This document shows positions 1 to 64,000 of a stretch of 64,000 nucleotides of DNA, piece after piece. The notes under the pieces are model-generated. The model saw nothing but the letters and a program-made list of their open reading frames with translations, had not been told where the DNA came from and did no database searches. The position numbers and the translations under genes were made by a program. This DNA is from Candidatus Latescibacterota bacterium (GTDB lineage: Bacteria > Latescibacterota > UBA2968 > GCA-2709665), in the NCBI GenBank assembly GCA_965219455.1, contig OZ244744.1, positions 1,376,001 to 1,440,000 of the forward strand, read 5' to 3'. Numbering within the stretch: the first letter of the stretch is position 1; each line of letters begins with the position of its first letter.

Positions 1-1
1 G

Positions 2-679
2 ACTCTGGTTCTTGAAGCCGCATTGCGCCGCAATGACGTGCATGCGATCGCCAGTGAATCTGAGCATGTACTTCGCCCTTTCGATCCGGTGATACCGGAG
101 ACGATTTCGAAAGGAGGTACCCAGACGATCACCAAATTGCAGGGAAACGTAGGCAGGCGAGAAATTGAAATGCCTGCACAGATCCGTTCGACGCAGGGAG
201 GAGTCGGAGAAATGGTCTTTCAGATACGCGTCCATCCGGTTCACGATCTCGCGCCGAAACGGAATGCGCCGCTCGAGCAGTTCGTGGATCGCGTACATCA
301 GATCGTCCTTCGTCACCGGTTTGACCAGGAAATCTCGAGCACCGGCCTTCATCGCTCGGACGGCTTTCGTGAGGCAGTCGGTCTCCGACAAAAAGACGAC
401 GTCGGTGTTTATGGACTCCTGCTGAACGGCTCGCAGAATTTCCAGACCGTTGAGATCCTGCAGAGCGGTGTTCAGGATGGCGATATCGAAGGGTCCGTTA
501 CGGAGGGACCTTAGCGCGTCTTGACCGTTCAGCGTTGTCCGGACGTACCACGTTTCCGACTCCTGCCGGATGATGTTCTGGAGGCGCACACGAACCCGGC
601 GGTCGTTGTCCGCGACGAGGAATGCGATCATCCGGTCCGGGTCACGAGACGTTCGATCCTGTATCGCTGCAATTGACAT
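2..679 (-). CDS. Response regulator, receiver + AraC-type HTH (partial, runs off left edge; not in ORF track)
   Basis: Manual translation of minus strand: MSIAAIQDRTSRDPDRMIAFLVADNDRRVR...FDIAILNTALQDLNG...VVFLS...AMKAGARDFLVKP...LCRHFNFSPAYVSLQF...HRIERAKYMLRFTGDRMHVIAAQCGFKNQS; start codon uncertain. Confidence 0.85.
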   Translation of the reverse strand, partial: MSIAAIQDRTSRDPDRMIAFLVADNDRRVRVRLQNIIRQESETWYVRTTLNGQDALRSLRNGPFDIAILNTALQDLNGLEILRAVQQESINTDVVFLSETDCLTKAVRAMKAGARDFLVKPVTKDDLMYAIHELLERRIPFRREIVNRMDAYLKDHFSDSSLRRTDLCRHFNFSPAYVSLQFGDRLGTSFRNRLRYHRIERAKYMLRFTGDRMHVIAAQCGFKNQS

Positions 680-701
680 TGAAACAGGCGTTCCATATAT
701 T
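673..701 (+). promoter_or_regulatory. Sigma70-type promoter of sRNA copy A
   Basis: TTGACA (673-678), 17-bp spacer, TATATT (696-701). Confidence 0.75.
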
Positions 702-707
702 TATCGT

Positions 708-823
708 GAGGGCCGCATCCTGTCTCACGGCACAAAAGCGCCGAGGGACAAACGGGGTGTGCGCCTTTCTGGATGACCGTCGGTTTTCGACTCTGGCCGG
801 TCAGGGGACCGACGGTCTTTTCT
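708..823 (+). ncRNA. Putative sRNA, family 1, copy A (antisense to region upstream of the AraC regulator)
   Basis: Promoter directly upstream, long 5' stem-loop, terminator hairpin GACCGTCGG...CCGACGGTC + TTTT; homologous to 39332-39447 (-). Confidence 0.65.
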
Positions 824-1246
824 ATCTAATCGTGCTCGTCCGTGAATTACAAAGCCCATTAACGCGGCTTACGTTGCTCGTACTCCATAATGGAATTTAT
901 CCGACATACAACCGATCCACAGTTGCACCCGCGATAGGTCGTTTGGCGTCGGTTTTAGTCGCCAGCAATTACCCGCCAGTGCCACGGTTCGCTGCCGGTC
1001 GATTACACTGGAGAAATGCTCTTCCAAGTGACTGAAGTTACGGGCCTCTTCAAGTAGGCCCTGGATTCCTGAAGCATCCTGGCCTATATTTACCATAAGA
1101 AGATAATAAATTATTTATGACAAACACGTGACAATAAGCCCATATTTTATGATATTATTGTGATATTGCCCAATGCGGCATGATTGATCGGTTCCGGTCG
1201 GCCCGATGTCTCCTGGCCGTCCGTCTTAGCCGATGGAGGAGAGAAC

Positions 1247-3664
1247 GTGGCGCAAAAAGACGAGCGCGATCGGCAGATATCGGTCCTCCGCGACCGCCTG
1301 CTCAGGCTGAGCGAGGCCAGCCTTCGCATCAACGAAAGCCTGGACTTCGAAACGGTTCTGCAAGGGGTACTGGACAGCGCCAGAGCGTTGACTGACTCAC
1401 GGTACGGCGTCATTACGGTCTTCGAGGCAACAGGAGAAATACAGCACTTCCTTGCCTCGGGGATAACTCTCCATCAGGCGCAGCAATTGTGGCAAATCCC
1501 TGGAGCGATGCAGTTCTTCGGGTTGCTCCGGGAGATTCGAGAGCCGTTGAGGTTGCGCGACTTTCACAGCCACACCCGGTCATTGGGTCTTCCCGAATTC
1601 CGCCCTCCTATGCCCGTCAGCGAAGCGTTGTCCTTTCTGGCATCGCCAGTCCGGCACAGAGGCAAATCTGTGGGCAACATCTACCTTGGCGAGAAGAGTC
1701 GAGGGCGCGAGTACACCGAGGATGACGAATCCACCCTCACGATGTTTGCAGCCCAGGCGGCGCTGGTCATCGGCAACGCGCGGAGCTATCGGGAAGAGCA
1801 ACGCGTCAGGACAAACCTCGAAACACTCATCAACACGTCACCGGTGGGCGTGGTGGTCTTCGACACGATTACTGGAAAGCTGGCGTCATTCAATCGTGAG
1901 GCCGCGAGGATCCTGGAGGGCGTGCGAATCCACGGTCGACACCCTGAAAGACTGCTGGAAGTCATGACGATCCGTCGAGCCGACGGGCGGGAGTTCTCCC
2001 TGCAGGAACTTTCCGTAGACCAGGCTATGAAGCCAGGCGAGACGGTGCGCGCCGAGCAGGTTGAGTTTCGAGTCCCCGATGGAAGGAAAGTAACCGCGCT
2101 GATGAACGCCACGCCCATCCGAACGGATGATGATTGTGTGGAGTCCTTTGTCGTGACCCTACAGGACTTGGCGCCACTGGAGGAACTGGAACGGCTTCGT
2201 GCCGAGTTCCTGGCTATGGTCAGCCACGAACTCCGTGTCCCGCTGACGTCGATCAAGGGCTCGACCACCACCTTGCTCGACGACTCGACTGTCCTCGACC
2301 CCGCCGAAGCGCGACAGTTTTACCGGATCATCGACCACCAAGCCGACCTCATGCGGGACCTGATCAGCGACCTGCTGGACGTCGCGCAGATCGAGACCGG
2401 CTCGCTCTCGGTCGCTCCCAGGCCGACTGACCTGACCGACATCGTCGACCAGGCCAGAAACACGTTCCTGAGCGGCGGGGGCAGGAATAGATTTGAAATC
2501 GACTTCCCGTCGGATCTTCCGTGGGTCATGGCGGACCGGCGCCGCATCGTGCAGGTGTTGAACAATCTCATTGCCAACGCCGCACGATACTCAGAAGCGT
2601 CCTCTGCCATACGGCTAACAGCAGTCCGGGAAGACATTCACGTGGCGATTTCCGTTGCCGATGAAGGCGCGGGGGTTGCCGCGGATCTCCTGCCACACCT
2701 CTTCGGGAAGTTTTCGGGGATCGACACCGTTAACGGCAAGCGCAGGGCTTCTGATACCGGTCTGGGCCTCGCCATCTGCAAGGGAATCGTGGAAGCGCAC
2801 GGAGGACGGGTGTGGGCCGAAAGCGACGGACCCGGCCTGGGCACTACATTAACCTTCACCGTCCCCGTGGCTGAGGAGACCCCTGGCGGCTCGGTCCCGG
2901 AAACCGTCAGTAAGACCGAGCATTCTCGTGATCCTCACCGACCAGGCGACAAGATCCTCGTTGTCGATGACGACCCACAAACGCTGAAGTACGTTCGTGA
3001 CACCCTTACGAGTGCAGGCTACACGCCCATCGTGACCGCGGATCCCGAACAGGTCGCACGTTACATCGCGTCGGACAGACCCCAGTTGGTCCTTCTGGAT
3101 CTGTTGTTGCCCGGCGCTGACGGAATTGAACTGATGGAAGGGATCCTCGAGGTTACCGAAGTGCCGGTGATCTTCCTGTCCGCATACGGTCGCGACGAAA
3201 CTATCGCTCGGGCATTTGAATCGGGCGCAACGGATTATGTGGTCAAACCCTTTTCCCCGACGGAACTCGTCGCTAGAATTAAATCCGCACTAAGAAGGAG
3301 GGAGACCGGCCAGGATCGGGCTGAGCCCGAACGGCCCTACGTGCTTGGGGACCTGACGGTCAACTACGAGGAGCAGCGCGTGACTGTGGCGGGATGCCGC
3401 GTGCAATTGACCGCCGGCGAGTATCACTTACTGTACGAACTCTCGATAAGACCAGGTCGGGTACTGACGTACGAACGACTCTTACGGCGAATCTGGGGCC
3501 TACGGAACGTCAACGATTTTCGTCGAATCCGCACACTCGTCAAGAGGCTGCGACGCAAGCTGGGCGACGACGCCAACGACCCACGTTACATTGTCACGGA
3601 GCACGGTGTCGGATATCGTATGGGCAAGCCTGAAGAGATCCGGGAAGCGTCGTCTCAACCGTAA
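1247..3664 (+). CDS. Cytoplasmic hybrid sensor kinase/regulator: GAF-PAS-HisKA-HATPase-REC-OmpR/PhoB winged helix
   Basis: H-box FLAMVSHELRVPL, N-box QVLNNLIANA, GTGLGL-like DTGLGLAI, REC ILVVDDD...LLD, wHTH LTAGEYHLL...IVTEHGVGYR; GTG start after GGAGGA. Confidence 0.93.
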   Translation: MAQKDERDRQISVLRDRLLRLSEASLRINESLDFETVLQGVLDSARALTDSRYGVITVFEATGEIQHFLASGITLHQAQQLWQIPGAMQFFGLLREIREPLRLRDFHSHTRSLGLPEFRPPMPVSEALSFLASPVRHRGKSVGNIYLGEKSRGREYTEDDESTLTMFAAQAALVIGNARSYREEQRVRTNLETLINTSPVGVVVFDTITGKLASFNREAARILEGVRIHGRHPERLLEVMTIRRADGREFSLQELSVDQAMKPGETVRAEQVEFRVPDGRKVTALMNATPIRTDDDCVESFVVTLQDLAPLEELERLRAEFLAMVSHELRVPLTSIKGSTTTLLDDSTVLDPAEARQFYRIIDHQADLMRDLISDLLDVAQIETGSLSVAPRPTDLTDIVDQARNTFLSGGGRNRFEIDFPSDLPWVMADRRRIVQVLNNLIANAARYSEASSAIRLTAVREDIHVAISVADEGAGVAADLLPHLFGKFSGIDTVNGKRRASDTGLGLAICKGIVEAHGGRVWAESDGPGLGTTLTFTVPVAEETPGGSVPETVSKTEHSRDPHRPGDKILVVDDDPQTLKYVRDTLTSAGYTPIVTADPEQVARYIASDRPQLVLLDLLLPGADGIELMEGILEVTEVPVIFLSAYGRDETIARAFESGATDYVVKPFSPTELVARIKSALRRRETGQDRAEPERPYVLGDLTVNYEEQRVTVAGCRVQLTAGEYHLLYELSIRPGRVLTYERLLRRIWGLRNVNDFRRIRTLVKRLRRKLGDDANDPRYIVTEHGVGYRMGKPEEIREASSQP

Positions 3665-3717
3665 ACAGCGATTGCGCTCGACTTCGCGCCCGGACCCCGC
3701 ATTGGCGCCAACACACA

Positions 3718-3742
3718 GGGCACCCACAAGGGGTGCCCCTAC
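3718..3742 (-). repeat. GTAG-type REP-like palindrome
   Basis: GTAGGGGCACCCCTTGTGGGTGCCC; relatives at 3841-3863 and 27583-27607. Confidence 0.7.
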
Positions 3743-3840
3743 GCCTGGTTTATCAAAGACCGCGGTTCCGTTGGGGATTGCCGCGAACTCGTCCAATTCC
3801 ACGGTCGAGAACCGGTCAGGAATTTCGCTACCGTGTTAAT

Positions 3841-3863
3841 GGCGGTTCGCGAACCGCCCCTAC
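3841..3863 (-). repeat. GTAG-type REP-like palindrome
   Basis: GTAGGGGCGGTTCGCGAACCGCC. Confidence 0.7.
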
Positions 3864-3899
3864 AACGGGTTTGTGAATGACCAGGACCAGAAATGGAAT

Positions 3900-3932
3900 A
3901 AAAATACCCCGGCAATGCCGGGGTATTTTTTT
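3900..3932. terminator. Bidirectional intrinsic terminator
   Basis: AAAAATACCCCGGC-AAT-GCCGGGGTATTTTTTT between convergent genes. Confidence 0.85.
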
Positions 3933-3975
3933 CTCGAGTATTGAACAGACGAGGCGAAAGCCAATCAGACTCCCA

Positions 3976-4929
3976 TCAGAACGATCCGCTCAGGCTGAAG
4001 CGAAGCGGTGGATCGAAATCGTTTCCCTCGCTGTACGCGAAATCGACTCGGACGACCTTGCCCTCGATGGGCTTGACCTTCAACCCCAGTCCCAGACTGT
4101 AAACCTCCGTATCGTATCCGGGTTTGACTCCGGCGCGCAATGCGAACGCGTTCTGGAGCCAGAGTTCGCCGCCGATACGATACCGCGGCTCGGAGTAGTC
4201 CGTCGCGTAGTGACTCTCTCCGGTAAACGTGAGATAGGTGGCGTCGCTGCCTTTTTCGCCGAAGACTTCCACCGCGAACCCAAAGTCGAATGCGACCGGC
4301 ATCTGATAGTTGATTTCACGGGACTTAATGTCTTTGCCGAGGTTCTTGAACGCCATCCCGAGCCGAAGGCTTCTGAAACCGGTGTTGAACGTCGTGCCGA
4401 AATTGACGTCCACACCGGTCAACCTGTCCACGTCGATGGTTTCCTGGGTCCACCTCACCTGAAATCCGAACGAGAGCTTATCGGTCAACTTCGTCGCGTA
4501 GGAAGCCCCGATGCTGAAATCTCCGATCTCCAGCATTCTGCCGGTCCCGATCGGCTGATAAATGGTCGTCTCCTCCACGTCCGGAACCGAAAACGCCATC
4601 ACGGACAAACCGACCACACCGCGGGCCGTATTGTAGGCGAGCGCACCCGAATAGAATCGGGTATCGACGAGCCAGCGGGTGTACGAAAGGGTATATTCCA
4701 TCTCTTCGACGTTGGTGAGTCCGGCCGGGTTCACAAAGATGGTGCTGATGTCGTCCGCGATAGCCGTAAACGCCCCGCCCATGCCCGCAACACGCGCCCC
4801 ATGATCCACCTTGTGTACGGAGAATACGGCCTGGCCGAGCCGCTTCTGCGTGTCGCCGTAAGCAACCTCGGGAAACAGCATCGCGTATGCCGTGCACGCC
4901 ACGATTCCAATCGACAAGATCCGTTTCAT
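3976..4929 (-). CDS. PorV/PorQ-family outer-membrane beta-barrel protein
   Basis: Signal peptide, GARVAGMGGAFTAIADDISTIFVNPAGL motif, C-terminal Phe. Confidence 0.85.
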   Translation of the reverse strand: MKRILSIGIVACTAYAMLFPEVAYGDTQKRLGQAVFSVHKVDHGARVAGMGGAFTAIADDISTIFVNPAGLTNVEEMEYTLSYTRWLVDTRFYSGALAYNTARGVVGLSVMAFSVPDVEETTIYQPIGTGRMLEIGDFSIGASYATKLTDKLSFGFQVRWTQETIDVDRLTGVDVNFGTTFNTGFRSLRLGMAFKNLGKDIKSREINYQMPVAFDFGFAVEVFGEKGSDATYLTFTGESHYATDYSEPRYRIGGELWLQNAFALRAGVKPGYDTEVYSLGLGLKVKPIEGKVVRVDFAYSEGNDFDPPLRFSLSGSF

Positions 4930-5010
4930 AGGTTTGTTCCTTCTCCGATTCGGTTGAGCGGTTCGACGAAAAGGCGTATCGGGAATCCTTGACCCGGTAA
5001 TTCGGCCGTC

Positions 5011-7317
5011 TCACTTGCTGATAACGAATATTCCCCGTTGAATTTTTCCCGTTGTTCCATCCACCAGCGATTCGACCACGTAAAAGTACACGCCGGCGGA
5101 AGCCGAACCGACGTTGTCGATGGTTGTCTGGCTCCAGGTGGTCTCGCCCCGCCCCTGGTCGTCGTGATTCACCTCTGCGATCAGATCTCCGGCGACCGTG
5201 TATATCCTGATCTGGCACTTCCGCGGGATGTTCAAAAACCGAATCTGGCCTTTGTTCTCGTAGGCGTGGGCGCCGTCATCCCGGTAGGGATTGGGGGTCA
5301 CGATCACCTTACGATCCAGTTGGTCGGACTGCGCCGTGGACGGGACATAGGGGGTCGAAACCTTGACGCCGTTCACCCACTGCTCGGGTGAACTGTTCCC
5401 GCTTTCCAGAGAGGGTATGGCGATTCCGGTGCCGTTCCAGTCGCTGTGCGCCTCGCTGTACGTGCGGACACTGTAGTCGTACAGGAATCCCGCAACCGAT
5501 TTCGTATCGACAAAGTCGTACTTGCCGCCGCTGTAAAACGGATCCGCCTTTAACGGGATTTCCTGTATCAACTCCCAGGCGTCGCGCTTGAAGAGCGAGC
5601 GGTATACCCGGTAGCCCCTTACGTCCCTGGCCTCCTCACCCAAGTAGTCGGGGTTGACCGCGTCGTCGGCCGTGGCATCCCAGACGAGAGTAATGAAGCC
5701 TTCCGTTGTCACGCTCACGTCCACGTTCACGTCGGGGGGCGCGTCGGGAAGGTCGTAGTTCCACTGAAAGGCTTCCTTGGCTTTATCGACGTGCTTGACC
5801 AGGTTGTTGAAAGCCTTGTCCGTACGCATCTCATCCTGATTGCCCAGCTTGGCCCAGCCCCAGATATTCTCTTCAACGGGCGCGGCCGCAGCCAGAACGA
5901 AGACGAATTTGGCCTTGTCGCCGGGCGCGAGGTCGTATGGACCGTAAGCGATCGACCCATGCCAGGCCCCGACCACCGGTGGATTATCTTTGATATCGGA
6001 TTCGGCGCCCGCCAGCATTTCATAGATTTCCTGGTAGGAATGATTGCCATGATCCGGCTCGTCGAAGTCGCCCCGGTTCCGGTATTCCCACCATCTCACC
6101 GTATGGGGCTGATCGTCCATTCTGGGGGCGACGTAGCTGTTGTCGCCATTCGTGTCGTAGGAAAAGGTGCCCGGATCGTTCGAGGTTGACGGCAGGTACG
6201 CGATGGGCGCGAATCCGGTGTACTGAAATGCCGTCAACTCCCCCGGTACCCGCACCTGCGATGGCCGCCCGCGATAGCCGGGGTTTGCCGTGGAAGGGTT
6301 GTATGGCTTGCCCAGGTCGTCGCCCGGCATGAGCGGGTTGTCCCCGTCGAAGGCGTACCACATTTTCATGCCCATTCCCAGGGCCGGGCCGTCGTAGTTG
6401 GCCGCCTCGGTGAACTTGAACCAGTCGTCGTTGTCGGTCGGTTTGGTGTTTCGGTACCACGCATCGTAGTTCATCCACCCGTGCCCTGCCTGGGAGATGA
6501 AAAAGCGCACCGAAAAGGCGAAAAAGGTGTCGTTCAGCTGCAGTCCGGCGCCGCCGTTCACGTCGGCCGCGCCGTCCCCGTCGGAATCCCCGGTGTTCTC
6601 GAACTCGTATTCCATAATTTGAAAGTCGTCGTAGTCGGGATAACTCCAGGTATAGACCTTTTTGGTTACCGTGATCCCCCGCTTCGTGGTATAGCGCATA
6701 ATGAGAACGCTCTCGGGGAACCTATCCTTATCGGCATCCATATACTGGCCGTACCGGTAGTTGTGAATCTCGGTGACGTACCTGCTTTCTACCGGGGGCT
6801 GCCCCGGCCACCAGTTGGCCATCGCGGGCCCTACGGGAGAATAGTTCGGGTACCCGATAGTCGCCTCCGGCCCCATGGACGCATCGTAGGACATCATCCT
6901 GATGTCGTCCGTAATGGCGCGAGGCTTCGACACCGACACGTAGTATTCGCCCTCGGGATCGTCCGGCGCGCGCGTTGCTATGTACGTGCTGAAACCGGGC
7001 ATCGTGGCCGTCGATTCGAAAAGGGCGGCATAGGCCGGATGAAGCGAACCCCAGCTCCGCTCTCCCCAGTAGTCCTGAAATTCCGTGGAGTACTGTCGGG
7101 TCCATACGCCGGGATATTGCATGCCCATCTGGCGGTAATAGCTCAACCAGGCGTCCGGATCTTCGGAAACGCCCTGAGTCCCATAGTTCCAGAACATGTC
7201 CCACACCTTCGCGCGCGTCTGGAACCTGTGGTTCTCCTGTGCCGCCGCGGGGTCCGGCACGCACAGAAGCAACGCAAGAAGCACTGTCATCGCCTCGATC
7301 TTCGGAATCTTGCTCAT
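5011..7317 (-). CDS. Secreted protein with FN3-like region and T9SS/FlgD-type C-terminal sorting domain
   Basis: Signal peptide (AAA-Q), VRGYRVYRS, C-terminus VTPNPYR...IRIYTVAGDLI...ASAGVYFYVV. Confidence 0.8.
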   Translation of the reverse strand: MSKIPKIEAMTVLLALLLCVPDPAAAQENHRFQTRAKVWDMFWNYGTQGVSEDPDAWLSYYRQMGMQYPGVWTRQYSTEFQDYWGERSWGSLHPAYAALFESTATMPGFSTYIATRAPDDPEGEYYVSVSKPRAITDDIRMMSYDASMGPEATIGYPNYSPVGPAMANWWPGQPPVESRYVTEIHNYRYGQYMDADKDRFPESVLIMRYTTKRGITVTKKVYTWSYPDYDDFQIMEYEFENTGDSDGDGAADVNGGAGLQLNDTFFAFSVRFFISQAGHGWMNYDAWYRNTKPTDNDDWFKFTEAANYDGPALGMGMKMWYAFDGDNPLMPGDDLGKPYNPSTANPGYRGRPSQVRVPGELTAFQYTGFAPIAYLPSTSNDPGTFSYDTNGDNSYVAPRMDDQPHTVRWWEYRNRGDFDEPDHGNHSYQEIYEMLAGAESDIKDNPPVVGAWHGSIAYGPYDLAPGDKAKFVFVLAAAAPVEENIWGWAKLGNQDEMRTDKAFNNLVKHVDKAKEAFQWNYDLPDAPPDVNVDVSVTTEGFITLVWDATADDAVNPDYLGEEARDVRGYRVYRSLFKRDAWELIQEIPLKADPFYSGGKYDFVDTKSVAGFLYDYSVRTYSEAHSDWNGTGIAIPSLESGNSSPEQWVNGVKVSTPYVPSTAQSDQLDRKVIVTPNPYRDDGAHAYENKGQIRFLNIPRKCQIRIYTVAGDLIAEVNHDDQGRGETTWSQTTIDNVGSASAGVYFYVVESLVDGTTGKIQRGIFVISK

Positions 7318-7422
7318 CTCCCAGGTCTCCTTCGTGTCAGCATGAGTTGTTCCCGCATCCGGTTTGCCCGGGCTGTTTGAATATGGAACTCTTCAAGGGC
7401 ATTGTCTTTACGGCCGTTGTCG

Positions 7423-10400
7423 TTAGAACCGCATTCGAATACCCACGTGCGTTATCCGGGGTTCGCCGATATACCGGCTGCGATCCTGAAAATCGCCGTA
7501 ATTGAGATAGTTCGCATCGTTCGGCCGGGGCGCCTGCAGCCCCCACCACATATAGTCGGTTCCCGAGGCAAAAGCGTCCTGCTGGTTGAACAGATTGAAG
7601 ACCTCCAGGAACACGTCGGCATTGGCCCGACCGAATTCGAAGCGTTTCTGCAAGTTCAGATCCATAACCGTGCGCAATGGACCTCGCGCTACCTGGCGCG
7701 TACCGTCGAGGACCAGATACGTAAACTGCGATCCGGTATAGATCCGGTAGATCAGGTTGGCGTTGATGCCCCCCAGAAGCGTGCTTCCGGCAACATTCGG
7801 CCCCATGCCGAAATCCTGCGGCGTGGACAGGAACATCTGGAGGCTGCCCTGGCTCCTGCGTCCCACCTCCGTGCCCGGATTCGCCCTGTGCCCGTGCACG
7901 ATCCACAGACCGCGAGCCCCCTCCCGGGCCGCATCCGAAAGCCAGTTCTCCTCCCAGGTTGGCACAATGGCGTCCCGGTTCGTTGAGAAGTCGTAGACAT
8001 ATCCTCCGGCGACGCGCCGGTCCGCCTGGGCGGTTTTTATGGCCTCGTTGGCGCCGTGACCGATGATCCGGATCTGTTCATCGGTAAGGGTTACGGGACG
8101 CTCCGAGCCACCCGCGGCCTCCCACGCGAAGAAATAATTGCCGCTGGCAATGTAATTCGAGTCCGGTATCACGGTGGCGCCGTTGCTGACGGTGCCGCCC
8201 CCTCCGAGGCTGTAGTCGCTCCAGGCCAGGTTGAGGGCCGCGCGGAACGAGAAGTAGTGGCTGAAACCCTTCCTCAAGCTGAATTCCAGGCCCCGCGTGT
8301 CTTCAAGGCGGATATTGGACAGGCTGCTGGTGAGCCGCTGGCGGAGGCGGACGCCCGCCCCACGCAACTCCGGGTACAGGAACACGTCCCAACCCCCGGT
8401 TTCCTGGAACGAAGCGCTCTTATAGAACGTCGCCAGCGCGAGTGTATAGTCGGAAATGAAGTTCCAGTCGGCGCCCAGTTCGAAGCTGATCGTCCGCGCC
8501 GTATTGTCCCACATCGGCCGCGCGATGGACGTGGTTGCGGGCCGGTAGTGGCTGGTGTATTCGCTGAAGCCGATGCCCGGTATCCCGTCTCCGGAGCCGA
8601 ACCACTGGTCGTGGAACATCTGATAAAAACTCGGCAACTGATAGAAATGGCCGTAGAAAAAATGGAGGCTCGACCTGTATGTGATCGGGTGCGAGATACC
8701 CAACCGCGGACTCCAGTTCACGATGGGCTTCATGGGGTACCTGGGCGCCGTAAGATATCGCGACATGGTCGTATATTGGAAAGCCCGGAGTGCCCCCATC
8801 ACGGGAACATTGGCGCCCCAGAAGCGGTCGTAGCGGATGCCGGCGTTGACAATGAAGCCCTCGAACTCCATCTTGTCCTGGACGTAGGCTGCGAACTGCC
8901 TGGGCTCTGTCGGCGTTCCGGGTTCCGGGTCGCCGATATACAGGATCTGTTTCCGCGCGTCGCCGGGCGTGTTGCCTTCACGGATAAAATGGTTGCTATA
9001 GCCCGTGAAGTCGATCCCGATCTTGTAGAAGTGCGTTTTCGTGAGTTGGCTTGACAGGTCGGACTTCAGACCGCTCCTGGTCTGTTGACCCAGGGTATAC
9101 GCGCGAACGTCCCCCCGGTCGGTGTAGAACCAGCCGTCCGAATCGCTTCCGATGTCCGCCGTCGTGTTCGAAACGCCGCTGGTATCCTGTGTGCTCTGAT
9201 ACCGCGAGAGCCTCAGTTCGTAGAAGGTCCGTGGACTGACCGTGTGCGTTACCACGCCGTAGACAACGCTTTCGGTGTTGGTCATTTCCCCCGCAGGTGA
9301 CCCTACAGGTAGAAAAATGTCGCGGCCCGGGCCCCTGAGGACGTTGCTGACGGACCGGGTTGTCCCGCCCAGCCCGCCGTTGTTGAAAACCTTCCACCGG
9401 TCGTAAATCCAGCCGATCTGCATCTTGACACTGTCGTGCGCCCGGATGGTCAACTTCGCCGTGTTCCGGGTATTGAACGGACGCACGGTCCACGCCCCCG
9501 GAAATGCCGCCGCATCCCGGCGGTGCCGCGAACTGATGAAAAAGGACGTTTCCGGGAGAAGCGGGCCGCCGAGATAGGCGTCAAAGTAGTGACCCCGCTG
9601 ATCGGTATAGTTGGTCCTCTGGTGCACAAGCGCGCCGGTCTCCGGATCCACCTCGGATGTCCACGCGGGATCGTTCCACCGCATGTGCCCACGGTGTTCC
9701 GGCGCGTCGTATACGTTGGCGCCCCAGTGTTTCTTGCCGCCGGGCGTCAGCCGATACTCGGCCTCGCCGAGGTACGTCGACCCTCCGTCCCGTGTCACCA
9801 TCTGCACCACCCCCGCCTGCGCGTTTCCGTACTCGGCGTTCATCCCCCCCGTGATCACGGAGACCTCCTGCAGTGCCTTCACGTTGGCGCCCCACCACTG
9901 GCTGCCCCGTGAAGTGGGTCCCCCGCGCCCGTCCTGGTTCTGCAGCCGCACGCCGTCCACGTAGATCAGGTTGTCTTCCACCTGACCGCCGCGAATCACG
10001 CCGCTGCCGTCCACCGCCACGCCCGCCTCCAGCGCGACAAACTCGGAGGCGTCTCTGAGAATTGGCGTCCGCGCGATATCCTGGGCGGTCACCACGTACC
10101 GGCTCTCCGTCTTGTCCGGCTCCACGGGAGGCGCTTCAGCGACGACAACCATCTCCTCCAACTCCAACTCCTGTTCACGAAGCCGGAAATTCAGCGTCAC
10201 GGTGAAATCAGACCGGACCTGGATCTGTTCCTGTGTCACCGAATGGTAGCCAACCATCGAAGCCGTCATCTTGTACATTGCCGGATCGGCGGAGACTATA
10301 ATGTAGAACCCCTCGGCATCCGTGGAAGCGCCCAGCCGCGTCCCTTCGAGGACCACGCTGGCGCCGGGCAGCGGCTCCCCATTATCGTCGGTCACGTTTC

Positions 10401-10500
10401 CAACAATTTTGCCGGTCGTACCCGCCAACGCCGCGCCAGCGAACGCGAGAATCGCAAACACCGTGAGCGCAAAGAAAAAACCGGTCGTCAATCTGTTCAT
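7423..10500 (-). CDS. TonB-dependent receptor with N-terminal carboxypeptidase-regulatory-like domain
   Basis: MNRLTT...ALA signal, GKIVGNVTDDNGEPLPGASVV, plug IRGG...ITGGMNAEYGNAQAGVV, C-terminal EPRITHVGIRMRF. Confidence 0.9.
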   Translation of the reverse strand: MNRLTTGFFFALTVFAILAFAGAALAGTTGKIVGNVTDDNGEPLPGASVVLEGTRLGASTDAEGFYIIVSADPAMYKMTASMVGYHSVTQEQIQVRSDFTVTLNFRLREQELELEEMVVVAEAPPVEPDKTESRYVVTAQDIARTPILRDASEFVALEAGVAVDGSGVIRGGQVEDNLIYVDGVRLQNQDGRGGPTSRGSQWWGANVKALQEVSVITGGMNAEYGNAQAGVVQMVTRDGGSTYLGEAEYRLTPGGKKHWGANVYDAPEHRGHMRWNDPAWTSEVDPETGALVHQRTNYTDQRGHYFDAYLGGPLLPETSFFISSRHRRDAAAFPGAWTVRPFNTRNTAKLTIRAHDSVKMQIGWIYDRWKVFNNGGLGGTTRSVSNVLRGPGRDIFLPVGSPAGEMTNTESVVYGVVTHTVSPRTFYELRLSRYQSTQDTSGVSNTTADIGSDSDGWFYTDRGDVRAYTLGQQTRSGLKSDLSSQLTKTHFYKIGIDFTGYSNHFIREGNTPGDARKQILYIGDPEPGTPTEPRQFAAYVQDKMEFEGFIVNAGIRYDRFWGANVPVMGALRAFQYTTMSRYLTAPRYPMKPIVNWSPRLGISHPITYRSSLHFFYGHFYQLPSFYQMFHDQWFGSGDGIPGIGFSEYTSHYRPATTSIARPMWDNTARTISFELGADWNFISDYTLALATFYKSASFQETGGWDVFLYPELRGAGVRLRQRLTSSLSNIRLEDTRGLEFSLRKGFSHYFSFRAALNLAWSDYSLGGGGTVSNGATVIPDSNYIASGNYFFAWEAAGGSERPVTLTDEQIRIIGHGANEAIKTAQADRRVAGGYVYDFSTNRDAIVPTWEENWLSDAAREGARGLWIVHGHRANPGTEVGRRSQGSLQMFLSTPQDFGMGPNVAGSTLLGGINANLIYRIYTGSQFTYLVLDGTRQVARGPLRTVMDLNLQKRFEFGRANADVFLEVFNLFNQQDAFASGTDYMWWGLQAPRPNDANYLNYGDFQDRSRYIGEPRITHVGIRMRF

Positions 10501-10832
10501 ACCCGTATCCCCCATCTGCAATAATTCAGCGCCAAAGCAAAATCCGAGCGGTATTCTCACTGAAAACTCGAGGACTCCATTTCTACACCGATCGCGAAAC
10601 AATGCATTCTGTTCAACATGCAACGCCCACCCTGAGGAATTCTACTATCTTAAAATAACACATTTGAAATACGTTACGATCTTGCGGTTTGTCAAGGACT
10701 ATCTCATTGTTTCTTTTCGTGCACCGTCCCTCCGGCAGACCGACGCTGAGCCGCTCCCTGAGCCTTGCGGTCCCTGAGCTTGTCGAAGGGTCGAAGGGCT
10801 TTGGTAGGGTGTCGAACCTGCGTTGCACACCT

Positions 10833-12266
10833 CTAATCTTCCCCCGCGTTCATAAGTGCGACCGCGCCATCCACCAACGCTTCGCCCCCACCCGATCCCA
10901 CGGGAGTGAACGCGGTCTCGTACCCTCCCAGGTCGAAGGCCTCCCGGTCGACGATGTAGCTGATGGCGCCAAACTCGTTCGCAAGCGCCGCAATCACCAG
11001 TTGGCGGGAACCGGACTGCTCCCGGATTGCCGTACCAAGAGACGTAAACGGTTCTCCAGGAAGCCCCAGAAAGACCCCTTCACCCACCCCCAGCGCCTGT
11101 ACTTCCGTGAGGTGATGGGATTCCGGCGCCGCACGCTGCCAATCGGCCAGGAGGACGTCTTCCACGTGGCGGTACCCCTCCTTCAGAGGCAGCGCCACCT
11201 CCCGCCGGCGGGCCCAAACGTCCGGCGCGGCATCCCAGTGCGCTACCCCATCAATTGCCGCTATTGCCCCGTGCGCCAGCCGCCCGCCCAGACGCGCCAG
11301 CTCCCGTTCGAATCCCCGCTCCCGTCTTGCAAGGCTTTCCCCGGGATCCTCGCCCGGTCGGGTCTTCCAGACGTCATCGATATCGATATTCCAGATTGTG
11401 GTGACGTCACCCTCGGGTCCGGCGGTATAGAGTACGACCGGCGGTTCGCCGCCATCGCGCACCCACGCTTCCGCCACGCGCTCGGCCGCCGCGCCAGCGA
11501 TTTCCGCGGAAATCCCCGATCCACAGAAAATCCACGGATGGGTGCCGTAGTTGATCACCGCCGCCAGCGGCGCTTCGGTCCCCTGCTCCCTCACCGTGAA
11601 CACCCGCACGAGCGGATCGACCAACGTGCGCGAAACCACGCGGACGCCGTAAGCCGGCTCCCGTCTCGGATCTCCCCAGTTCCCGTCCGACATCAGCACG
11701 CGCCTTGAACTGGCCACGCCCTCAACCGGGGCCTCTCCGAACCCCACCGCGGCAGGTCTCCGCGCATCATAGGCCTCTTCCACGGCCGCGACCGCCTGCG
11801 CGACAAACCACGCCTTCCATTCCATGTCCGTCTCGCCAACCCAACTGGCCGAGGACGAGACCGCCGTGACCTTACCCATGGCGGCGGGCGCCGAGCCATC
11901 TCCCCTTACGGTGAGGCGGACCATATCCTCCGGGCTGTACGTCGTGGCCACGGGGCAGAACGCCGGCCCCGAATGCGTGTGCGTCGCACAGACCATGACC
12001 GTCTCGGGACTCAGCCCCGTCACCTCCGCGGCGCCCTGGCGGATCTGCCCGGTCGCGACCGCGTCCACGCCCGTCAGATCGACGGCAACCAGGGCCCACG
12101 CCCGTTTACCGTTGGACAGCACCAGCGCCCTGGCGTAGAGATCGTCGTGCACGTAACGCGACTTGATATCGCCTGAGGCCCGGGGGTTCCACCCCGACAT
12201 CGACACGCCCACCGGTGGTGTGATCACCCGCGTCGCTGCGCCGGCGCGTAAGATTTGTTGACCCAT
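10833..12266 (-). CDS. Neutral/alkaline ceramidase-family hydrolase
   Basis: ITPPVG, HDDLYARALVL, ATHTHSGP, NYGTHP, GLPGEPF motifs. Confidence 0.8.
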   Translation of the reverse strand: MGQQILRAGAATRVITPPVGVSMSGWNPRASGDIKSRYVHDDLYARALVLSNGKRAWALVAVDLTGVDAVATGQIRQGAAEVTGLSPETVMVCATHTHSGPAFCPVATTYSPEDMVRLTVRGDGSAPAAMGKVTAVSSSASWVGETDMEWKAWFVAQAVAAVEEAYDARRPAAVGFGEAPVEGVASSRRVLMSDGNWGDPRREPAYGVRVVSRTLVDPLVRVFTVREQGTEAPLAAVINYGTHPWIFCGSGISAEIAGAAAERVAEAWVRDGGEPPVVLYTAGPEGDVTTIWNIDIDDVWKTRPGEDPGESLARRERGFERELARLGGRLAHGAIAAIDGVAHWDAAPDVWARRREVALPLKEGYRHVEDVLLADWQRAAPESHHLTEVQALGVGEGVFLGLPGEPFTSLGTAIREQSGSRQLVIAALANEFGAISYIVDREAFDLGGYETAFTPVGSGGGEALVDGAVALMNAGED

Positions 12267-12752
12267 ACCTGAAATTCCCGTTGGATTGAAAGGAAGCTGT
12301 AAGCCTTCAACTTTCAGCTATCGGCAATGAGTGTCCTGTCCCAAAATATCTAACCACTCTCCCGCCTGCCTCGCATGCTTCAGCAGGCAGGCCGATTCAT
12401 CCCGTCTGGCAGCGTCGCATTCCTTGCCTGCGTTTCGCCACCCCGTAACGTCCCCAATTCCCTTGCCCTTTTTCTTGCTTCGCCCAAGAAAAAGGGCGAA
12501 AAAGAAGGGCGCCGCTCGGCGCGGGGCCGGTTTTTCCGCGAATCTCCTTAGTGGAGAAAACGTAAGACACTGCCCTGAGACCGGCTTAGCATACACAAAA
12601 CGACACTGCTGGACGGAAAAACGCGGAAAAACCCCCCTCTCCGCCACCGGATGGCCGGGAGGTATACCGCGACGGCGTTTTGAACGTGTTCTCGGTCTAG
12701 CCGCCAGTCCAGATCCAAATCTATACGTGTTCACGTACCGTAATGATACTAG

Positions 12753-12861
12753 GAGTCTGCGCCGCAGAAAACTCACTATACTATATATAGTTAAAGAAGA
12801 TATCTGAGGACACTATATATAGTATAGTGCGGTGCTCAAATCAGTTCTGGAGCGCAGGCTC
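12753..12861. mobile_element. Putative 109-bp MITE flanked by CTAG duplication
   Basis: CTAG|GAGTCTGCGCCGCAGAA...TTCTGGAGCGCAGGCTC|CTAG (14/17 inverted match); internal perfect 18-bp inverted repeat. Confidence 0.6.
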
Positions 12862-12881
12862 CTAGACGGATTAACGCTTGT

Positions 12882-12922
12882 CTCCCCCTTTCCTTTAGGA
12901 GAGGGGGCCGGGGGGAGAGGTC
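12882..12922 (-). repeat. 41-bp dispersed REP-like repeat
   Basis: Reverse complement identical to 27527-27567 (GACCTCTCCCCCCGGCCCCCTCTCCTAAAGGAAAGGGGGAG). Confidence 0.75.
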
Positions 12923-13045
12923 ACGGCGCTGATGTCAACTGATTGGGTTTTTGGTTCAAGCTGACGGCTGAGTTCTGATAGCTGTTTTTCTGCTTCTGAT
13001 CGGCCGAATTCAGGCAACCTATTTCTGGGAAAGAACACCAGCACA

Positions 13046-14224
13046 TCACCCGCCCTTCGGAGCGTCGCCCGACTGTACGAAGAGCTTCCGCTCGAGCCCG
13101 CAGAGGCATTCCGGACCCTTTTCGTGCATCGCAAACGTATCTTCGCACTTGAAGTGTCCAATGCCGGGATATTTCACCTTGTACTCCAGCGTGAACGCAT
13201 GGCCGGGAAGGATTTCGCCTTCCGGTTCGGGAGAAATTAACGGATAGCTGTACAGAATCCAGCCGATTCCGTGCGAATGAAAGCCCACGTTGAGGCCTGT
13301 CGGATCCCCCAGCGAATCAAAAAGGACCTCTTTCGACAAGCTGTCCACCTCGGCGCAGGAGATTCCGGGTTTCAAATGGTCGAAAACGACCTGCGTTGTT
13401 CTTGTGCAGGCCAGACTGCACCGCTCCACTTCCGGCGGCACCGAAGCGCCGAAATAAAAATTCCTCCCGATATCCGAGATGAGTCCCTTGTAGACAGTTG
13501 ACACGTCGATATGAATGAGTGTCTCCGGCTTCAGGGGAGGACCCTTCAACTCGCGGCCGGTAAAGTGGAAATCCTTGAAGTGGACCGAAAAAAAATGTCC
13601 GAAACGCTCCGCATAGAGTCCCGCGGTGGATCTTACATAGACGTCCATCAGTTCCTCGGGGGTCACATCGGCAGAGAGACGGTCGAATACGCGCATCATC
13701 CCCTTTTCCGTGATCCGGCAGGCCGCCCTGAGCCTGTCCAATTCTTCGTTGGACTTGAACTCCTGGAGTTTGAAGAGTATCTCCCGGCTCTCCGTCCAGC
13801 GGATATCGGGAGCGAGTGCATCAAGCGCCGCGACCAGGTCGTGGGAAAGCGTGCCCCGTTCGATACCCACCTGGCCCGACTGAACGCCCTTTTCGCGGAG
13901 AACCCGGATGATATGCTCGGCCTGCCGCTCGTACGACGCCGCGCCCATTGTGGGACGAACATCCGGAATCCAGATATTCCGGGCCTTGAAATCCGGGAAA
14001 TCCATCTGAGCCGACGCCGTGGAAAAAGCCTGATCCGGGCGGCCGCGAACGTATCCGGCGATCGGCACGACATATTGTCCCGGCATATCGGAAAAATGGA
14101 CCCTTTCATACCAGGGCAACGTCGTAAAATAGAGGAAGGAGGCGGGACGGCAGAACAGCATCGCCTCCATGTCGGCCGATTCCAGAAGCCGATCGAGTCG
14201 CGCAACAGAAAAGAACGGTTGCAT
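13046..14224 (-). CDS. M24-family (Xaa-Pro) peptidase-like protein
   Basis: Creatinase-type N-domain, KSNEELDRLRAA, IDVSTVYKGLISDIGR, HSHGIG, TLE, EDT metal ligands. Confidence 0.85.
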   Translation of the reverse strand: MQPFFSVARLDRLLESADMEAMLFCRPASFLYFTTLPWYERVHFSDMPGQYVVPIAGYVRGRPDQAFSTASAQMDFPDFKARNIWIPDVRPTMGAASYERQAEHIIRVLREKGVQSGQVGIERGTLSHDLVAALDALAPDIRWTESREILFKLQEFKSNEELDRLRAACRITEKGMMRVFDRLSADVTPEELMDVYVRSTAGLYAERFGHFFSVHFKDFHFTGRELKGPPLKPETLIHIDVSTVYKGLISDIGRNFYFGASVPPEVERCSLACTRTTQVVFDHLKPGISCAEVDSLSKEVLFDSLGDPTGLNVGFHSHGIGWILYSYPLISPEPEGEILPGHAFTLEYKVKYPGIGHFKCEDTFAMHEKGPECLCGLERKLFVQSGDAPKGG

Positions 14225-14289
14225 TCCGGACTCCAGTCAATATAGCCTCTCATCCCCACGGCCGTACATCCCACACCCTACCTTCTTCA

Positions 14290-16467
14290 TTACTTGTACC
14301 CCGTTCTTTCAAAACAAAAGACCCGCCCGTCATACGTACCCACAACCAGCCCGCCCTCCACCACACATGGAGGCGCCGTAATCGGCGAGTCGAAGGAAGC
14401 GCTGCCCAGGCATCGGCCCGAAGCGGGATCCAGGGCATAGAGAATCCCGTCGCACCCGCCGACCAGAAGAAGATCCTCGAACATCACCGGAGCGGCCAGG
14501 ATGGACCGCACGCCCCGGCGATAGGGCACCATATCCAGCAAGTCGTCTCCTGTCCGGAACCGCCAGTGCAACGCACCGTCATCAAGATCAAAGCATAGAG
14601 CCTCGCCCTCCGGGGTGGTCGCATAGATCCGCTCGTCGTGAACCAGAAGTCCCGTGGGATATCTGGACGGCAGGATCGGCCGGTTCCAGACAACACTGCC
14701 CGATTCCGCCCGCACCGCAACGAGCGGCGATGCCTCGCCGGAGAAGTGGTGAAGGTCGGAGGCGCCGCCGCCGCTGACCAGCAGGTCTCCCGACAGGACC
14801 GGGGCTGCATAGGGGTAATCCACCCCGATCGGCTGTTCCCAGACGACGTCCCCCGTCTCGCGGTCCAGCGCCACAAGACCCATCCGCTGCACGAGCAGAA
14901 CAAGCAGGTCGCCGGAAACCTGAGGGCCGGCGTAACAGGCCCAATTGTCACTGCCTTCGTTAACCGTATGCCAACGCCGGCGCCCCGACGTCAGATCGAA
15001 GGCAGCGTAACCGGACTTGGCGCCTGCGTACACCGTTCCATCCGCAATAACCGGAGACGTGTATATCCAGCGCTCCGGATACCCGGGCAGGTCCGCCTCC
15101 CACAACGGGCCGCCGGACGCCGCGTCGAGCAAATGCACGCGGCCGGTCACCGACACAGCGGCGCATACGTTGCCGGCTACAGCGACGCTGTTCTTGACCG
15201 CCGCATCCGTAGGCGCATGCCAGAGCATGTCCCCGCTCGTTGCGCCGACGCAGCAGATTCCGGTTCGTCCAGGCCAGCCCTCGTCGCGCAGGCTCAGGAA
15301 CACGCGCTCTCCGGACGACGCGGGCGCCGCCCGGTGGAGCCCGCCCGGAATCCGTCCCTCCCAGCGCAGATGCAGTGCAACGCCGTCGAATCCGATTTTC
15401 TGTGGCGTCCGCTCCTGAGACGCTCGCGAGGCGTCCGCGGACTGCAGCACGCCCGCTTCCATGGACGAACCATTCTCTTCGAACCGTACCAGGCGGTAGC
15501 CCCTGGGGGAGGTGTCGATCCCCCCGAAACAGATCGGCGGGGTGGCGGCTACGACCATATCACCGTACGAAAATACCTTGCTGGAGTGCCAGTGCCCGTG
15601 AAGGAGGATTTGAACGTTGTACCGACTCAACGCGCAAAGAAACGAATCCGCCGGCGGGGTATGCACGACAACCACAATTTCGCGGTCCCCGGGCTGCAGC
15701 GCCAGGTCCGCCCAGAACCACCCTTCCTTGCGTTCGAGGTCCAACGTCGAGAAGAACGACTGCTCGTTGGGGTAGAACACAAAGTGCCGCCCGCCCCAAT
15801 CAAGGCTGTAATATGCGGGCCCCAGCACCTCCTCGAAGTGCAGCGTAGCGGGCTTGCCGGCGTTTTTCTTTTCGATTGCCTTAAGCTTCGGGTTATTCGG
15901 CGTCGCCTTCAGTCCTACGAACGCATCAACGGAAATACCGCCGGTGCGCTCTTCGTTCCCGTCGTGCCCGCCGAACAACGGGAAAACCGGCGTTGAAATC
16001 GTCTCGACCGCATTGCGAAAGGCGGTCAACTGGTCGAGAGTACCCCAGTCGGTAAGGTCCCCGCTGGCAATAATCAGATCGGGTCCGGCCTCCCGCTCGA
16101 GTTGCTGCAGGGCTTCCGTAAGCACGGCTCCCGAGGTGAGCGTATCCCCTTCGGTAACAACGTGGGTATCGGTAATCTGCACGAGCGTAAAACGCCGACG
16201 GTCTGTCTCGGGAGACGGCGAAAGCCGGAAATCCACCCCGTCGCGAGGCTTCGACCAGTTCCGCGTGGACCGGTAGTACCCATCCGGCGCAGAAAACCCG
16301 TCCGGAAGCGTGATAAACACGAACCGGTGCGACCCGGGTTCCACCTGGAGTTCGTACTGACCCTGCTCGTCTGTCTGTACAATCCGCTCTCCGTTCGAGA
16401 CGGAAACCCCGGCCAGGCCGCGGCCGGACGGATTTTCAATCACTCGCCCTCGAACCTGAATCTCCAT
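14290..16467 (-). CDS. Metallophosphoesterase fused to PQQ-like beta-propeller
   Basis: GVSVSNG N-domain, DTH/GDLTD/GGHD/HGHWH motifs, repeated G..LW propeller blades; start after GGAG. Confidence 0.85.
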   Translation of the reverse strand: MEIQVRGRVIENPSGRGLAGVSVSNGERIVQTDEQGQYELQVEPGSHRFVFITLPDGFSAPDGYYRSTRNWSKPRDGVDFRLSPSPETDRRRFTLVQITDTHVVTEGDTLTSGAVLTEALQQLEREAGPDLIIASGDLTDWGTLDQLTAFRNAVETISTPVFPLFGGHDGNEERTGGISVDAFVGLKATPNNPKLKAIEKKNAGKPATLHFEEVLGPAYYSLDWGGRHFVFYPNEQSFFSTLDLERKEGWFWADLALQPGDREIVVVVHTPPADSFLCALSRYNVQILLHGHWHSSKVFSYGDMVVAATPPICFGGIDTSPRGYRLVRFEENGSSMEAGVLQSADASRASQERTPQKIGFDGVALHLRWEGRIPGGLHRAAPASSGERVFLSLRDEGWPGRTGICCVGATSGDMLWHAPTDAAVKNSVAVAGNVCAAVSVTGRVHLLDAASGGPLWEADLPGYPERWIYTSPVIADGTVYAGAKSGYAAFDLTSGRRRWHTVNEGSDNWACYAGPQVSGDLLVLLVQRMGLVALDRETGDVVWEQPIGVDYPYAAPVLSGDLLVSGGGASDLHHFSGEASPLVAVRAESGSVVWNRPILPSRYPTGLLVHDERIYATTPEGEALCFDLDDGALHWRFRTGDDLLDMVPYRRGVRSILAAPVMFEDLLLVGGCDGILYALDPASGRCLGSASFDSPITAPPCVVEGGLVVGTYDGRVFCFERTGYK

Positions 16468-16672
16468 TTTTAATCTCCAATAAGCAGGAAACGGCGGCTT
16501 TCCCCACGTCTGTTTACGCGTCGACCGGCTGCCAGATCTCGTGGAGTTGCGCCGCCGTGGCAATCCCCAGGTCGATCCCGCTGCCCTGCCCACTCCTGCA
16601 GCAACGGCACCGTGACTTCCCAGACCCTGACCTGCGCAATGACCGGTGAAGACGCCACGGCCCTTTCCCTTC

Positions 16673-17485
16673 CTATGTGTCGGTCTCCTGTCGAGCCCGG
16701 AATGAATCCCGCTCCCCGAACACCTCGACGTAGTTCTGACCCGACATCTGCCCGCCGTCGGCCACGATCCCCTGGCCGGTGATAAATGCGGCCCCGTCCG
16801 AAGCCAGAAAGTAGATGATATTGGCGATATCCTCGGGTTTTCCGATGCGGTTGAGCGGTATCAGCTTCAGGTAATTCCGCACGAAAACCCGGTCCTCAAG
16901 CAGGTCCCCGTGAATCGGCGTATCGATAAACCCCGGCAGCACCGCATTCACGCGGATGCCGTCACCGCCCAGTTCCACGGCCAGCGTGCGCGTGAGAGCC
17001 AGCAGTGCTGCTTTTGAGGCATCGTACGTCGCCGCGCGCGGGCTGCTGGACAGGGCATTGCGCGAAGCCACGTTGACGATGGCCGCCCCCTCCACCCGTT
17101 TCATCCCAGGTACAAACCCGCGGATCAACGCGGATGCGCCGACGAGATTCGTATTCAGGGACGTTTCCCACATCTCATCCGTTGTCTCCGTAATATCCGC
17201 GTACAGGCACACGCCAGCGCTGTTGACCAGCACACGCGGAGGCCCGAGATCCACAACGATTCGCCTGGCGAGCGGGGTGAGGGTGCCCACGTCAGAGAGA
17301 TCACAGCGGAAGGGGTGCACGTGCGGGCCGACCCGCGAACCCTTAAGCGCGTCGAGTCCCTCAATTGACCGGTCCAGTGCCGCCGCGCGGAACCCCTCGT
17401 CCACAAAGCGCTCGACGGTGGCCTTGCCGATGCCGCTGGCGGCGCCCGTCACCACGGCGAGCGCGGCGGATGAACCTCCGGACAT
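16673..17485 (-). CDS. SDR-family oxidoreductase
   Basis: TGAASGIG, NSAG, YDASK, VLPGFIDT. Confidence 0.92.
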   Translation of the reverse strand: MSGGSSAALAVVTGAASGIGKATVERFVDEGFRAAALDRSIEGLDALKGSRVGPHVHPFRCDLSDVGTLTPLARRIVVDLGPPRVLVNSAGVCLYADITETTDEMWETSLNTNLVGASALIRGFVPGMKRVEGAAIVNVASRNALSSSPRAATYDASKAALLALTRTLAVELGGDGIRVNAVLPGFIDTPIHGDLLEDRVFVRNYLKLIPLNRIGKPEDIANIIYFLASDGAAFITGQGIVADGGQMSGQNYVEVFGERDSFRARQETDT

Positions 17486-17495
17486 GCAGGATTTC

Positions 17496-17627
17496 CTATC
17501 TTGTAATCCGCTCGAAATAATTGCACGGTATGACGTTCATCGGGCCGAGCCTGCGTTCCACCTCGTCCAAAAACAGGTTGATCCCGAGGTTGTCCACCGC
17601 GGCGTGCGGAATGCGTACGGCGCCCAT
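17496..17627 (-). pseudogene. 43-codon remnant resembling the C-terminus of a NIF3/DUF34-like protein
   Basis: MGAVRIPHAAVDNLGINLFLDEVERRLGPMNVIPCNYFERITR*; in-frame stop 9 codons upstream; family from recall only. Confidence 0.4.
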
Positions 17628-17649
17628 GCCTGTCTTACGAATCGGGGTA

Positions 17650-18723
17650 TCAACTCAGCGCATACCGCCTGAACCGGTTCAGAGACGGCGGCCCTTCGTT
17701 CAGCCACATTTCGCGATCCCGGCACACCAGAATCACACCGAAATTCGTGGTCATTCTGTTTTCATTATTCTGCGGACGCTGGCACAGGCCGCCCGGATTG
17801 TGTTCATCCATCAGGACCTCCCGCATTTCCTGCAGGCTGAGCGCTTGCCCGCCGTCTCCAAATCGCCCGTAAAGGTGGGCGATCCGGTTCAAAGAGTTCT
17901 GAAAATACCGCGTTCGGATGAACTCCGGATCCCATCTCCACGCCACGGCCTGCATCTCCTCGCTGAAATAGTGGTTTGTCGAGAATACAACGCCATGCTC
18001 CGGCTCCCGTACACCGTTCATGGCGCAGGCGTTCTCCGTGGCGGCGGCGTTTCCCTCCGCGTCGGCCAGCACGATGTTGATGCCCTTGCCCGTCAGAGAG
18101 GTCTGCCTGAGGAAGTCGACACCCTCCTTCACGTTCGCGCACCGCCGCAACAGGAGGCGGGGTACGATGTGCTGGGGCACTCCGATCCCGTCCTGCCCCT
18201 TCATCGTAGGATGACCCGAATTCGTCCCGATGCACAGCCCTTTCTCGTTCACCCCGCACTCGGTCCACACGGTTCCGATCTGGTTCACGCACAATACGTC
18301 GTATCCCTCCTCCGAACGTATCGTCAGAATCGTCAATCCCCCCAGGCGATCCGAACCCGGGCGAAAGCTCCCGTCGTCGGTCTTCCCGAGGATGGGTCCC
18401 ACGTCGCTGGCCGCAAAGGCCACGCTGCTGCAGGCGAGGTCGTCTGCGAGCGCGGGTCCGACGGCGTTGTAGGTATTCTTGAAGAACGCGTCATCATCCG
18501 GAATGTCGGCACCCCGCGCGATGCCGCGGATCTCTTCCAGAATCTCCGGGAATTCCGCCTTCAGATGCCCGCGCATCGCCTCCATCAGGGTGATCTGGCG
18601 GTCTCGAACTTCCCTATTCTCAGACAATCGGGCAAGCGTGCTCCTTATCTGCGTCCTGAACCGGCACCCGATCTGTTCTCCACGCTGGAATGGCGCGCCC
18701 TTCACTTTAAATTCAGGAATCAT
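17650..18723 (-). CDS. C45-family Ntn hydrolase/acyltransferase
   Basis: PEILEEIRGIARGA, A-CSSVAF nucleophile, GVNEKGL, STNHY. Confidence 0.85.
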   Translation of the reverse strand: MIPEFKVKGAPFQRGEQIGCRFRTQIRSTLARLSENREVRDRQITLMEAMRGHLKAEFPEILEEIRGIARGADIPDDDAFFKNTYNAVGPALADDLACSSVAFAASDVGPILGKTDDGSFRPGSDRLGGLTILTIRSEEGYDVLCVNQIGTVWTECGVNEKGLCIGTNSGHPTMKGQDGIGVPQHIVPRLLLRRCANVKEGVDFLRQTSLTGKGINIVLADAEGNAAATENACAMNGVREPEHGVVFSTNHYFSEEMQAVAWRWDPEFIRTRYFQNSLNRIAHLYGRFGDGGQALSLQEMREVLMDEHNPGGLCQRPQNNENRMTTNFGVILVCRDREMWLNEGPPSLNRFRRYALS

Positions 18724-20389
18724 CTTGTGTTCCCGTGTCTGCTGCTTCCGGATATGACGGCCACCTGTCCGGCAGATCCGTCGCCTCTCGAATTTCATGC
18801 GCACCCTCAAAGAGCCGCTTGAAGCGCCTGACCGTATTCCGCCGGCCCTCGGCATCGCGAATCTCTACGAAAAGCGGGCCCCGGGTGATCTGGTGCGTGG
18901 ACCACGCCCAGAGAAAACCGGCGAAGGAGATCCGACTGCCGAACAGATCCGAAATTTCGTGATGGTTGGAAAGCCTGCCCGTCGCCGGATCCGTGTCCAC
19001 CTGGTGGATATGATAACCCAGAATGCGCCGCCCCAGGCGGGCATACCAGTCGCCCAGGGGTTGCAGATTGTCCAGATCACCGCCGTTGTTGCGCGCGTGG
19101 CCCACGTCCAGCAGTGCGCCCACCCTCGCTCCAGGCACATCCGCCATGTCATTTGCCACGGCGTCGATCCATCTCAGGTATTCGTCGATCCGCGTGGCGA
19201 ATTCCCGGTCCGGTGAATCCGCCGGCGTATTGGCGGGATTGTGGATATTCTCAATTGCGATCCCCACCCCCGCGCGCGCCGCTTCCATAAAAAGATTCGC
19301 GAAAGTTTCCACAAAATCCAGGAAACAACCGCCCGGCTCCCGTCGATCCGCCCGACCGCGCTCCATCGCGCGTGCGCTCGCCCTGGGAACGTGGACGGTC
19401 AGGCTGTCCACACCCGATTCCATCGCGCAATCCAGGTGCGCCCGGACCGCATCGACTCCCGCGACGCGTCCGGTTCTCGAACGCCACGTCAGGTCGGGCA
19501 AGTGATAGGACAGATAGAGAGGACCTCGATCCCGAAGTTCGCCAAGCGCCACCGAAAGCGCGTGGCGTGAAAAATCGAGATCCGCGGGTCGGATCTCCAG
19601 GCAGGAGAGGCCGGAACCCAGGGTCTCCCGGGCGGCCGCCACGGGGTCGCCCTGTATCGACCAGCCCACCGGCAGCATTCCGTCCGGGAGGTCCGCGGGC
19701 AGCAACCTCATCGCGGGCGACCAGGGGATGAATGTCTCCGTCCAGGCTCCCTTTTGCAAACTCTCAAAAAGGCTGATCCCCGGCAAATCTCCAATCGCTT
19801 TATCCGGATCGAGTCCGCGGACCACAACCTCCACAAAGCCGTTTTCGCGCCGGGTCCGGTGAAAGTGGCTGTGTCCCGCGGCCAGCAGTTCGACGCCGTT
19901 CTCCGAAAGCCAGCGCGTCAGCCACGCACGGTCTGCGGCGGCCATCCTGTCCAGCGGATAGTGGGTAATGACCAGTCGCCGTGCCGCGCAGGTGGACCGG
20001 ACGCTCCGGTTCAGCCACAAGCGCTCATCACCCGGAAGCGTTCCGGTCGAGGTATCGGGCAGAAGGACCAGCAGGTCGTCGAACACCGTCGCCCGCCGTT
20101 CGGGCGCCGCCATGGCTTTGAGCACCGACATCGCATGCCGACCTCGCCGTTCCGCGTTTCCCGGGGTGAAGAGTACCGGGACCTCGACCCGGTCCAGCGC
20201 TTCCAGGCATTGCGAGGCCGAACCGGCCGTGGAAAAGGTCGTGATATCTCCCGCCACTGCCAGGAAATCCGGTCGCTCCAGATTCACGCGGTCTACGGCC
20301 CACTGGAGCGCCTGATGGGCCGCCGTATCCGGGTTGTCCGAAAGGTGGAGGTCCGCCAGCAGGACAAAGCGATGGGCGCTTTCCAACAT
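18713..20389 (-). CDS. Metallophosphoesterase fused to xylose-isomerase-like TIM barrel
   Basis: DLH/GDIT/PGNAE/AGHSH motifs then IENIH, LDVGHA, YHIH, VEI. Confidence 0.8.
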   Translation of the reverse strand: MLESAHRFVLLADLHLSDNPDTAAHQALQWAVDRVNLERPDFLAVAGDITTFSTAGSASQCLEALDRVEVPVLFTPGNAERRGRHAMSVLKAMAAPERRATVFDDLLVLLPDTSTGTLPGDERLWLNRSVRSTCAARRLVITHYPLDRMAAADRAWLTRWLSENGVELLAAGHSHFHRTRRENGFVEVVVRGLDPDKAIGDLPGISLFESLQKGAWTETFIPWSPAMRLLPADLPDGMLPVGWSIQGDPVAAARETLGSGLSCLEIRPADLDFSRHALSVALGELRDRGPLYLSYHLPDLTWRSRTGRVAGVDAVRAHLDCAMESGVDSLTVHVPRASARAMERGRADRREPGGCFLDFVETFANLFMEAARAGVGIAIENIHNPANTPADSPDREFATRIDEYLRWIDAVANDMADVPGARVGALLDVGHARNNGGDLDNLQPLGDWYARLGRRILGYHIHQVDTDPATGRLSNHHEISDLFGSRISFAGFLWAWSTHQITRGPLFVEIRDAEGRRNTVRRFKRLFEGAHEIREATDLPDRWPSYPEAADTGTQDDS

Positions 20390-20433
20390 ATCTGGTTTAT
20401 TTTCTCTCCGGGTTTGTGGAAAGAACCTGAAAA

Positions 20434-21171
20434 TCAGTTTGCATAGGGGTGGCGGCCCGGATTTCCCCGCGCCAGGTAGAGGCGGAGCCCGTCCCAGTCG
20501 AACCCGGACGGAGAACGGAACGTGCGGTCGATCGCGGCGTGGGTGGAAATGTACTTCAACGTTATCCCGCAACGCCGCCTGGACGACCTGTTGGGATTGG
20601 ATCCATGAAGGATCCAGGGATCGTGAACCGAATACTCACCCGCCCGCAGTTGCACGTCTTTGGCGTCCGTAAGGTCGAGGTTATCCAGTGACATCGGCAG
20701 CGTGGTGCCGGAGTTTAGATCTACCTTGTGGAGGAGAACGGCCTCCTCCCGGTGGCTGCCGGGTATCACCCGCATACAGCCGTTCTCAACGTCCGAGTCG
20801 TCCACCGCCAGCCAGAGGGTGAACGTATCCATCGGCTCGATCGGAAAAAACGCGGCATCCTGATGCCAGTCTACGGCCAGACCGTCGTCGGGGCGTTTGC
20901 TGATCACATAGGAAGTGAAAAGCGCGACATCCCGCCCCACGATCTGCACCGCCACGTCGATGAGGCTGTCGCTCAGGAACAGATCCCGAAGGTAGCGATT
21001 GTCGTAATGAAGCGAGGGCATATTCTCCGGCCGCCGGTCCTGAGCAAGGTTCCCGATAATGGAATCCAATTCAGCGCGCAACCGGACGAGCGCGTTGTCG
21101 TCGAGAATCCGGCCGCCCACGGCATAGCCGTCGGCACGATACCGTTTGAGTTGGGCGGCGGTGAGGGGCAT
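20434..21171 (-). CDS. Phytanoyl-CoA dioxygenase (PhyH) family protein
   Basis: WHQD, WLAVDD...NGCMRVIPGSH, HGS.PN.S..RR. Confidence 0.9.
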   Translation of the reverse strand: MPLTAAQLKRYRADGYAVGGRILDDNALVRLRAELDSIIGNLAQDRRPENMPSLHYDNRYLRDLFLSDSLIDVAVQIVGRDVALFTSYVISKRPDDGLAVDWHQDAAFFPIEPMDTFTLWLAVDDSDVENGCMRVIPGSHREEAVLLHKVDLNSGTTLPMSLDNLDLTDAKDVQLRAGEYSVHDPWILHGSNPNRSSRRRCGITLKYISTHAAIDRTFRSPSGFDWDGLRLYLARGNPGRHPYAN

Positions 21172-21335
21172 CGCGAGTTCCTTTCTGAAAATCCGGATAA
21201 CGTTTTGAATGTCAGTTTGCCAACGAAACTGTGTCCGTCCGGACAGAGTTGAGCGTGGAACGCGTATACCGGCCTGTCGCCGCGAAACCGGAACTCCACC
21301 TTCATCGATCTGTTCACGCCCGGCGTTTCGCGTGC

Positions 21336-23528
21336 TTACGCGTCCGGCGGCAGCGAACCCTGCAGATGCCTTTGAATCAGTTTTTCGTAAATGCCGACGA
21401 AATCCGATCGCCCGTTGTGCAGGTTGTAAAAATAACACATCGGGTTGGGATTGATTTCAATAACCTGGAATCCCGACGGCGACCGAATCGCATCGATGGC
21501 GTAGAACCCCAGTTCGACCACGCCCGCCACGTCCGCCGCCACCCGCGAAAGCGCATCGATCAGTTCCGGTGCATCCACCCGCTTCGCAAACCCCGTCGCC
21601 CCATGCAGCGGATTCAGATCCCCGCCCGGGGATGCGCCTATTTTCTCGTATGCCAGCAACAAGTCGCCCCCGGCGGCAACGATCCGATACTCGGGCCCGC
21701 TGACGTGGGCCTGAACCAGGACTATATTGTCCAGAAAACCGCTGTTTTCAAACAATGCCCGCAAGCGATTCTTCAGGGCGCACCGGTCTCGCTCCAGAAA
21801 CACCCCCTGAGCCAGCGACCCCAGGTTGCGCTTAACAACCACGGGATAGGAGAACCGGTCTTCCGCCTCCTGCAGAATCGCATCGATGGACGGATGGGTC
21901 CGATATCGCGCGAACCGTTCGTCTGCAAACGGGTTGAACGCCACCAGCGTTTCGGGAACCGGAATCCCGGCACGCGAAAACAACTCGTATTGATATGCCT
22001 TGTCTTCCGCCAGGCGGGCGGCAACGTAGTCGTTGAAGGGATGCTTGTTACGCAGAAAATAGATCGGCCCGGCGCCTGGCGGCCGTATGCACACCAGATT
22101 TCCGTCTTCCGAAACCGCTTCAAACGGAAGGCCGAGGTTCTTGCAGGCCGGCGCCAGGCATGCCAGACTCTCCCGGTGAAGATCTTCCCCGAAACCGTCC
22201 CGTTCACAGGGCAGCCCCAGCGCTTCCCGCGCCCGGCCCACCAGATGCAGCGATCCCATGATACAGACGGGATCCTCATCCCGCAACCCCGCGTACTCCA
22301 GCGCTTCTGCAACGTTCGTCGCGCAGCGGGCGGTAAGCCCTTCCGGCAAGCTCTCCCGCAACACGTTCACGGGCAGGGCCTTCGGGTGGTCGGACCGCGT
22401 CAGAATCACCCGCTTCGACAGCGGCTGGATCGCCCCGAGTATCCCCCGGGGATTGTGCCCCGCGTTCACCCCAACCACAAAGGTCCACCGGTCCGAAATC
22501 CGGCGCAGATCGGCGGCAAGGGCCGCGGCTCCGGCCGGGTTGTGCGCACCATCCAGCACGACCCGGGGCGACCGGCGCGCCACCTCGAACCTGCCCGGCA
22601 GCCGGAGCCCGTTCACCGCCTCGCGGATACGCGCCTGTGTGAGCTCCTCCCCCATAAGGTAGCGCCCGACGGCAACCGCCAACCGGGCGTTTTTCCAGAA
22701 CACGGACCCCCGATCCGTCGGGTCCGGATGCCCGAATTCCCGCTGCTCATCGCGCGATCCCTCCTCCGTTTCGCCGCCGACAACCCGAAGATCCACTCCC
22801 CGTTCACGGCACTCGCGCCGCAACAACGCGAGCACCTCGGGTTTCTGTGTGCCCGGGGTGTATAGCGGCCTCCCGGACCGGGCGATTTCGAGCTTATCCA
22901 GCGCAATCGCCTCCACCGTATCGCCCAGCACTTCGGTGTGATCCAGATCGACCGGCGTCAGGACGGCCACATGGCTATCCCAGGCATTGGTCGCGTCGTA
23001 GCGGCCGCCCAGACCCACCTCGAACACGCCGATTTCGACCCCTGCCCTGGCGAACATGGACGCTGCCAGCGCCGTTAACGCCTCGAACCTGGTGAAAGAA
23101 CCGTACCCCTCCCGTTCGAATCCGCGGGTTCGATCGTAAAGGTCGGCGATGGCTCCCGCCCAGCCGTCCTTTTCCAGAATCCGACCGTCGATCAGGATGC
23201 GTTCGCGGATGGTGTGCAGATGGGGCGACGTGTAGATACCCGCCCGTCGGCCCGAAGCCTGGATGAGGGCGGCCAGGACGTTGGCCGCCGTCCCCTTACC
23301 ATTCGTGCCGCCGACAATGACCGACACAAAGTCCTTCTGTGGATCTCCCATCCGGCGCAACAGGGCCCGCATCCGCGGCAGGTAGTCGTCCGGCGTACCC
23401 GCCGCCGTCCCGTCCCTCTCCCAATCCTGCAGCGTATTCAGATAGCGTTTAGCGCGAAAGTAGTCCATCCAGACCGCTTCCCCGTCGGTAACGTGGGGTC
23501 CAATTCCTGTACCATTCCGCAGGGACAA
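21336..23528 (-). CDS. folC: Folylpolyglutamate synthase/dihydrofolate synthase fused to C-terminal ATP-grasp domain
   Basis: GGTNGKGT, YTSPHL...RERI, EVGLGGRYDATN, LDGAHNP; then EDK...IPVPET...PVVVK...VIEINPNP; start could be 23468. Confidence 0.85.
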   Translation of the reverse strand: MSLRNGTGIGPHVTDGEAVWMDYFRAKRYLNTLQDWERDGTAAGTPDDYLPRMRALLRRMGDPQKDFVSVIVGGTNGKGTAANVLAALIQASGRRAGIYTSPHLHTIRERILIDGRILEKDGWAGAIADLYDRTRGFEREGYGSFTRFEALTALAASMFARAGVEIGVFEVGLGGRYDATNAWDSHVAVLTPVDLDHTEVLGDTVEAIALDKLEIARSGRPLYTPGTQKPEVLALLRRECRERGVDLRVVGGETEEGSRDEQREFGHPDPTDRGSVFWKNARLAVAVGRYLMGEELTQARIREAVNGLRLPGRFEVARRSPRVVLDGAHNPAGAAALAADLRRISDRWTFVVGVNAGHNPRGILGAIQPLSKRVILTRSDHPKALPVNVLRESLPEGLTARCATNVAEALEYAGLRDEDPVCIMGSLHLVGRAREALGLPCERDGFGEDLHRESLACLAPACKNLGLPFEAVSEDGNLVCIRPPGAGPIYFLRNKHPFNDYVAARLAEDKAYQYELFSRAGIPVPETLVAFNPFADERFARYRTHPSIDAILQEAEDRFSYPVVVKRNLGSLAQGVFLERDRCALKNRLRALFENSGFLDNIVLVQAHVSGPEYRIVAAGGDLLLAYEKIGASPGGDLNPLHGATGFAKRVDAPELIDALSRVAADVAGVVELGFYAIDAIRSPSGFQVIEINPNPMCYFYNLHNGRSDFVGIYEKLIQRHLQGSLPPDA

Positions 23529-23580
23529 CCCTCGTGGTTGCCCGGCCTTCCGTGGCTACGGCTCTCCCGTTCGGTAACAT

Positions 23581-23614
23581 AAAAAACTCACCTTGAAACA
23601 AAAGGTGAGTTTTT
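23581..23614. terminator. Intrinsic terminator downstream of rpmB
   Basis: AAAAAACTCACCTT-loop-AAGGTGAGTTTTT. Confidence 0.75.
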
Positions 23615-23697
23615 CCGGGATGGATTCCGCTGCCGACATTTCCCCGAACTCATGCCGGGGGATCCGCCAGCGGACATCTGACGACCTTCTGCAGACC

Positions 23698-23889
23698 TTA
23701 TGCGGCTTTGTTCACGCGGCCGAGCTTTATGCACTTGGTACAGACCTTCATCCTTCTGGGCGTCCCGTCCACCTGCGCGCGCACCCGCCTCAGATTCGGG
23801 TTGAATCGCCGTTTCTTCCGGTTGTTGGCGTGGCTGACGTGATTGCCGACCATCGGCCCTTTCCCGCAAATTTCACATCTGGCTGCCAT
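23698..23889 (-). CDS. rpmB: 50S ribosomal protein L28 (Zn-ribbon form)
   Basis: [31 protein letters not shown]...VCTKCIK; AGGAGG upstream. Confidence 0.97.
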
Positions 23890-24023
23890 TTCCAATACCT
23901 CCTGGAACCCTTGATTGATTCTCTCGTGTCTACTTGAAGTTGAAACCGCCCCGCTCTCACGTCCGGGTACGCCATCTGAAAAAACGCGCGACACCACGGT
24001 GACGCATTGATTCGTTCAGGACA

Positions 24024-24051
24024 AATATACCCGTCAACCGACACTTGTCAA
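24024..24051 (-). promoter_or_regulatory. Sigma70-type promoter of rpmB
   Basis: TTGACA-16 bp-TATATT. Confidence 0.6.
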
Positions 24052-24181
24052 GAAAGAACCCGATTTTGGACCTCCTTGAGCCGAACGGAGCCCCTGTTGT
24101 CCGTCGCGCCTGCCCGCAGGTGCGGGGACCCGTTCCGCGGAGACCGCCGGGTTCCCCGCGGGTGGATATTTGGGCGGCCTG

Positions 24182-25408
24182 TTACCGAAGGCGTCGATCC
24201 GAGGTGTGAAAACGCACAAACCACAGCTCCAGGTTGGGATGGGCGCCGCTGCTGAACACCGCGCACGGCTCGCCAGGCAGCAGGCTCCCGCTGGCCGGTG
24301 TGATGCCGTGAAGGAAAAAGGGTTTCCGCAGTCCGTACTCATCAAAGCTACCCAGGGCGACCGCGGACCATCTCCGGCCTCCATCTTCGCCGCGGTAGAG
24401 CCGGAGGGCCTTTCCCGAGGTACTCGACATCCACAACTGACCGATCTCGCCAGGGCTTTCGAAGACCGCGGCGATTCCCGCGCTGCCTACGGTTACCGCC
24501 TCCCACCGCCGCGTATCGGAATCTCGCCGGTAAAGGAGCAGTTGGTTCTTCCCGCCTTCGGGCTGGTGCGTGGCCGTGACAAACAGAGCACCATTATACG
24601 ATCGCCAGATCGCCTGGGCAAAGGCCAGGTTCCCGGTCCACGGGGACACGTCCGCAACAACCTCGGCGACGGCAGACGCGGGATCTGTGTAAGGTATAAA
24701 AAGGTAGTTGATCCGGTTGTAATACGGGCTGCGGTCTGCGTTGTTGCTCACCACGAGATGGAAGCCCTCGCCATCGGGCACGATCAGCGGGTACAGCCAC
24801 GTCGTCCAAGGTTCCTCTGACCGCTGCGCCCGGGCCAGGAGAAACGGCCCCGACCATTTACGCGTGTCCAGGTCGACCCACGCCACGTTGAATGAATAGT
24901 GCCCCGGCTCCCCGATGTACCCGAGGATGAGCCGGTCCCCGTCCATGGCCGCCCCGATATAGCCGGCGCGATCCAATCCGTCGGGCAGCGCAATCTCGGC
25001 GAATCCGCGCGGGGCGCCTCGCTTGCGCTGATACAGAACGCGCGGCCCGGCGCCGAGCCGCGCGTGAACGAGCACCAGCCGCTGCCTGGTGTCCAGCAAG
25101 AGCATCCCGGGCTGGTGGTGGATTCCCTCCCAGCGGCGAAACGTCTCCCAGCCGTCCCTTCCGCTACGGTAGACGACGCCCCTCGCGGCATCCGGGTGCG
25201 GCCCCCACCGGCCCACCGTGTAAAAGTGGCCGCCGTCGAACACCAGCTTCGGCGCGTTGTAACCCCAGTAAGGGCTGACCGACGCCTCTCCGGTATCGAT
25301 TCGGGACAGCTCGAAATCGATCATGTTCTCCTCCGCCGTCAGTGGCAGAACACCCGTCAGGAGGACAAAACAGCCTAGAAAAGCGTTTTGGATAATCCCG
25401 TTTTTCAT
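24182..25408 (-). CDS. Secreted hypothetical protein, probable beta-propeller (BNR-like)
   Basis: Signal peptide ...LPLTA-E, Asp-box-like EDGGRRW. Confidence 0.65.
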   Translation of the reverse strand: MKNGIIQNAFLGCFVLLTGVLPLTAEENMIDFELSRIDTGEASVSPYWGYNAPKLVFDGGHFYTVGRWGPHPDAARGVVYRSGRDGWETFRRWEGIHHQPGMLLLDTRQRLVLVHARLGAGPRVLYQRKRGAPRGFAEIALPDGLDRAGYIGAAMDGDRLILGYIGEPGHYSFNVAWVDLDTRKWSGPFLLARAQRSEEPWTTWLYPLIVPDGEGFHLVVSNNADRSPYYNRINYLFIPYTDPASAVAEVVADVSPWTGNLAFAQAIWRSYNGALFVTATHQPEGGKNQLLLYRRDSDTRRWEAVTVGSAGIAAVFESPGEIGQLWMSSTSGKALRLYRGEDGGRRWSAVALGSFDEYGLRKPFFLHGITPASGSLLPGEPCAVFSSGAHPNLELWFVRFHTSDRRLR

Positions 25409-25542
25409 ACGCCTTCCATGGTTTTCCAACGATCTTCCACTTGACAAAACACCGCGTATCACCGATTTTTCGGAAAGCCCTGCGGCTATTCGGACGGAAG
25501 CGATGAAATTCATCGGTCATCCGCCGCGCCGGGGAGATCCCT

Positions 25543-26886
25543 ATGCCGACAGTAAACCTCATAACGCTCGGATGTCCGAAGAATACCGTCGACTCGGAAC
25601 GCATGCACCGGCTTCTGGAATGCAACGACTATGCCGTTGCCGACGAACCCGATGAAGCCGATATCATCGTTGTGAATACCTGTGGCTTTATCGAACCGGC
25701 CAAAGAGGAGTCCATCGCCACGGCCCTCGAAGCCGCGGACTACAAGGAAACCGGCAACTGCAAGGGTCTGATTCTTACCGGGTGTCTGGCCGAACGCTAT
25801 CGACTCGAACTCGAAGCGGAAATTCCCGAGGCCGACCTTGTCGTCGGTCTGGCCGGCGAAAACGAGATCGTCGCCCATTGCGACCGTCTTCTGGGCATCT
25901 CACGCCCCAGAATCTACAGAGAAGAGGGCGCCCGGCACCTGCTCACACCCAATCACTGGGCCTATCTGCGCATCTCGGACGGCTGCGACCGGACCTGCGC
26001 CTTCTGCGCCATTCCAGGCATCCGGGGCGTCAACCGCAGCGAATCCATCGAGGTCCTGGTCGCCGAAGCCTGGCGCATGGCCGCCGGCGGCGTGAAAGAA
26101 ATCGCGCTTATCGCCCAGGATACCATGCGGTACGGCGCCGACCTCTACGGCAGCCCGCGCCTGATTGACCTCTTGCGCGAACTCGTCCGCATCGACGGCC
26201 TCCAATGGATCCGCCTGCTCTACACCTACCCCACCGGCTGGCGCGACAACCTGATCGACCTCCTGGCACGGGAGGAAAAACTCTGCGCATACGTGGATAT
26301 GCCCATCCAGCATGCCTCCAATGCCATGCTCAAAGCGATGAACAGGGGCGCTACGGTGGAGAGCACGCGCGCCCTCATCCGAAAACTCCGTGACCGGGTG
26401 CCCGACCTGGCCCTCCGATCCTCCGTTATCGCCGGTTTTCCCGGCGAGAAAGAGGAACACGTACAGGAACTTCTGGAGTTTATCGAGGAAATCCGCTTCA
26501 ACCGACTGGTCGGCTTCCTCTACTCGCACGAGGAAGGCACCAGCGCGGGCCTGCTGGAAGACGGCGTGGCGGAAGACGAAAAGCGTGATCGGCTGGACCG
26601 CATCCTCAGCCTCCAGGCCGTCATCTCCTCCGAAATCACCGCCGAATGCGTAGGCCGGACCTACCGCGCGCTGGTCGACCGCCCGGCGGACGATCCGGCC
26701 TACGACTATATCGGCCGTACCCGCATGGACGCTCCAGAGATCGACGGCGAGGTCTTCATTTCCGGAGAAGCTCGGATCGGCGAATTCACGGACGTGGAGA
26801 TAACCGATGCCCTCGATCACGATCTCATCGGACGCTCGACGACCGCACCGCAACTGCTGGATATCGCTGCGCCGAGGCGTTTATGA
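25543..26886 (+). CDS. rimO: Ribosomal protein S12 methylthiotransferase
   Basis: LGCPKNTVDSE, NTCGFI, GCDRTCAFC radical SAM motif, TRAM with DAPEIDG. Confidence 0.95.
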   Translation: MPTVNLITLGCPKNTVDSERMHRLLECNDYAVADEPDEADIIVVNTCGFIEPAKEESIATALEAADYKETGNCKGLILTGCLAERYRLELEAEIPEADLVVGLAGENEIVAHCDRLLGISRPRIYREEGARHLLTPNHWAYLRISDGCDRTCAFCAIPGIRGVNRSESIEVLVAEAWRMAAGGVKEIALIAQDTMRYGADLYGSPRLIDLLRELVRIDGLQWIRLLYTYPTGWRDNLIDLLAREEKLCAYVDMPIQHASNAMLKAMNRGATVESTRALIRKLRDRVPDLALRSSVIAGFPGEKEEHVQELLEFIEEIRFNRLVGFLYSHEEGTSAGLLEDGVAEDEKRDRLDRILSLQAVISSEITAECVGRTYRALVDRPADDPAYDYIGRTRMDAPEIDGEVFISGEARIGEFTDVEITDALDHDLIGRSTTAPQLLDIAAPRRL

Positions 26887-27356
26887 CGGTCATCGCCGCC
26901 ATGTCGGACAACCGGGTGATCGGCAAAGACAATGCCATGCCATGGCATGTTTCCGAGGAACTCGTACAGTTCAAGAGAATCACCACCGGCGGGGTTCTTA
27001 TCATGGGGCGCAAAACCTTTGAATCCATCGGCTGCAGGCCCCTGCCGAAACGCCCCCACGTCCTAGTCAGCCGTTCATTTCCGGAAACCGAGGGCGTCGA
27101 CGTCTGCCGCACCTTCGAGGAAGCGCTCGAAAGAGCCAGGTCCTACGGGAAACCCGTTTTCAGCGCGGGCGGCGCCGAGATTTACCGGCAGTCCATTCCC
27201 CTCGCGAATCGGATGTATCTCTCCCGCATCAAGGGCGACTACGACGGCGACACCTTCTTCCCCGAGTTCGATGAGGGCGACTGGAGAATCGCCAGAAAAG
27301 AAGACCACACGGAATTCACCCTGTTTATGTATGAAAGAAGACGGAAGAATCGTTAA
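26883..27356 (+). CDS. folA: Dihydrofolate reductase
   Basis: IAAMSDNRVIG..NAMPW, MGRKTFESI..PLP.R, GGAEIY, GDTFFP; ATGA overlap with rimO. Confidence 0.95.
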   Translation: MTVIAAMSDNRVIGKDNAMPWHVSEELVQFKRITTGGVLIMGRKTFESIGCRPLPKRPHVLVSRSFPETEGVDVCRTFEEALERARSYGKPVFSAGGAEIYRQSIPLANRMYLSRIKGDYDGDTFFPEFDEGDWRIARKEDHTEFTLFMYERRRKNR

Positions 27357-27384
27357 ATCGGCGAGCAGACGGAAAAGCACCGCT

Positions 27385-27745
27385 GCAGTCAGCGCCGGGA
27401 CCTCTCCCCCCGGCCCCCTCGGACAGAGCTATCAGCCGTAAGCTGTCAGCAAAAAACGAAAAGCAAAAGGCAGATTGCCAATACGGTCTGGCGATGCCAA
27501 TCCACAACCGCAGCAGTCAGCGCGGGGACCTCTCCCCCCGGCCCCCTCTCCTAAAGGAAAGGGGGAGGAACACCGGCAAGGCGGGCGACCACAAGGGTCG
27601 CCCCTACGAATTCAAACGCCGGTTATGTCAAGATTCGGCTCACACGGAGACACTAAGACACAAAGAAAAAACAGTCAGCATTCAGGAAAGGCCGGTACAC
27701 ACGCAAATCCAAACAGCGGGCATTTCGACAAGCTCAATGAACGCA
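27385..27745. repeat. Intergenic mosaic of REP-like motifs
   Basis: 36-bp direct repeat (27385/27514), 41-bp repeat shared with 12882, GTAG-REP 27583-27607, TTCGACAAGCTCA shared with ~10775-10787. Confidence 0.65.
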
Positions 27746-27805
27746 CCTCCGCAAGCCCGAGGCCGCAGACGGAACCATATTCCGTATTTTCCGGCAGGAA
27801 ATATA

Positions 27806-28642
27806 ATGAAACAATATCTCGATCAGCTTCGACATATCCTGGACCACGGCGTCAGTAAGGAGGACAGGACCGGTGTCGGCACGATTTCCTGTTTCGGCCT
27901 CCAGGCGCGGTATAATATGAACGATGGATTCCCCGCGGTCACCACGAAAAAGCTCGTGTGGAAATCCATGGTCTCAGAGCTTCTCTGGTTCATCTCAGGA
28001 TCTGACAACATCAATGACCTCAAGAAGATCTATCCCCACAACAAACTCTGGGACGGCAACTACGAAGATTACCTCAACAGGCTCGGCCTGCGCGAGAATG
28101 GCGGCTCCATGGGACGCATCTACGGCGTCCAGTGGCGGCATTGGCGCGGTGCGGAGCGGACCGTGGACCAGCTGCGGGAAGCGATCGACCTGATCCGCCG
28201 CAGCCCCGACTCCAGGCGCATCATTGTGAACGCCTGGAATGCCGCCGAAGTCGCGCCGGAAGACGTCGCCCTTCCCCCCTGCCATTCTTTCTTTCAGTTT
28301 TACGTTGCCCATGGCAGGCTCTCCCTTCTGATGTACCAGCGGTCCTGCGACATGTTTCTCGGGGTCCCGCTCAACGTCGCCTCCTATTCGCTCATGTTGC
28401 ACATGGTCGCGAGGATCACCCGTCTCGAACCCGGTGAATTCGTCCACACGCTCGCCGACGCCCACATCTATCTGAACCACCTGGACGCGGTTCAGGAGCA
28501 ACTTTCCCGCGATCCGTTTCCACTCCCGAGCCTGCGTATTACGGACCGTGGTCAAAAGACAATCGACGATTTCATCTACGACGACTTCCAGTTAATCAAC
28601 TACCGCTGCCATGCCGCTGTCAAGGCGAAAATGGCCGTGTAG
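27806..28642 (+). CDS. thyA: Thymidylate synthase
   Basis: DRTGVGT, ELLWFISG, YGVQWR, SRRIIV.AWN, LPPCH, YQRSCD, HIY.NH. Confidence 0.97.
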   Translation: MKQYLDQLRHILDHGVSKEDRTGVGTISCFGLQARYNMNDGFPAVTTKKLVWKSMVSELLWFISGSDNINDLKKIYPHNKLWDGNYEDYLNRLGLRENGGSMGRIYGVQWRHWRGAERTVDQLREAIDLIRRSPDSRRIIVNAWNAAEVAPEDVALPPCHSFFQFYVAHGRLSLLMYQRSCDMFLGVPLNVASYSLMLHMVARITRLEPGEFVHTLADAHIYLNHLDAVQEQLSRDPFPLPSLRITDRGQKTIDDFIYDDFQLINYRCHAAVKAKMAV

Positions 28643-28705
28643 GCCGGAAAACAGTACTGGTTCGCACGCCACAACCCCAATTTCCCATCACCGAGGAACA
28701 TTGCC

Positions 28706-31700
28706 ATGTCCGATTTCGCCATACCCTGGCACCCCAGGGTCATTCTCCCCGGACGCAGCTTCCGTCTGCCCGTTCAGGCGCCCGGCGACAACGTCACGCT
28801 CTCAGCCGACCCTTTCGAGGTCATTTCAACCAGGTGGTCCGAACGGGACACCGCGATCTACCACTATCTGCGATCTCCCCGACAGGCCGGAGACTACACC
28901 CTCCGCGCGGCTCACGGCGGTAAGGAGACGGAAGCAACTATCCAGGTCCGTACCCTGGACGACCTGCGCCGGCCGCACACCTACAACGGCGCCGCGTGGC
29001 CTCGCCGCTGGCCTTTGGAGAAGAATTATCTGTCCGCAAAGACCCGGCAGACGCTGCAGGACGAGCCCCTATCGGACCGGATTGCCGAAGAAACCATCGC
29101 CTGGTGGTCGTCGCAATCGGATGAAATCGCCTGGGCGCAGCTTCCCCGTGCGGAACTGCCCAAAGCCCATTTTGCCAACTGCCACCAGGGCTGCCCCAAC
29201 TGCGGTACGGCGATTTTCAAACACAGTGGTTTTTATCCCTGGACACGCAACCACCATCCTTGTGATTTCAAGTCCGAGTGCCCCAACTGCGCTTCGGTCT
29301 ATCCCAGCAACGACCTGGCGAACGAAGACTACTTTTCAGGCGAATATCCGGACGACGGGTACGGCTATTTCGACGCCGACGATCACATCTTCCTCTTTGC
29401 CGCCACCTATCACCGGGATCAATCCCGCAGCTTCCATTCGGGAATCGGCGCTCTGACGAACGCCCTGCGCGCCGGGGGTTTCGACGAAGCGCTCGCGCGC
29501 CGGCTCGGGTTGCTGCTGCTGAGATACGCCGAGGAAGAGCTCTATCTGGCCTCCGTTCCCCAGTTCCGGTACGGCCCGTCGAAAGGCGTGGAAGAACCCT
29601 GGGATTGGGGCCAGCCCGACTGGGCGGACGAGTCCGATCCGGTTCAGGCGCTGCGCGCCAAGGGTAGCGTCCGCTACAGCATCGACACCCCGTATCTCAT
29701 CGCGAGCCTGGCGCTGGCATACGACACGGTGTGGCCGCTGATGCGGGAGGACCGGGAGCTCGTCAGACGCGCCCGATCGATGGGCCTTTCCGTTGAGACT
29801 CCCGAAGATGCCTGTCAACTGACGGAGGAGATGCTGGCGGCCCTGCTCCAGGTCACGCTGGATCGCGGCGCGAGCAGCAACCTTCCGAGAGAAAGCCAGG
29901 GGGCGCTGTTTATCCTGCGCTGTCTGGACCGCCCCGACGCGGGGGACGTGATGGATTGGATCTACGATGAAGGGCCGGACACGCTGCGTGTCTTCACCAC
30001 CAACGACTTCTTCCCGGACGGCACCCCCCAGGAGGCCACGGGTGGCTACAACTCGATCCACAGCGACGGGCTGTTCGACCTGGAACATCACCTCCGAAAC
30101 CTTCGTGCCCTGCAACCCGACGCCTACCCTGAATCCGACTACCCCTCCCTCTTCGACGACCGTCGCGCCGCGCACGTACCCCGCGCGCTGCACGAGATCA
30201 CGATGGTTGGAAAATCTTACTTCCAGTTCGGCGATGGATCGGCCCCCGGCTCGGCCGGCTTCAAGGGAGAGGGCACGATCCGGCTGGAACGCGATCTCTT
30301 TCATCCGCCGATGGATCCCGATTTTCTGGAGCGAGCGGTGGCCTTTACCGATGACCCGCGGGTGAAGGAGATCCGGTCGGCCGTTCAGAACAAACGGCAC
30401 GTGGCCCTCGGACCCACGGTCCACGACGGCGTCGGCATCGCGATTCTCCGCACACCCGAGGCCCCCGAGCGGGCCGCCGCCGGCATCGTCTACGGCGATA
30501 CGGTCCACCACCGCCATCGAGACCTTCTGGACGTCCAGTTTTTTGCGTTCGGCCGCCCTTTTCTTACGGATCTGGGCTACCCCCAGTCGTGGGCGAGCAT
30601 GTCCCCCTGGGAATCCCACTGGGCAACCCACAACACCGTCTGGTCGGACCTGCCCCCGGGCGAACCCGTCAGCGCCGGCCGCGGGCGCCTGGTTCGCAGC
30701 CTCTTTGTGGACGGTATCCAGGTACTGGACGTCGAGGCGCACCGATGGTCGCACGACGCAGGACAAGGATGGCTCAAGCTCGGTGTCACGTTCCGCCGCC
30801 TCATCGCCCTGGTCGAGACCGACGGCGACGGCGTCGCCCTCATCGACCTCTCCCGGATCACGGGAGGCACGGAACACTGGCGCACCTGTCGCGGGCTCGA
30901 AGGCGTCTTCCAGTCGGACGACGCGGGCACACAACCCTCGTCCGGAACCGTCGCCGGCCCCCAAATCCAACGCGCACAGACCGGCGGCCTGCCGCACCCG
31001 GACCATACCGCTCTCGCGTACATGGACGACGTGAGGACCGGCCAGGCGCCGCCGGCCTTCAGCGGGGCCTGGCAATCGCAGGCCGAGCGCACCGTCCACC
31101 TGGATCTCCATCAGGTAAACGTTTCCCCGGAAACCCGTCTGTTCACGGCCCGCGCGGCGCAGTCGATGGGTACCCCCGAAACGTCCAACTACCTGTATCA
31201 GCCCGTCATCTGGCGGCGGACGCCGCAAGACGATACCACATGCGTCGATCTGGTATTCGAACCCCGGATCGGCGAACCGACCCTTGCCGAAGCGGTCGCC
31301 GTTCCCGCGCAGTCTCCCACCGCCGCCGGCGTGCGGCTCACCACCGCGCAGGGCAAGGAAATCGCCCTTTACTGGGCGCCCGATGCCGGTCCCGAGGACG
31401 CCACTCGCTTTGAAAACGGCGTCACGTTGAACGGCGGCCTGGCGACCGTGGTCGACGGTCGGATTTCAACCGTGGGCGCATCCGCATTCCAGGACTCCGC
31501 GACGTCACTCACAACCGGTCAAGCGCAACAGACCGGCCGCATTGTCGCCCTCGACAGGGACGCGTGTACGGTAGACGTGGAAGGTCTGGAGAGCATCGCT
31601 GCGGGCGACCGCGTCACCGTCAACCCCGACGGCAGGGCGCACAGCTATCGCGTTGAAGCCACTGAAGACGCGGCCGTACGGGTCAATCGACTCACGCTCG

Positions 31701-32020
31701 ACGTCACCTCGCTCCTGGGGCGCGCAAAGGTGGTCGCCGCCGAAAACGGCAGGATCGACTTCGGTTTTCACGTCCTTGCCAAGTCCGGCAACCTCAACGG
31801 TACGCGCATTCAGACCGGCGCGAACGACGACTGGGCCGTGATCGCCAACGCGAGCAATGAGGGTTCCTGGCCGCCCGGCCGCGTCCGCACCACCGTCCGC
31901 ATCGACCCCAATAGAGGCGACGGCGACCGGCTCCGGAATCTCGCCCCCGGCGCCTGGGTTCAAATCGTGGACTACGTGGTCGGCGATACGGTTCTCTTTG
32001 AACCTGTCGGCTCGACTTGA
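28706..32020 (+). CDS. Heparinase II/III-like protein
   Basis: Cys-rich CPNC segments, QEATGGYN, QFGDG, HHRHRDLL...TDLGYP...THNTV motifs. Confidence 0.7.
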   Translation: MSDFAIPWHPRVILPGRSFRLPVQAPGDNVTLSADPFEVISTRWSERDTAIYHYLRSPRQAGDYTLRAAHGGKETEATIQVRTLDDLRRPHTYNGAAWPRRWPLEKNYLSAKTRQTLQDEPLSDRIAEETIAWWSSQSDEIAWAQLPRAELPKAHFANCHQGCPNCGTAIFKHSGFYPWTRNHHPCDFKSECPNCASVYPSNDLANEDYFSGEYPDDGYGYFDADDHIFLFAATYHRDQSRSFHSGIGALTNALRAGGFDEALARRLGLLLLRYAEEELYLASVPQFRYGPSKGVEEPWDWGQPDWADESDPVQALRAKGSVRYSIDTPYLIASLALAYDTVWPLMREDRELVRRARSMGLSVETPEDACQLTEEMLAALLQVTLDRGASSNLPRESQGALFILRCLDRPDAGDVMDWIYDEGPDTLRVFTTNDFFPDGTPQEATGGYNSIHSDGLFDLEHHLRNLRALQPDAYPESDYPSLFDDRRAAHVPRALHEITMVGKSYFQFGDGSAPGSAGFKGEGTIRLERDLFHPPMDPDFLERAVAFTDDPRVKEIRSAVQNKRHVALGPTVHDGVGIAILRTPEAPERAAAGIVYGDTVHHRHRDLLDVQFFAFGRPFLTDLGYPQSWASMSPWESHWATHNTVWSDLPPGEPVSAGRGRLVRSLFVDGIQVLDVEAHRWSHDAGQGWLKLGVTFRRLIALVETDGDGVALIDLSRITGGTEHWRTCRGLEGVFQSDDAGTQPSSGTVAGPQIQRAQTGGLPHPDHTALAYMDDVRTGQAPPAFSGAWQSQAERTVHLDLHQVNVSPETRLFTARAAQSMGTPETSNYLYQPVIWRRTPQDDTTCVDLVFEPRIGEPTLAEAVAVPAQSPTAAGVRLTTAQGKEIALYWAPDAGPEDATRFENGVTLNGGLATVVDGRISTVGASAFQDSATSLTTGQAQQTGRIVALDRDACTVDVEGLESIAAGDRVTVNPDGRAHSYRVEATEDAAVRVNRLTLDVTSLLGRAKVVAAENGRIDFGFHVLAKSGNLNGTRIQTGANDDWAVIANASNEGSWPPGRVRTTVRIDPNRGDGDRLRNLAPGAWVQIVDYVVGDTVLFEPVGST

Positions 32021-32201
32021 CAAGGTGGAGCACATTCACACACGCGTCGACGGCTTGCGGATCCTGACCAGCGACAACGACAATTGGAGGGTGGAGCGGA
32101 CATTCCTGTCTGCTCACATACATCAATCCGAAACCTCAGAATCACGTGTCCGGGCACGCCGCCCCATCAACCGCAATCACGACCAATAACACAAAATCCC
32201 A

Positions 32202-32483
32202 ATGGAAAACTCTCAGATCCAACTCGACGGAGATCCGCGCAAGCTGGCCAGGGCGATCTACCGTGCCGCGCAGGAATCCTACCTGGAAAAACATGGTCAC
32301 CTGTCCGGCTGGGACGATATGAGAGCCGACCTGGAGGCCGAAATCCCGGGGCTCGCCAAACAGATGGCCGAAGCCCTGGACCGCCGCGCGCGGGACGTCT
32401 ACCTCATCAACGCCCTGGAAGTAATGGCCCTCTCGTTTGCGCGAAGCGAGTTGAGAAAGGCTTCGAATCGACCGGAGAGATAG
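32202..32483 (+). CDS. Hypothetical protein
   Basis: 93-aa ORF with typical GC3-rich codon usage. Confidence 0.6.
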   Translation: MENSQIQLDGDPRKLARAIYRAAQESYLEKHGHLSGWDDMRADLEAEIPGLAKQMAEALDRRARDVYLINALEVMALSFARSELRKASNRPER

Positions 32484-32652
32484 GGTCGCGAAAGGCCGCA
32501 TCCTCTCTCCATCCGTGCAAGCGCGTGAGCGGCGGCGCCAGCGCCCCGACCCGGCTCCTTTCCCCTGGATGCGTGCGAATCGGAATCCAGCTCTTGACTA
32601 ATCGGACGGGGAGGCGTGAACGGATCCGGAAAGGCCGTCAAAAGCGTTTGCC

Positions 32653-32681
32653 TTGACAATGGGTTCCCATCTGTTTATTAT
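32653..32681 (+). promoter_or_regulatory. Sigma70-type promoter with palindrome in spacer
   Basis: TTGACA-17-TATTAT; spacer contains ATGGG-TT-CCCAT. Confidence 0.65.
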
Positions 32682-32785
32682 GAACATGCATATTGAACAG
32701 TCGGTTTGGCAAGGCGATCAGGACTTCGCGGCGGTCGACGGCCTTATTGAAATGAAGACGCCCAAACGCAGACAGGAGTCCAATA

Positions 32786-33076
32786 ATGGCAGAAAGGTCC
32801 GAACCGCAATCGGACACGGCGGGAGCGATGGATAATACGCACTGGGGGGTTGCGTATCTGCGCGAAGACCTGCAGGACCTGCGCCTTCAGATGCGCGAAG
32901 ATATCAAAGATCTGCGCGAGCAGGTCGCGGAGACCAGCCGGTCCTTGGGGCAGCGCATTGACGAGACCAATAAACGCATCGATCAGACCAATGGACGAAT
33001 TGACTCCCGTTTTGCCTGGCTCATTACAACGATGTTGGCACTGACGGGCATTCTCATCGCCGTGATCAAGCTATGA
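32786..33076 (+). CDS. Small coiled-coil protein with C-terminal membrane anchor
   Basis: AGGAG RBS, RIDETNKRIDQTNGRIDS heptads, WLITTMLALTGILIAVIKL TM helix. Confidence 0.7.
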   Translation: MAERSEPQSDTAGAMDNTHWGVAYLREDLQDLRLQMREDIKDLREQVAETSRSLGQRIDETNKRIDQTNGRIDSRFAWLITTMLALTGILIAVIKL

Positions 33077-33399
33077 GACCTGTTCATACAGGATGTGTCT
33101 GACCGTTCTGCCTGTCGGGATATGCCGGGCCTGTATCCTTCTCGACGAAGTCGGCTAACTCCCCTTGAACAACACGACGCCACCCTCCTCTTCCAGGACG
33201 TCTCCAAACGACGAGAACGGCAACCCTATCATCCTCGCCTCTCTGCCAGTGTCCGCAGAACCGCCACGCGCGCGACGCCTACCTCTACCTCACCAATGCC
33301 TTCGGATTCCTGGCGCTCTCCTACGCCCGACGTGATTTGAAAAAGGATTCAGATCGACTGCGGAGATATGCCAGCATGGGACTACCTGCGACCGGCGGG

Positions 33400-33537
33400 T
33401 CAGCCGCTGTTTTTCCTTCCCAACACGGCCTTGACCATTCGCCAGACCAGGCCGGCGCCGACCACCAGTACGAGCACGGCGGAAATCAGCAGAACCATTC
33501 GAACGAGAAGCGGAAGATCATCGAAGAAGGGGAACAT
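33400..33537 (-). CDS. Small single-TM membrane protein (45 aa)
   Basis: MFPFFDDLPLLVRMVLLISAVLVLVVGAGLVWRMVKAVLGRKNSG. Confidence 0.5.
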   Translation of the reverse strand: MFPFFDDLPLLVRMVLLISAVLVLVVGAGLVWRMVKAVLGRKNSG

Positions 33538-33648
33538 ATCTAACGGGGCGACCGCGCGGTCGCGAGTGAAGCGATGGATTCGTACGACCCGATCCTCGGA
33601 CCGGTCGAACATGCGAGACAATTGCCATCGCGCGATGGAGGTAATTCA

Positions 33649-34395
33649 ATGTCCCACGCCACCGTGCTTGTTGCGGGTCGTGCGGATGACAACTGCCTGA
33701 CGCGGGTTGTCGACGCGCTTCGGGATCGGGGCGTCGCCGTAGAAGCCGGCGTCCTGAATGGCCATCCGGCCCTTGAAGACGCGCTGGCGGCGTGCGTTGA
33801 GGGCTGCGCGGACCGGATTGCGATCCTGCCCTGTATCTTTCAGGTAGACGACCAGGTCTTGCAACGCATCCGACAACGCGCGGATGGATTCCGAAAGGAC
33901 CATCCGGGTCTCGATATCCACATCGCGCCGTCCATCGGCTTCGACCCCAGGCTCGTTGATATCGCAGACGATTATATCGCCAGAACATATTCGGCAATGG
34001 ACGGCAACACGGCGGCGGCGATACTGAAAATCGAGGGATGCATCTCGAATCCAATAGACTTCACGTATGCGGATCTCGAAATGATTCCGGACCCGATCGA
34101 CGATATCGGCCGCCTTCTTCCGGGACGCCGCGGATCCGCGTTAACCGTTGCCGCGCTCTTGAAGGACGTGAACATCGACGCCAGCGCGGGCCATGCAGTT
34201 TTTCATTCGGCAGAAGACGGCTTTTTCGCACGGGTTCCACTCGAGAAGGCCCTGGTCAACGGCGTCCTCGTTTACCGGATGGACGGCCATCCGTTGCCGG
34301 AACGCATGGGCGGTCCGCTGCGGCTTTTCGTTCCTGAAACCGACGACAGGTGCGCGAACGTCAAAAACGTGGTCCGTATCGAGTTAATCAGGTAA
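33649..34395 (+). CDS. CbiX/SirB-like domain fused to molybdopterin-oxidoreductase-like domain
   Basis: PALEDALAAC...IAILP...IAPSIGFDPRLVDI then LVYRMDGHPLPERMGGPLRLFVP...NVKNVVRIE; GGAGG RBS. Confidence 0.75.
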   Translation: MSHATVLVAGRADDNCLTRVVDALRDRGVAVEAGVLNGHPALEDALAACVEGCADRIAILPCIFQVDDQVLQRIRQRADGFRKDHPGLDIHIAPSIGFDPRLVDIADDYIARTYSAMDGNTAAAILKIEGCISNPIDFTYADLEMIPDPIDDIGRLLPGRRGSALTVAALLKDVNIDASAGHAVFHSAEDGFFARVPLEKALVNGVLVYRMDGHPLPERMGGPLRLFVPETDDRCANVKNVVRIELIR

Positions 34396-34467
34396 AGCCG
34401 CTTGTGGCCGGATTGAACCCGGTTCTGGCCGTACGCCAACGAATCCTCCGGTTTCCTTAGCAGGGGC

Positions 34468-34496
34468 TTGACTCGGAATCCGAAATCGGGTAACAT
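34468..34496 (+). promoter_or_regulatory. Sigma70-type promoter of family-2 RNA copy 1
   Basis: TTGACT-17-TAACAT. Confidence 0.6.
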
Positions 34497-34502
34497 TCCA
34501 TG

Positions 34503-34582
34503 AACCAGGACGCGGGCCTCTGTCGCGCACTCCGCTTGCCAAACCCTCCCGGCCGGCGGAAATACGGATAGAGGCCCGAATC
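34503..34582 (+). ncRNA. Putative hairpin sRNA, family 2, copy 1
   Basis: 12-bp stem CGGGCCTCTGTC/GATAGAGGCCCG, inner stems, loop AAACCCTCCC; near-identical copy at 38821. Confidence 0.5.
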
Positions 34583-34648
34583 ATATTAAGTGCGCGATGT
34601 CCCCGCGGTTGCGCGCTGTCTTTAGAAGGGCGATCTGACTTCAGTGGC

Positions 34649-37600
34649 TTAACTCTTGCCGAACGCGTTGGCGAATATTACAAAATCACCGAAGCCGATG
34701 GCGCCATTCTCGTCCAGGTCGTACTTCGCGTCATATCCCGCATCGCCTTCGCGCAGGCCGAACCGTTGCGCGAACAGCACAAAGTCGGCAAAGCCGACGC
34801 TACCGTCGTCATTGAAGTCGGGACCGGTCGTCTTGGGTGGAACCGTCGGTGGAACCGCCGACGCGATATCCCACATCAGCACTGAGCCATCCCGTGATCC
34901 TGAAACCAGCGTGCCGCCATCCGGCGAGAACGCCACCGAATAGACCCATCCACTGTGGCCTTCGAGCGTGGCGACGTCGGTACCCGTGGCCACGTCCCAC
35001 AGCTTGACCGTGTTGTCGCTCGACCCGGCGGCCAGCGTGCTCCCATCCGGCGAGAACGCCACTGAGCCCACTCCGCCCGTGTGCCCGTGGCCTTCGAGCG
35101 TGGCGACGTCGGTACCCGTAGCCACGTTCCACAGCTTAACCGTGCCAAGCCTGAACCCCGAGGCCAGCGTGCTTCCATCCGGCGAGAATGCCACCGAATA
35201 GACCCGGCCACTACGCCCTTCGAGAATGTCGACCTCGGTTCGCGTGGCCACGTCCCATAACCGGACCGTGCCGTCCTGCGACCCCGACGCCAGCGTGCTC
35301 CCATCCGACGAGAACGCCACCGAATAGACCCAGCCACTATGTCCTTCGAGAGCGGAGACCTCGGTTTGCGTGGCCGCGTCCCATAACCGGACCGTGCCAT
35401 CCTGCGACCCCGTGGCCAGTACGCCGCCATCTGACGCAAACGCCATCGACGATAGAGACGTGTGCCCATAGACGGCCCCGGCATTGCCCGTCTCCATATC
35501 CCTTACGATGACCGTGCCGTCCGCTGCCCCGGTGGCAAGAAGAGAGCCATTGCGCGAGATCGTTACCGAATAGACTCCATCCGCATGCTCTTCCAGGGTG
35601 TTGATCAGTTCTCGCGTGGCCACGTCCCACAGCTTGACCGTGCGGTCGCCCGATCCGGAGGCCAGCGTGCTCCCATTCTGCGAAAACACCACCGAATTGA
35701 CCCCATCCGTATGCCCCTCAAGAGTGGCAATCTCGGTTCGCGCGGCCACGTTCCACAGTTTTACCGTTCGGTCGTTCGAACCGGAGGCCAGCGTGCTCCC
35801 GTTTTGTGAAAACACCACCGAATTGACCCCATCCGTATGCCCCTCGAGAGTTTCGACCTCGGATCGAGCGGCCACGTCCCAGAGTTTAACCGTATGGTCG
35901 CTCGATCCCGAAGCCAGCCGGCCGCCGTCCGGAGAAAATGCCACCGAAGTGACCCCAATCGTGTGCCGCCGCAATGTGGCGACTTCTGTTTGCGTGGCCA
36001 CGTCCCACAGCTTGACCGCGGCATCCTCCGCACCGGAGGCGAGCGTGGCACCGTCCGTCGAAAACACCACCGAGTTGACCCGATCCGCATGACCCTTCAG
36101 GCTGGCGACCCGTGCGCCAAACTCAACATTCCATAATTCAACGTGGCCATTGTTCAACCCCGCCGCGAGGGTGCCCTGCCCTGAAAACGCCACTGAATGG
36201 ACACGAGCGGGACTTGGCAGCAGAGCGGAGGCACGGGAGGTGCTCACTTCATACAACCAGACACCGATCCCGCTGGCCACGGCCAGCGTTCGTCCATCCG
36301 GCGAAAGGGCTACCGCACGGTCGCTCTGGCCAATGGCTCCTTTGCCCAGGCGCGCCGTCGCCCTCTCGGGCAGCCGCCATTTCCGGTAGTCCCCGTCCGA
36401 CACGACCACGGGGGTTCCCACGCCTTCTGCGGAAAAGGTCGCCAACTCACGACCGCCGATCGTTACCACCACGGTGTTTGTGCCCGCCCGGGCGCCCAGC
36501 GTCAGGGTGGTGGCTGCGAGGCCACCCGCATCCGTCCGCGTATGCTGGACCGTGAACCTCCCGCCGAGTTTGCCGTCGCCGGAGATGACCTCCACACCGA
36601 AGGGCCGGAGACCCGGCCACTCAGACAGTTCCCACAGCAGCACCGTGCCATCCTCCGACCCCGTGGCCAACGTGGCCCAATCCGGCGAAAACACAACCGA
36701 ACGGACGTCGCCGTTATGACCCTCCAGCGTCGCGACCTCGATTCGCGCGTGCACGTCCCACACCTTGATTGTGTTGTCGTGCGACCCGGAGGCCAGCCTG
36801 CTGCCGTCCTTCGAAAACGCCAGGGATCCGATGCCCCTCGAATGTCCTTTGAGGGTGGTGACCTGGGTTTGCAAGGCCAGGTCCCATATCCTTACCGTGC
36901 CATCCTCCGAACCGGAGGCCAACGTGCCTCCATCCGGTGAAAATACCACCGAAGTGACACCCCCTCTATGCCCTTCAAAGGTGGCGACCGCCCTTCGCCT
37001 GGCGACGTCCCACAGCAGCACCGTGCCATCCTCCGACGCGGTGGCCAGCGCGACCCCATCCTGTGAAAACACGACCGAAGTGACACCGCCCGCGTGACCT
37101 TCAAGGGTGGCTGCCGCCGATCGCGAAGCCACGTCCCACAGCAGCACGGTGCTATCCTCTGACGCGGTAGCCAGCGTGTCCCCTTCCGGCGAAAACACCA
37201 TCGACGTGACGCTTCCTCTATGGCCATGGAGGTTACCGACCTGTATTCGCGCGTTTACGTCCCACAGATTTACCACGCCCCCCGCAGATCCGGAGGCCAG
37301 CGTGTCACCATCCGACGAAAACACCACCGAATTGACCGCAGATTTATGACCGCCAAATGCGACGTAATATCCTGTCTCTACGTCCCAGAGCCTCGCCGTG
37401 CCATCCTTTGACGCGGTGGCCAGCGTGCCGCCGTCCTTCGAAAACACCACCGACGTGACGCTACCCGTAGGCCCTTCGAGGGTGTCGACCACCCAACGCC
37501 TGGCGACGTTCCACAGCAACACGTTGCCATCCTCCGACGCTGTGACCAGTGTGTCCGCATCCGGTGAAAACGCTACCAGAGTGAGACTGCCCGTATCACC

Positions 37601-38550
37601 CTTAACAGCCCGTTGAAAAAGTCCATCCGGGCTGCGTCCGGCTCTTGTGGCCGAATTACTGCGTTGCACTCCCTCCCCGAATCCCCCGATTCGACGCGGT
37701 CGTGCGTCTTGTCTTCGGCCACAATAACTCGGCCTCGCCTGCAGAGCGACTTTATCAACGGACTGTTAAGGGTGTCTGCCTCCGATGGGGAGGCGACGTC
37801 CTATAGCAACACCGTGCTATCCCCCGACACGGTGGCCAGAGTGCCGCCGTCTTGCGAAAACGACAGCGAAGTGACATCATCAGCAAGCCCTTCGAGCGTG
37901 CCGGCCTGCGTTCGCGTGCTCACGTCCCAAAGCAACACGGTGCCATCCTCCGATGCGGTGGCCAGCGTGCCGCCATCCGGCGAAAACACGACCGAATTGA
38001 CATTATCCGAATGACCTTCGAGGGTGGCCGTCTGTGATCTCGACGCCGCGTCCCACAACTGCACCGCGCCATCCTCCGACGCGGCCGCCAGCATGTCCCC
38101 CTCCGGCGAAAACACCACCGAAGTGACTCTACCCGCTGATACATCGAGAGTGGCTGCCTCTGATCGCGTTACCACGTCCCACAGTAATACCGTGCCGTCC
38201 TCTGAAACCGTGGCCAGCGTACCCCCATCCGGCGAAAACGACACCGAATTGACCCGGCCCGAACTCGGCAAAAGCGCCAGGGTACGGGCCGTGGCCCCGT
38301 CGTACAGCCACACGCCGATGCCGCTGGCCACGGCCAGCGTCCGCCCGTCAGACGAAAGAGCCACCGCCCGGTTTCCCGATCCGATAGCTCCCTTTCCCAG
38401 GCGCGCAGTCGCGCCGTCGGGCAGATGCCACGTCGGGGGGGCCTCTTCCAACACGCCCACGCCGGCGCCAGACACTGAAATGCCGCAAAACAGCGCGATG
38501 AGCGCCAGCATCGACACCGCCGTTTTCTTGTCGAAGATTTCGTTCGCCAT
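34649..38550 (-). pseudogene. Secreted WD40-repeat protein with C-terminal dockerin/EF-hand-like motif, disrupted by amber stop (37801-37803) and MITE
   Basis: ORFs 37801..38637 and 34649..37669 join in frame (TVLL*DVASPSEADTLKGDTGSLTLVAFSPD) after removing the MITE; >20 WD repeats; PDFNDDGSVGFADF...YDLDENGAIGFGDF. Confidence 0.85.
37606..37765. mobile_element. 160-bp MITE with TTAA target duplication
   Basis: TIRs CAGCCCGTTGAAAAAGTC / CAGTCCGTTGATAAAGTC (16/18); TTAA at 37602-37605 and 37766-37769; excision restores frame. Confidence 0.9.
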
Positions 38551-38785
38551 GCCGCACTCCTTTACTGTTGCCATCCTGGAAGACACCTCCACATCCATCG
38601 ACCGCTTTGGGAAATTGTAGTCAGATGGCGGTGTCATGCGCAGCGCTGAATATGTATCAAACCTGCCAGCGTCGCAATAATATACGCGAAATATCAGTAA
38701 GATTGCGGTCTTTTTTCGTAGAATACGCTGGCGTTTTGCATTTGGAATCCTGAGCGCGTGGTGTCATTTGCCGAACGATAGGGGC

Positions 38786-38814
38786 TTGACACGCAATCGG
38801 AAATCGGATAACAT
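38786..38814 (+). promoter_or_regulatory. Sigma70-type promoter of family-2 RNA copy 2
   Basis: TTGACA-17-TAACAT. Confidence 0.65.
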
Positions 38815-38820
38815 AAATTG

Positions 38821-38900
38821 AAACAGGACGCGGGCCTCTGTCGCGTACTCCGCTTGCAAAACCCTCCCGGCCGGCGGAAATACGGATAGAGGCCCGAATT
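38821..38900 (+). ncRNA. Putative hairpin sRNA, family 2, copy 2
   Basis: Two substitutions versus copy 1 over the CAGGACG...CCCGAAT core. Confidence 0.5.
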
Positions 38901-39164
38901 ACGTGTTAACGCAGGGAACCCTGCGCTCACATCAAGCTCTCAAATCCGCAACGCGGTCGCCCGGCTTGCGGCGGATGTTCTTCACGGTGGAGCGTAACGG
39001 ACGCCGAAACCGCCCTATACCGGGCAGGCACCTCACATCCAGGTCACTTCAAGGACAATCGGCGGGCGTATCCTTGCCCCATGATCGAACAATGCCGAGG
39101 CAGGCTTCGCGGAACACTCACCGCACTCAGCAACGGTAAAATCCATCCAGGATTGTGCCGAACT

Positions 39165-39265
39165 TGAAAACTTGCGCCAAGTTTGTAAATTAATCCGTAA
39201 AAAGTAGATAAATATGTAAATTTTAAATAGTTGAATATTGTTTGACTAATGGTTATATTATGGTT
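39165..39265. promoter_or_regulatory. AT-rich divergent promoter region
   Basis: AT-rich island; TTGAAT (39231)-17-TATATT (39254) on + strand. Confidence 0.5.
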
Positions 39266-39331
39266 GAAGCATCTCGCAAGCCGAACGAAACAGTTCTGTA
39301 ACGCAGCGTTCCAGGCCTAGCCCGGCCGCAT

Positions 39332-39447
39332 GCAAAAACCGTCGGTTTCCCTGACCTGCCAGAGTCGAAAACCGACGGTTATCCAGGAAGGCGCGCAACC
39401 CTTTTGTCCCCTGGCACTATTGCGCCGTGAGACGGAATGCGGCCCTC
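39332..39447 (-). ncRNA. Putative sRNA, family 1, copy B (antisense to leader of surface-protein gene)
   Basis: Homologous to 708-823; terminator AACCGTCGG...CCGACGGTT + TTT. Confidence 0.65.
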
Positions 39448-39454
39448 ATTTTGA

Positions 39455-39483
39455 AATATAGAGAACCTGTCTCGTTTTGTCAA
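39455..39483 (-). promoter_or_regulatory. Sigma70-type promoter of sRNA copy B
   Basis: TTGACA (39483-39478), 17-bp spacer, TATATT (39460-39455). Confidence 0.75.
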
Positions 39484-39639
39484 ATGCCGCGATCCGGAAT
39501 CGAGCGCGTCGAGACGCGAACCGGATTATCGAATTCCTCGTCGCACCTGGCCGCGACGACGTCTTACCGCGGCGCCGGAACATCGTTGGCCTGTTGCGAG
39601 TTGGTCAAGACTGCCAATCGGAAGGGAAGGAAGGACATC

Positions 39640-42600
39640 ATGTCCAGGTTTTTCGTTGTACCAATCCTGCTCACGTTTGTCGTCTTGACCAACGCCGAAG
39701 CGCAGCAGACGCCCATCCTTCTGGTGTCCAACATCGATAAAACCCGGAATACCGGTCCCGGCTCCCGCCTTGTCGCAGGCGAATCGATGGTCGCAATCGG
39801 TTTTGGTACCGGCGACGACAATGGCGGCTACGCGCTTACCGGGCTCGACGTCAAATTCCATCAGGACCAGGGGACCGGGGAAGAAGTCCGGATCGAGCTC
39901 TGGTCGTCCGGTTATCCGAGGAGCAACGGGAATCGACCCTACGAAAAGCTCGTGGTCTTTGACAATCCGGACCGCATCACCGAAGGCGACAACGCGTTTA
40001 CACTGCCACAGCCTTTTTATCTGAACGACGGTTGGACCTATTTCATCGTCGGCAGAGCACCCGAATACAGACCCGGCGACGAGAGCACGCAGTGGTGGTT
40101 CGCCACCACGGACTCGGACGCACAGAGCGACCGCATCGATAACGACTGGTGGATCGGAGACAACACGTTCCGATACGCCGGTTCAGGGGCCTGGCCGGAC
40201 CGCGTTACCACGCTCAGCAGAGTCCCGATGATCGCGATCAAAGGCTACGAGCTCGACCGTCTGGTCTACAACACCGGCGAGAGCACGGACGGATACCACG
40301 TCGTGGGAGGCAACTGGCTGGCGCAGGTCTTCACCACGGGCCACGACAACGAAGGCTACGACCTGCACAGCATCGCCTTGGCGTTGGAAGAGGATTCGGG
40401 CCGGGGTCTTCCCACCGACGGCGATCACCTGACCGCGTCTCTGTACACGACCAGAACGGCCGGCTCCGAACGGCATCCGGACCGCAAGCTGTTCGACTTC
40501 GTGAGTCCCCCCGTATTCAGGGAAGGCATAGACAACGAGTTCGTCGCGCCGCAAGGATCGACGCTCGAGCGGGACACGCGATACGCCTTCGTCCTGCGCC
40601 GGAGTACCGGCGCGTGGGCCTACGTCCGGCGCACCCGCGGCGACGACGAGGACGGCCAGGACGAATGGTGGATCAGAAACGAGGTCTACAAATCCACGGA
40701 CGGCGCGGCGTGGAACCCGGATACCCGGGCGCTGAAGATGAGGCTCTACGGCAAGAGGCGCTCCGAAGAGATACCAGGGCAGGTCCTCGATATCGGCGCC
40801 GACCGCACGGAGCGCGAGGGGAGCAATTTCGACGTCCCGGTGACGTTGTCGGAAACGAGCGCGCAGGCAGTGTCCGTCTCCTTCCGGGGCACGGGAGGAA
40901 CCGCCGCCGGGAGCGACTACAGTCATCATGGACAGCCGATGGTAACGATCGAGGCCGGACAGACGACGGCATGGATCAACTTCGACGTCACCAACGACGA
41001 TGCACAGGAGGACGAGGAGTACTTTTTTCTGGAGCTCCACAGCCCGACCCATGCGGTCATCGGGCGCGCCCGGGCACGGATCACCATACCCGCGAACGAC
41101 GAACCGCCGGACGACGCCGGCGCCCCGTTCGGAACGCCGGCGAATCTGACGGCGACGTTGGGTAACGCGGCGGCAACGCTGAGCTGGCGCGCGCCGGCGG
41201 CAACGGCCGACGTCAGGCGCCACGAGTACCGCTACAGGACGGGGGGGAGCTATCCCTCAACGTGGACGCCGATTGAAGACAGTGCGCCCGGCGGCGCCAA
41301 CGCGGCGGGCGTGACGGTGACGGGGCTGCGCGCAGGCGTGGCGTATACCTTCCAGGTAAGGGCCGTGAGCACGGGGGGGGAAACGAGCGACGCGGCGACG
41401 GCGGCAACCCTGCCCGTCTGCAGCCGCACCTCCAGGGTGCGCAACGCGATTCTCGCCAGGCTGCCCGGGATCAATAACTGCGCTGACGTCACCGCCTACA
41501 ACCTCCGGAACATCGATGGCGAGATGAATCTCCACGGCAGGGGCATCACGTCCCTCAAGGCCGGGGACTTCTCCGGGTTGAACGGGCTGGAATTCCTGAC
41601 GCTGTCCGGGAACAGACTGAGCACGCTCCCGGCCGGCGTGTTCGACGGCCTTTCCGCCGTGCGCGAGCTTTCCCTGCAGACCAACGACCTGAGTTCCCTG
41701 CCCGACGGCGCCTTCAGAGGCCTCACCGGGCCGCTGTGGATCAAGCTGTCCGGGAACGAATTCACCGCGTTTCCAGGTGAGGCGCTGGACGACCTGGGCT
41801 CCAACCTTACGGGCCTGTACCTGGGGTTCAACGACCTCAGCTCACTGCCGAACGACGCCTTCGAAGATTTCAAGCGGCTGAGGACCATCGACCTGGAGAA
41901 CAACGACCTGACCTCGCTGCCCGACGGCATCTTCGACGACGTCGGCACCCTGGAATACCTGTACCTCGGCAGCAACGACCTGACGTCCCTGCCCGGCGGC
42001 GTCTTCGACGACCTCCGCGGCCTCCTGCATCTGTATCTCACGAACAACGAGCTGACCGCCGTGCTCGTTGGCGCGTTCGACCGTCTCGCCGCTCTGCAAG
42101 ACCTGGACCTGGGCGACAACGACCTTACGTCCCTGCCCGACGGCGTCTTCGACGGTACGCGGGACCTGAAGAGGTTGAACCTGAAAGGCAACAAGCTGAC
42201 CGCCCTTCCCGAGGGTGCGTTCGAGGGCCTCTCGAAGCTGACCCGGGTGCATCTGGACGGCGTCACCCTGATCCCCGGGCTGCTGCTGGAGGGCGGGGGC
42301 GTCGCGGTGAGGGTCGCGGAAGGCGCGCCCTTTCCCATGAACGTGACGCTGTCGGCGGAGGGCGCCAATCTGGCAAGTACGGCGGCAACCATCCCGGCCG
42401 GCGCCACGACCAGCGGGGCGATCGCCGTGACGCTGCGCGGCGGCAGGTCGGCGCGGGGCACGATCACCGTGGCGTCAGCCACCTTCCAACGCGACCCGGA
42501 CGACTACGAGGGCCTCGACATCCGCACCGGCGCCGGCCTGATCCTCACGCGGGGATCGGAGGGACTGCAAGGGGAGGCGGTTCCCGCGCCGGAACCCCCG

Positions 42601-43707
42601 CCGGACCCCGACGAGGAGGGGACTGCGCCGACCATCCTGTCGATCGCCTTCACCAGCGACCCGGGGCGGGACAACGCCTACGCCTCCGGCAACCTGATCG
42701 ACGTGACGGTGACCTTCAGCGAGCAGGTGCGGGTGACCGGAAGGCCGCAGCTGGAGCTGGACTTCGACGGCGTGGCCAAAGTGGCGACGTACCGCGGCGG
42801 AACGGCCACAACGGCGATCTTCAGCTACAGCGTGAGAGCGGCCGACGTGGACGTCGACGGCATCGCCATCGGCGCGAACAAGCTGAGCCTGGACCGCGCC
42901 TCCATCTGGGACATGGGCGTGCCCGGGAACAGGGCCAACGTGACCCACGACGCGGTGCCCCCCGACCCCGGCCACAAGGTGAACCCTCCGGACGTGACGG
43001 CGCCGGTCTTCGTGAGCGCCGCGACCTCCGATGACGGGACCCGGGTCGTCCTCACCTTCAGCGAAAGGATCACCGTACCGGCGCTGCTGCGCTCGATCGT
43101 CCGAATCGTCCGAGTCGGCCTCGCCCGGTTCTTCATAGCGGTGATTGGCGTGACAGTGGACGGCGATGAGGTGATCCCCTTCACCGCCGGCATTTCCCGG
43201 ACCAACCTCATCATGACCTTGCGTGAGCCCGTGACCCGGGGGCAGGAGGTCGCCGTGGCCTACGACAACATCTTCGCCCGCGACGCCGTCGGCATTTTCA
43301 TCGACGAAGCGGGCAACGCCCTGCAGAACTTCCCGTCCCGACCGGTCACGAACCGGTCCACGGTGGCCGACTCCGAGGAGGAGGACACCACCCCGGATCT
43401 GAAACTGAGCCGGACGGAACTTCCGGTCACCGAGGGGGAGAACGCCGCCTACTCCGTGGCCCTGGGTAGCCAGCCCACGGCCTCGGTGACCGTTGCGATC
43501 GCGAGCTCTTCGAGCAAACTGTCGGTCAGTCCCGGAAATCTCGCGTTCACCACGGAAAACTGGAACGACGCCCAGACGGTAACGCTCACCGCGGGCCAGG
43601 ACGACGACAACCTGAACTACTGGGTACGCGTGAGTCATACGGCCGGCGGAGGGGGCTACGACTCGGCCGCGGCGAACGTGTACGTGGTCATTCAGGATGA
43701 CGACTGA
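39640..43707 (+). CDS. Large secreted protein: two N-terminal beta domains, Calx-beta, FN3, ~9 LRRs, SwmB-like and Ig-like domains
   Basis: Signal peptide AEA-Q, EDEEYFFLEL Calx-beta, YTFQVRAV FN3, LxxLxLxxNxLxxLP repeats. Confidence 0.85.
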   Translation: MSRFFVVPILLTFVVLTNAEAQQTPILLVSNIDKTRNTGPGSRLVAGESMVAIGFGTGDDNGGYALTGLDVKFHQDQGTGEEVRIELWSSGYPRSNGNRPYEKLVVFDNPDRITEGDNAFTLPQPFYLNDGWTYFIVGRAPEYRPGDESTQWWFATTDSDAQSDRIDNDWWIGDNTFRYAGSGAWPDRVTTLSRVPMIAIKGYELDRLVYNTGESTDGYHVVGGNWLAQVFTTGHDNEGYDLHSIALALEEDSGRGLPTDGDHLTASLYTTRTAGSERHPDRKLFDFVSPPVFREGIDNEFVAPQGSTLERDTRYAFVLRRSTGAWAYVRRTRGDDEDGQDEWWIRNEVYKSTDGAAWNPDTRALKMRLYGKRRSEEIPGQVLDIGADRTEREGSNFDVPVTLSETSAQAVSVSFRGTGGTAAGSDYSHHGQPMVTIEAGQTTAWINFDVTNDDAQEDEEYFFLELHSPTHAVIGRARARITIPANDEPPDDAGAPFGTPANLTATLGNAAATLSWRAPAATADVRRHEYRYRTGGSYPSTWTPIEDSAPGGANAAGVTVTGLRAGVAYTFQVRAVSTGGETSDAATAATLPVCSRTSRVRNAILARLPGINNCADVTAYNLRNIDGEMNLHGRGITSLKAGDFSGLNGLEFLTLSGNRLSTLPAGVFDGLSAVRELSLQTNDLSSLPDGAFRGLTGPLWIKLSGNEFTAFPGEALDDLGSNLTGLYLGFNDLSSLPNDAFEDFKRLRTIDLENNDLTSLPDGIFDDVGTLEYLYLGSNDLTSLPGGVFDDLRGLLHLYLTNNELTAVLVGAFDRLAALQDLDLGDNDLTSLPDGVFDGTRDLKRLNLKGNKLTALPEGAFEGLSKLTRVHLDGVTLIPGLLLEGGGVAVRVAEGAPFPMNVTLSAEGANLASTAATIPAGATTSGAIAVTLRGGRSARGTITVASATFQRDPDDYEGLDIRTGAGLILTRGSEGLQGEAVPAPEPPPDPDEEGTAPTILSIAFTSDPGRDNAYASGNLIDVTVTFSEQVRVTGRPQLELDFDGVAKVATYRGGTATTAIFSYSVRAADVDVDGIAIGANKLSLDRASIWDMGVPGNRANVTHDAVPPDPGHKVNPPDVTAPVFVSAATSDDGTRVVLTFSERITVPALLRSIVRIVRVGLARFFIAVIGVTVDGDEVIPFTAGISRTNLIMTLREPVTRGQEVAVAYDNIFARDAVGIFIDEAGNALQNFPSRPVTNRSTVADSEEEDTTPDLKLSRTELPVTEGENAAYSVALGSQPTASVTVAIASSSSKLSVSPGNLAFTTENWNDAQTVTLTAGQDDDNLNYWVRVSHTAGGGGYDSAAANVYVVIQDDD

Positions 43708-43763
43708 AAGGATCGTCCGGCGTCGAGGGCGCCGGAATCTCACTTAGCGGCCCGAGGCTGCAA

Positions 43764-43979
43764 ATGAAACGATCGATATTATTTATTGCCGTAATGTTAC
43801 CCCTCTGCCTGTGTGCTGACGCCAACGCTCCCTTGCCGCTCGATACGTGGGAACTGGTAGAAGGCCTGACGTTGGCGTTCGCGCGCTCGATCTCCGGGCG
43901 TCCCGTCCACTATGCCTGGAGCGGGGTCACCGACGAGGCCAGCCGGGTGGATCTGGACATTGTCACCCTGGACTGGTAG
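43764..43979 (+). CDS. Small secreted hypothetical protein or gene remnant
   Basis: MKRSILFIAVMLPLCLCADANA signal-like N-terminus. Confidence 0.4.
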   Translation: MKRSILFIAVMLPLCLCADANAPLPLDTWELVEGLTLAFARSISGRPVHYAWSGVTDEASRVDLDIVTLDW

Positions 43980-44021
43980 GGAGTCACCGGCTACTACCGC
44001 GCCCGCAAAGGAGGAAATTCA

Positions 44022-44798
44022 ATGAACTACGTGCCGTCTTTTTGCATCGTCGCGTTCATGGGTCTGGCGTCCACCGTTGCCGCGGAACGGCAGCCGTTTG
44101 AGGGACGGGTCGTGAACGGGAAGTCCCTTCCAATCCATCGGGCGCGGGTCGTGCTTTACAGGCTCGACAATCCGCGCGCGCGGCTGACGACCATCACGGA
44201 CGAAAACGGCGCCTTCTCGCTGCCCCTGAGAGACCTCGCCCCGCCGCGACCCAACGCACTGCGGCAGAACCATCCCAATCCGTTCAATCCCTCCACCCTC
44301 ATACCCTTCGAGATCTCGGAGGGTGGACACGTTCGCCTGGACGTGTTCAACATTCTGGGCCAACGCGTGGTCACGCTGATCGACGAAGAGCGCCCGGCCG
44401 GGTTTCACAGGGTGCTGTGGGACGGCACGGACGCTGTCGGCCGGGGCGTGAGCGCGGGGGTTTACATCTACCGGCTCAGCACCGGGAACTGGCGCGACGC
44501 GCGGAAATTGATGCTGCTCGACGGCGCATCGGAGCGTTCGGGCGGTGGAGCCTCGAATTTCAGCGAAGAAAAGGCTCACGCGTTCGGCGTGAGGATCACC
44601 GGCGAGGGAATATTGCCGGAAACCTTCACCTGGACCCCCGGCATGGGGTCCCTGGTGGCGGAGGTGAGACGTATCGAAGACATCCTTCCGCCCGAGGTCG
44701 AGCACCCCGATACGGCGGCCAATCCCTTCTCGGGGACCAGCCTCGCCTCGATTATCCAGGTTGTTTCCGCGTACGGCGTCGACCCCGGCGGGGATTGA
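44022..44798 (+). CDS. Secreted protein with FlgD/T9SS-type domain
   Basis: GGAGG RBS, signal peptide, QNHPNPFNPSTLIPF...VFNILGQRV...WDGTD...GVYIYRL. Confidence 0.8.
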   Translation: MNYVPSFCIVAFMGLASTVAAERQPFEGRVVNGKSLPIHRARVVLYRLDNPRARLTTITDENGAFSLPLRDLAPPRPNALRQNHPNPFNPSTLIPFEISEGGHVRLDVFNILGQRVVTLIDEERPAGFHRVLWDGTDAVGRGVSAGVYIYRLSTGNWRDARKLMLLDGASERSGGGASNFSEEKAHAFGVRITGEGILPETFTWTPGMGSLVAEVRRIEDILPPEVEHPDTAANPFSGTSLASIIQVVSAYGVDPGGD

Positions 44799-45033
44799 GC
44801 CGGCCAAACCCATTCATCAAAGAAGCAAGATCACATGGCACATCGGAAATCGATCAAACCGGCATCGGCGGCGCTGGCCGGCCAGGATGGGGTGGTATTC
44901 GGCGCGGTCTGGCGCCAGGACTGACCGGGCAACTGTGGGAGAGGCCACCGCTGGCCCCAGGACCGAGGGCATCCTGCCTCGACATTGGCTCCTTGAGAAC
45001 CCCCCATTGCAATCCATGAAAGGGGACGTTGCC

Positions 45034-48000
45034 ATGGATTTGAAATCGACCGACGTCGACCGGAACGGGCCATCGCCCCGGGCACGACGATGCCTCGCCC
45101 TCGCCGCGGCCCTCTGCAGCGTCCTCTTCGCGGCCTCGCTTGTCATCGCGCCGCCGGCCTCTGCGCAAGACGTGACCATCTGGTCCGCCGACCTGGAGGT
45201 GAAAACCCTCAATGCCGCCCAGGACGAATTCGGTTGTTCCCACACTACCCCCTTTAATGGGCAGTGCGCCAACTCCAATGTTCTATCCGACGACGACTTC
45301 AGCTTGCACGGCAACCCATACACAATCACGAGGATCGAAGACGACGGCAGCGAGCTGGAACTGACTCTGGATACCGCCCTTCCCTCGAACGTGCTCGAGT
45401 TCCTGACCCTGAAAGTGGGCGATACCGAGCTGGCCTTTGAGGACGCCCGCGTCAGCTCCAGCAACAAGCGTTACACCTGGTCGTCCAGCCCCTCCTGGTC
45501 TTTGGGCGACGACGTGGACCTCAGCATCACGGACGCCAGCGGGCCGTCCCTGGTAACGAACACCTCCCTGGATGATAACGAAAGGAACCTCTTTGAAAAT
45601 GGCCATCGAAGTGCGCAAGCATTCACGGCCGGGACCTGGGCGCGGGTCACATTAATCGGAATCGGGATTGGAGATGAAGTCGATGACGACGTGGAGGTCA
45701 CATTGCACAAGGGCGGGGGAAGCAATCCCGGCGACAGACTGAAGAGGCTGTCGAACCCCTCGAGCATCACGGCGGATTTGGTCAACGTATTCACCGTTCC
45801 CGACGGCGGCATCGTGCTGGAGGCATCGAAAACGTACTTCGTGCAGGTCAAAACGACCTCGAGCGACAGGGTAGCCGTTTCCGTAACCGGACCCCTTTCG
45901 GGCGGCAACGCCGAAGACGACGGGGCCGCTGAGAATTGGACCATCGACAATGGTTCGTGGACAAACAGGCCTTCGATCGGTACATGGCAAGCAAGCAATC
46001 AGTCGATGCGAATCGACGTCAAGGGTGAGGTGCTCCTGGACCCGCCGACCAATCCGAGCGCTCGTGCAGTTGCGCCGATGCGGGTCACGCTCAGATGGGA
46101 CAGGACCTTACCGTCTCCAAAAGGCACAATCGATAGGGACGACGGCTACAAGATCGAATGGTCCGCCGATGGCAACGATCCGTGGACGTCGCTCGTGAAC
46201 GTCACGAACCAGTACGTGACCGATAGCGACATCTGGTGCACGTGCTACCCTACGCGATTCAACGACAACACCATCACGCCCGGGACCACGCGCCACTACC
46301 GGATCAAGGCGGTCGACGACGACGACGAGAGCGCCTGGTCCGACGTGGTCAGCGCCACCACGCCGGGGCTGGTGGATTCCGATCAGGGCCGGTTCGAATA
46401 CGGCGCGGTGGTTTCGGAATTCAACGCGCTCACCGATCAGAAGGTGTTCCGAATCGACTTGGATCCGGGCGAGAGCTATCGGTTCACCATCGCGGGGAAG
46501 GCGACCAGGCACCGGGTGATCGTGACCGACCCGGGCGGCACGGAGACCTGGAACGACGTGCTGGAAGCGAACAACACTCTCATACCGAGATTCACGACGC
46601 AGGGGGCCGGCGACCACCAGGTCAAGATCTCGCACGGCGGGAGTCCCGGACAATACACGAGCCTGAACGCGGGATGGTTCCAGTTCGTGCTCGTGCCGGA
46701 GCGCGATGATGAGTCGGAGTTTTCTCTTACTCCCCTCGAGGGCACGTTAGAACTATTGGTACTCAACACCTACGGCGACGTTGACCGCATCGGATTGCTG
46801 GTGCAGCCGGGCAAGGCGTATGCCGTCCGGGTCCGGGGTCGCGAGACGGATGAGGGCACCGCCGCGACGCCGCGGATCAAGCGCGCCATGCCGCCGGCGA
46901 CGACCCACGTGTACAACATGGGCAAGCCGTGGGTGGAGGGCGTGACCACTACCGAGGAATCGACCGTTACCTGTAAGACGACGAAACCGGGCGACAGCGA
47001 TAGGTGCCAGGAATTTCAGGCCTTCGTGATCGACCTGCGGGGGCAGACCGGCGCGCAGCAGACGTGGCACATCATCGTCGCCCCGACGGCGCGCCCCCGC
47101 ACCTATCCGTACCGTGTGGGCATCTACTCAGTACTTCTGGACGAGCTTTCGGCCAGCCAACTGGAGGGGGTGCGGATGCCGCTGAGGGGGTGGTTCGCGT
47201 CGCAGCCGTCGCAGCACGACGGGTCGAAGGCGATCAAGGTCCGGGTGGGGTTCAGCGATGCGGTCGACGAGAGCCCGGAGAACGTGGGCCGGCATGGTGT
47301 GAGCGTGGACGGCGGCGAAGTGACGTCGGTACGCCCGGTGGGCGGACAGGAGCAGGACGACGCGGCGGAGCGCAAGGGGACCCGCTCGGCAAGCGTTCGG
47401 CAAGACGAACAGGAAGACCGGGAGGTCGTGTGGGAGTTCGAGATCGAGCCGGACTCGGACGGTGACGTGACGGTGTCGCTGGAGGCGTGGCGCCCGTGCG
47501 GCGAGCCGGGCGCGATCTGCACCGCGGACGGACGGGTGCTGTCGGAGGGGATCTCGACGACGGTGCGGGGCCCGGCGGCGGATGAGCAAGAGCCTCAGGA
47601 ACAGGAACAGAAACCGCCGGATCAGGAGGAGGAAGAACAACCCCAGGAGCCAGGGCCGCCGGCGCTGACGGCGTCGTTCGAGGGCATGCCGGCGAAGCAC
47701 AAAGGCGAGGGCGGGTTCCGCTTCCGCGTCGCCTTCAGCGAAAACATCGGGATCAGCTTCCGGGCGCTGCGCGAGGACGCGTTCACGGTCAGCGGCGGGC
47801 GCGTGACGGGCGGAAAGCGGGTGGACGGCCGCCGCGACCTGTTCGCGATGACGGTGCGGCCGGTTTCGAACGGTGACGTGACCATCACGCTGCCGGCCGG
47901 GCGCGAGTGCTCGGTGTCCGGTGCGATCTGCACGAAGGGGGAGAACCGGCGCAAGCTGACCAACGCGCCCTCGGCCACGGTGCGGGGCCCGGCGGCAGAA

Positions 48001-48732
48001 ACGCAAGAGCCTCAGGAGCAGAAGCCTCAGGAGCAGAAGCCTCAGGAGCAGGAGGCGGCGGCAGCAGAGCAAGAGCCTCAGGAGCAGAAGCCTCAGGAGC
48101 AGGAGGAGGAAGAACAACCCCAAAAGCCGCCGCCGGCGCCGCGGAACCTGACGGGTGTCGCCAACGACGACGGCTCGGTGACCCTGAGCTGGGACGCCCC
48201 CGGCGATGACTCGGTAACCGGCTACCGGATCCTGCGGCGGCACACCGTCAAGCAGGCCCCGGGCGTGTTCTCCACGCTGGCGGCCAACACGGGCACGACC
48301 GCGACGACCTATACGGACGGCGTCGCGTCGCCGGAGACCCGCTACGCCTACCGGGTGAAGGCCGTGAACGCTGCCGGCGCCGGCAAGCGGTCCAACTACG
48401 TCAAGGTGACCACGAAGAGGGCCGACCCGGCGTCCAAGCCGGCGCTCGCGGACGGGCCGCCGGGCCTGGCGCCGAATGCGCCCAACCCCTTCAACGCCAG
48501 CACCCTCATTCCCTACCGGCTGGACGCGGACGGACCCGTGCGCCTGGAGATCTACAACCTCCTCGGGCAGCGCATACGCACACTGGTGAACGAGGTGCAG
48601 GCCGCGGGGGCCTACCGGGTGTCCTGGGACGCCCGCGACGCAGCGGGGCGGCGCATGTCCTCGGGGGTGTATTTCCTGCGCCTGCACTATCCGGGCGGCG
48701 TGCAGACGCGGAGGATGCTCTACCTGAAATAG
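45034..48732 (+). CDS. Large secreted FN3 protein with Q/E/P-rich linkers and C-terminal FlgD/T9SS-type domain
   Basis: ASA-Q signal, two FN3 domains, duplicated ...AICT domain, QEPQEQKP repeats, PNAPNPFN...GVYFLRL. Confidence 0.85.
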   Translation: MDLKSTDVDRNGPSPRARRCLALAAALCSVLFAASLVIAPPASAQDVTIWSADLEVKTLNAAQDEFGCSHTTPFNGQCANSNVLSDDDFSLHGNPYTITRIEDDGSELELTLDTALPSNVLEFLTLKVGDTELAFEDARVSSSNKRYTWSSSPSWSLGDDVDLSITDASGPSLVTNTSLDDNERNLFENGHRSAQAFTAGTWARVTLIGIGIGDEVDDDVEVTLHKGGGSNPGDRLKRLSNPSSITADLVNVFTVPDGGIVLEASKTYFVQVKTTSSDRVAVSVTGPLSGGNAEDDGAAENWTIDNGSWTNRPSIGTWQASNQSMRIDVKGEVLLDPPTNPSARAVAPMRVTLRWDRTLPSPKGTIDRDDGYKIEWSADGNDPWTSLVNVTNQYVTDSDIWCTCYPTRFNDNTITPGTTRHYRIKAVDDDDESAWSDVVSATTPGLVDSDQGRFEYGAVVSEFNALTDQKVFRIDLDPGESYRFTIAGKATRHRVIVTDPGGTETWNDVLEANNTLIPRFTTQGAGDHQVKISHGGSPGQYTSLNAGWFQFVLVPERDDESEFSLTPLEGTLELLVLNTYGDVDRIGLLVQPGKAYAVRVRGRETDEGTAATPRIKRAMPPATTHVYNMGKPWVEGVTTTEESTVTCKTTKPGDSDRCQEFQAFVIDLRGQTGAQQTWHIIVAPTARPRTYPYRVGIYSVLLDELSASQLEGVRMPLRGWFASQPSQHDGSKAIKVRVGFSDAVDESPENVGRHGVSVDGGEVTSVRPVGGQEQDDAAERKGTRSASVRQDEQEDREVVWEFEIEPDSDGDVTVSLEAWRPCGEPGAICTADGRVLSEGISTTVRGPAADEQEPQEQEQKPPDQEEEEQPQEPGPPALTASFEGMPAKHKGEGGFRFRVAFSENIGISFRALREDAFTVSGGRVTGGKRVDGRRDLFAMTVRPVSNGDVTITLPAGRECSVSGAICTKGENRRKLTNAPSATVRGPAAETQEPQEQKPQEQKPQEQEAAAAEQEPQEQKPQEQEEEEQPQKPPPAPRNLTGVANDDGSVTLSWDAPGDDSVTGYRILRRHTVKQAPGVFSTLAANTGTTATTYTDGVASPETRYAYRVKAVNAAGAGKRSNYVKVTTKRADPASKPALADGPPGLAPNAPNPFNASTLIPYRLDADGPVRLEIYNLLGQRIRTLVNEVQAAGAYRVSWDARDAAGRRMSSGVYFLRLHYPGGVQTRRMLYLK
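48003..48121 (+). repeat. Tandem 15-bp coding repeats (QKPQE)
   Basis: CCTCAGGAGCAGAAG units. Confidence 0.8.
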
Positions 48733-48830
48733 GCCCGGCATGGAGATCGCCGCCGACCGCATCCTCTCGGCCGGAATCGAGGCGGCGGCGGTCCTCAACC
48801 GGCCTTCATGAAAGTAATGGAGACGTTGCC

Positions 48831-51800
48831 ATGCATTTGAAATCGACCCACCACCGGCCGGCCGGGCAACCGCTCCCGGCACAAATGCCCCCCCGATTTT
48901 TTCGGGGCCGCAACGGAGCCGCGGCGATGACTCGCGGCATCAGACCGGTCCGGCTGCCCCGGGTTTCTGCCCTCGTTGCGGTCGCCCGGGTGTCCGCCGC
49001 GGTGTTGTTCGTGCTCTTCGCCGCCCTTCCCGCCACGGCGCAACCTTCCGCACCGCAGGGCTTCGCGGCGTCGAACGGCAACGCGCAGGTGAAGCTCACC
49101 TGGGACGCGCCGGCGGAGGACGCGGACATCGCGCGCCACGAGTACCGGTTCAAGACCACCGGCGACTACCCCGCCGCGTGGACGGCAATCGAGGAAAGCG
49201 CGCCGGGCGGGCTCCACGAGGACTGGGTCGTGGTGACGGGCCTGACCAACGACGTGGCCTACACGTTCCAGTTGCGCACGGTGAACGCGGGCGGCGACGT
49301 CAGCACCGCGGCGGATGCGGGTCCGGCGACGCCGAGGTCCGGCGTCTGCGGCCGCACCGAGCAGGTGCGGGACGCGATCGTGGCTGCGATCGCCGGCGTG
49401 TCGGACTGCGCCGACGTGACGACGGCGGAATTGGCCGATGTGACTGTGCTGGATCTCAGGAGGACGGGCTTCAAGTCTCTGCAGCCGGGCGACTTCTCCG
49501 GCATGGCGGCGCTGACGACGCTCGATCTTGGTGGTTTCAACTATCTCAGTTCGCTTCCCGACGGCGTGTTCTCCGACCTGACGGCGCTGGAGTGGCTCGA
49601 TCTTGGTTCCAACGAGCTCACCTCGCTTCCCGCCGGCGTGTTCTCCGGCCTGACCGCGCTGGAGCAGCTCCTTATCAGCAACAACGAGCTCACCTCGCTT
49701 CCCGCCGGCGTGTTCTCCGGCCTGACGGCGCTGACGAGGCTGGAACTGCACAACAACGGTAGACCCGCTGCCGCTGACCGTGACGCTGGAGAGGAACCCG
49801 GATGCCGTCGAGATCCGCGCGGTGGTGCTGACCGCGGCGCCGTTCGCGGTGCCGCTGAGCGTGAGCGTGGAGAACGGCGGCCTCGCGGGCGGGGCGGCCA
49901 CGATCACGGTCCCGACCGGTGCACGGGAGAGCGCGTGGGTCGGCGTGACCCGCACGGCCGGCACGACCGGGGCGGTGACCGCGGACATCGACCTGACCAC
50001 CCAGCCGAGCCTGCCCACCAACAACGGCGGCTACGCCTTCGTCAAGTCCGCGAGCGACCTGCCGCTGACGGTCGAGCCCGCGACCGATCCGGTCTGGTCC
50101 ACGACCATGACGGCGGGTGACACTCCGGCGGGGCACGGCTACGACAGGACCGACCTCGACGCGCCCACGATCGGGGCGCTCGACGACGACAATTTCGATT
50201 ACGGGTCCTCTTCCTATGGGGTCCTTGCCCTCGACGTGGCGACGAATGTCGTCAGATTCGTCGTCGCCGAGTCCGGACTTCCGACGAATGAAATCCTGAC
50301 GCTGGAGCTCGGCGGGCACGCGCTCGCATTCTCGGATCGACACAACGTTATCAGCGGCCAAAGCCGATGGTATTGGACCGTTCCGGCCGCACTGGACGAT
50401 CTGGAGACCGAGTTTCCGGTCGGGAGCACGGCGACGGTGTGCCTGCGCACGGCGACGCAGGTGTGTCCGACGGGGAGCATCGTGACGCCCACGAACGCGG
50501 CGCCGGCGTTCAGCTCTTCGGCGACGTTCGACGCGGCGGAGAACCAGACGGCGGCCGGCACGGTGCTGGCGACGGACGGCGACACGGACGACGACGTCAC
50601 CGGCTACGCGATCACCGGCGGGGCGGATGAGGCGCTGTTCGAGATCGGGATGACGGACGGCGCCCTGACGTTCAAGACGGCGCCGAACTTCGAGGACGCC
50701 AAAGACCAGGGCACGAACAACACCTACGTGGTCGAGGTTACGGCGACCAGCGGCATGGGCACGCGGGAGAAGACGGCGACGCAGACGATCACGGTGACGG
50801 TCACGGACGTGAGCGGCGAGAAGCCGGCCGCGCCGGCCGCGCCGACGGTGGCGGCGGCCTCGGTGACCAGCCTGACGGTGAACTGGTCGGCGCCGTCCAA
50901 CGCGGGCCCGGCGATTACGGACTACGATTACCGCCACCGGACGACCTCGCCGCAGGGCACGTGGACGGAGGTGACCGGCACGGCGATCACGGGCACCGCG
51001 GCGACGATCGCGGGTCTGGCGGAGAACACGTCCTACGACGTGCAGGTGCGGGCGACCAACGACGAGGGCACCGGCGACTGGTCGGACGCGGGAACCGGCA
51101 CGACGGACGCCAACGCGGCGCCGGCGTTCAGCTCTTCGGCGACGTTCGACGCGGCGGAGAACCAGACCTCGGCGGGCACGGTGGTGGCGACCGACAGCGA
51201 TGCGGGCGACGACATCACGGGCTACGCGATCACCGGCGGGGCGGACCAGGCGCTGTTCGAGATCGGGATGACGGACGGCGCCCTGACGTTCAAGACGGCG
51301 CCGAACTACGAGGACGCCAAAGACCAGGGCACGAACAACACCTACGTGGTGACGGTCGAGGCGACCAGCGGCATGGGCGAGCGGGAGAAGACGGCGACGC
51401 AGACGATCACGGTGACGGTCACCGACGCGGCCGGGGAGGCGCCGGGCAAGCCGGACGCGCCGGACGTGGCGGCGGCCTCGGTGACCAGCCTGACGGTGAA
51501 CTGGTCGGCGCCGGCCAACGCCGGTCCGGCCATCACCGACTACGACGTGCAGTACCGGGAGGGCACGAGCGGCAGCTGGACGGACGGCGGCCACACCGGC
51601 ACCGCCACCACGGCGACGCTGTCGAGTCTGTCGGAGAACACGTCCTATCAGGTACAGGTGCGGGCCACCAACGACGAGGGCACCGGCTCGTGGTCGGACT
51701 CGGGCAGCGGCACGACGGACGCCAACGCGGCGCCGACGTTCACGTCTTCGGCGACGTTCGACGCGGCGGAGAACCAGACGGCAGCCGGCACGGTGAGGGC

Positions 51801-54800
51801 GACCGACGGCGACTCGGAGGACGACGTCACCGGCTACGCGATCACCGGCGGGGCGGATGAGGCGCTGTTCGAGATCGGGATGACGGACGGCGCCCTGACG
51901 TTCAAGACGGCGCCGAACTTCGAGGACGCCAAAGACCAGGGCACGAACAACACCTACGTGGTCGAGGTTACGGCGACCAGCGGCATGGGCGAGCGGGAGA
52001 AGACGGCGATGCAGACGATCACGGTGACGGTCACGGACGTGAGCGGCGAGAAGCCGGCCGCGCCGGCCGCGCCAACGGTGGCGGCCGCGTCGGTGACGAG
52101 CCTGACGGTGACGTGGACGAAGCCGGCCAACGCCGGTCCGGCCATCACCGACTACGACGTGCAGTACCGGGAGGGCACGAGCGGCAGCTGGACGGACGGC
52201 AACCACACCGGCGCCGACCTCACGGCGACGCTGTCGGGCCTGTCGGAGAACACGTCCTACCAGGTACAGGTGCGGGCGACCAACGACGAGGGTACGGGCT
52301 TGTGGTCGGCCTCGGGCACCGGCGCGACGGACGCCAACGCGGCGCCGTCGTTCAGCTCTTCGGCGACGTTCGACGCGGCGGAGAACCAGACCTCGGCGGG
52401 CACGGTGCTGGCGACGGACGGCGATTCGGATGATGACATCACGGGCTACGCGATCACCGGCGGGGCGGATGAGGCGCTGTTCGAGATCGGGATGACGGAC
52501 GGTGCCCTGACGTTCAAGACGGCGCCGAACTTCGAGGACGCCGAGGACCAGGGGACCGACAACACCTACGTCGTGACGGTGCAGGCGACGAGCGGCACGG
52601 GTGAGCGGGTGAAGACCGCCACGCAGACGATCACGGTGACGGTGACGGACGTGACCACGGAGGCGCCGGGCAAGCCGGACGCGCCGACGGTGTCGGCCGC
52701 CTCGGTGACGAGCCTGACGGTGACGTGGACGGCACCGGCCAACGCCGGTCCGGCCATCACCGACTACGACGTGCAGTACCGGGAGGGCACCACCGGCAAC
52801 TGGACGGACGGCAACCACAACGGCACCGCCACCACGGCGACGCTTTCGAGTCTGTCGGAGGGCACGTCGTACCAGGTGCAGGTGCGGGCGACCAACGACG
52901 AGGGCACGGGCGACTGGTCGGACTCGGGCAGCGGCACGACGGACGCCAACGCGTCGCCGACGTTCAGCTCGTCGGCGACGTTCGACGCGGCGGAGAACCA
53001 GACGGCGGCCGGCACAGTGCTGGCGACCGACGGCGACACGGACGACGACATCACCGGCTACGCGATCACCGGCGGGGCGGACCAGGCGTTCTTCTCGATC
53101 GTGCCGGCGACGGGCGCGCTGACCTTCAAGACGGCGCCGAACTTCGAGGACGCCAAAGACCAGGGCACGAACAACACCTACGTGGTCGAGGTGACGGCGA
53201 CCAGCGGCATGGGCGAGCGGGAGAAGACGGCGACGCAGACGATCACGGTGACGGTGACGGACGTGGCCGGCGAAGCGCCGGGCAAGCCGAATGCACCGGA
53301 CGTGGAGGCCGCGTCGGTGACGAGCCTGACGGTGACGTGGTCGGCGCCGGCCAACGCCGGCCCGGCAATCACCGACTACGACTATCGCTACCGGACGACC
53401 TCGCCGCAGGGCACGTGGACGGAGGTGACCGGCACGGCGATCACGGGGCTGTCGGCGACGATCGGGAGCCTGTCGGAGAACACGTCCTACGACGTGCAGG
53501 TGCGGGCGACCAACGCCGAGGGCACCGGCGACTGGTCGGACTCGGGAACCGGCGCGACGGACGCCAACGCGGCACCGTCGTTCACCTCGAATGCGGCGTT
53601 CGACGCGGCGGAGAACCAGACGGCGGCCGGCACGGTGGTGGCGACGGACAGCGATTCGGATGATGACATCACGGGCTACGCGATCACCGGCGGGGCGGAC
53701 CAGGCGTTCTTCTCGATCGTGCCGGCGACGGGCGCGCTGACCTTCAAGACGGCGCCGAACTTCGAGGACGCCAAAGACCAGGGCACGAACAACACCTACG
53801 TGGTCGAGGTGACGGCGACCAGCGGCGCGGGGACACGGGAGAAGACGGCGACGCAGACGATCACGGTGACGGTGACGGACGTGAACACCGAGGCGCCGGG
53901 CAAGCCGGCAGCGCCGACGGTGTCGGCGGCGGCGGCGACGAGCCTGAGCGTGAACTGGGCGGCGCCCGACAACGCGGGTCCGGCGATCACGGACTACGAC
54001 GTGCAGTACCGGGCAGGCACCAGCGGGGGCTGGAGCGATGGCAACCACAACGGCACGGCCACCACGGCGACGATCGGGAGCCTGTCGGAGAACACCTCCT
54101 ACCAGGTGCAGGTGCGGGCCAAGAACGCCGAGGGTACCGGCGACTGGTCGGCCTCGGGCAGCGGCACGACCGACGCCAACGCGGCGCCGTCGTTCAGCTC
54201 GTCGGCGACGTTCAGCGCGGCGGAGAACCAGACCACGGCGGGCACGGTGCGGGCGACGGACTCCGATGCGGATGACAGCATCACCGGCTACGCGATCACC
54301 GGCGGGGCGGACCAGGGTCGCTTCTCCATCGGGGCAACGTCGGGGGCGCTGACGTTCAACGATGCGCCCAACTTCGAGGCACCTTCGGACGCCAACACCG
54401 ACAACGACTACGTGGTGACCGTGCAGGCGACGAGCGGCACGGGGACGCGGGTAAAGACGGCGACGCAGACGATCACGGTGACGGTGACGGACGTGAACAC
54501 CGAGGCGCCGGGCAAGCCGGCAGCGCCGACGGTGGCGCCGGCGTCGGTGACGAGCCTGAGCGTGAACTGGGTGGCGCCGTCCAACGCCGGCCCGGCCATC
54601 ACCGACTACGACGTGCAGTACCGGGCGGGTACCAGCGGGGACTGGAGCGACGCGGGCCACAACGGCACCGCGGTCACGGCGACGATCGGGGGCCTGTCGG
54701 AGAACACCTCCTACCAGGTGCAGGTGCGGGCCAAGAACGCCGAGGGCACCGGCGACTGGTCGGACGCGGGCACCGGCGCGACGGGGCTAGCGCCGACCAA

Positions 54801-55440
54801 CAACCAGCCCAGCGAGATCAAGGCCTACTGGACCGATTCCGACACTAAAGGCAGCAACGTTCAGGAGGAATGCGACGGCACCGAGCCTTTCCGCGCCTTC
54901 TGGAATCCGCCGAAAAGCAACGGCAGCTTCAAGGTAGCCGACGAGTGGGAGGCTGAGATTACGCCCAAGAGCGGCGCCAGCAACGTGAGCTTCACCATAC
55001 AGAACACCGGCGGCAACCGTAGGGAACCCGAGCTGACCGGGACCGTCGAGATCGACGGCTTCAGCACGTTGAGCATGCGGGTCCGCGGGCGTTTCGGCGA
55101 CGACGGATGGGGCGCGTGGTCGCCGATAACAGGGTTGTTTTGCAGGACCTCGGCGTCCAAGAAGCCGCCGGGGCTCGCGCCGAATGCGCCCAACCCTTTC
55201 AACCCCAGCACCGTCATCTCCTATCGCCTGGACGTGGAAGGGCCGGTGCGCCTGGAGATCTACAACCTCCTCGGGCAGCGCATACGCGCACTGGTGGACG
55301 AGGTGCAGGCAGCCGGCGCCTACCAGGTGCAATGGGACGCCCGCGACGCGGCGGCGCGGCGCGTGTCATCGGGGGTGTATTTCATCCGCCTGCGCTATCC
55401 GGGCGGGGTGCAGACCCGGCGCATGCTCTACCTCGAGTAG
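48831..55440 (+). pseudogene. Giant FN3-LRR-(cadherin-FN3)x7-CTD surface protein, frameshifted near 49758
   Basis: ORFs 48831..50120 and 49780..55440 are collinear with paralog 55644; CAC AAC AAC G GTA GAC vs paralog GAA AAC ACC GTA GAC implies a 2-nt loss. Confidence 0.8.
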
Positions 55441-56216
55441 ACCCGGCATGGAGAACGCCGCCGCCCGCATCCTCTCGGCCGGAATCGAGCCGGCGGGCGG
55501 TCCTCAACCGGCCTTCATGATAGTAATGGAGAAGTTGCCATGCATTTGAAATCGACCGACCACCGGCCGGAACGGGCAATCGCCCCGGCACAAATGTTCA
55601 CCCCCCCCCCGGATTTTTTCGGGGCCGCGCCTGAGCGGCGGCCATGACTCGTGGCATCAGACCGGTCCGGCTGCCCCGGGTTTCTGCCCTCGTTGCGGTC
55701 GCCCGGGTGGTCGCCGCCGCGGTGCTGCTCGTGCTCTCCGCCGCCCTTCCCGCCACGGCGCTGCCCCCCAGGCCGACGGGTTTCGCCGTGTCGAACGGCA
55801 ACGGGCAGGTGACGCTCACCTGGGACGCGCCGGCGGAGGACGCGGATATCTGGCACCACGAGTACCGCTTCAAGACCACGGGCGACTACAACGACTGGAA
55901 GAAGATCGACGACAGCGAGGTGGGCAAGAGCCACGAGGACTGGGTCGTGGTGACGGGCCTGACCAACGACGTGGCCTACACGTTCCAGTTGCGCATAGTG
56001 AACAGAGACGGCAACGGCAACGAGGTGACGGCCAGTCAGGCGACGCCGACGGACGGCTTCTGCGGCCGCACCGAGCAGGTGCGGCTCGAGATCATGAGGC
56101 AGATCTCCGGCGTGTCGGACTGCGCCGTCGTCACGTCGGCGCAACTGGCCGGCGTGATGTCTCTGGATTTCGCCTCTGTTGTCATCAAGTCCCTGCAGCC
56201 GGGCGACTTCTCGGGC

Positions 56217-56972
56217 CTGACCGCGCTGACGGATCTCACTCTGAGCGGCAACGAGCTCAGTTTGCTTCCCGCCGGCGCGTTCTCCGGCCTGACCGCGCTG
56301 ACGGATCTCACTCTGAGCGACAACGAGCTCAGTTCGCTTCCCGCCGGCGCGTTCTCGGGCCTGACCGCGCTGACGGATCTCACTCTGAGCGACAACGAGC
56401 TCAGTTCGCTTCCCGTCGGCGCGTTCTCCGGCCTGACCGCGCTGAAAACGCTCAATCTGGACCGCAACGAGCTCCGTTCGCTTCCCGCCGGCGTGTTCTC
56501 CGGCCTGACCGCGCTGACGAATCTCGCTCTGGTCAGCAACGAGCTCCGTTCGCTTCCCGCTGGCGTGTTCTCCGACCTGACCGCGCTGACGGATCTCTCT
56601 CTCTTCCGCAACGAGCTCACCTCGCTTCCCGCTGGCGTGTTTTCCGACCTGACCGCGCTGACGACTCTCCGTCTGGAATCCAACGAGCTCAGTTCGCTTC
56701 CCGCCGGCGTGTTCTCCGACCTGACCGCGCTGACGTCGCTCCGTCTGCGTTACAACAAGCTCAGTTCGCTTCCCGCCGGTGTGTTCTCCCGCCTGACCGC
56801 GCTGACGACTCTCCGTCTGGGTTACAACGAGTTCACCTCGCTTCCCGCCGGTGTGTTCTCCCGCCTGACCGCGCTGACGAATCTCTCTCTGTTCGGCAAC
56901 AAGCTCAGTTCGCTTCCCGCCGGCGTGTTCTCCGACCTGACCGCGCTGACGGATCTCTATCTGCGCGAAAAC
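56217..56972 (+). repeat. Tandem 72-bp LRR-encoding repeats (10 full + 1 partial)
   Basis: CTGACCGCGCTG...CTTCCCGCCGGCGTGTTCTCC recurring every 72 bp. Confidence 0.95.
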
Positions 56973-59900
56973 ACCGTAGACCCGCTGCCGCTGACCGTGA
57001 CGCTGGAGAGGAACCCGGATGCCGTCGAGATCCGCGCGGTGGTGCTGACCGCGGCGCCGTTCGCGGTTCCGCTGGTCGTGAGCGTGGCGAACGGCAGCCT
57101 CGCGGGCGGGGCGGCCACGATCACGGTTCCGACCGGTGCGCGGGAGAGCGCGTGGGTCGGCGTGACCCGCACGGACGGCACGGCCGGGGCGGTGACCGCG
57201 GACATCGACCTGACCCCCCAGCCGATCCTGCCCGACAAACACGATGGCTATGAGTTCGTCAAGTCCGCGAGCGACCTGCCGCTGACGGTGCTGGACGTGC
57301 CGGGCGCGCCGGCTGCGCCGTCGGTGTCGGCCGCGTCGTCCTCCAGCCTGACGGTCATGTGGTCGGCGCCGGACGACGGGGGCTCGGCGATCACGGACTA
57401 CGACGTGCAATACCGGGCAGGCACCAGCGGCGACTGGACGGACGGGAACCACGCCGGCACGGCCACCACGGCGACGCTCACGGGCCTTTCGGCGAGCACG
57501 TCCTATCAGGTGCAGGTGCGGGCGACCAACGCCGACGGCGCCGGCTCGTGGTCGGACTCGGGCAGCGGCAGGACGGAGGACGCCAACGCGGCCCCGACGT
57601 TCAGCTCACCGGCGACGTTTGACGCGGCGGAGAACCAGACCTCGGCGGGCGAGGTGGTGGCGACCGACAGCGATGCGGACGACGACATCACGGGCTACGC
57701 GATCACCGGCGGCGCGGACCAGAGTTTCTTCTCGATCGGGGCGACGTCCGGGGATCTGACGTTCGACGCGGCACCGAACTACGAGGACGCGCAGGACCAG
57801 GGCACCAACAACACCTACGTGGTCGAGGTGCAGGCGACCAGCGGCGCGGGCGAGCGGGAGAAGACGGCGACGCAGACGATCACGGTGACGGTGACGGACG
57901 TGAACACGGAGGCGCCGGGCAAGCCGGGCGCGCCGACGGTGACGACCGCGTCGGTGTCGAGACTGAGGGTGAACTGGTCGGCGCCGGCCAACGCGGGCCC
58001 GGCGATCACCGACTACGACTACCGCTACCGGGCGGGCAACAGCGGGGGCTGGACGGACGGCGGCCACGCCGGCACGGCGGTCACGGCGACGCTGACGGGC
58101 CTTTCGGAGGACACGTCGTACCAGGTGCAGGTGCGGGCCACGAACGCCGAGGGCACCGGCGCCTGGTCGGCCTCGGGCAGCGGCAGGACGGACGCCAACG
58201 CGGCACCGGCGTTCACATCGGATGCAGAGTTCGACGCAGCGGAGAACCAGACCACGGCGGGCACGATGCGGGCGACCGACTCCGATGCGGATGACGACGT
58301 CACGGGCTACGCGATCACGGGCGGGGCGGACCAGGGGTTCTTCTCCATCGGGGCGACGTCCGGGGCACTTACGTTCAACGATGCGCCCAACTTCGAGGAC
58401 GCGCAGGACCAGGGCAGCAACAACACCTACGTGGTGGAGGTTACGGCGACCAGCGGCGAGGGCGAGCGGGAGAAGACGGCGACGCAGACGATCACGGTGA
58501 CGGTGACGGACGTGAGCGGCGAGGCGCCGGGCAAGCCGGGCGCGCCGATGGTGGCGCCGGCGTCGGTGTCGAGCCTTTCGGTGAACTGGTCGGCGCCGTC
58601 CAACGCGGGTCCGGCGATCACCGACTACGACGTGCAGTACCGGGCGGGCACCAGCGGGGGCTGGAGCGACGGCACCCACAGCGGCACCGCGGTCACGACG
58701 ACGCTGACGGGCCTTTCGGAGAACACCTCCTACCAGGTGCAGGTGCGGGCCACCAACGCCGAGGGCACCGGCGACTGGTCGGAGTCGGGCAGCGGCGTGA
58801 CGGACGCCAACGCGGCGCCGTCGTTCAGCTCACCGGCGACGTTCGACGCGGCGGAGAACCAGACGGCGGCGGGCACGGTAGAGGCGACGGACTCCGACGC
58901 GGGCGACGACGTCACGGGCTACGCGATCACCGGCGGGGCGGACCAGGCGTTCTTCTCCATCGGGACGATGACGGACGGCGCCCTGACGTTCAACGATGCG
59001 CCCAACTTCGAGGACGCGCAGGACCAGGGCAGCAACAACACCTACGTGGTGGAGGTTACGGCGACCAGCGGCATGGGCGAGCGGGAGAAGACGGCGACGC
59101 AGACGATCACGGTGACGGTGACGGACGTGAACACCGAGGCGCCGGGCAAGCCGAATGCGCCGACGGTGTCGCCGGCGTCGGTGTCGAGCCTTTCGGTGAA
59201 CTGGTCGGCGCCGTCCAACGCGGGTCCGGCCATCACCGACTACGACGTGCAGTACCGGGCAGGCACCAGCGGGGCCTGGAGCGACGGCACCCACAACGGC
59301 ACCGCCATCACGGCGACGCTGACGGGCCTGTCGGAGAACACCTCCTACCAGGTGCAGGTGCGGGCCACGAACGACGAGGGCACGGGCTCGTGGTCGGAGT
59401 CGGGCTCGGGCCGCACGGACGCCAACGCGGCGCCGTCGTTCAGCTCCGCGGCGACGTTTAGCGCGGCGGAGAACCAGACGGCGGCCGGCACGGTGCTGGC
59501 GACGGACAGCGATGGGGATGACGACGTCACGGGCTACGCGATCACCGGCGGCGCGGACCAGGCGTTCTTCTCCATCGTGCCGGCGTCCGGGGCGCTGACG
59601 TTCAAGACGGCGCCGAACTTCGAGGACGCCAAAGACCAGGGGACCAACAACACCTACGTGGTGACGGTTCAGGCGACGAGCGGCATGGGGGAGCGGGTCA
59701 AGACGGCGACGCAGACGATCACGGTGACGGTGACGGACGTGAACACCGAGGCGCCGGGCAAGCCGGGCGCGCCGATGGTGGCGCCGGCGTCGGTGTCGAG
59801 ACTGACGGTGAACTGGTCGGTGCCGGCCAACGCGGGTCCGGCCATCACCGACTACGACGTGCAGTACCGGGAGGGCACGGGCGGCAGCTGGACGGACGGC

Positions 59901-61939
59901 AACCACACCGGCGCCGCCACCACGGCGACGATCGGGAGCCTGTCGGAGAACACGTCCTACGACGTGCAGGTGCGGGCGACCAACGCCGAGGGCACCGGCG
60001 CGTGGTCGGACGCGGGCACCGGCGCGACGGACGCCAACGCGGCCCCGTCGTTCAGCTCCGCGGCGACGTTCAGCGCGGCGGAGAACCAGACCACGGTGGG
60101 CACGGTGGTGGCGGCGGACTCCGATGCGGATGACAGCATCACCGGCTACGCGCTCAGTGGCGGGGCGGACCGGGATTTCTTCTCGATCGTGGCGGCGTCG
60201 GGGGCACTTACGTTCCAGTCGGCGCCGAACTTCGAGGACGCCAAGGACCTTGTGAGTGTCGATCCGGCCAATGCCGCCGGCAACAACCAGTACGTGGTGG
60301 AGGTTACGGCAACCAGCGGCATGGGGGAGCGGGAGAAGACGGCGACGCAGACGATCATGGTGAGAGTGACCGACTTGGACACCGAGGCCCCGGGCAAGCC
60401 GGGCGCGCCGACGGTGTCGGCGGCGTCGGTGTCGAGCCTGACGGTGACGTGGACGGCGCCGTCCAACGCGGGTCCGGCGATCACCGACTACGACTACCGC
60501 CACCGGACGACCTCGCCGGAGGGCACCTGGACGGAGGTGACCGGCACGACGATTACGGGGCTGTCGGCGACGATCGGGAGCCTGGAAGAGAACACGTCCT
60601 ACGACGTGCAGGTGCGGGCCAAGAACGACGAGGGCGCCGGCGACTGGTCGGACGCGGGCACCGGCGCGACGGACGCCAACGCGGCGCCGATGTTCAGCTC
60701 GGATGCGACGTTCATCGCGGCGGAGAACCAGACCACGGCGGGCACGGTGCTGGCGACCGACTCCGATGCGGATGACGACGTCACGGGCTACGCGATCACG
60801 GGCGGGGCGGACCAGGGGTTCTTCTCCATCGGGGCGACGTCCGGGGCGCTGACGTTCAACGATGCGCCCAACTTCGAGGACGCCAAGGACCAGGGCACCA
60901 ACAACACCTACGTGGTGGAGGTTACGGCGACCAGCGGCATGGGCGAGCGGGAGAAGACGGCGACGCAGACGATCACGGTGACGGTGACGGACGTGAGCGG
61001 CGAGGCGCCGGGCAAGCCGGGCGCGCCGATGGTGGCGCCGGCGTCGGTGTCGAGACTGACGGTGAACTGGTCGGTGCCGGCCAACGCGGGTCCGGCGATC
61101 ACCGACTACGACGTGCAGTACCGGGCGGGCACCAGCGGGGCCTGGAGCGACGGCACCCACAACGGCACCGCGGTCACGACGACGCTGACGGGCCTTTCGG
61201 AGAACACCTCCTACCAGGTGCAGGTGCGGGCCACCAACGCCGAGGGCACCGGCGACTGGTCGGAGTCGGGCAGCGGCGTGACGGACGCCAACGCGGCGCC
61301 GTCGTTCAGCTCACCGGCGACGTTCGACGCGGCGGAGAACCAGACGGCGGCCGGCACGGTGCTGGCGACGGACAGCGATGGGGATGACGACGTCACGGGC
61401 TACGCGATCACCGGCGGCGCGGACCAGGCGTTCTTCTCCATCGTGCCGGCGTCCGGGGCGCTGACGTTCAAGACGGCGCCGAACTTCGAGGACGCCAAAG
61501 ACCAGGGGACCAACAACACCTACGTGGTGACGGTTCAGGCGACGAGCGGCATGGGGGAGCGGGTCAAGACGGCGACGCAGACGATCACGGTGACGGTGAC
61601 GGACGTGAACACCGAGGCGCCGGGCAAGCCGGCAGCGCCGACGGTGTCGCCGGCGTCGGTGACGAGCCTGACGGTGACGTGGACGGCGCCGTCCAACGCG
61701 GGTCCGGCCATCACCGACTACGACGTGCAGTACCGGGCAGGCACCAGCGGGGCCTGGAGCGACGGCACCCACAACGGCACCGCCATCACGGCGACGCTGA
61801 CGGGCCTGTCGGAGAACACCTCCTACCAGGTGCAGGTGCGGGCCACGAACGACGAGGGCACGGGCTCGTGGTCGGAGTCGGGCTCGGGCCGCACGGACGC
61901 CAACGCGGCGCCGTCGTTCAGCTCCGCGGCGACGTTTAG

Positions 61940-63826
61940 CCTCTAATTAAGCGGGTTTTTTGAGATTTTTATGTACAAAAGTACCGGAAAGACTTATCTT
62001 AGTTGGAGTTAGAAGTATCAGACAGTCTGTTGATACACCAACGAAGGGGGTCTTTCCGGTGAAGAGAATATCGGTAAAAGAAAGCCGCAGGAACAGTGTT
62101 AATTGTGGGCGCAAGGTACGTACTCGGCAAAAGCTTGGCGGTCGTTTTTGTGCACAAGGCAAGCCGATGTTTGGCAGCACCTATGTGCATTACGAGGTCA
62201 GCGCGCAAGCAGCAGCGATGAGCTGCGGTGGCATTGCGGCCGTGCATCGTCTGGTGACCAAATTGGGATTGGTCGAAGAGATAGACGAGAAGTTGAAGTT
62301 GTTGAAGGTTCATCTGCCGTATCATGAGTCGGATCACGTGTTGAACCTTGCCTACAACGTGATGTGCGGTGGCACGCGTCTGGAAGACATCGAGCGTTTG
62401 CGGCACGACGAGGCCTACATGAATGCGTTGAACGCGAAGCTGATCCCGGACCCGACGACTGCGGGCGACTTTACGCGTCGCTTCACGGAAGCTGACGTGA
62501 TCGGGCTGATGGACTGCATTAACGCGGTACGGTCTAAGTTGTGGCGCACGCGGGCCGCCAGTTTGCTTTCTTCGGTAGCGTACATCGACGTGGATGGCAC
62601 AAGCGCCCCAACGTATGGGGAGAAGAAGGGCGGCATGGACATCTCCTACAAGGGCGTGTGGGGGTATGCGCCCCTGATCGTATCGTTGGCCAATACCAAA
62701 GAGGTGCTGTATATCGTCAACCGTCCGGGCAACGCGTCTTCTCACCAGGGGGCCGCCCCCTGGATCGATGCGTCCATCCGGGTGGTGAAGCCCCACGCCA
62801 AGCGCGTGTGCCTACGCGGCGACACGGACTTTTCGCTTACGGCTCACCTCGATCGCTGGGCAAAGGACGTCGATTTCATCTTCGGGATGGACTGCAATGA
62901 CGCCTTACGAACACGGGCCAAGGCCCTTGACGAAGCCAACTGGCAGCGCCTGCACCGACCTCACGCGCCCCAGAAAAGGCAGCGGCGCGACAATGAGAAG
63001 CAGCGTATCGTCAAGGCGCGGGGCTACCTCAAGCTGGCGCTGAACTTCGAAGACGTGGCCGAGTTTGACTACCAGCCCGGCAAGTGCAAACGCCCCTACC
63101 GCGTTGTGGCGCTGCGAAAAAACATCAGTAAGGCCAAAGGTGAGCAGACCCTCTTCGACGAAATCCGCTATTTCTTCTACATCACCACGCGCGACGACCT
63201 GACGCCCGCCGAGGTCGTCTTTGCTGCCAACAAACGATGCGACCAGGAAAACGTCATCGAACAGCTCAAGAACGGCGTCAATGCCCTGCGCGTGCCCTTG
63301 TATGACTTGATCAGCAACTGGGCCTACATGGTCATCGCCGCGCTGGCCTGGAACATCAAGGCGTGGTTTGCCTTGATGATGCATCGAAAAAAACACCGCC
63401 GACACTATATCCGTATGGACTTCCGGACCTTCCTCTCACACATCATCCTTTTTCCCTGTCGTGTCGTGCGACACGCCCGAAGCACCACCGTGCGCATCAT
63501 CGGCTATCAGCCGTCACTGAATAGACTCTTGAGCGCCTGGGCTACCATCGAACGCACCGGCTTCACATGACACCCGCACGAACCGTCATCACATACCACG
63601 GGATCCACGACGCCCACGGCGACGTAACGGACAAATACGCCTACACCACAACCAGACACCAACAACACACCCCTAACGCTGCGCTTTACCACACCAACTT
63701 ACACTCCACAAACCTCAAAACGACCTCCCGCGCACCTCAATAGACAACACACATACGTCATTCAACCACAACGTCGCACAAATCTGCAATTCTGTTCACC
63801 AAACACCAATACTCGCTTATTTTAGG
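61940..63826 (+). mobile_element. IS1380-family insertion sequence (1887 bp)
   Basis: Ends CCTCTAATTAAGCGGGT / CCTAAAATAAGCGAGT (CC...GG); 5-bp TSD TTTAG at 61935-61939 and 63827-63831. Confidence 0.93.
62059..63570 (+). CDS. IS1380-family DDE transposase
   Basis: PDPTTAGDF, IDVDGT, YAPL, RPGN, LRGDTDF, RCDQENVIEQLK; GTG start inferred. Confidence 0.93.
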   Translation: MKRISVKESRRNSVNCGRKVRTRQKLGGRFCAQGKPMFGSTYVHYEVSAQAAAMSCGGIAAVHRLVTKLGLVEEIDEKLKLLKVHLPYHESDHVLNLAYNVMCGGTRLEDIERLRHDEAYMNALNAKLIPDPTTAGDFTRRFTEADVIGLMDCINAVRSKLWRTRAASLLSSVAYIDVDGTSAPTYGEKKGGMDISYKGVWGYAPLIVSLANTKEVLYIVNRPGNASSHQGAAPWIDASIRVVKPHAKRVCLRGDTDFSLTAHLDRWAKDVDFIFGMDCNDALRTRAKALDEANWQRLHRPHAPQKRQRRDNEKQRIVKARGYLKLALNFEDVAEFDYQPGKCKRPYRVVALRKNISKAKGEQTLFDEIRYFFYITTRDDLTPAEVVFAANKRCDQENVIEQLKNGVNALRVPLYDLISNWAYMVIAALAWNIKAWFALMMHRKKHRRHYIRMDFRTFLSHIILFPCRVVRHARSTTVRIIGYQPSLNRLLSAWATIERTGFT

Positions 63827-64000
63827 TTTAGCGCGGCGGAGAACCAGACGGCGGCCGGCACGGTGCTGGCGACGGACAGCGATGGGGATGACGACGTCAC
63901 GGGCTACGCGATCACCGGCGGCGCGGACCAGGCGTTCTTCTCCATCGTGCCGGCGTCCGGGGCGCTGACGTTCAAGACGGCGCCGAACTTCGAGGACGCC

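Follow-up and report, generated by a model that had tools for sequence, protein, structure and literature searches.

A multicopy promoter and two-hairpin element in Candidatus Latescibacterota, a likely family of cis-antisense RNAs

Within a 64,000-nt stretch of a Candidatus Latescibacterota genome (the window, by which the whole stretch analysed is meant), two similar loci combine a sigma70-type promoter-like site, P1, with a short sequence predicted to form two hairpins and a U-run. These loci appear to belong to an undescribed RNA family, whose class of mechanism is a familiar one and whose likely function is cis-antisense control. In its specific form, the proposal is that a small RNA of ~114 nt represses the opposite-strand gene in two ways, through pairing with its leader and through head-on promoter interference, and we give this about an even chance of being right. 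The features at the first locus, copy A, are the following:

673-701 (+): P1 of copy A, sigma70-type promoter-like site TTGACA-17-TATATT, its -35 box overlapping the regulator's ATG
708-821 (+): copy A, predicted RNA of ~114 nt, both ends predicted from sequence; hairpin 1 at 708-768, hairpin 2 at 775-817, U-run at 818-821
2-679 (-): response regulator (receiver plus AraC-type HTH_18), presumed cis target of copy A
701-718 (-): possible upstream start M-R-P-S, within the complement of hairpin 1
1184-3664 (+): GAF-PAS hybrid histidine kinase/response regulator, pointing away from the regulator gene and probably starting at GTG 1247

The regulator gene extends beyond the window edge; its full product in the genome has 256 aa. 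A further full copy lies at contig 1375490-1375613, about 390-510 nt before the window start and just beyond the regulator's 3' end, so that the regulator is placed between two RNA copies; an equal tandem layout is found in G006 (L213). The M-R-P-S ORF of copy A is in the regulator's frame but meets a stop at codon 6. The features at copy B are the following:

39455-39483 (-): P1 of copy B, promoter-like site TTGACA-17-TATATT
39334-39447 (-): copy B, predicted RNA with two hairpins and U-run as in copy A
39231-39259 (+): P2, promoter-like site TTGAAT-17-TATATT, facing copy B
39175-39264 (no strand): AT-rich conserved block around and upstream of P2, candidate operator
39477-39587 (+): relic of the response regulator's N-terminal ~37 codons, decayed (46% identity, E 0.003)
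39640-43707 (+): presumed cis target of copy B, a large LRR/fn3/Calx-beta protein whose N-terminus is hydrophobic

Around copy B, a WD40 protein at 34649-38637 (-) is spread over two ORFs in succession (278 and 1006 aa) that may be a single split gene, the segment 38780-38899 is repeated about 4 kb off at 91% identity, and a cluster of very large fn3/cadherin/LRR proteins (1323, 429, 1886 and 2100 aa) occupies 44761-61946 (+).

The preliminary description of this DNA had reported an sRNA gene with one diverged twin, and the likeness on which it was built is real. TTGACA-17-TATATT is present at both copies, matching the consensus at 11/12 positions in each, its -35 box in copy A overlapping the regulator's ATG (679-677, -) as had been noted; the two copies are 80% alike over 213 nt (E 9e-47), and their RNA parts agree in 99/117 columns. 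The closing pair of the terminator does vary, being G-C in A and A-U in B, with 9 AU, 8 GC, 3 GU and 5 unpaired among 25 sequences. The similarity does not, however, start at the predicted +1, as had been supposed: the 61 nt upstream of the -35 box match at 48/61 positions and represent what is left of the sequence encoding the regulator's N-terminus. The idea of a pair also falls away, since the genome has 12 full copies. The RNA part of copy A, an irregular 5' hairpin followed by a 3' hairpin and a U-run, folds with a z-score of -5.2, and that of copy B, with two hairpins and a U-run, with -5.6, none of 200 shuffles being equally stable in either case; the opposite strands fold less well, at z -3.2 for copy A and -3.5 for copy B.

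That a promoter-driven, structured RNA family lies on the strand first assigned to it is well supported by comparative evidence, the RNA itself being a predicted one. The promoter strand folds better in 28/28 copies, the paired columns contain 174 G-U against 53 A-C cells, and homologs keep the pairing, with paired columns covarying beyond 500 shuffles. In the 25-sequence alignment, two-sided changes occur at 13/43 pairs, a count that 0/500 shuffles reach, with 88% of cells paired where slid controls reach 38-49%; the covariation counts are inflated by the relatedness of the sequences, and the pair counts lean towards the adopted structure, which was read from these same sequences. This structure was derived from single-sequence folds and replaces an RNAalifold consensus that mis-registered hairpin 1 (22 pairs). 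Hairpin 1 shows two-sided change at 9/25 pairs, and 7/18 pairs of hairpin 2 covary among 26 wider homologs (0/500 shuffles). The mean frequency of the majority base is 0.98 in the -35 box, 0.59 in the spacer and 0.95 in the -10 box, with the spacer length fixed at 17 nt; these values come from the 23/31 distinct HMM hits passing a loose promoter pattern, a selection that is partly circular. Hairpin 1 varies widely in length between copies, and a distant metagenome homolog shares its outer stem. Hairpin 2 has tandem U-G pairs and a bulge and hardly varies between unrelated loci; since a pure cis-antisense RNA need not keep its sequence, this near-constancy hints at a further partner. Read by eye, the hairpin-2 loop holds a YUNR motif in 24/34 homologs, with 2 marginal and 8 without it (4/38 rows, not of the family, were dropped); the motif is absent from the copies at the sigma-factor locus described below. 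The Rfam comparison that had been recommended gave no match to any characterised family: against Rfam 15, the window had 0 hits at the gathering threshold, the element had no match at E up to 10 and six homolog loci had none at E up to 1.

Searches with nhmmer and the HMM placed the element at 18 sites in the genome, comprising 12 full copies, all confirmed by the covariance model, 2 halves and 4 sites that have just the 3' hairpin. The nearest called gene on the promoter side, read by eye, is on the opposite strand in 11/12 full copies, and in 8 of those it lies within about 430 nt (by eye); the remaining copy (1/12) has no called opposite-strand gene on that side. The genes facing the copies encode a response regulator or large fn3, cadherin, LRR or cohesin proteins. 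The AT-rich block has 17 copies in the genome, 14 of them directly beside an RNA copy or its 3' hairpin, with one more parted from a half copy by a long ORF. At contig 1669580-1671447 (L081, L240), an ORF of 523-543 aa, transposase-like by context and without a Pfam match, splits the cassette between the RNA half copy and the AT-rich block. The block carries the second promoter-like site, P2, which points towards the RNA, and the -10 box of an opposing P2 is located 62-73 nt beyond the RNA 3' end in 13/32 loci listed (by eye). At copy B, a leader started at P2 would hold the full complement of the RNA. Copy A has neither P2 nor an AT-rich block close by, and its only opposing promoter-like site is a 9/12 match at 1172-1144. 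Across three sets of contigs, element DNA is present, with multicopy depth over hairpin 2.

The regulator's N-terminus has left clear remnants in copy B and three other copies and a weak one in a fifth; copy B carries such a remnant, and so the copies spread from the regulator locus. The link drawn earlier between this regulator and the surface-protein cluster is thus better read as a genome-wide cassette duplicated from the regulator's upstream region, with cross-pairing between copies possible. Among the eight regulator loci of the genus, five have promoter and RNA, two the promoter only and one neither; because the three RNA-less loci form one clade (support 94/94 in a midpoint-rooted tree of 8 proteins), one loss of the RNA is suggested. 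Several copies are decayed, and some are therefore passengers. The decayed cassettes at contig 1059255, 1268807, 1272193 and 5590982 have GC-rich, repeat-like sequence instead of hairpin 1 and keep the 3' hairpin (or its end) together with the AT-rich block.

Outside this genome, homologs were found in 9/30 relatives by BLAST and in 11/21 other genomes of the family by covariance model, while within the genus their presence is patchy (6/14 other genomes). With the corrected-structure model, 20/151 genomes of the phylum match, including 9/18 in the family and 9/30 in the sister family; a third family gave 1/64, which is an ordinary terminator, and no other family gave any. The scan of named genomes returned 11 hits, of which 7 carry the title Ca. 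Latescibacterota and 1 Gemmatimonadota, the other 3 being chance. In metagenome contigs, a strict pattern had 0 hits and a looser one 2, of which one is chance-like and one a true homolog (L174), with a branched hairpin 1 and placed antisense between two co-oriented ORFs. Hits in viral contigs (42 and 5) were all read as chance, and weak hits of the hairpin-2 model, at E around 1e-4 to 1e-5, were ordinary terminators with a similar stem base and were not counted.

In other genera a single RNA lies between a MerR-family and a sigma-70-family gene, downstream of a purH-like gene and antisense to all of these, and the identical promoter hexamers recur there. At this merR-sigma junction the RNA is present in 11 genomes and degenerate in 1. 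At 23 loci of three other genera, merR and the sigma gene abut without the RNA (abutting meaning that the merR stop and a motif close to the N-terminus of the sigma factor are 74-114 nt apart), and because of this the strand opposite the RNA is probably operon mRNA; two outgroup genomes likewise have the pair without the RNA. To judge from this locus, gain, loss or movement appears to involve the whole module at once. The merR gene of the sigma locus was not found in the genus (0/14 genomes) or in the present genome. In one sigma-locus copy (L125, G017), an insertion of about 350 nt separates the -35/-10 promoter from the RNA, and a second -10-like box immediately precedes the RNA. In family f3, by eye, merR is followed at 15 loci by Fe-S cluster-type genes, with no RNA. 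There (L154-L168), the same MerR-type regulator, which has a Cys-rich tail and may be an Fe-S or redox sensor, precedes IscA-like and cysteine desulfurase-like genes (by eye) in place of the sigma factor.

In the proposed mechanism, the near-consensus P1 would be strong and would make an RNA ending at the U-run, and the opposite strand would be transcribed across the whole RNA gene, either from P2 or by operon read-through. The two RNAs could form a duplex of ~115 bp, a likely substrate of RNase III, which is encoded in the genome, and in regulator-type copies the duplex would also cover the start region; polymerase at P1 would in addition obstruct the weaker opposing transcription. Within the genus, the regulator's upstream region, with the RNA gene, the opposing promoter, the AT-rich block and the first codons, was copied before many LRR/fn3/cadherin genes, which would thereby have been brought under the same brake as the regulator. 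At the level of sequence, the element has what defines a cis-antisense RNA, namely its own promoter and terminator on the strand opposite the presumed transcript. Neither Hfq nor CsrA was found in the genome. Non-cognate paralogs pair with net energies of -41 to -175 kcal/mol, whereas 100 random genome stretches average -3, and cross-talk between paralogs is thermodynamically possible in these calculations. A bolder and unlikely extension holds that a portable antisense module has moved between unrelated operons across the order, that cross-pairing paralogs form a pooled repressor for a dozen loci and that hairpin 2 docks a partner protein or makes a loop-loop contact; if true, a regulon would have arisen through duplication of an RNA brake and not of a DNA operator, in a genome where Hfq was not found.

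Several other readings have to be weighed against cis-antisense repression. The strong antisense promoter might act by transcriptional interference only, with the RNA a by-product and hairpin 2 merely its terminator; P1 is indeed kept without hairpins at 2/8 of the genus's regulator loci, hairpin 2 has an outer stem like that of ordinary terminators in the phylum and the length of hairpin 1 is loosely held, but hairpin 1 is nonetheless kept and covarying, down to an outer stem shared with the distant metagenome homolog, and where the RNA is missing, P1 is directed at the kinase gene, which it may serve; we hold this account to be improbable. Rather doubtful, too, is a trans-acting or protein-binding sRNA family, whose antisense position would be a by-product of cassette copying. 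The near-invariance of hairpin 2 across unrelated loci and the many paralogs speak for it, but the RNA offers little single-stranded seed, Hfq and CsrA were not found, and the orientation is equal at loci of different origin. Of the two modes offered in the preliminary description, the cis geometry is borne out across unrelated gene contexts, while the trans mode is not, as complements elsewhere in the genome do not exceed shuffles: those of 13-14 nt number 38 against 21-54 and 10 against 7-19 for copy A, and 34 against 22-60 and 13 against 2-15 for copy B (8 shuffles each).

In plasmid copy-control systems, an RNA is known to block translation of a short leader ORF, and here the RNA could similarly block an ORF beginning M-R-P-S that is fused or coupled to the regulator. 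An ATG, GTG or TTG is at the site in 25/25 aligned copies, followed by Arg in 22/25, Pro in 23/25 and Ser in 21/25 with synonymous codons, and the ORF is in the regulator's frame in four relatives' loci, its stop touching the next ATG in two others. Yet the third-position excess within the stem is not significant (5/14 changes, p 0.13), most changes leave the RNA stem intact as well, being neutral through G-U pairing, the start is missing in the five sigma-locus copies checked and ORF lengths run from 5 to 267 codons, so that we regard this reading as quite unlikely. A 5' leader attenuator or riboswitch for the same-strand downstream gene, in copy A the histidine kinase, would explain why P1 faces the kinase gene in A and in the RNA-less paralog loci. 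It is very unlikely all the same: no conserved antiterminator was found in 25 sequences, where structures barred from forming hairpin 2 are on average 12 kcal/mol less stable (2-17) and inconsistent with one another, the next gene at the sigma-factor locus is head-on rather than on the same strand, and the kinase has nearer promoter-like sites, at 1117-1156. Finally, the dispersed and partly decayed copies, their patchy presence and the gain or loss at the merR-sigma junction might recall a MITE, the end of a mobile element or a functionless duplicated relic, the first of which had been named beforehand as an identity that would undo the claim. The boundaries of homology are ragged and differ from copy to copy, with no sharp shared ends bearing terminal repeats, the promoter and the covarying structure are kept across two families, and plasmid and phage collections held no match to the element, all of which makes this origin exceedingly improbable.

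Among known systems, the plasmid and IS countertranscripts CopA and RNA-OUT and the Sib-like type I antitoxins are tightly folded RNAs of ~100 nt made from a strong promoter. The present element resembles them in its tight fold, its near-consensus promoter-like site and the YUNR motif in the hairpin-2 loop, but it is chromosomal and comes with no replicon, transposase or conserved toxin ORF; a search for a type I arrangement found no conserved short hydrophobic ORF on the opposite strand, where ORFs of 5 to 267 codons share no body. In the available portions of the sources, DonS RNAs of Bacteroides are described as cis-antisense RNAs of 78-128 nt, with many loci per genome, that are divergent to, and repress, susC, a large envelope-protein gene (PMC7366714, PMC13750123). 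Compared by these descriptions, size and divergent geometry match, whereas the phylum and the promoter type differ; the DonS target is a susC homolog of a polysaccharide utilisation locus, while the targets here are a response regulator, a sigma-70 factor and LRR/fn3/cadherin proteins, and the copies here are recent sequence paralogs carried with an opposing promoter. For RnaG-icsA of Shigella flexneri, the accessible part of the source describes convergent promoters 120 bp apart at one locus, a strong antisense and a weaker sense one, the antisense RNA lying over the leader of a surface-protein mRNA and acting by interference plus pairing, with a terminator induced in the mRNA (PMC2879508). 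Convergent promoter-like sites likewise occur here at copy B and 12 further loci, and none was found close to copy A, but the two -10 boxes of copy B are about 190 nt apart, the element is multicopy and there is no conserved induced terminator. When eight leaders were folded in silico, free and blocked, no shared hairpin-plus-U-run appeared on the opposite strand, and RnaG-type attenuation is unsupported because no conserved opposite-strand terminator forms when the RNA's site is blocked. By the tests made on these sequences, the family falls outside DonS, RnaG-type attenuators, type I antitoxins, riboswitches and the Rfam families, and no description of the element was found in the literature searched, mostly the main texts of freely accessible journals.

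For small RNAs of Latescibacterota, that literature yielded none, and one unrelated paper only; a genomic paper on sponge-associated members, in the part of its text that is available, does not mention small RNA, ncRNA or antisense. The element adds a concrete cassette before at least six eukaryote-like repeat-protein genes, and it bears on their control in this phylum. It also documents how a single-copy intergenic RNA can turn into a multicopy control element, its function being a predicted one, by promoter capture. The repeat proteins, together with the available part of PMC12993501, suggest a sponge habitat. In genus g6, a shorter element with a promoter and two hairpins (L115:1501-1582; L117-L119, L121, L194, L198, L200-L202) lies antisense between a lipoprotein gene and a probable TonB-receptor gene, in an iron-uptake-like operon. 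A strong Shine-Dalgarno sequence is complementary to its first hairpin, and in several copies a mini-ORF of start, Phe and stop comes next. This element and another one after uvrA (L114, L115) may be relatives of the family or convergent with it.

Follow-up and report, generated by a model that had tools for sequence, protein, structure and literature searches.

A duplicated small RNA gene upstream of a surface-protein gene cluster in Latescibacterota: a candidate cis-antisense element

A cluster of giant surface-protein genes in a Latescibacterota genome is preceded by a short sequence that occurs a second time within 39 kb, in inverted orientation, beside a gene for a response regulator. This raises the question of whether one regulatory element has been placed next to two unrelated genes, and what kind of element it is. 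The window referred to below is the whole stretch of 64,000 nucleotides that was analysed. In the initial annotation, positions 39256-39483 were taken for copy B of a small RNA (sRNA) family that has the same promoter, body and terminator as a copy A at the beginning of the window, and a module consisting of sense promoter, leader and antisense RNA was proposed to be reused as a whole. The features of both loci are as follows.

2..679, minus strand: gene for a protein with a response-regulator receiver and an AraC-type HTH, truncated by the window edge; it flanks copy A
673..826, plus strand: sRNA copy A, with the promoter at 673-701 and the body at 707-826; 130.5 bits with covariance model R1 (see below)
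37801-38637, minus strand: WD40-repeat gene on the other flank of 39256-39483
39328-39483, minus strand: sRNA gene copy B, whole element, with promoter, two-hairpin body (~120 nt) and hairpin with U-run
39478..39483, minus strand: -35 box TTGACA of copy B, part of an 11/12 promoter match, invariant in five of five full family members
39455..39460, minus strand: -10 box TATATT of copy B after a 17-nt spacer; TATATT in four of five members and TAAATT in one (L003)
39328..39448, minus strand: body of the copy B sRNA, with a long 5' hairpin, the single-stranded linker CCUGGAUAA, a terminator hairpin and a U-run
39337..39380, minus strand: terminator hairpin of copy B, with 12-bp perfect outer arms and an inner extension
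39477..39544, plus strand: dead remnant of the N-terminus of a response-regulator/AraC gene, 81% identical to 612-678, with 18 of 37 residues as in the copy-A regulator
39640..43707, plus strand: first gene of the surface-protein cluster, encoding a signal peptide and Calx-beta, fn3 and LRR domains
61960-63570: DDE transposase gene

The sRNA gene and the extent of the duplication

Promoters and terminators were called by consensus match and folding only. By these standards both copies are complete. The promoter TTGACA-N17-TATATT, which agrees with the consensus at 11 of 12 positions, lies at 39483..39455 (minus strand) in copy B and at 673..701 (plus strand) in copy A. It is the best promoter-like site around either copy, in regions that contain five such sites each, while 0.8 +/- 1.0 (copy B) and 0.7 (copy A) are expected from shuffled sequences. 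At every locus of the five full family members described below, TTGACA-17-TATATT/TAAATT is the top promoter-like match, and the hexamers are invariant or nearly so, whereas the spacer between them has a mean identity of only 47.6%. The body of copy B opens with UGAGGGCCGCAU at 39448. In the predicted transcript an open linker, UCCUGGAU, separates the 5' hairpin from the large hairpin with the U-run. The arms of the latter are at 39380-39369 and 39348-39337, with UUUUU at 39338-39334, and an intrinsic terminator, i.e. a stable hairpin plus a U-run, is thus predicted on the sRNA strand of both copies. A run of at least four T directly follows the hairpin in three of the five full members; in L004 the run begins one base after the hairpin, L003 has TTTCTTT, and a diverged paralog (L006, 2690-2786) lacks a T-run at this place.

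The body of copy B scores 129.4 bits with covariance model R1. The best explanation for these predicted features is that copy B is an intact sRNA gene with a product of ~115-120 nt that would start at ~39449 and end near 39334. The initial reading as a self-contained gene with promoter, body and terminator, located on the minus strand in copy B, is therefore supported, yet its limits have to be revised: the element itself comprises 39328-39483.

Repeat finding over the whole window yielded two inverted matches between the loci. The first pairs 707-806 with 39349-39448 (100 nt, 87%), and, together with the two 11/12 promoters, it bears out the claim that the copies share promoter, body and terminator; over the element they are about 86-87% identical. 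The second pairs 612-678 with 39478-39544 (67 nt, 81%). Its alignment score of 60 was reached by none of 500 shuffles (17.7 +/- 2.6). A gapped local alignment merges both matches into a single homology block of 612-820 in A with 39544-39334 in B. The duplicated module is thus 39334-39544, ~210 bp that contain the sRNA and the first ~22 codons of the regulator gene. Past the ~67 nt the similarity of the DNA ends: identity falls to 44% over the 48 aligned columns that follow, a value typical of unrelated sequences.

On the other side, the initial annotation had described a weaker similarity that continues past the terminator (39257-39301 versus 890-846). It is at chance level, because the local alignment of 823-960 with 39327-39190 scores 14, and 423 of 500 shuffles reach that value (15.4 +/- 2.1). 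The stretch past the terminator also cannot be aligned among the five loci of full members (49% mean column identity). The proposal that a module was reused before an unrelated gene holds insofar as the module is larger than the sRNA. The added part is, however, the beginning of the regulator gene, ~22 codons, and not a sense promoter.

The regulator remnant beside copy B belongs to an open reading frame (39477..39740, plus strand) that has a TTG start and crosses the adhesin start out of frame. The TTG shares the last two bases of the copy B -35 box, and ATT now stands in place of the receiver domain's ATG. Over the 64 nt beside the -35 box, the identity of B with A is 79.7%, compared to only 56-62% with L004 and L006. 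As B is closest to A in this part, the duplication arose within this lineage.

Two copies within 39 kb and a DDE transposase gene at 61960-63570 might point to a miniature mobile element, or the duplication might be neutral and decaying, with no function of copy B. The A-B identity of the sRNA (86%) is indeed near that of the dead regulator stub (80%) and not significantly above it. Neither flanking direct repeats or target-site duplications, which the initial annotation had named as a sign against its module, nor terminal inverted repeats were found at the ends of the homology block (39334 and 39544). The element has no match in plasmid and phage collections, and a 19-mer core of the terminator is found just a single time in each of two complete chromosomes of ~5.5 Mb. 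In addition, copy B retains both hexamers, the full fold and 85 of 89 columns that do not vary among the other four full members, and its changes fall into variable columns (Fisher p 0.0016). A mobile or functionless copy B is therefore highly improbable.

An undescribed sRNA family and its predicted fold

A genome scan for exact matches to the 19-nt terminator core returned six loci. The whole element is present in two Latescibacterota MAG chromosomes of 5.45 Mb (L003) and 5.60 Mb (L004), and in a MAG labelled Gemmatimonadota (L006). The remaining three loci (L001, L002, L005) have only the core of 19-22 nt in common and were set aside as chance matches, since by our estimate about four are expected for a 19-mer in the collection searched. 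The bodies of the five full members (A, B, L003, L004, L006) are 85.0-89.3% identical in pairs, and A and B (85.8%) are no closer to one another than members from different genomes. The identity of 85-89% contrasts with 48-67% for neighbouring coding and spacer DNA, and thus the element is under much stronger constraint than its surroundings.

Covariance model R1 was built from the five full members, which score 126-130 bits. It revealed two diverged paralogs, at 2690-2786 of L006 (48.7 bits) and 7677-7794 of L004 (22.3 bits), each less than 4 kb from the main copy of its own genome. The family thus has at least seven members in at least four genomes. With filters off, R1 found no further member in the window at E below about 0.1; a match at 23575-23679 (14.7 bits) reads as an ordinary terminator and was discarded. 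A search of both strands of the 64,000 bases against Rfam 15 at gathering score gave no match, and a literature search on small RNAs in Latescibacteria listed no paper whose title or abstract opening dealt with such RNAs. The family is uncatalogued, and it represents an undescribed small RNA family.

The fold of the sRNA strand has a predicted energy of -59.5 kcal/mol in copy B (z -6.1) and -60.9 kcal/mol in copy A (z -5.9), compared to -45.9 (z -3.7) and -46.8 kcal/mol (z -3.2), respectively, for the opposite strand. The consensus fold of the five members has -53.6 kcal/mol in the sRNA sense versus -37.4 kcal/mol in the opposite sense. Seven predicted G-U or U-G pairs occur in at least four of the five members, six of them in all five, and these conserved pairs would become A-C mismatches if the opposite strand were read. 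A T-run 3' of the hairpin exists in the sRNA sense only. Energy and strand asymmetry thus make the predicted fold well supported. Covariation adds tentative support. Among the five full members three pairs are changed on both sides, a number that is not significant (75 of 500 shuffles reach it). The alignment of all seven members contains nine such pairs compared to 3.5 +/- 1.5 after shuffling (1 of 500 shuffles reaches nine); this alignment was fitted to R1 and thus leans towards the fold of that model.

Could the functional RNA be encoded on the opposite strand, so that the regulator or adhesin mRNA begins with a structured leader and the sRNA promoter is incidental? The opposite strand also folds better than its shuffles, as the z values of -3.7 and -3.2 show, and the regulator mRNA probably includes the sequence. 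However, the difference of 16 kcal/mol in the consensus fold and the loss of the conserved G-U pairs speak for the sRNA strand, and promoter hexamers and U-run are conserved only in its sense. An 8-codon frame on the opposite strand lacks coding-type conservation and is broken in L003. The chance that a leader on this strand is the functional RNA is slim indeed. A conserved reading frame was found on neither strand of the members, since indels break the frames between them; this includes small open reading frames in the sRNA sense (e.g. 39258..39398 and 622..1035). A sigma-54-like TGGCAC at 39411-39416 of copy B was likewise dismissed, because it has the wrong spacing to the next TTGC and is absent from copy A.

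The element might also be a cis-regulatory leader, comparable to an attenuator or a riboswitch, of a downstream gene on the same strand. A co-directional gene exists at three of the five loci, namely a hybrid kinase gene (1184..) after copy A, a gene for a sigma-54 activator in L006, and the WD40 gene after copy B. These genes are mutually unrelated and about 360-690 nt away, and two loci have no co-directional gene (L004, and L003, where an LRR gene is convergent). Copy B also matches the atoC motif (RF01733) from end to end with 19.3 bits (E 0.3-0.9), the only match that Rfam scans at permissive settings yielded. This score is far below the gathering threshold of 50 and stems mainly from the terminator hairpin, and a membership of copy B was rejected; none was obtained for copy A even at E up to 10, or for L003, L004 and L006. 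Table 1 of PMC2864571 gives the atoC motif as a candidate cis-regulatory RNA found in delta-proteobacteria. The motif resembles the present element in that it is short, ends with a terminator-like hairpin and lies near response-regulator genes, but it belongs to organisms of another phylum. Altogether, a leader function for the downstream gene is very unlikely.

The initial annotation had also pointed out that the terminator arms read as palindromes, and this is correct: AACCGTCGGTT and AACCGACGGTT are found at 39337-39347 and 39370-39380, and each arm of copy B is a near-palindrome by itself. The two near-palindromes, AACCG(T/A)CGGTT, are 33 bp apart from start to start, about three helical turns, and they might form a DNA operator that binds a dimeric regulator, e.g. 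one of the adjacent two-component proteins. The features of an RNA would then be secondary, or the two roles could coexist. The palindromic arms have a chance probability of about 1 in 256 per arm, according to our arithmetic, they are invariant in all five full members, and regulator genes flank three of the five loci. However, the 5' hairpin, the promoter hexamers and the 20-nt interval separating the arms are equally conserved, and an operator would need none of them. The paralog at 7677-7794 of L004 retains the pairing between the arms (C-G to U-A) and loses the palindromes within them. Furthermore, the motif occurs at chance level elsewhere in the window, with nine matches at up to one mismatch, three of which lie in the two copies, compared to 4.1 +/- 1.9 expected. 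It is thus distinctly unlikely that the element is in essence an operator.

Regulator genes and gene neighbourhoods

In copy A, the ATG of the regulator gene (679-677) overlaps the -35 box of the sRNA gene: read on the other strand, it corresponds to the final two bases of the box and the one that follows. The ortholog in L006 has a GTG at the same spot, and this is the only start position that the regulators of the window and of L006 have in common. The two regulator genes are 66.8% identical in DNA and 54.7% at third codon positions, and their proteins 56%. A search for regulator homologs gave 15 proteins with E <= 1e-20 among 290 candidates, 13 of which were aligned with the proteins of the window and L006. 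Of the aligned rows, 13 extend as far as the overlapping start, and 11 of these have the motif [M/V]-S-[I/N] there; the other two are P0008 (MPN) and P0001. The latter protein is 91% identical to the window regulator, and its first 17 residues agree in 17 of 17 positions with an alternative-frame reading of the window DNA across the promoter of the copy-A sRNA. Four further proteins (P0003, P0005, P0006, P0007) have N-terminal extensions (MRPS... or MRLS...) in the database gene calls, which are collinear with the antisense-strand translation of promoter and 5' end of the sRNA, as in L004. We infer from these protein sequences that the head-to-head arrangement of sRNA and regulator is present in further genomes. 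The overlap of start codon and -35 box explains the mis-called N-termini of database proteins such as those with MRPS... extensions.

A head-to-head orientation with a regulator start or its remnant is seen for four of the five full copies, and hence not the random orientation that the initial annotation had named as contrary to its proposal. In L004 the regulator is reduced to a stump of ~50 codons (25 of 45 residues identical), which arose independently of the one beside copy B; it is followed by ~940 nt of non-coding DNA, a gene for a protein with signal peptide, and an LRR/FG-GAP gene. L003 has no regulator gene beside the sRNA. There, the sRNA 3' end is 44 nt from the end of a convergent LRR/fn3/leishmanolysin-like gene, and ~530 nt separate the sRNA promoter from a receiver-PAS-kinase gene beyond it. 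At three of the five loci the sRNA has thus been kept with its partner regulator reduced to a stump (copy B, L004) or missing (L003), and a function independent of the regulator is therefore probable as well. LRR surface-protein genes are located at a distance of up to about 1.1 kb at three of the five loci, in differing orientations. In the window, copy B is followed by a whole surface-protein cluster, which runs on to 61946 and encodes giant proteins with fn3, LRR and cadherin domains; the distance from the copy B -35 box to the adhesin ATG (39640) is 156 nt.

The persistence of an intact sRNA without its regulator, and the recurrence of LRR genes near it, would also fit a purely trans-acting sRNA that is possibly run by the neighbouring regulator, in which case the position beside the adhesin gene would be a by-product of the duplication. 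The linker UCCUGGA(U/A), perhaps together with the preceding CCUUCC, would then pair with distant mRNAs. UCCUGGA is kept in all seven members, including the two diverged paralogs, and is predicted to be unpaired. When 29 start regions of the window were scanned for targets, however, the pairing obtained was generic, to purine-rich Shine-Dalgarno sequences, or involved doubtful starts. The top scores of -26.7 and -26.3 kcal/mol, below the first percentile of 3000 random windows, belong to a Shine-Dalgarno stretch and a doubtful TTG start, respectively. WTCCAGGA occurs eight times compared to 3.1 expected, but one occurrence is the sRNA's own antisense and none is at a start site. An activator also seems unnecessary for a near-consensus promoter. 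A purely trans-acting sRNA is thus a possible, if rather doubtful, explanation; action in trans as such is plausible and may coexist with a cis-antisense function.

Predicted antisense control and known parallels

The reading that we prefer, with a probability of about 0.6, is that copy B is a sRNA gene in its own right, with a cis-antisense and transcription-interference effect on the sense leader. The ancestral setting would be that of copy A and L006, where the sRNA and the 5' leader of the response-regulator/AraC gene occupy opposite strands. As the regulator start codon overlaps the sRNA -35 box, polymerases that transcribe the regulator must traverse the sRNA gene and its promoter head-on, and from this geometry we infer a sense transcript that overlaps the sRNA. 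The effects would likely be collision or occlusion of polymerases as well as pairing of the sRNA with the perfectly complementary leader, and the sRNA gene probably dampens transcription that passes through it. With the 5' end of the sRNA ~28 nt upstream of the regulator's start codon, direct masking of the ribosome-binding site is unlikely.

For copy B, the cassette of ~210 bp would have been duplicated within the lineage and come to lie 156 nt ahead of the LRR/fn3 adhesin gene that opens the cluster. This gene would inherit the antisense control only if it is transcribed from the AT-rich stretch at 39150-39299 (GC 0.28-0.29). Two candidate sites are found here:

39231..39259, plus strand: candidate sense promoter TTGAAT-17-TATATT, 9/12 match, in an AT-rich stretch, not conserved at the other loci
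39164-39191: second promoter-like site, 9/12 match

The candidates for sense promoters are only 9/12 matches, and none is conserved between loci. The adhesin promoter may equally well be located within 39484-39639, and the sRNA would then be simply divergent; a scan of this interval with the sigma-70 consensus gave no promoter-like site.

Such an arrangement, with the sRNA gene on the strand opposite the 5' untranslated leader of its target, and the effects expected from it have a parallel in Vibrio cholerae. According to two reports, MtlS is a cis-antisense sRNA to the 5' UTR of mtlA, its levels are set by transcription in the antisense direction, and its efficacy depends on the proximity of the two transcription sites (PMC4615234, PMC6597380). 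MtlS has no sequence or family relation to the sRNA described here. In contrast to MtlS, the -35 box overlaps the start codon of the putative target, the ribosome-binding site would not be covered, there are several paralogs, one of which has moved before a different gene, and the present system is a prediction from sequence.

Antisense promoters at the very start of a gene are also known from transposons. In IS10, the outward promoter of RNA-OUT produces a stable stem-loop RNA that is complementary to the 5' end of RNA-IN, and both the location of the promoter and the stem-loop structure of the product resemble the present case. However, RNA-OUT covers the start codon, while the sRNA here starts ~28 nt upstream of it, and RNA-OUT belongs to a transposon, while the present element has no transposon features. 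A third group of parallels comprises the divergent pairs of regulator and sRNA genes, i.e. OxyR/OxyS, GcvA/GcvB, SgrR/SgrS and LuxO/Qrr1. They have the head-to-head arrangement with a gene for a transcription regulator in common with our family, and the Qrr sRNAs also share the occurrence of multiple paralogs with a conserved core. The sRNAs of these pairs rely on the adjacent activator and are not known to overlap its leader, in contrast to the near-consensus sigma-70 promoter found here, which overlaps the start codon of the regulator gene. The kind of element, an antisense or independent sRNA, is ordinary, while the arrangement is unusual and the phylum is poorly known.

A bolder version of the proposal is that the element is a portable antisense cassette, with a -35 box that serves at once as start codon of the opposing gene, and that its copying moves a new gene under collision and antisense control, and that its terminator arms may also be a DNA site for neighbouring regulators. 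We regard this combination as unlikely. If the arms do serve neighbouring regulators, the element would work at the level of DNA as well as RNA.

Almost nothing has been known about RNA regulators in the Latescibacterota and neighbouring uncultured phyla. The family described here offers a clean and testable candidate with a defined promoter, a product of ~120 nt and a covariance model, R1. The copy before the adhesin cluster represents a natural experiment on the re-use of a regulatory cassette and, if the proposal is true, the copying of such cassettes would be a simple route to enlarge regulons in an uncultured phylum.

Diverged sRNA paralogs and annotated regulator starts

In two of the three other genomes that carry a full ("main") sRNA copy, a Latescibacterota MAG chromosome (L004) and a Gemmatimonadota-labelled MAG (L006), a diverged paralog was found nearby:

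L006 2610-2786, plus strand, sRNA paralog 1.2 kb from the main copy
L004 7677-7794, minus strand, sRNA paralog 3.7 kb from the main copy

The UCCUGGA linker, the predicted open stretch between two hairpins, is retained in both paralogs. The L006 paralog has a predicted promoter of its own (TTGACG-18-TAAAAT), contains an additional inserted hairpin, and lacks a U-run.

The N-termini MRPS.../MSPGASVP... of the regulator homologs P0003, P0005, P0006, P0007 and the ORF at L006 3149-3943 are collinear with the translated antisense strand of the head-to-head sRNA gene. The database gene calls place the regulator start too far upstream in all five, and these N-termini are not real protein.

Further repeats

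Three sites of the window (12882-12932, 27389-27420, 27517-27567) share a 51-nt element with many G/C runs, in inverted orientation and with 96-97% identity; it could be a repeat family of its own, either REP-like or a further small RNA. About 14-16 copies of a tandem 612-618-nt unit (~204 aa; 50381-54642 and 57472-62088) sit within the two giant fn3/cadherin/LRR genes (49780-55440 and 55644-61946), downstream of which lies a DDE transposase gene (61960-63570). In L004, several units of ~140 nt are repeated at 3100-3700, with a transketolase-like gene on one side and the sRNA on the other, and yield near-identical short ORFs (MIRR...HLH...).

Surroundings of copy B and the adhesin gene start

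Between the WD40 gene and copy B, a promoter-like site (TTGACA-17-TAACAT, 10/12 matches) was observed at 38786-38814 on the plus strand, followed by ~340 nt of GC-rich DNA (to 39160) with a fold z of -3.0 and no ORF of at least 80 aa (longest 78 aa). The region 38786-39160 may represent a further non-coding RNA.

The 8 nt directly 3' of the copy B terminator (sRNA sense AUGCGGCC, 39324-39331) show complementarity to the 5' end of the sRNA (GGCCGCAU, 39437-39444), in copy B only, and this pairing could close a read-through transcript on itself.

The adhesin RBS and ATG are flanked by a perfect 12-nt inverted repeat (GTTGGTCAAGAC, 39600-39611, and GTCTTGACCAAC, 39682-39693). The 111-nt stretch folds with -36.7 kcal/mol (z -2.2) and a closed repeat stem, and the repeat may form a translational control hairpin.

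Follow-up and report, generated by a model that had tools for sequence, protein, structure and literature searches.

The giant surface proteins of the uncultured Latescibacterota are uncharacterised. The 64,000-nucleotide stretch analysed here (the window; contig OZ244744.1, positions 1,376,001 to 1,440,000) contains, within one such gene, an array of LRR units in which a nearly constant framework carries a few highly variable codons, mostly of the form NNT or NNC. An earlier note on this DNA had ascribed the pattern to strong diversifying selection or targeted mutagenesis, while doubting that a simple DGR was responsible. The question raised by the locus is therefore how such codons become variable in units that are otherwise so alike: whether they are mutated in a directed manner, are kept diverse by selection on a binding face, or are passed from one unit to another.

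Anatomy of the LRR array

The LTAL motif recurs every 24 residues from position 56217, giving 11 units in register with all ten spacings exactly 24. The interval 56217..56972, from which the question arose, lies inside the array. The array and its immediate surroundings are made up of the following features.

56217..57008, + strand: LRR array of ten full 72-nt units and an eleventh, C-terminal, half-diverged unit LTALTDLYLRENTVDPLPLTVTLE
56049..56216, + strand: N-terminal LRR cap with two Cys and a degenerate first repeat ending ...SLQPGDFSG
56232..56249, + strand: variable block of unit 1, columns 6 to 11 (GAT CTC ACT CTG AGC GGC), recurring every 72 nt
57009..57299, + strand: post-LRR domain RNPDAVEIRAVVLTAAPF..., the best conserved part between genomes

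At 56208..56957, TRF analysis detected a period of 72 (87% matches, 10.4 copies). The framework pattern is present 11 times in the array and, with two mismatches, twice in an upstream paralog, against 0.00 occurrences expected from 100 shuffles. Numbering the codons of a unit as columns, the hypervariable codons are located at 56217+72(u-1)+3(c-1) for unit u and column c = 6, 8, 10 and 11, and the semi-variable ones at c = 5, 13, 15 and 24. The N-terminal cap is also conserved in L028, one of the related arrays described below. The conservation of the post-LRR part shows in its first 180 codons, which have a dS of 0.013-0.031 against the related arrays L028 and L029; no Pfam match is listed for 57009..57299, and the pLDDT of a single-sequence AF2 model is below 50 there.

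LRR class and predicted structure

Profile searches matched the region to the Pfam families LRR_8 (2.3e-59, six stretches) and LRR_4 (2e-25). Among the PDB matches the best was LRRTM (5a5c, 6.3e-71), and LRRC15 (3e-63), VLR-A (2o6q, 5e-44), ALS and LGR4 were matched as well. The repeat agrees with the 24-residue typical-class consensus LxxLxLxxNxLxxLPxGxFxxL, which has one beta-strand per unit. An AlphaFold model made from the single sequence (mean pLDDT 61.9, and 70-88 within the array) predicts a strand over columns 3-10 of each unit (E63-70, E87-94, etc.), as well as helices of the cap at model residues 13-22 and 34-38, before the first strand, where the pLDDT is low (40-60).

In the motif LxxLxLxxN the variable codons take the x positions, and in each unit they reside in the predicted beta-strand. 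In the LRR architecture, core Leu residues (columns 4, 7 and 9) alternate with outward residues (columns 6, 8 and 10). Columns 5, 6, 8, 10 and 11 are accordingly predicted to be the outward x residues that form a concave binding face. The assignment of these codons to concave positions of a VLR-class repeat, made in the earlier note, is borne out by the predicted strands and by the match to VLR-A.

A giant surface-protein gene split by an insertion sequence

The array is located near the 5' end of a giant gene, which belongs to a row of similar genes in the window.

55644..61946, + strand: 5' part of the giant surface-protein gene, an ORF of 2,100 codons
61925..63831, + strand: IS1380-family insertion splitting the gene, with its transposase ORF at 61960..63570
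63832..64000, + strand: beginning of the gene's 3' part, which continues outside the window to window-equivalent position 68137
48831..55440, + strand: upstream paralog with FN3, about four LRR units, FN3/cadherin repeats and a C-terminal sorting-like tail
44761..48732: similar gene in the same row
39427..43707: similar gene with its own LRR array

The 2,100-codon ORF starts with a hydrophobic signal-like segment (MTRGIRPVRLPRVSALVAVARVVAAAVLLVLSAALPATA, a putative signal peptide), followed by an FN3-like domain, the LRR domain and alternating FN3 and cadherin domains. Besides the six LRR_8 stretches, Pfam matches in this ORF comprise fn3 (2.6e-119, nine stretches) and Cadherin (3.3e-49, seven stretches). 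Its stop lies 14 nt before the transposase gene, whose product matches NF033539 (transpos_IS1380) with 308 bits (cut-off 180) and Pfam DDE_Tnp_1_4 with 2e-38. Homology to the uninterrupted gene of a relative (genome G041, see below) ends at 61924 and restarts at 63832, and these two points are just 15 nt apart in G041. The 3' piece past the insertion sequence matches fn3 (5.2e-81), Cadherin (8.4e-41) and FlgD_ig (4e-06), and its end is formed by a T9SS type A sorting domain (TIGR04183, Por_Secre_tail; 31.6 bits, cut-off 23), which the IS1380 insertion separates from the LRR part in the window genome.

The break and restart of homology around the insertion sequence indicate an original gene of about 3,500 codons with the sorting domain at its end. 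The intact layout would consist of a signal sequence, FN3, 11 typical-class LRRs, about 15 FN3-cadherin pairs and the T9SS sorting domain. We infer that the protein is secreted or surface-located and adhesin-like, with an adhesive role and with the LRR as its predicted ligand-binding domain. In a profile search of the genome for the PorU sortase, the best NF033707 match scored 213 bits, below the cut-off of 420; the 1,953-aa frame concerned has two further matches, of 72 and 23 bits.

The upstream paralog, which shares 69% aa identity with focal residues 1-275, is read in two frames that overlap at 49780..50120, and its last LRR unit has a 2-nt gap near 49755..49760 relative to the focal gene. 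The C-terminal half of this last unit (AAC GAG CTC ACC TCG CTT CCC GCC GGC GTG TTC TCC GGC) is an exact match to L028 units over 39 nt. The GC content of the gene cluster is 68-71%, compared to 58% for the genome. Another similar gene is present immediately past the end of the window.

Codon pattern within the array

The column 8 codons of units 1-11 are ACT, ACT, ACT, AAT, GCT, TCT, CGT, CGT, CGT, TCT and TAT (NNT in 11/11), and those of column 11 are GGC, GAC, GAC, CGC, AGC, CGC, TCC, TAC, TAC, GGC and GAA (NNC in 10/11). Both lists reproduce exactly those of the earlier note, which had also rightly described the gene as GC3-rich: its non-LRR codons have a GC3 of 94.7% and a T3 of 3.6%. Outside the LRR, ACT accounts for 1 of 259 Thr codons, GCT for 1 of 272 Ala codons and TCT for 1 of 168 Ser codons. 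The T-ending LRR codons therefore run against the codon bias of the gene, and the NNC form of column 11 is uninformative because it is what that bias predicts. Columns 6, 15 and 17 are also mostly T-ending (8/10, 8/10 and 10/10).

Units are on average 84% identical in DNA and 73% in amino acids in pairwise comparison. Differences among the ten full units are unevenly placed, as the first two bases of columns 6, 8, 10 and 11, which make up 8 of 72 sites (11%), hold 245 of the 513 pairwise differences (48%). Mean pairwise pN is 0.61 at these four columns, compared to a framework pS of 0.084 and pN of 0.033.

The same partition is found among 53 units of seven related arrays, where the diversity of the first, second and third base is 0.69, 0.70 and 0.11 at column 8 and 0.72, 0.68 and 0.07 at column 11. 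Third-base diversity is 0.00-0.11 in most framework columns of these units, and each Leu column keeps its own codon (CTG, CTG, CTC, CTG, CTC and CTT). A special conservation of the T of column 8 was considered and rejected, most framework third bases being equally frozen. Since the framework third bases are just as constant, the constant T is best read as a mark of recent common descent or of homogenisation of whole units, and not of a mechanism that leaves this base untouched. These base diversities show the whole unit, its T's included, to be young or homogenised DNA, with diversification restricted to bases 1 and 2 of the x codons.

Related arrays in other Latescibacterota

Relatives were sought by a scan of species-representative genomes, in which the genome of the window is G000. 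Colinear arrays were identified in two complete 'Candidatus Latescibacterota' chromosomes, OZ244561.1 (genome G041, array L028) and OZ244619.1 (genome G042, array L029). The number of units is 10+1 in the window, 9+1 in L028 and 7+1 in L029. Unit order and most of the variable residues match one to one among the three arrays, the common pairs at columns 10-11 being SG, SD, DR, VS, FR, ES, RY, G?, ?G and RE (? marks a residue that differs between copies). The window has one extra copy of unit 2/3, and the G042 copy has lost its first three units, is replaced at its 5' side and is out of frame.

The amino acid identity of rpoB between the window genome and G041 or G042 is 67.5% or 68.5%, compared to 94% within the genus of the window, whereas the DNA of the LRR and its flank is 94% identical to G041 and 96% to G042. 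An LRR so similar at the DNA level in genomes with an rpoB identity of about 68% argues for recent horizontal transfer, and the gene, or at least its LRR end, has on this comparison evidently moved recently between distantly related Latescibacterota. A further block, at window-equivalent positions 78137-80677, is 92% identical to G042. Within the order of the window, a DNA match to the post-LRR flank (E <= 1e-20) was found in one of 52 other genomes (G015, 72%).

A protein search with a 385-aa piece returned one close relative among 291 proteins, a 611-aa protein (P0121) from another assembly (contig of 319,821 nt), which is 98% identical and has the same unit order. With region 140-520 as the query, 2,135 of 7,999 scored proteins reached E <= 1e-30; the best 120 of these 2,135 are multi-array giants of 34-70% identity, among which close orthologs could not surface. 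The truly orthologous set thus consists of three DNA arrays and one protein. An exact 33-nt scan of metagenome contigs for the conserved array end gave 0 matches. Looking for population-level variation, six runs from three studies were found to contain 34-40% of the sampled words. Unitigs from four of the runs are 83-248 nt long, none spanning the array, and 84-192 pieces per run fit two places; variant letters in x codons (e.g. 56518-56533) are seen on short unitigs and are not assignable to the focal gene or organism.

Differences between copies

Orthologous units were compared by the Nei-Gojobori method. Between the window and L028, dN is 0.233 at columns 6, 8, 10 and 11, with a framework dS of 0.028 and dN of 0.017; between the window and L029 the respective values are 0.28, 0.035 and 0.013. 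The excess at the four columns is significant in both comparisons (Fisher p = 1.5e-5 for L028 and 5.6e-5 for L029), and the raw dN/dS of about 8 at these columns is confounded by copying between units. Counted as whole codons, 12/40 variable and 9/151 framework codons differ from L028, and 10/32 and 6/119 from L029. The flanks have a dS of 0.013-0.079 and a dN/dS of 0.6-1.4.

Over 340 aligned residues, P0121 and the window protein show 6 differences: four at the 24 hypervariable positions, one at the 22 semi-variable ones and one at the remaining 294 (Fisher p = 1.2e-4). A nonsynonymous excess at the x codons and variation between copies, both expected under the first reading of the array, are found against L028, L029 and P0121. 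In a second horizontally shared pair, L017 (G015) and L036 (G041), 6/20 variable and 9/80 framework codons differ over five unit pairs; the direction is the same without being significant, and 4/10 base differences at the variable codons are at the third position.

Source of the codon changes

Polarising the codon changes with the three genomes gave 29 derived codons, 20 of which also occur at the corresponding column in a different unit of their own array. Among the ten changes that involve two or three bases, eight have such a donor codon in the array; the chance of so many matches is 3e-7 for random codons and 0.0016 if a 30% chance match is allowed. In unit 11, TCG has become GAT, a codon present elsewhere in the array. 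In unit 3 of L028, AAA ACG has become ACG GAT, a change of five of the six bases for which donor codons are present, and in unit 7 TTT..AAT has become ACT..CGT, so that its columns 5-9 now equal those of unit 9. Derived synonymous changes are common to neighbouring units (GCT in units 5/6 and GGT in units 8/9), semi-variable columns toggle between a few states that differ by two bases (e.g. AGT/ACC at column 15), and the copies differ in repeat number through the duplication of unit 2/3 in the window.

The reuse of codons present in other units indicates short-patch exchange between units. The presence of donors points to copying from unit to unit, a donor being present not amounting to proof of copying. 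Targeted mutagenesis, one of the two processes proposed at the outset, finds no support in the form proposed; most of the changes are to codons that other units already possess.

Strong diversifying selection, the other process proposed, remains an inference. Copying is visible only where units already differ, and ortholog dN is therefore inflated even without selection. Five of the nine donor-less changes fall in the four columns compared to 1.5 expected (p = 0.009), whereas expressed as a rate they amount to 5 per about 74 nonsynonymous sites against 4 per about 140 synonymous sites, an excess of only 2.5-fold (p = 0.28). In addition, since the gene in the window is split by the insertion sequence, the G042 copy is out of frame and the flank dN/dS is 0.6-1.4, some of the copies may be decaying. 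The best remaining argument for selection is the diversity of about 0.7 at the first and second bases compared to about 0.1 at the third, at columns 8 and 11. Diversifying selection on the concave face therefore seems plausible, if unproven.

Search for a DGR and a cassette bank

The genome contains 16 RVT_1 matches, including about a dozen near-identical frames of 458-466 aa of the group II intron type and one 1,008-aa RT fused to a nitrilase-like domain. A further RT of 400 aa at G000:C1:5559045-5560247, about 4.1 Mb from the window, carries the IGNLTSQ motif typical of DGR RTs and is of the DGR type. No DGR-type RT is present within the window, in agreement with the first inspection. Directly downstream of the DGR-type RT is a 121-nt template, and at least four variable regions of C-type-lectin-like targets are located at 5.54-5.59 Mb; 19 of the 20 mismatches between VR1 and the template fall at template adenines.

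Non-A positions of the template agree with the LRR array in 45% of cases, compared to a shuffled mean of 47% and to 99% for its true target, which upholds the doubt expressed by the earlier note about a DGR. That note had pointed to unmutated framework AAC codons, and the framework adenines (in ACC, AAC, GAG and AGT) are indeed invariant in 10/10 units, while G, C and T positions of the x codons vary. A DNA search of the own genome with the array found only the paralog (80%) and five weak LRR matches (66-71%), and therefore neither a template repeat nor a silent cassette bank. The array as a DGR target was thus rejected, given the chance-level template, the lack of a template copy and the invariant framework adenines. 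A silent LRR cassette bank was likewise rejected, with one similar array and the five weak matches in the own genome.

Origin of the array and alternative explanations

From the sequence comparisons taken together, it seems probable that tandem duplication and short-patch exchange of units have shaped the array, with the concave face probably under selection; the giant adhesin-like protein to which it belongs is horizontally shared and, in this genome, its gene is split by an insertion sequence. Amino acid diversity is limited to the outward x residues of the predicted strands. The array would have grown by tandem duplication of one 72-nt unit, and the units, still 84% identical in DNA, would have kept the unusual T-ending codons of their founder. 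Short-patch recombination (gene conversion, template switching or unequal exchange) would copy variable codons between units, and occasional new point mutations would add to the copied diversity. Selection for new binding specificities may maintain this diversity.

Duplication and exchange could also give rise to the pattern without selection, if the x residues are unconstrained surface positions of an old array, concerted evolution erases the other differences and some of the copies are drifting pseudogenes. The split focal gene, the frameshifted upstream paralog, the truncated and out-of-frame G042 copy and the flank dN/dS of 0.6-1.4 would all fit such a state, as would the evident exchange between units and a donor-less omega that is not significantly above 1. 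However, free codon drift should alter the third base, where diversity is about 0.1, as well as the first two, where it is about 0.7, and strong GC3 pressure should turn T into C. Erasure by concerted evolution is also difficult to reconcile with CTC at column 9 of the 'FR' unit and GGT at column 20 of the 'RY' unit, as these unit-specific synonymous markers are common to all three genomes and homogenisation since their split has therefore been slight. The uninterrupted G041 copy has the same pattern. We consider an origin free of selection to be unlikely.

Targeted hypermutation of the NN in CTC-NNT-CTG, through a DGR or some other dedicated mutator, is hardly credible. NNT and NNC are the footprint expected from AAT and AAC template codons, and the genome encodes a DGR that looks active, yet its template fits the array no better than shuffled sequence, the own genome holds no copy of a template and the framework adenines are untouched. 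Mass mutagenesis would randomise the variable residues, most of which are kept unit by unit between genomes; the changes reuse existing codons, and the array is N-terminal, not a C-terminal lectin or Ig fold. The possibility of an artefact, either a chimeric insertion in a metagenome-assembled chromosome or mosaic units made by repeat collapse or polishing, was considered since the single-contig MAG has a marker contamination of 8.5%, the cluster deviates in GC content and contains an insertion sequence, and the frameshifts of the paralog and of the G042 copy could be long-read assembly errors. Three independent assemblies and the P0121 contig nevertheless carry colinear arrays with the same unit order, these copies are 94-98% and not 100% identical, and repeat collapse would remove units rather than create site-specific codon variety, which makes an artefact very improbable. 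Duplication with short-patch exchange and probable selection remains the reading that we prefer.

Comparison with known systems

For fungal NLR repeats (WD repeats of Podospora HNWD/het-d and het-e; ANK and TPR repeats), high internal conservation is described together with a concerted evolution in which near-identical units are reshuffled and about four surface codons per unit are hypervariable (Paoletti et al. 2007, PMC1805685; Dyrka et al. 2014, PMC4986451). The WD and TPR repeats of bacterial NLRs are also noted to follow this regime (bioRxiv 10.1101/2020.01.06.895854). The present array resembles the fungal repeats in its near-identical DNA units with about four hypervariable codons per unit on the binding surface, in the exchange of units within and between loci and in its polymorphic repeat number (10+1, 9+1 and 7+1). 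It differs in being made of LRR and not of WD, ANK or TPR units, in belonging to a secreted or surface protein and not an intracellular NLR, and in its host, a bacterium with no RIP. Its units, at 73% aa identity (84% nt; 87% by TRF), are below the 85% criterion given for the fungal repeats, and where those are described as positively selected, the donor-less changes here show an excess of 2.5-fold with p = 0.28.

With the lamprey VLR, the array has in common the 24-residue typical LRR, variability on a concave beta-sheet and diversity moved by copying short stretches of LRR. For the lamprey genes, assembly is somatic and deaminase-linked, and it draws on hundreds of germline cassettes that flank the gene. 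The gene described here, in contrast, is complete in the genome and has no cassette bank, and the variation observed lies between genomes and not within an individual.

BspA of Tannerella forsythia and InlJ of Porphyromonas gingivalis are T9SS-secreted LRR adhesins of Bacteroidota. The focal protein is similar to these in its combination of LRR, Ig-like or cadherin-like repeats and a C-terminal T9SS sorting domain, and in its presumed adhesive role. It belongs to another phylum, is much larger and has near-identical repeats, and its LRR class is different, with the BspA-type LRR_5 of Pfam (6.7e-23) scoring far below LRR_8 (2.3e-59).

The likeness to DGR variable proteins lies in the NNY codons at binding-site positions and in a functional-looking DGR in the same genome; the differences lie in the lack of a matching template, the invariant framework adenines, the N-terminal LRR fold and the unit-wise conservation between genomes. 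The TAL effectors of Xanthomonas also have near-identical tandem repeats, which evolve by recombination and in which specificity is set by one or two hypervariable codons of each unit. TAL effectors are injected into plant cells and bind DNA through 34-residue helical repeats, and they have no sequence or fold relation to the LRR array.

The pattern of conserved repeats with hypervariable contact sites is thus an already known regime, of which the present array is a new instance in an LRR/T9SS-type adhesin. A search of the open-access literature for hypervariable LRR arrays, in Latescibacterota or in T9SS adhesins, returned no paper on either. A bolder reading would place the array beside fungal NLRs and lamprey VLRs as their bacterial counterpart: a horizontally mobile giant adhesin would retune its LRR face by templated exchange of 6-20-nt variable blocks among near-identical units and between paralogous arrays, with NNY codons at the key position keeping changes of the first and second base free of stops, and would thus provide a recognition repertoire. 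We think this doubtful and rather improbable; if true, the repertoire would serve to recognise cells, prey, hosts or particles across Latescibacterota lineages.

Among near-identical copies of this locus, the LRR domain of an adhesin stays fixed except for its binding face, which turns over, and the same module is common to lineages whose core genes are only about two-thirds identical. The variable residues are candidates to be mutated or swapped in binding studies. An NNY pattern like that of a DGR can arise from repeat duplication and exchange alone, which calls for caution in automated screens for DGRs or hypervariability. Other homogeneous LRR arrays are present in the same genome, with a 66-nt period repeated 16.4 times at 3773578-3774668 and a 72-nt period repeated 15.5 times at 686940-688058.

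Extent of the horizontal sharing

Similarity to the distant Latescibacterota chromosome G042 (OZ244619.1) is found at two further places around the focal surface-protein gene. The stretch at 78137-80677 in window numbering carried past the window end (G000:C1:1454137-1456677 in the genome of the window) shares 92% DNA identity with G042 positions 5734801-5737341, and window positions 41415..42545 share 86% with 5748198-5749334. These additional blocks show that the horizontally shared material is a multi-gene cluster which extends beyond the focal gene alone. No comparable flanking similarity was seen in the other distant chromosome, G041 (OZ244561.1).

A second pair of LRR arrays, L017 in G015 and L036 in G041, belongs to the same framework family as the focal array, and its units correspond one by one (five unit pairs, 89-99% nucleotide identity). 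Since this sharing links a genome of the window's family with the distant G041, the exchange of adhesin modules appears to be recurrent.

Structure of the G042 copy

In the G042 array, an open reading frame of 47 codons (L029:4244-4387) with a lipoprotein-like signal (…LLAAC GDK…) replaces the FN3 domain together with the first three repeats. It meets the array precisely at a unit boundary and in a different frame, and stop codons lie upstream in the frame of the LRRs. At the 5' end of this copy, a module has thus been exchanged at the border between two repeats, and a frame error may have come afterwards.

The framework asparagine at column 12 of the 24-residue unit is AAC in unit 10 of the window, threonine (ACC) in G041 (L028:4135-4206) and alanine (GCC) in G042 (L029:4816-4887). 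This position is otherwise invariant, and the change is a rare substitution of an asparagine-ladder residue.

Breaks in the focal gene and its upstream paralog

The upstream paralog contains a frame shift within its last LRR unit (window 49722..49800), where it reads AAC GGT AGA CCC as compared to AAC ACC GTA GAC CCG in the focal gene and is 2 bases shorter. As a result, the LRR portion (ORF 48831..50120) is read in one frame and the FN3/cadherin portion (ORF 49780..55440) in another; the paralog is a pseudogene, or the assembly contains an error at this point. The focal gene is interrupted within a cadherin/FN3 repeat by an IS1380-family element (window 61925..63831), which parts the 2,100 LRR-bearing codons from about 1,440 codons with the T9SS sorting domain.

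Other homogeneous LRR arrays

Two other long and highly homogeneous arrays are located on the same chromosome, outside the window:

G000:C1:3773578-3774668, 66-nt period, 16.4 copies, 83% matches
G000:C1:686940-688058, 72-nt period, 15.5 copies, 84% matches

In the former, identical units occur in blocks and the variation is at a few columns, indicating that the style of the focal array recurs in this genome.

Reverse transcriptases of the chromosome

A complete-looking DGR is located outside the window (G000:C1:5558925-5560819 and 5.54-5.59 Mb). Its variable regions, at least four in number, are sited in a cluster of paralogous genes at 5.54-5.59 Mb.

Components of the DGR (G000:C1)
5559045-5560247 (-), reverse transcriptase
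5558925-5559045, template, 121 nt, AAC-rich
5560699-5560819, variable region, template-A mismatches 19/20
5565142-5565262, variable region, template-A mismatches 14/21
~5544993-5545113, variable region, template-A mismatches 16/21
5588224-5588344, variable region, template-A mismatches 14/23

An open frame of 1,008 aa (G000:C1:5172129-5175155, (+), outside the window) combines an RT domain (RVT_1, 1.5e-7) with a nitrilase-like C-terminal region similar to carbon-nitrogen hydrolase, and could encode a defence-type RT. Group II intron type frames account for 12 of the 16 RVT_1 matches in the genome; about a dozen near-identical frames of 458-466 aa are dispersed over the chromosome (for example 1947106-1948497, 4658810-4660186 and 3598896-3600296), and a broken copy is present at 2847381-2848387.
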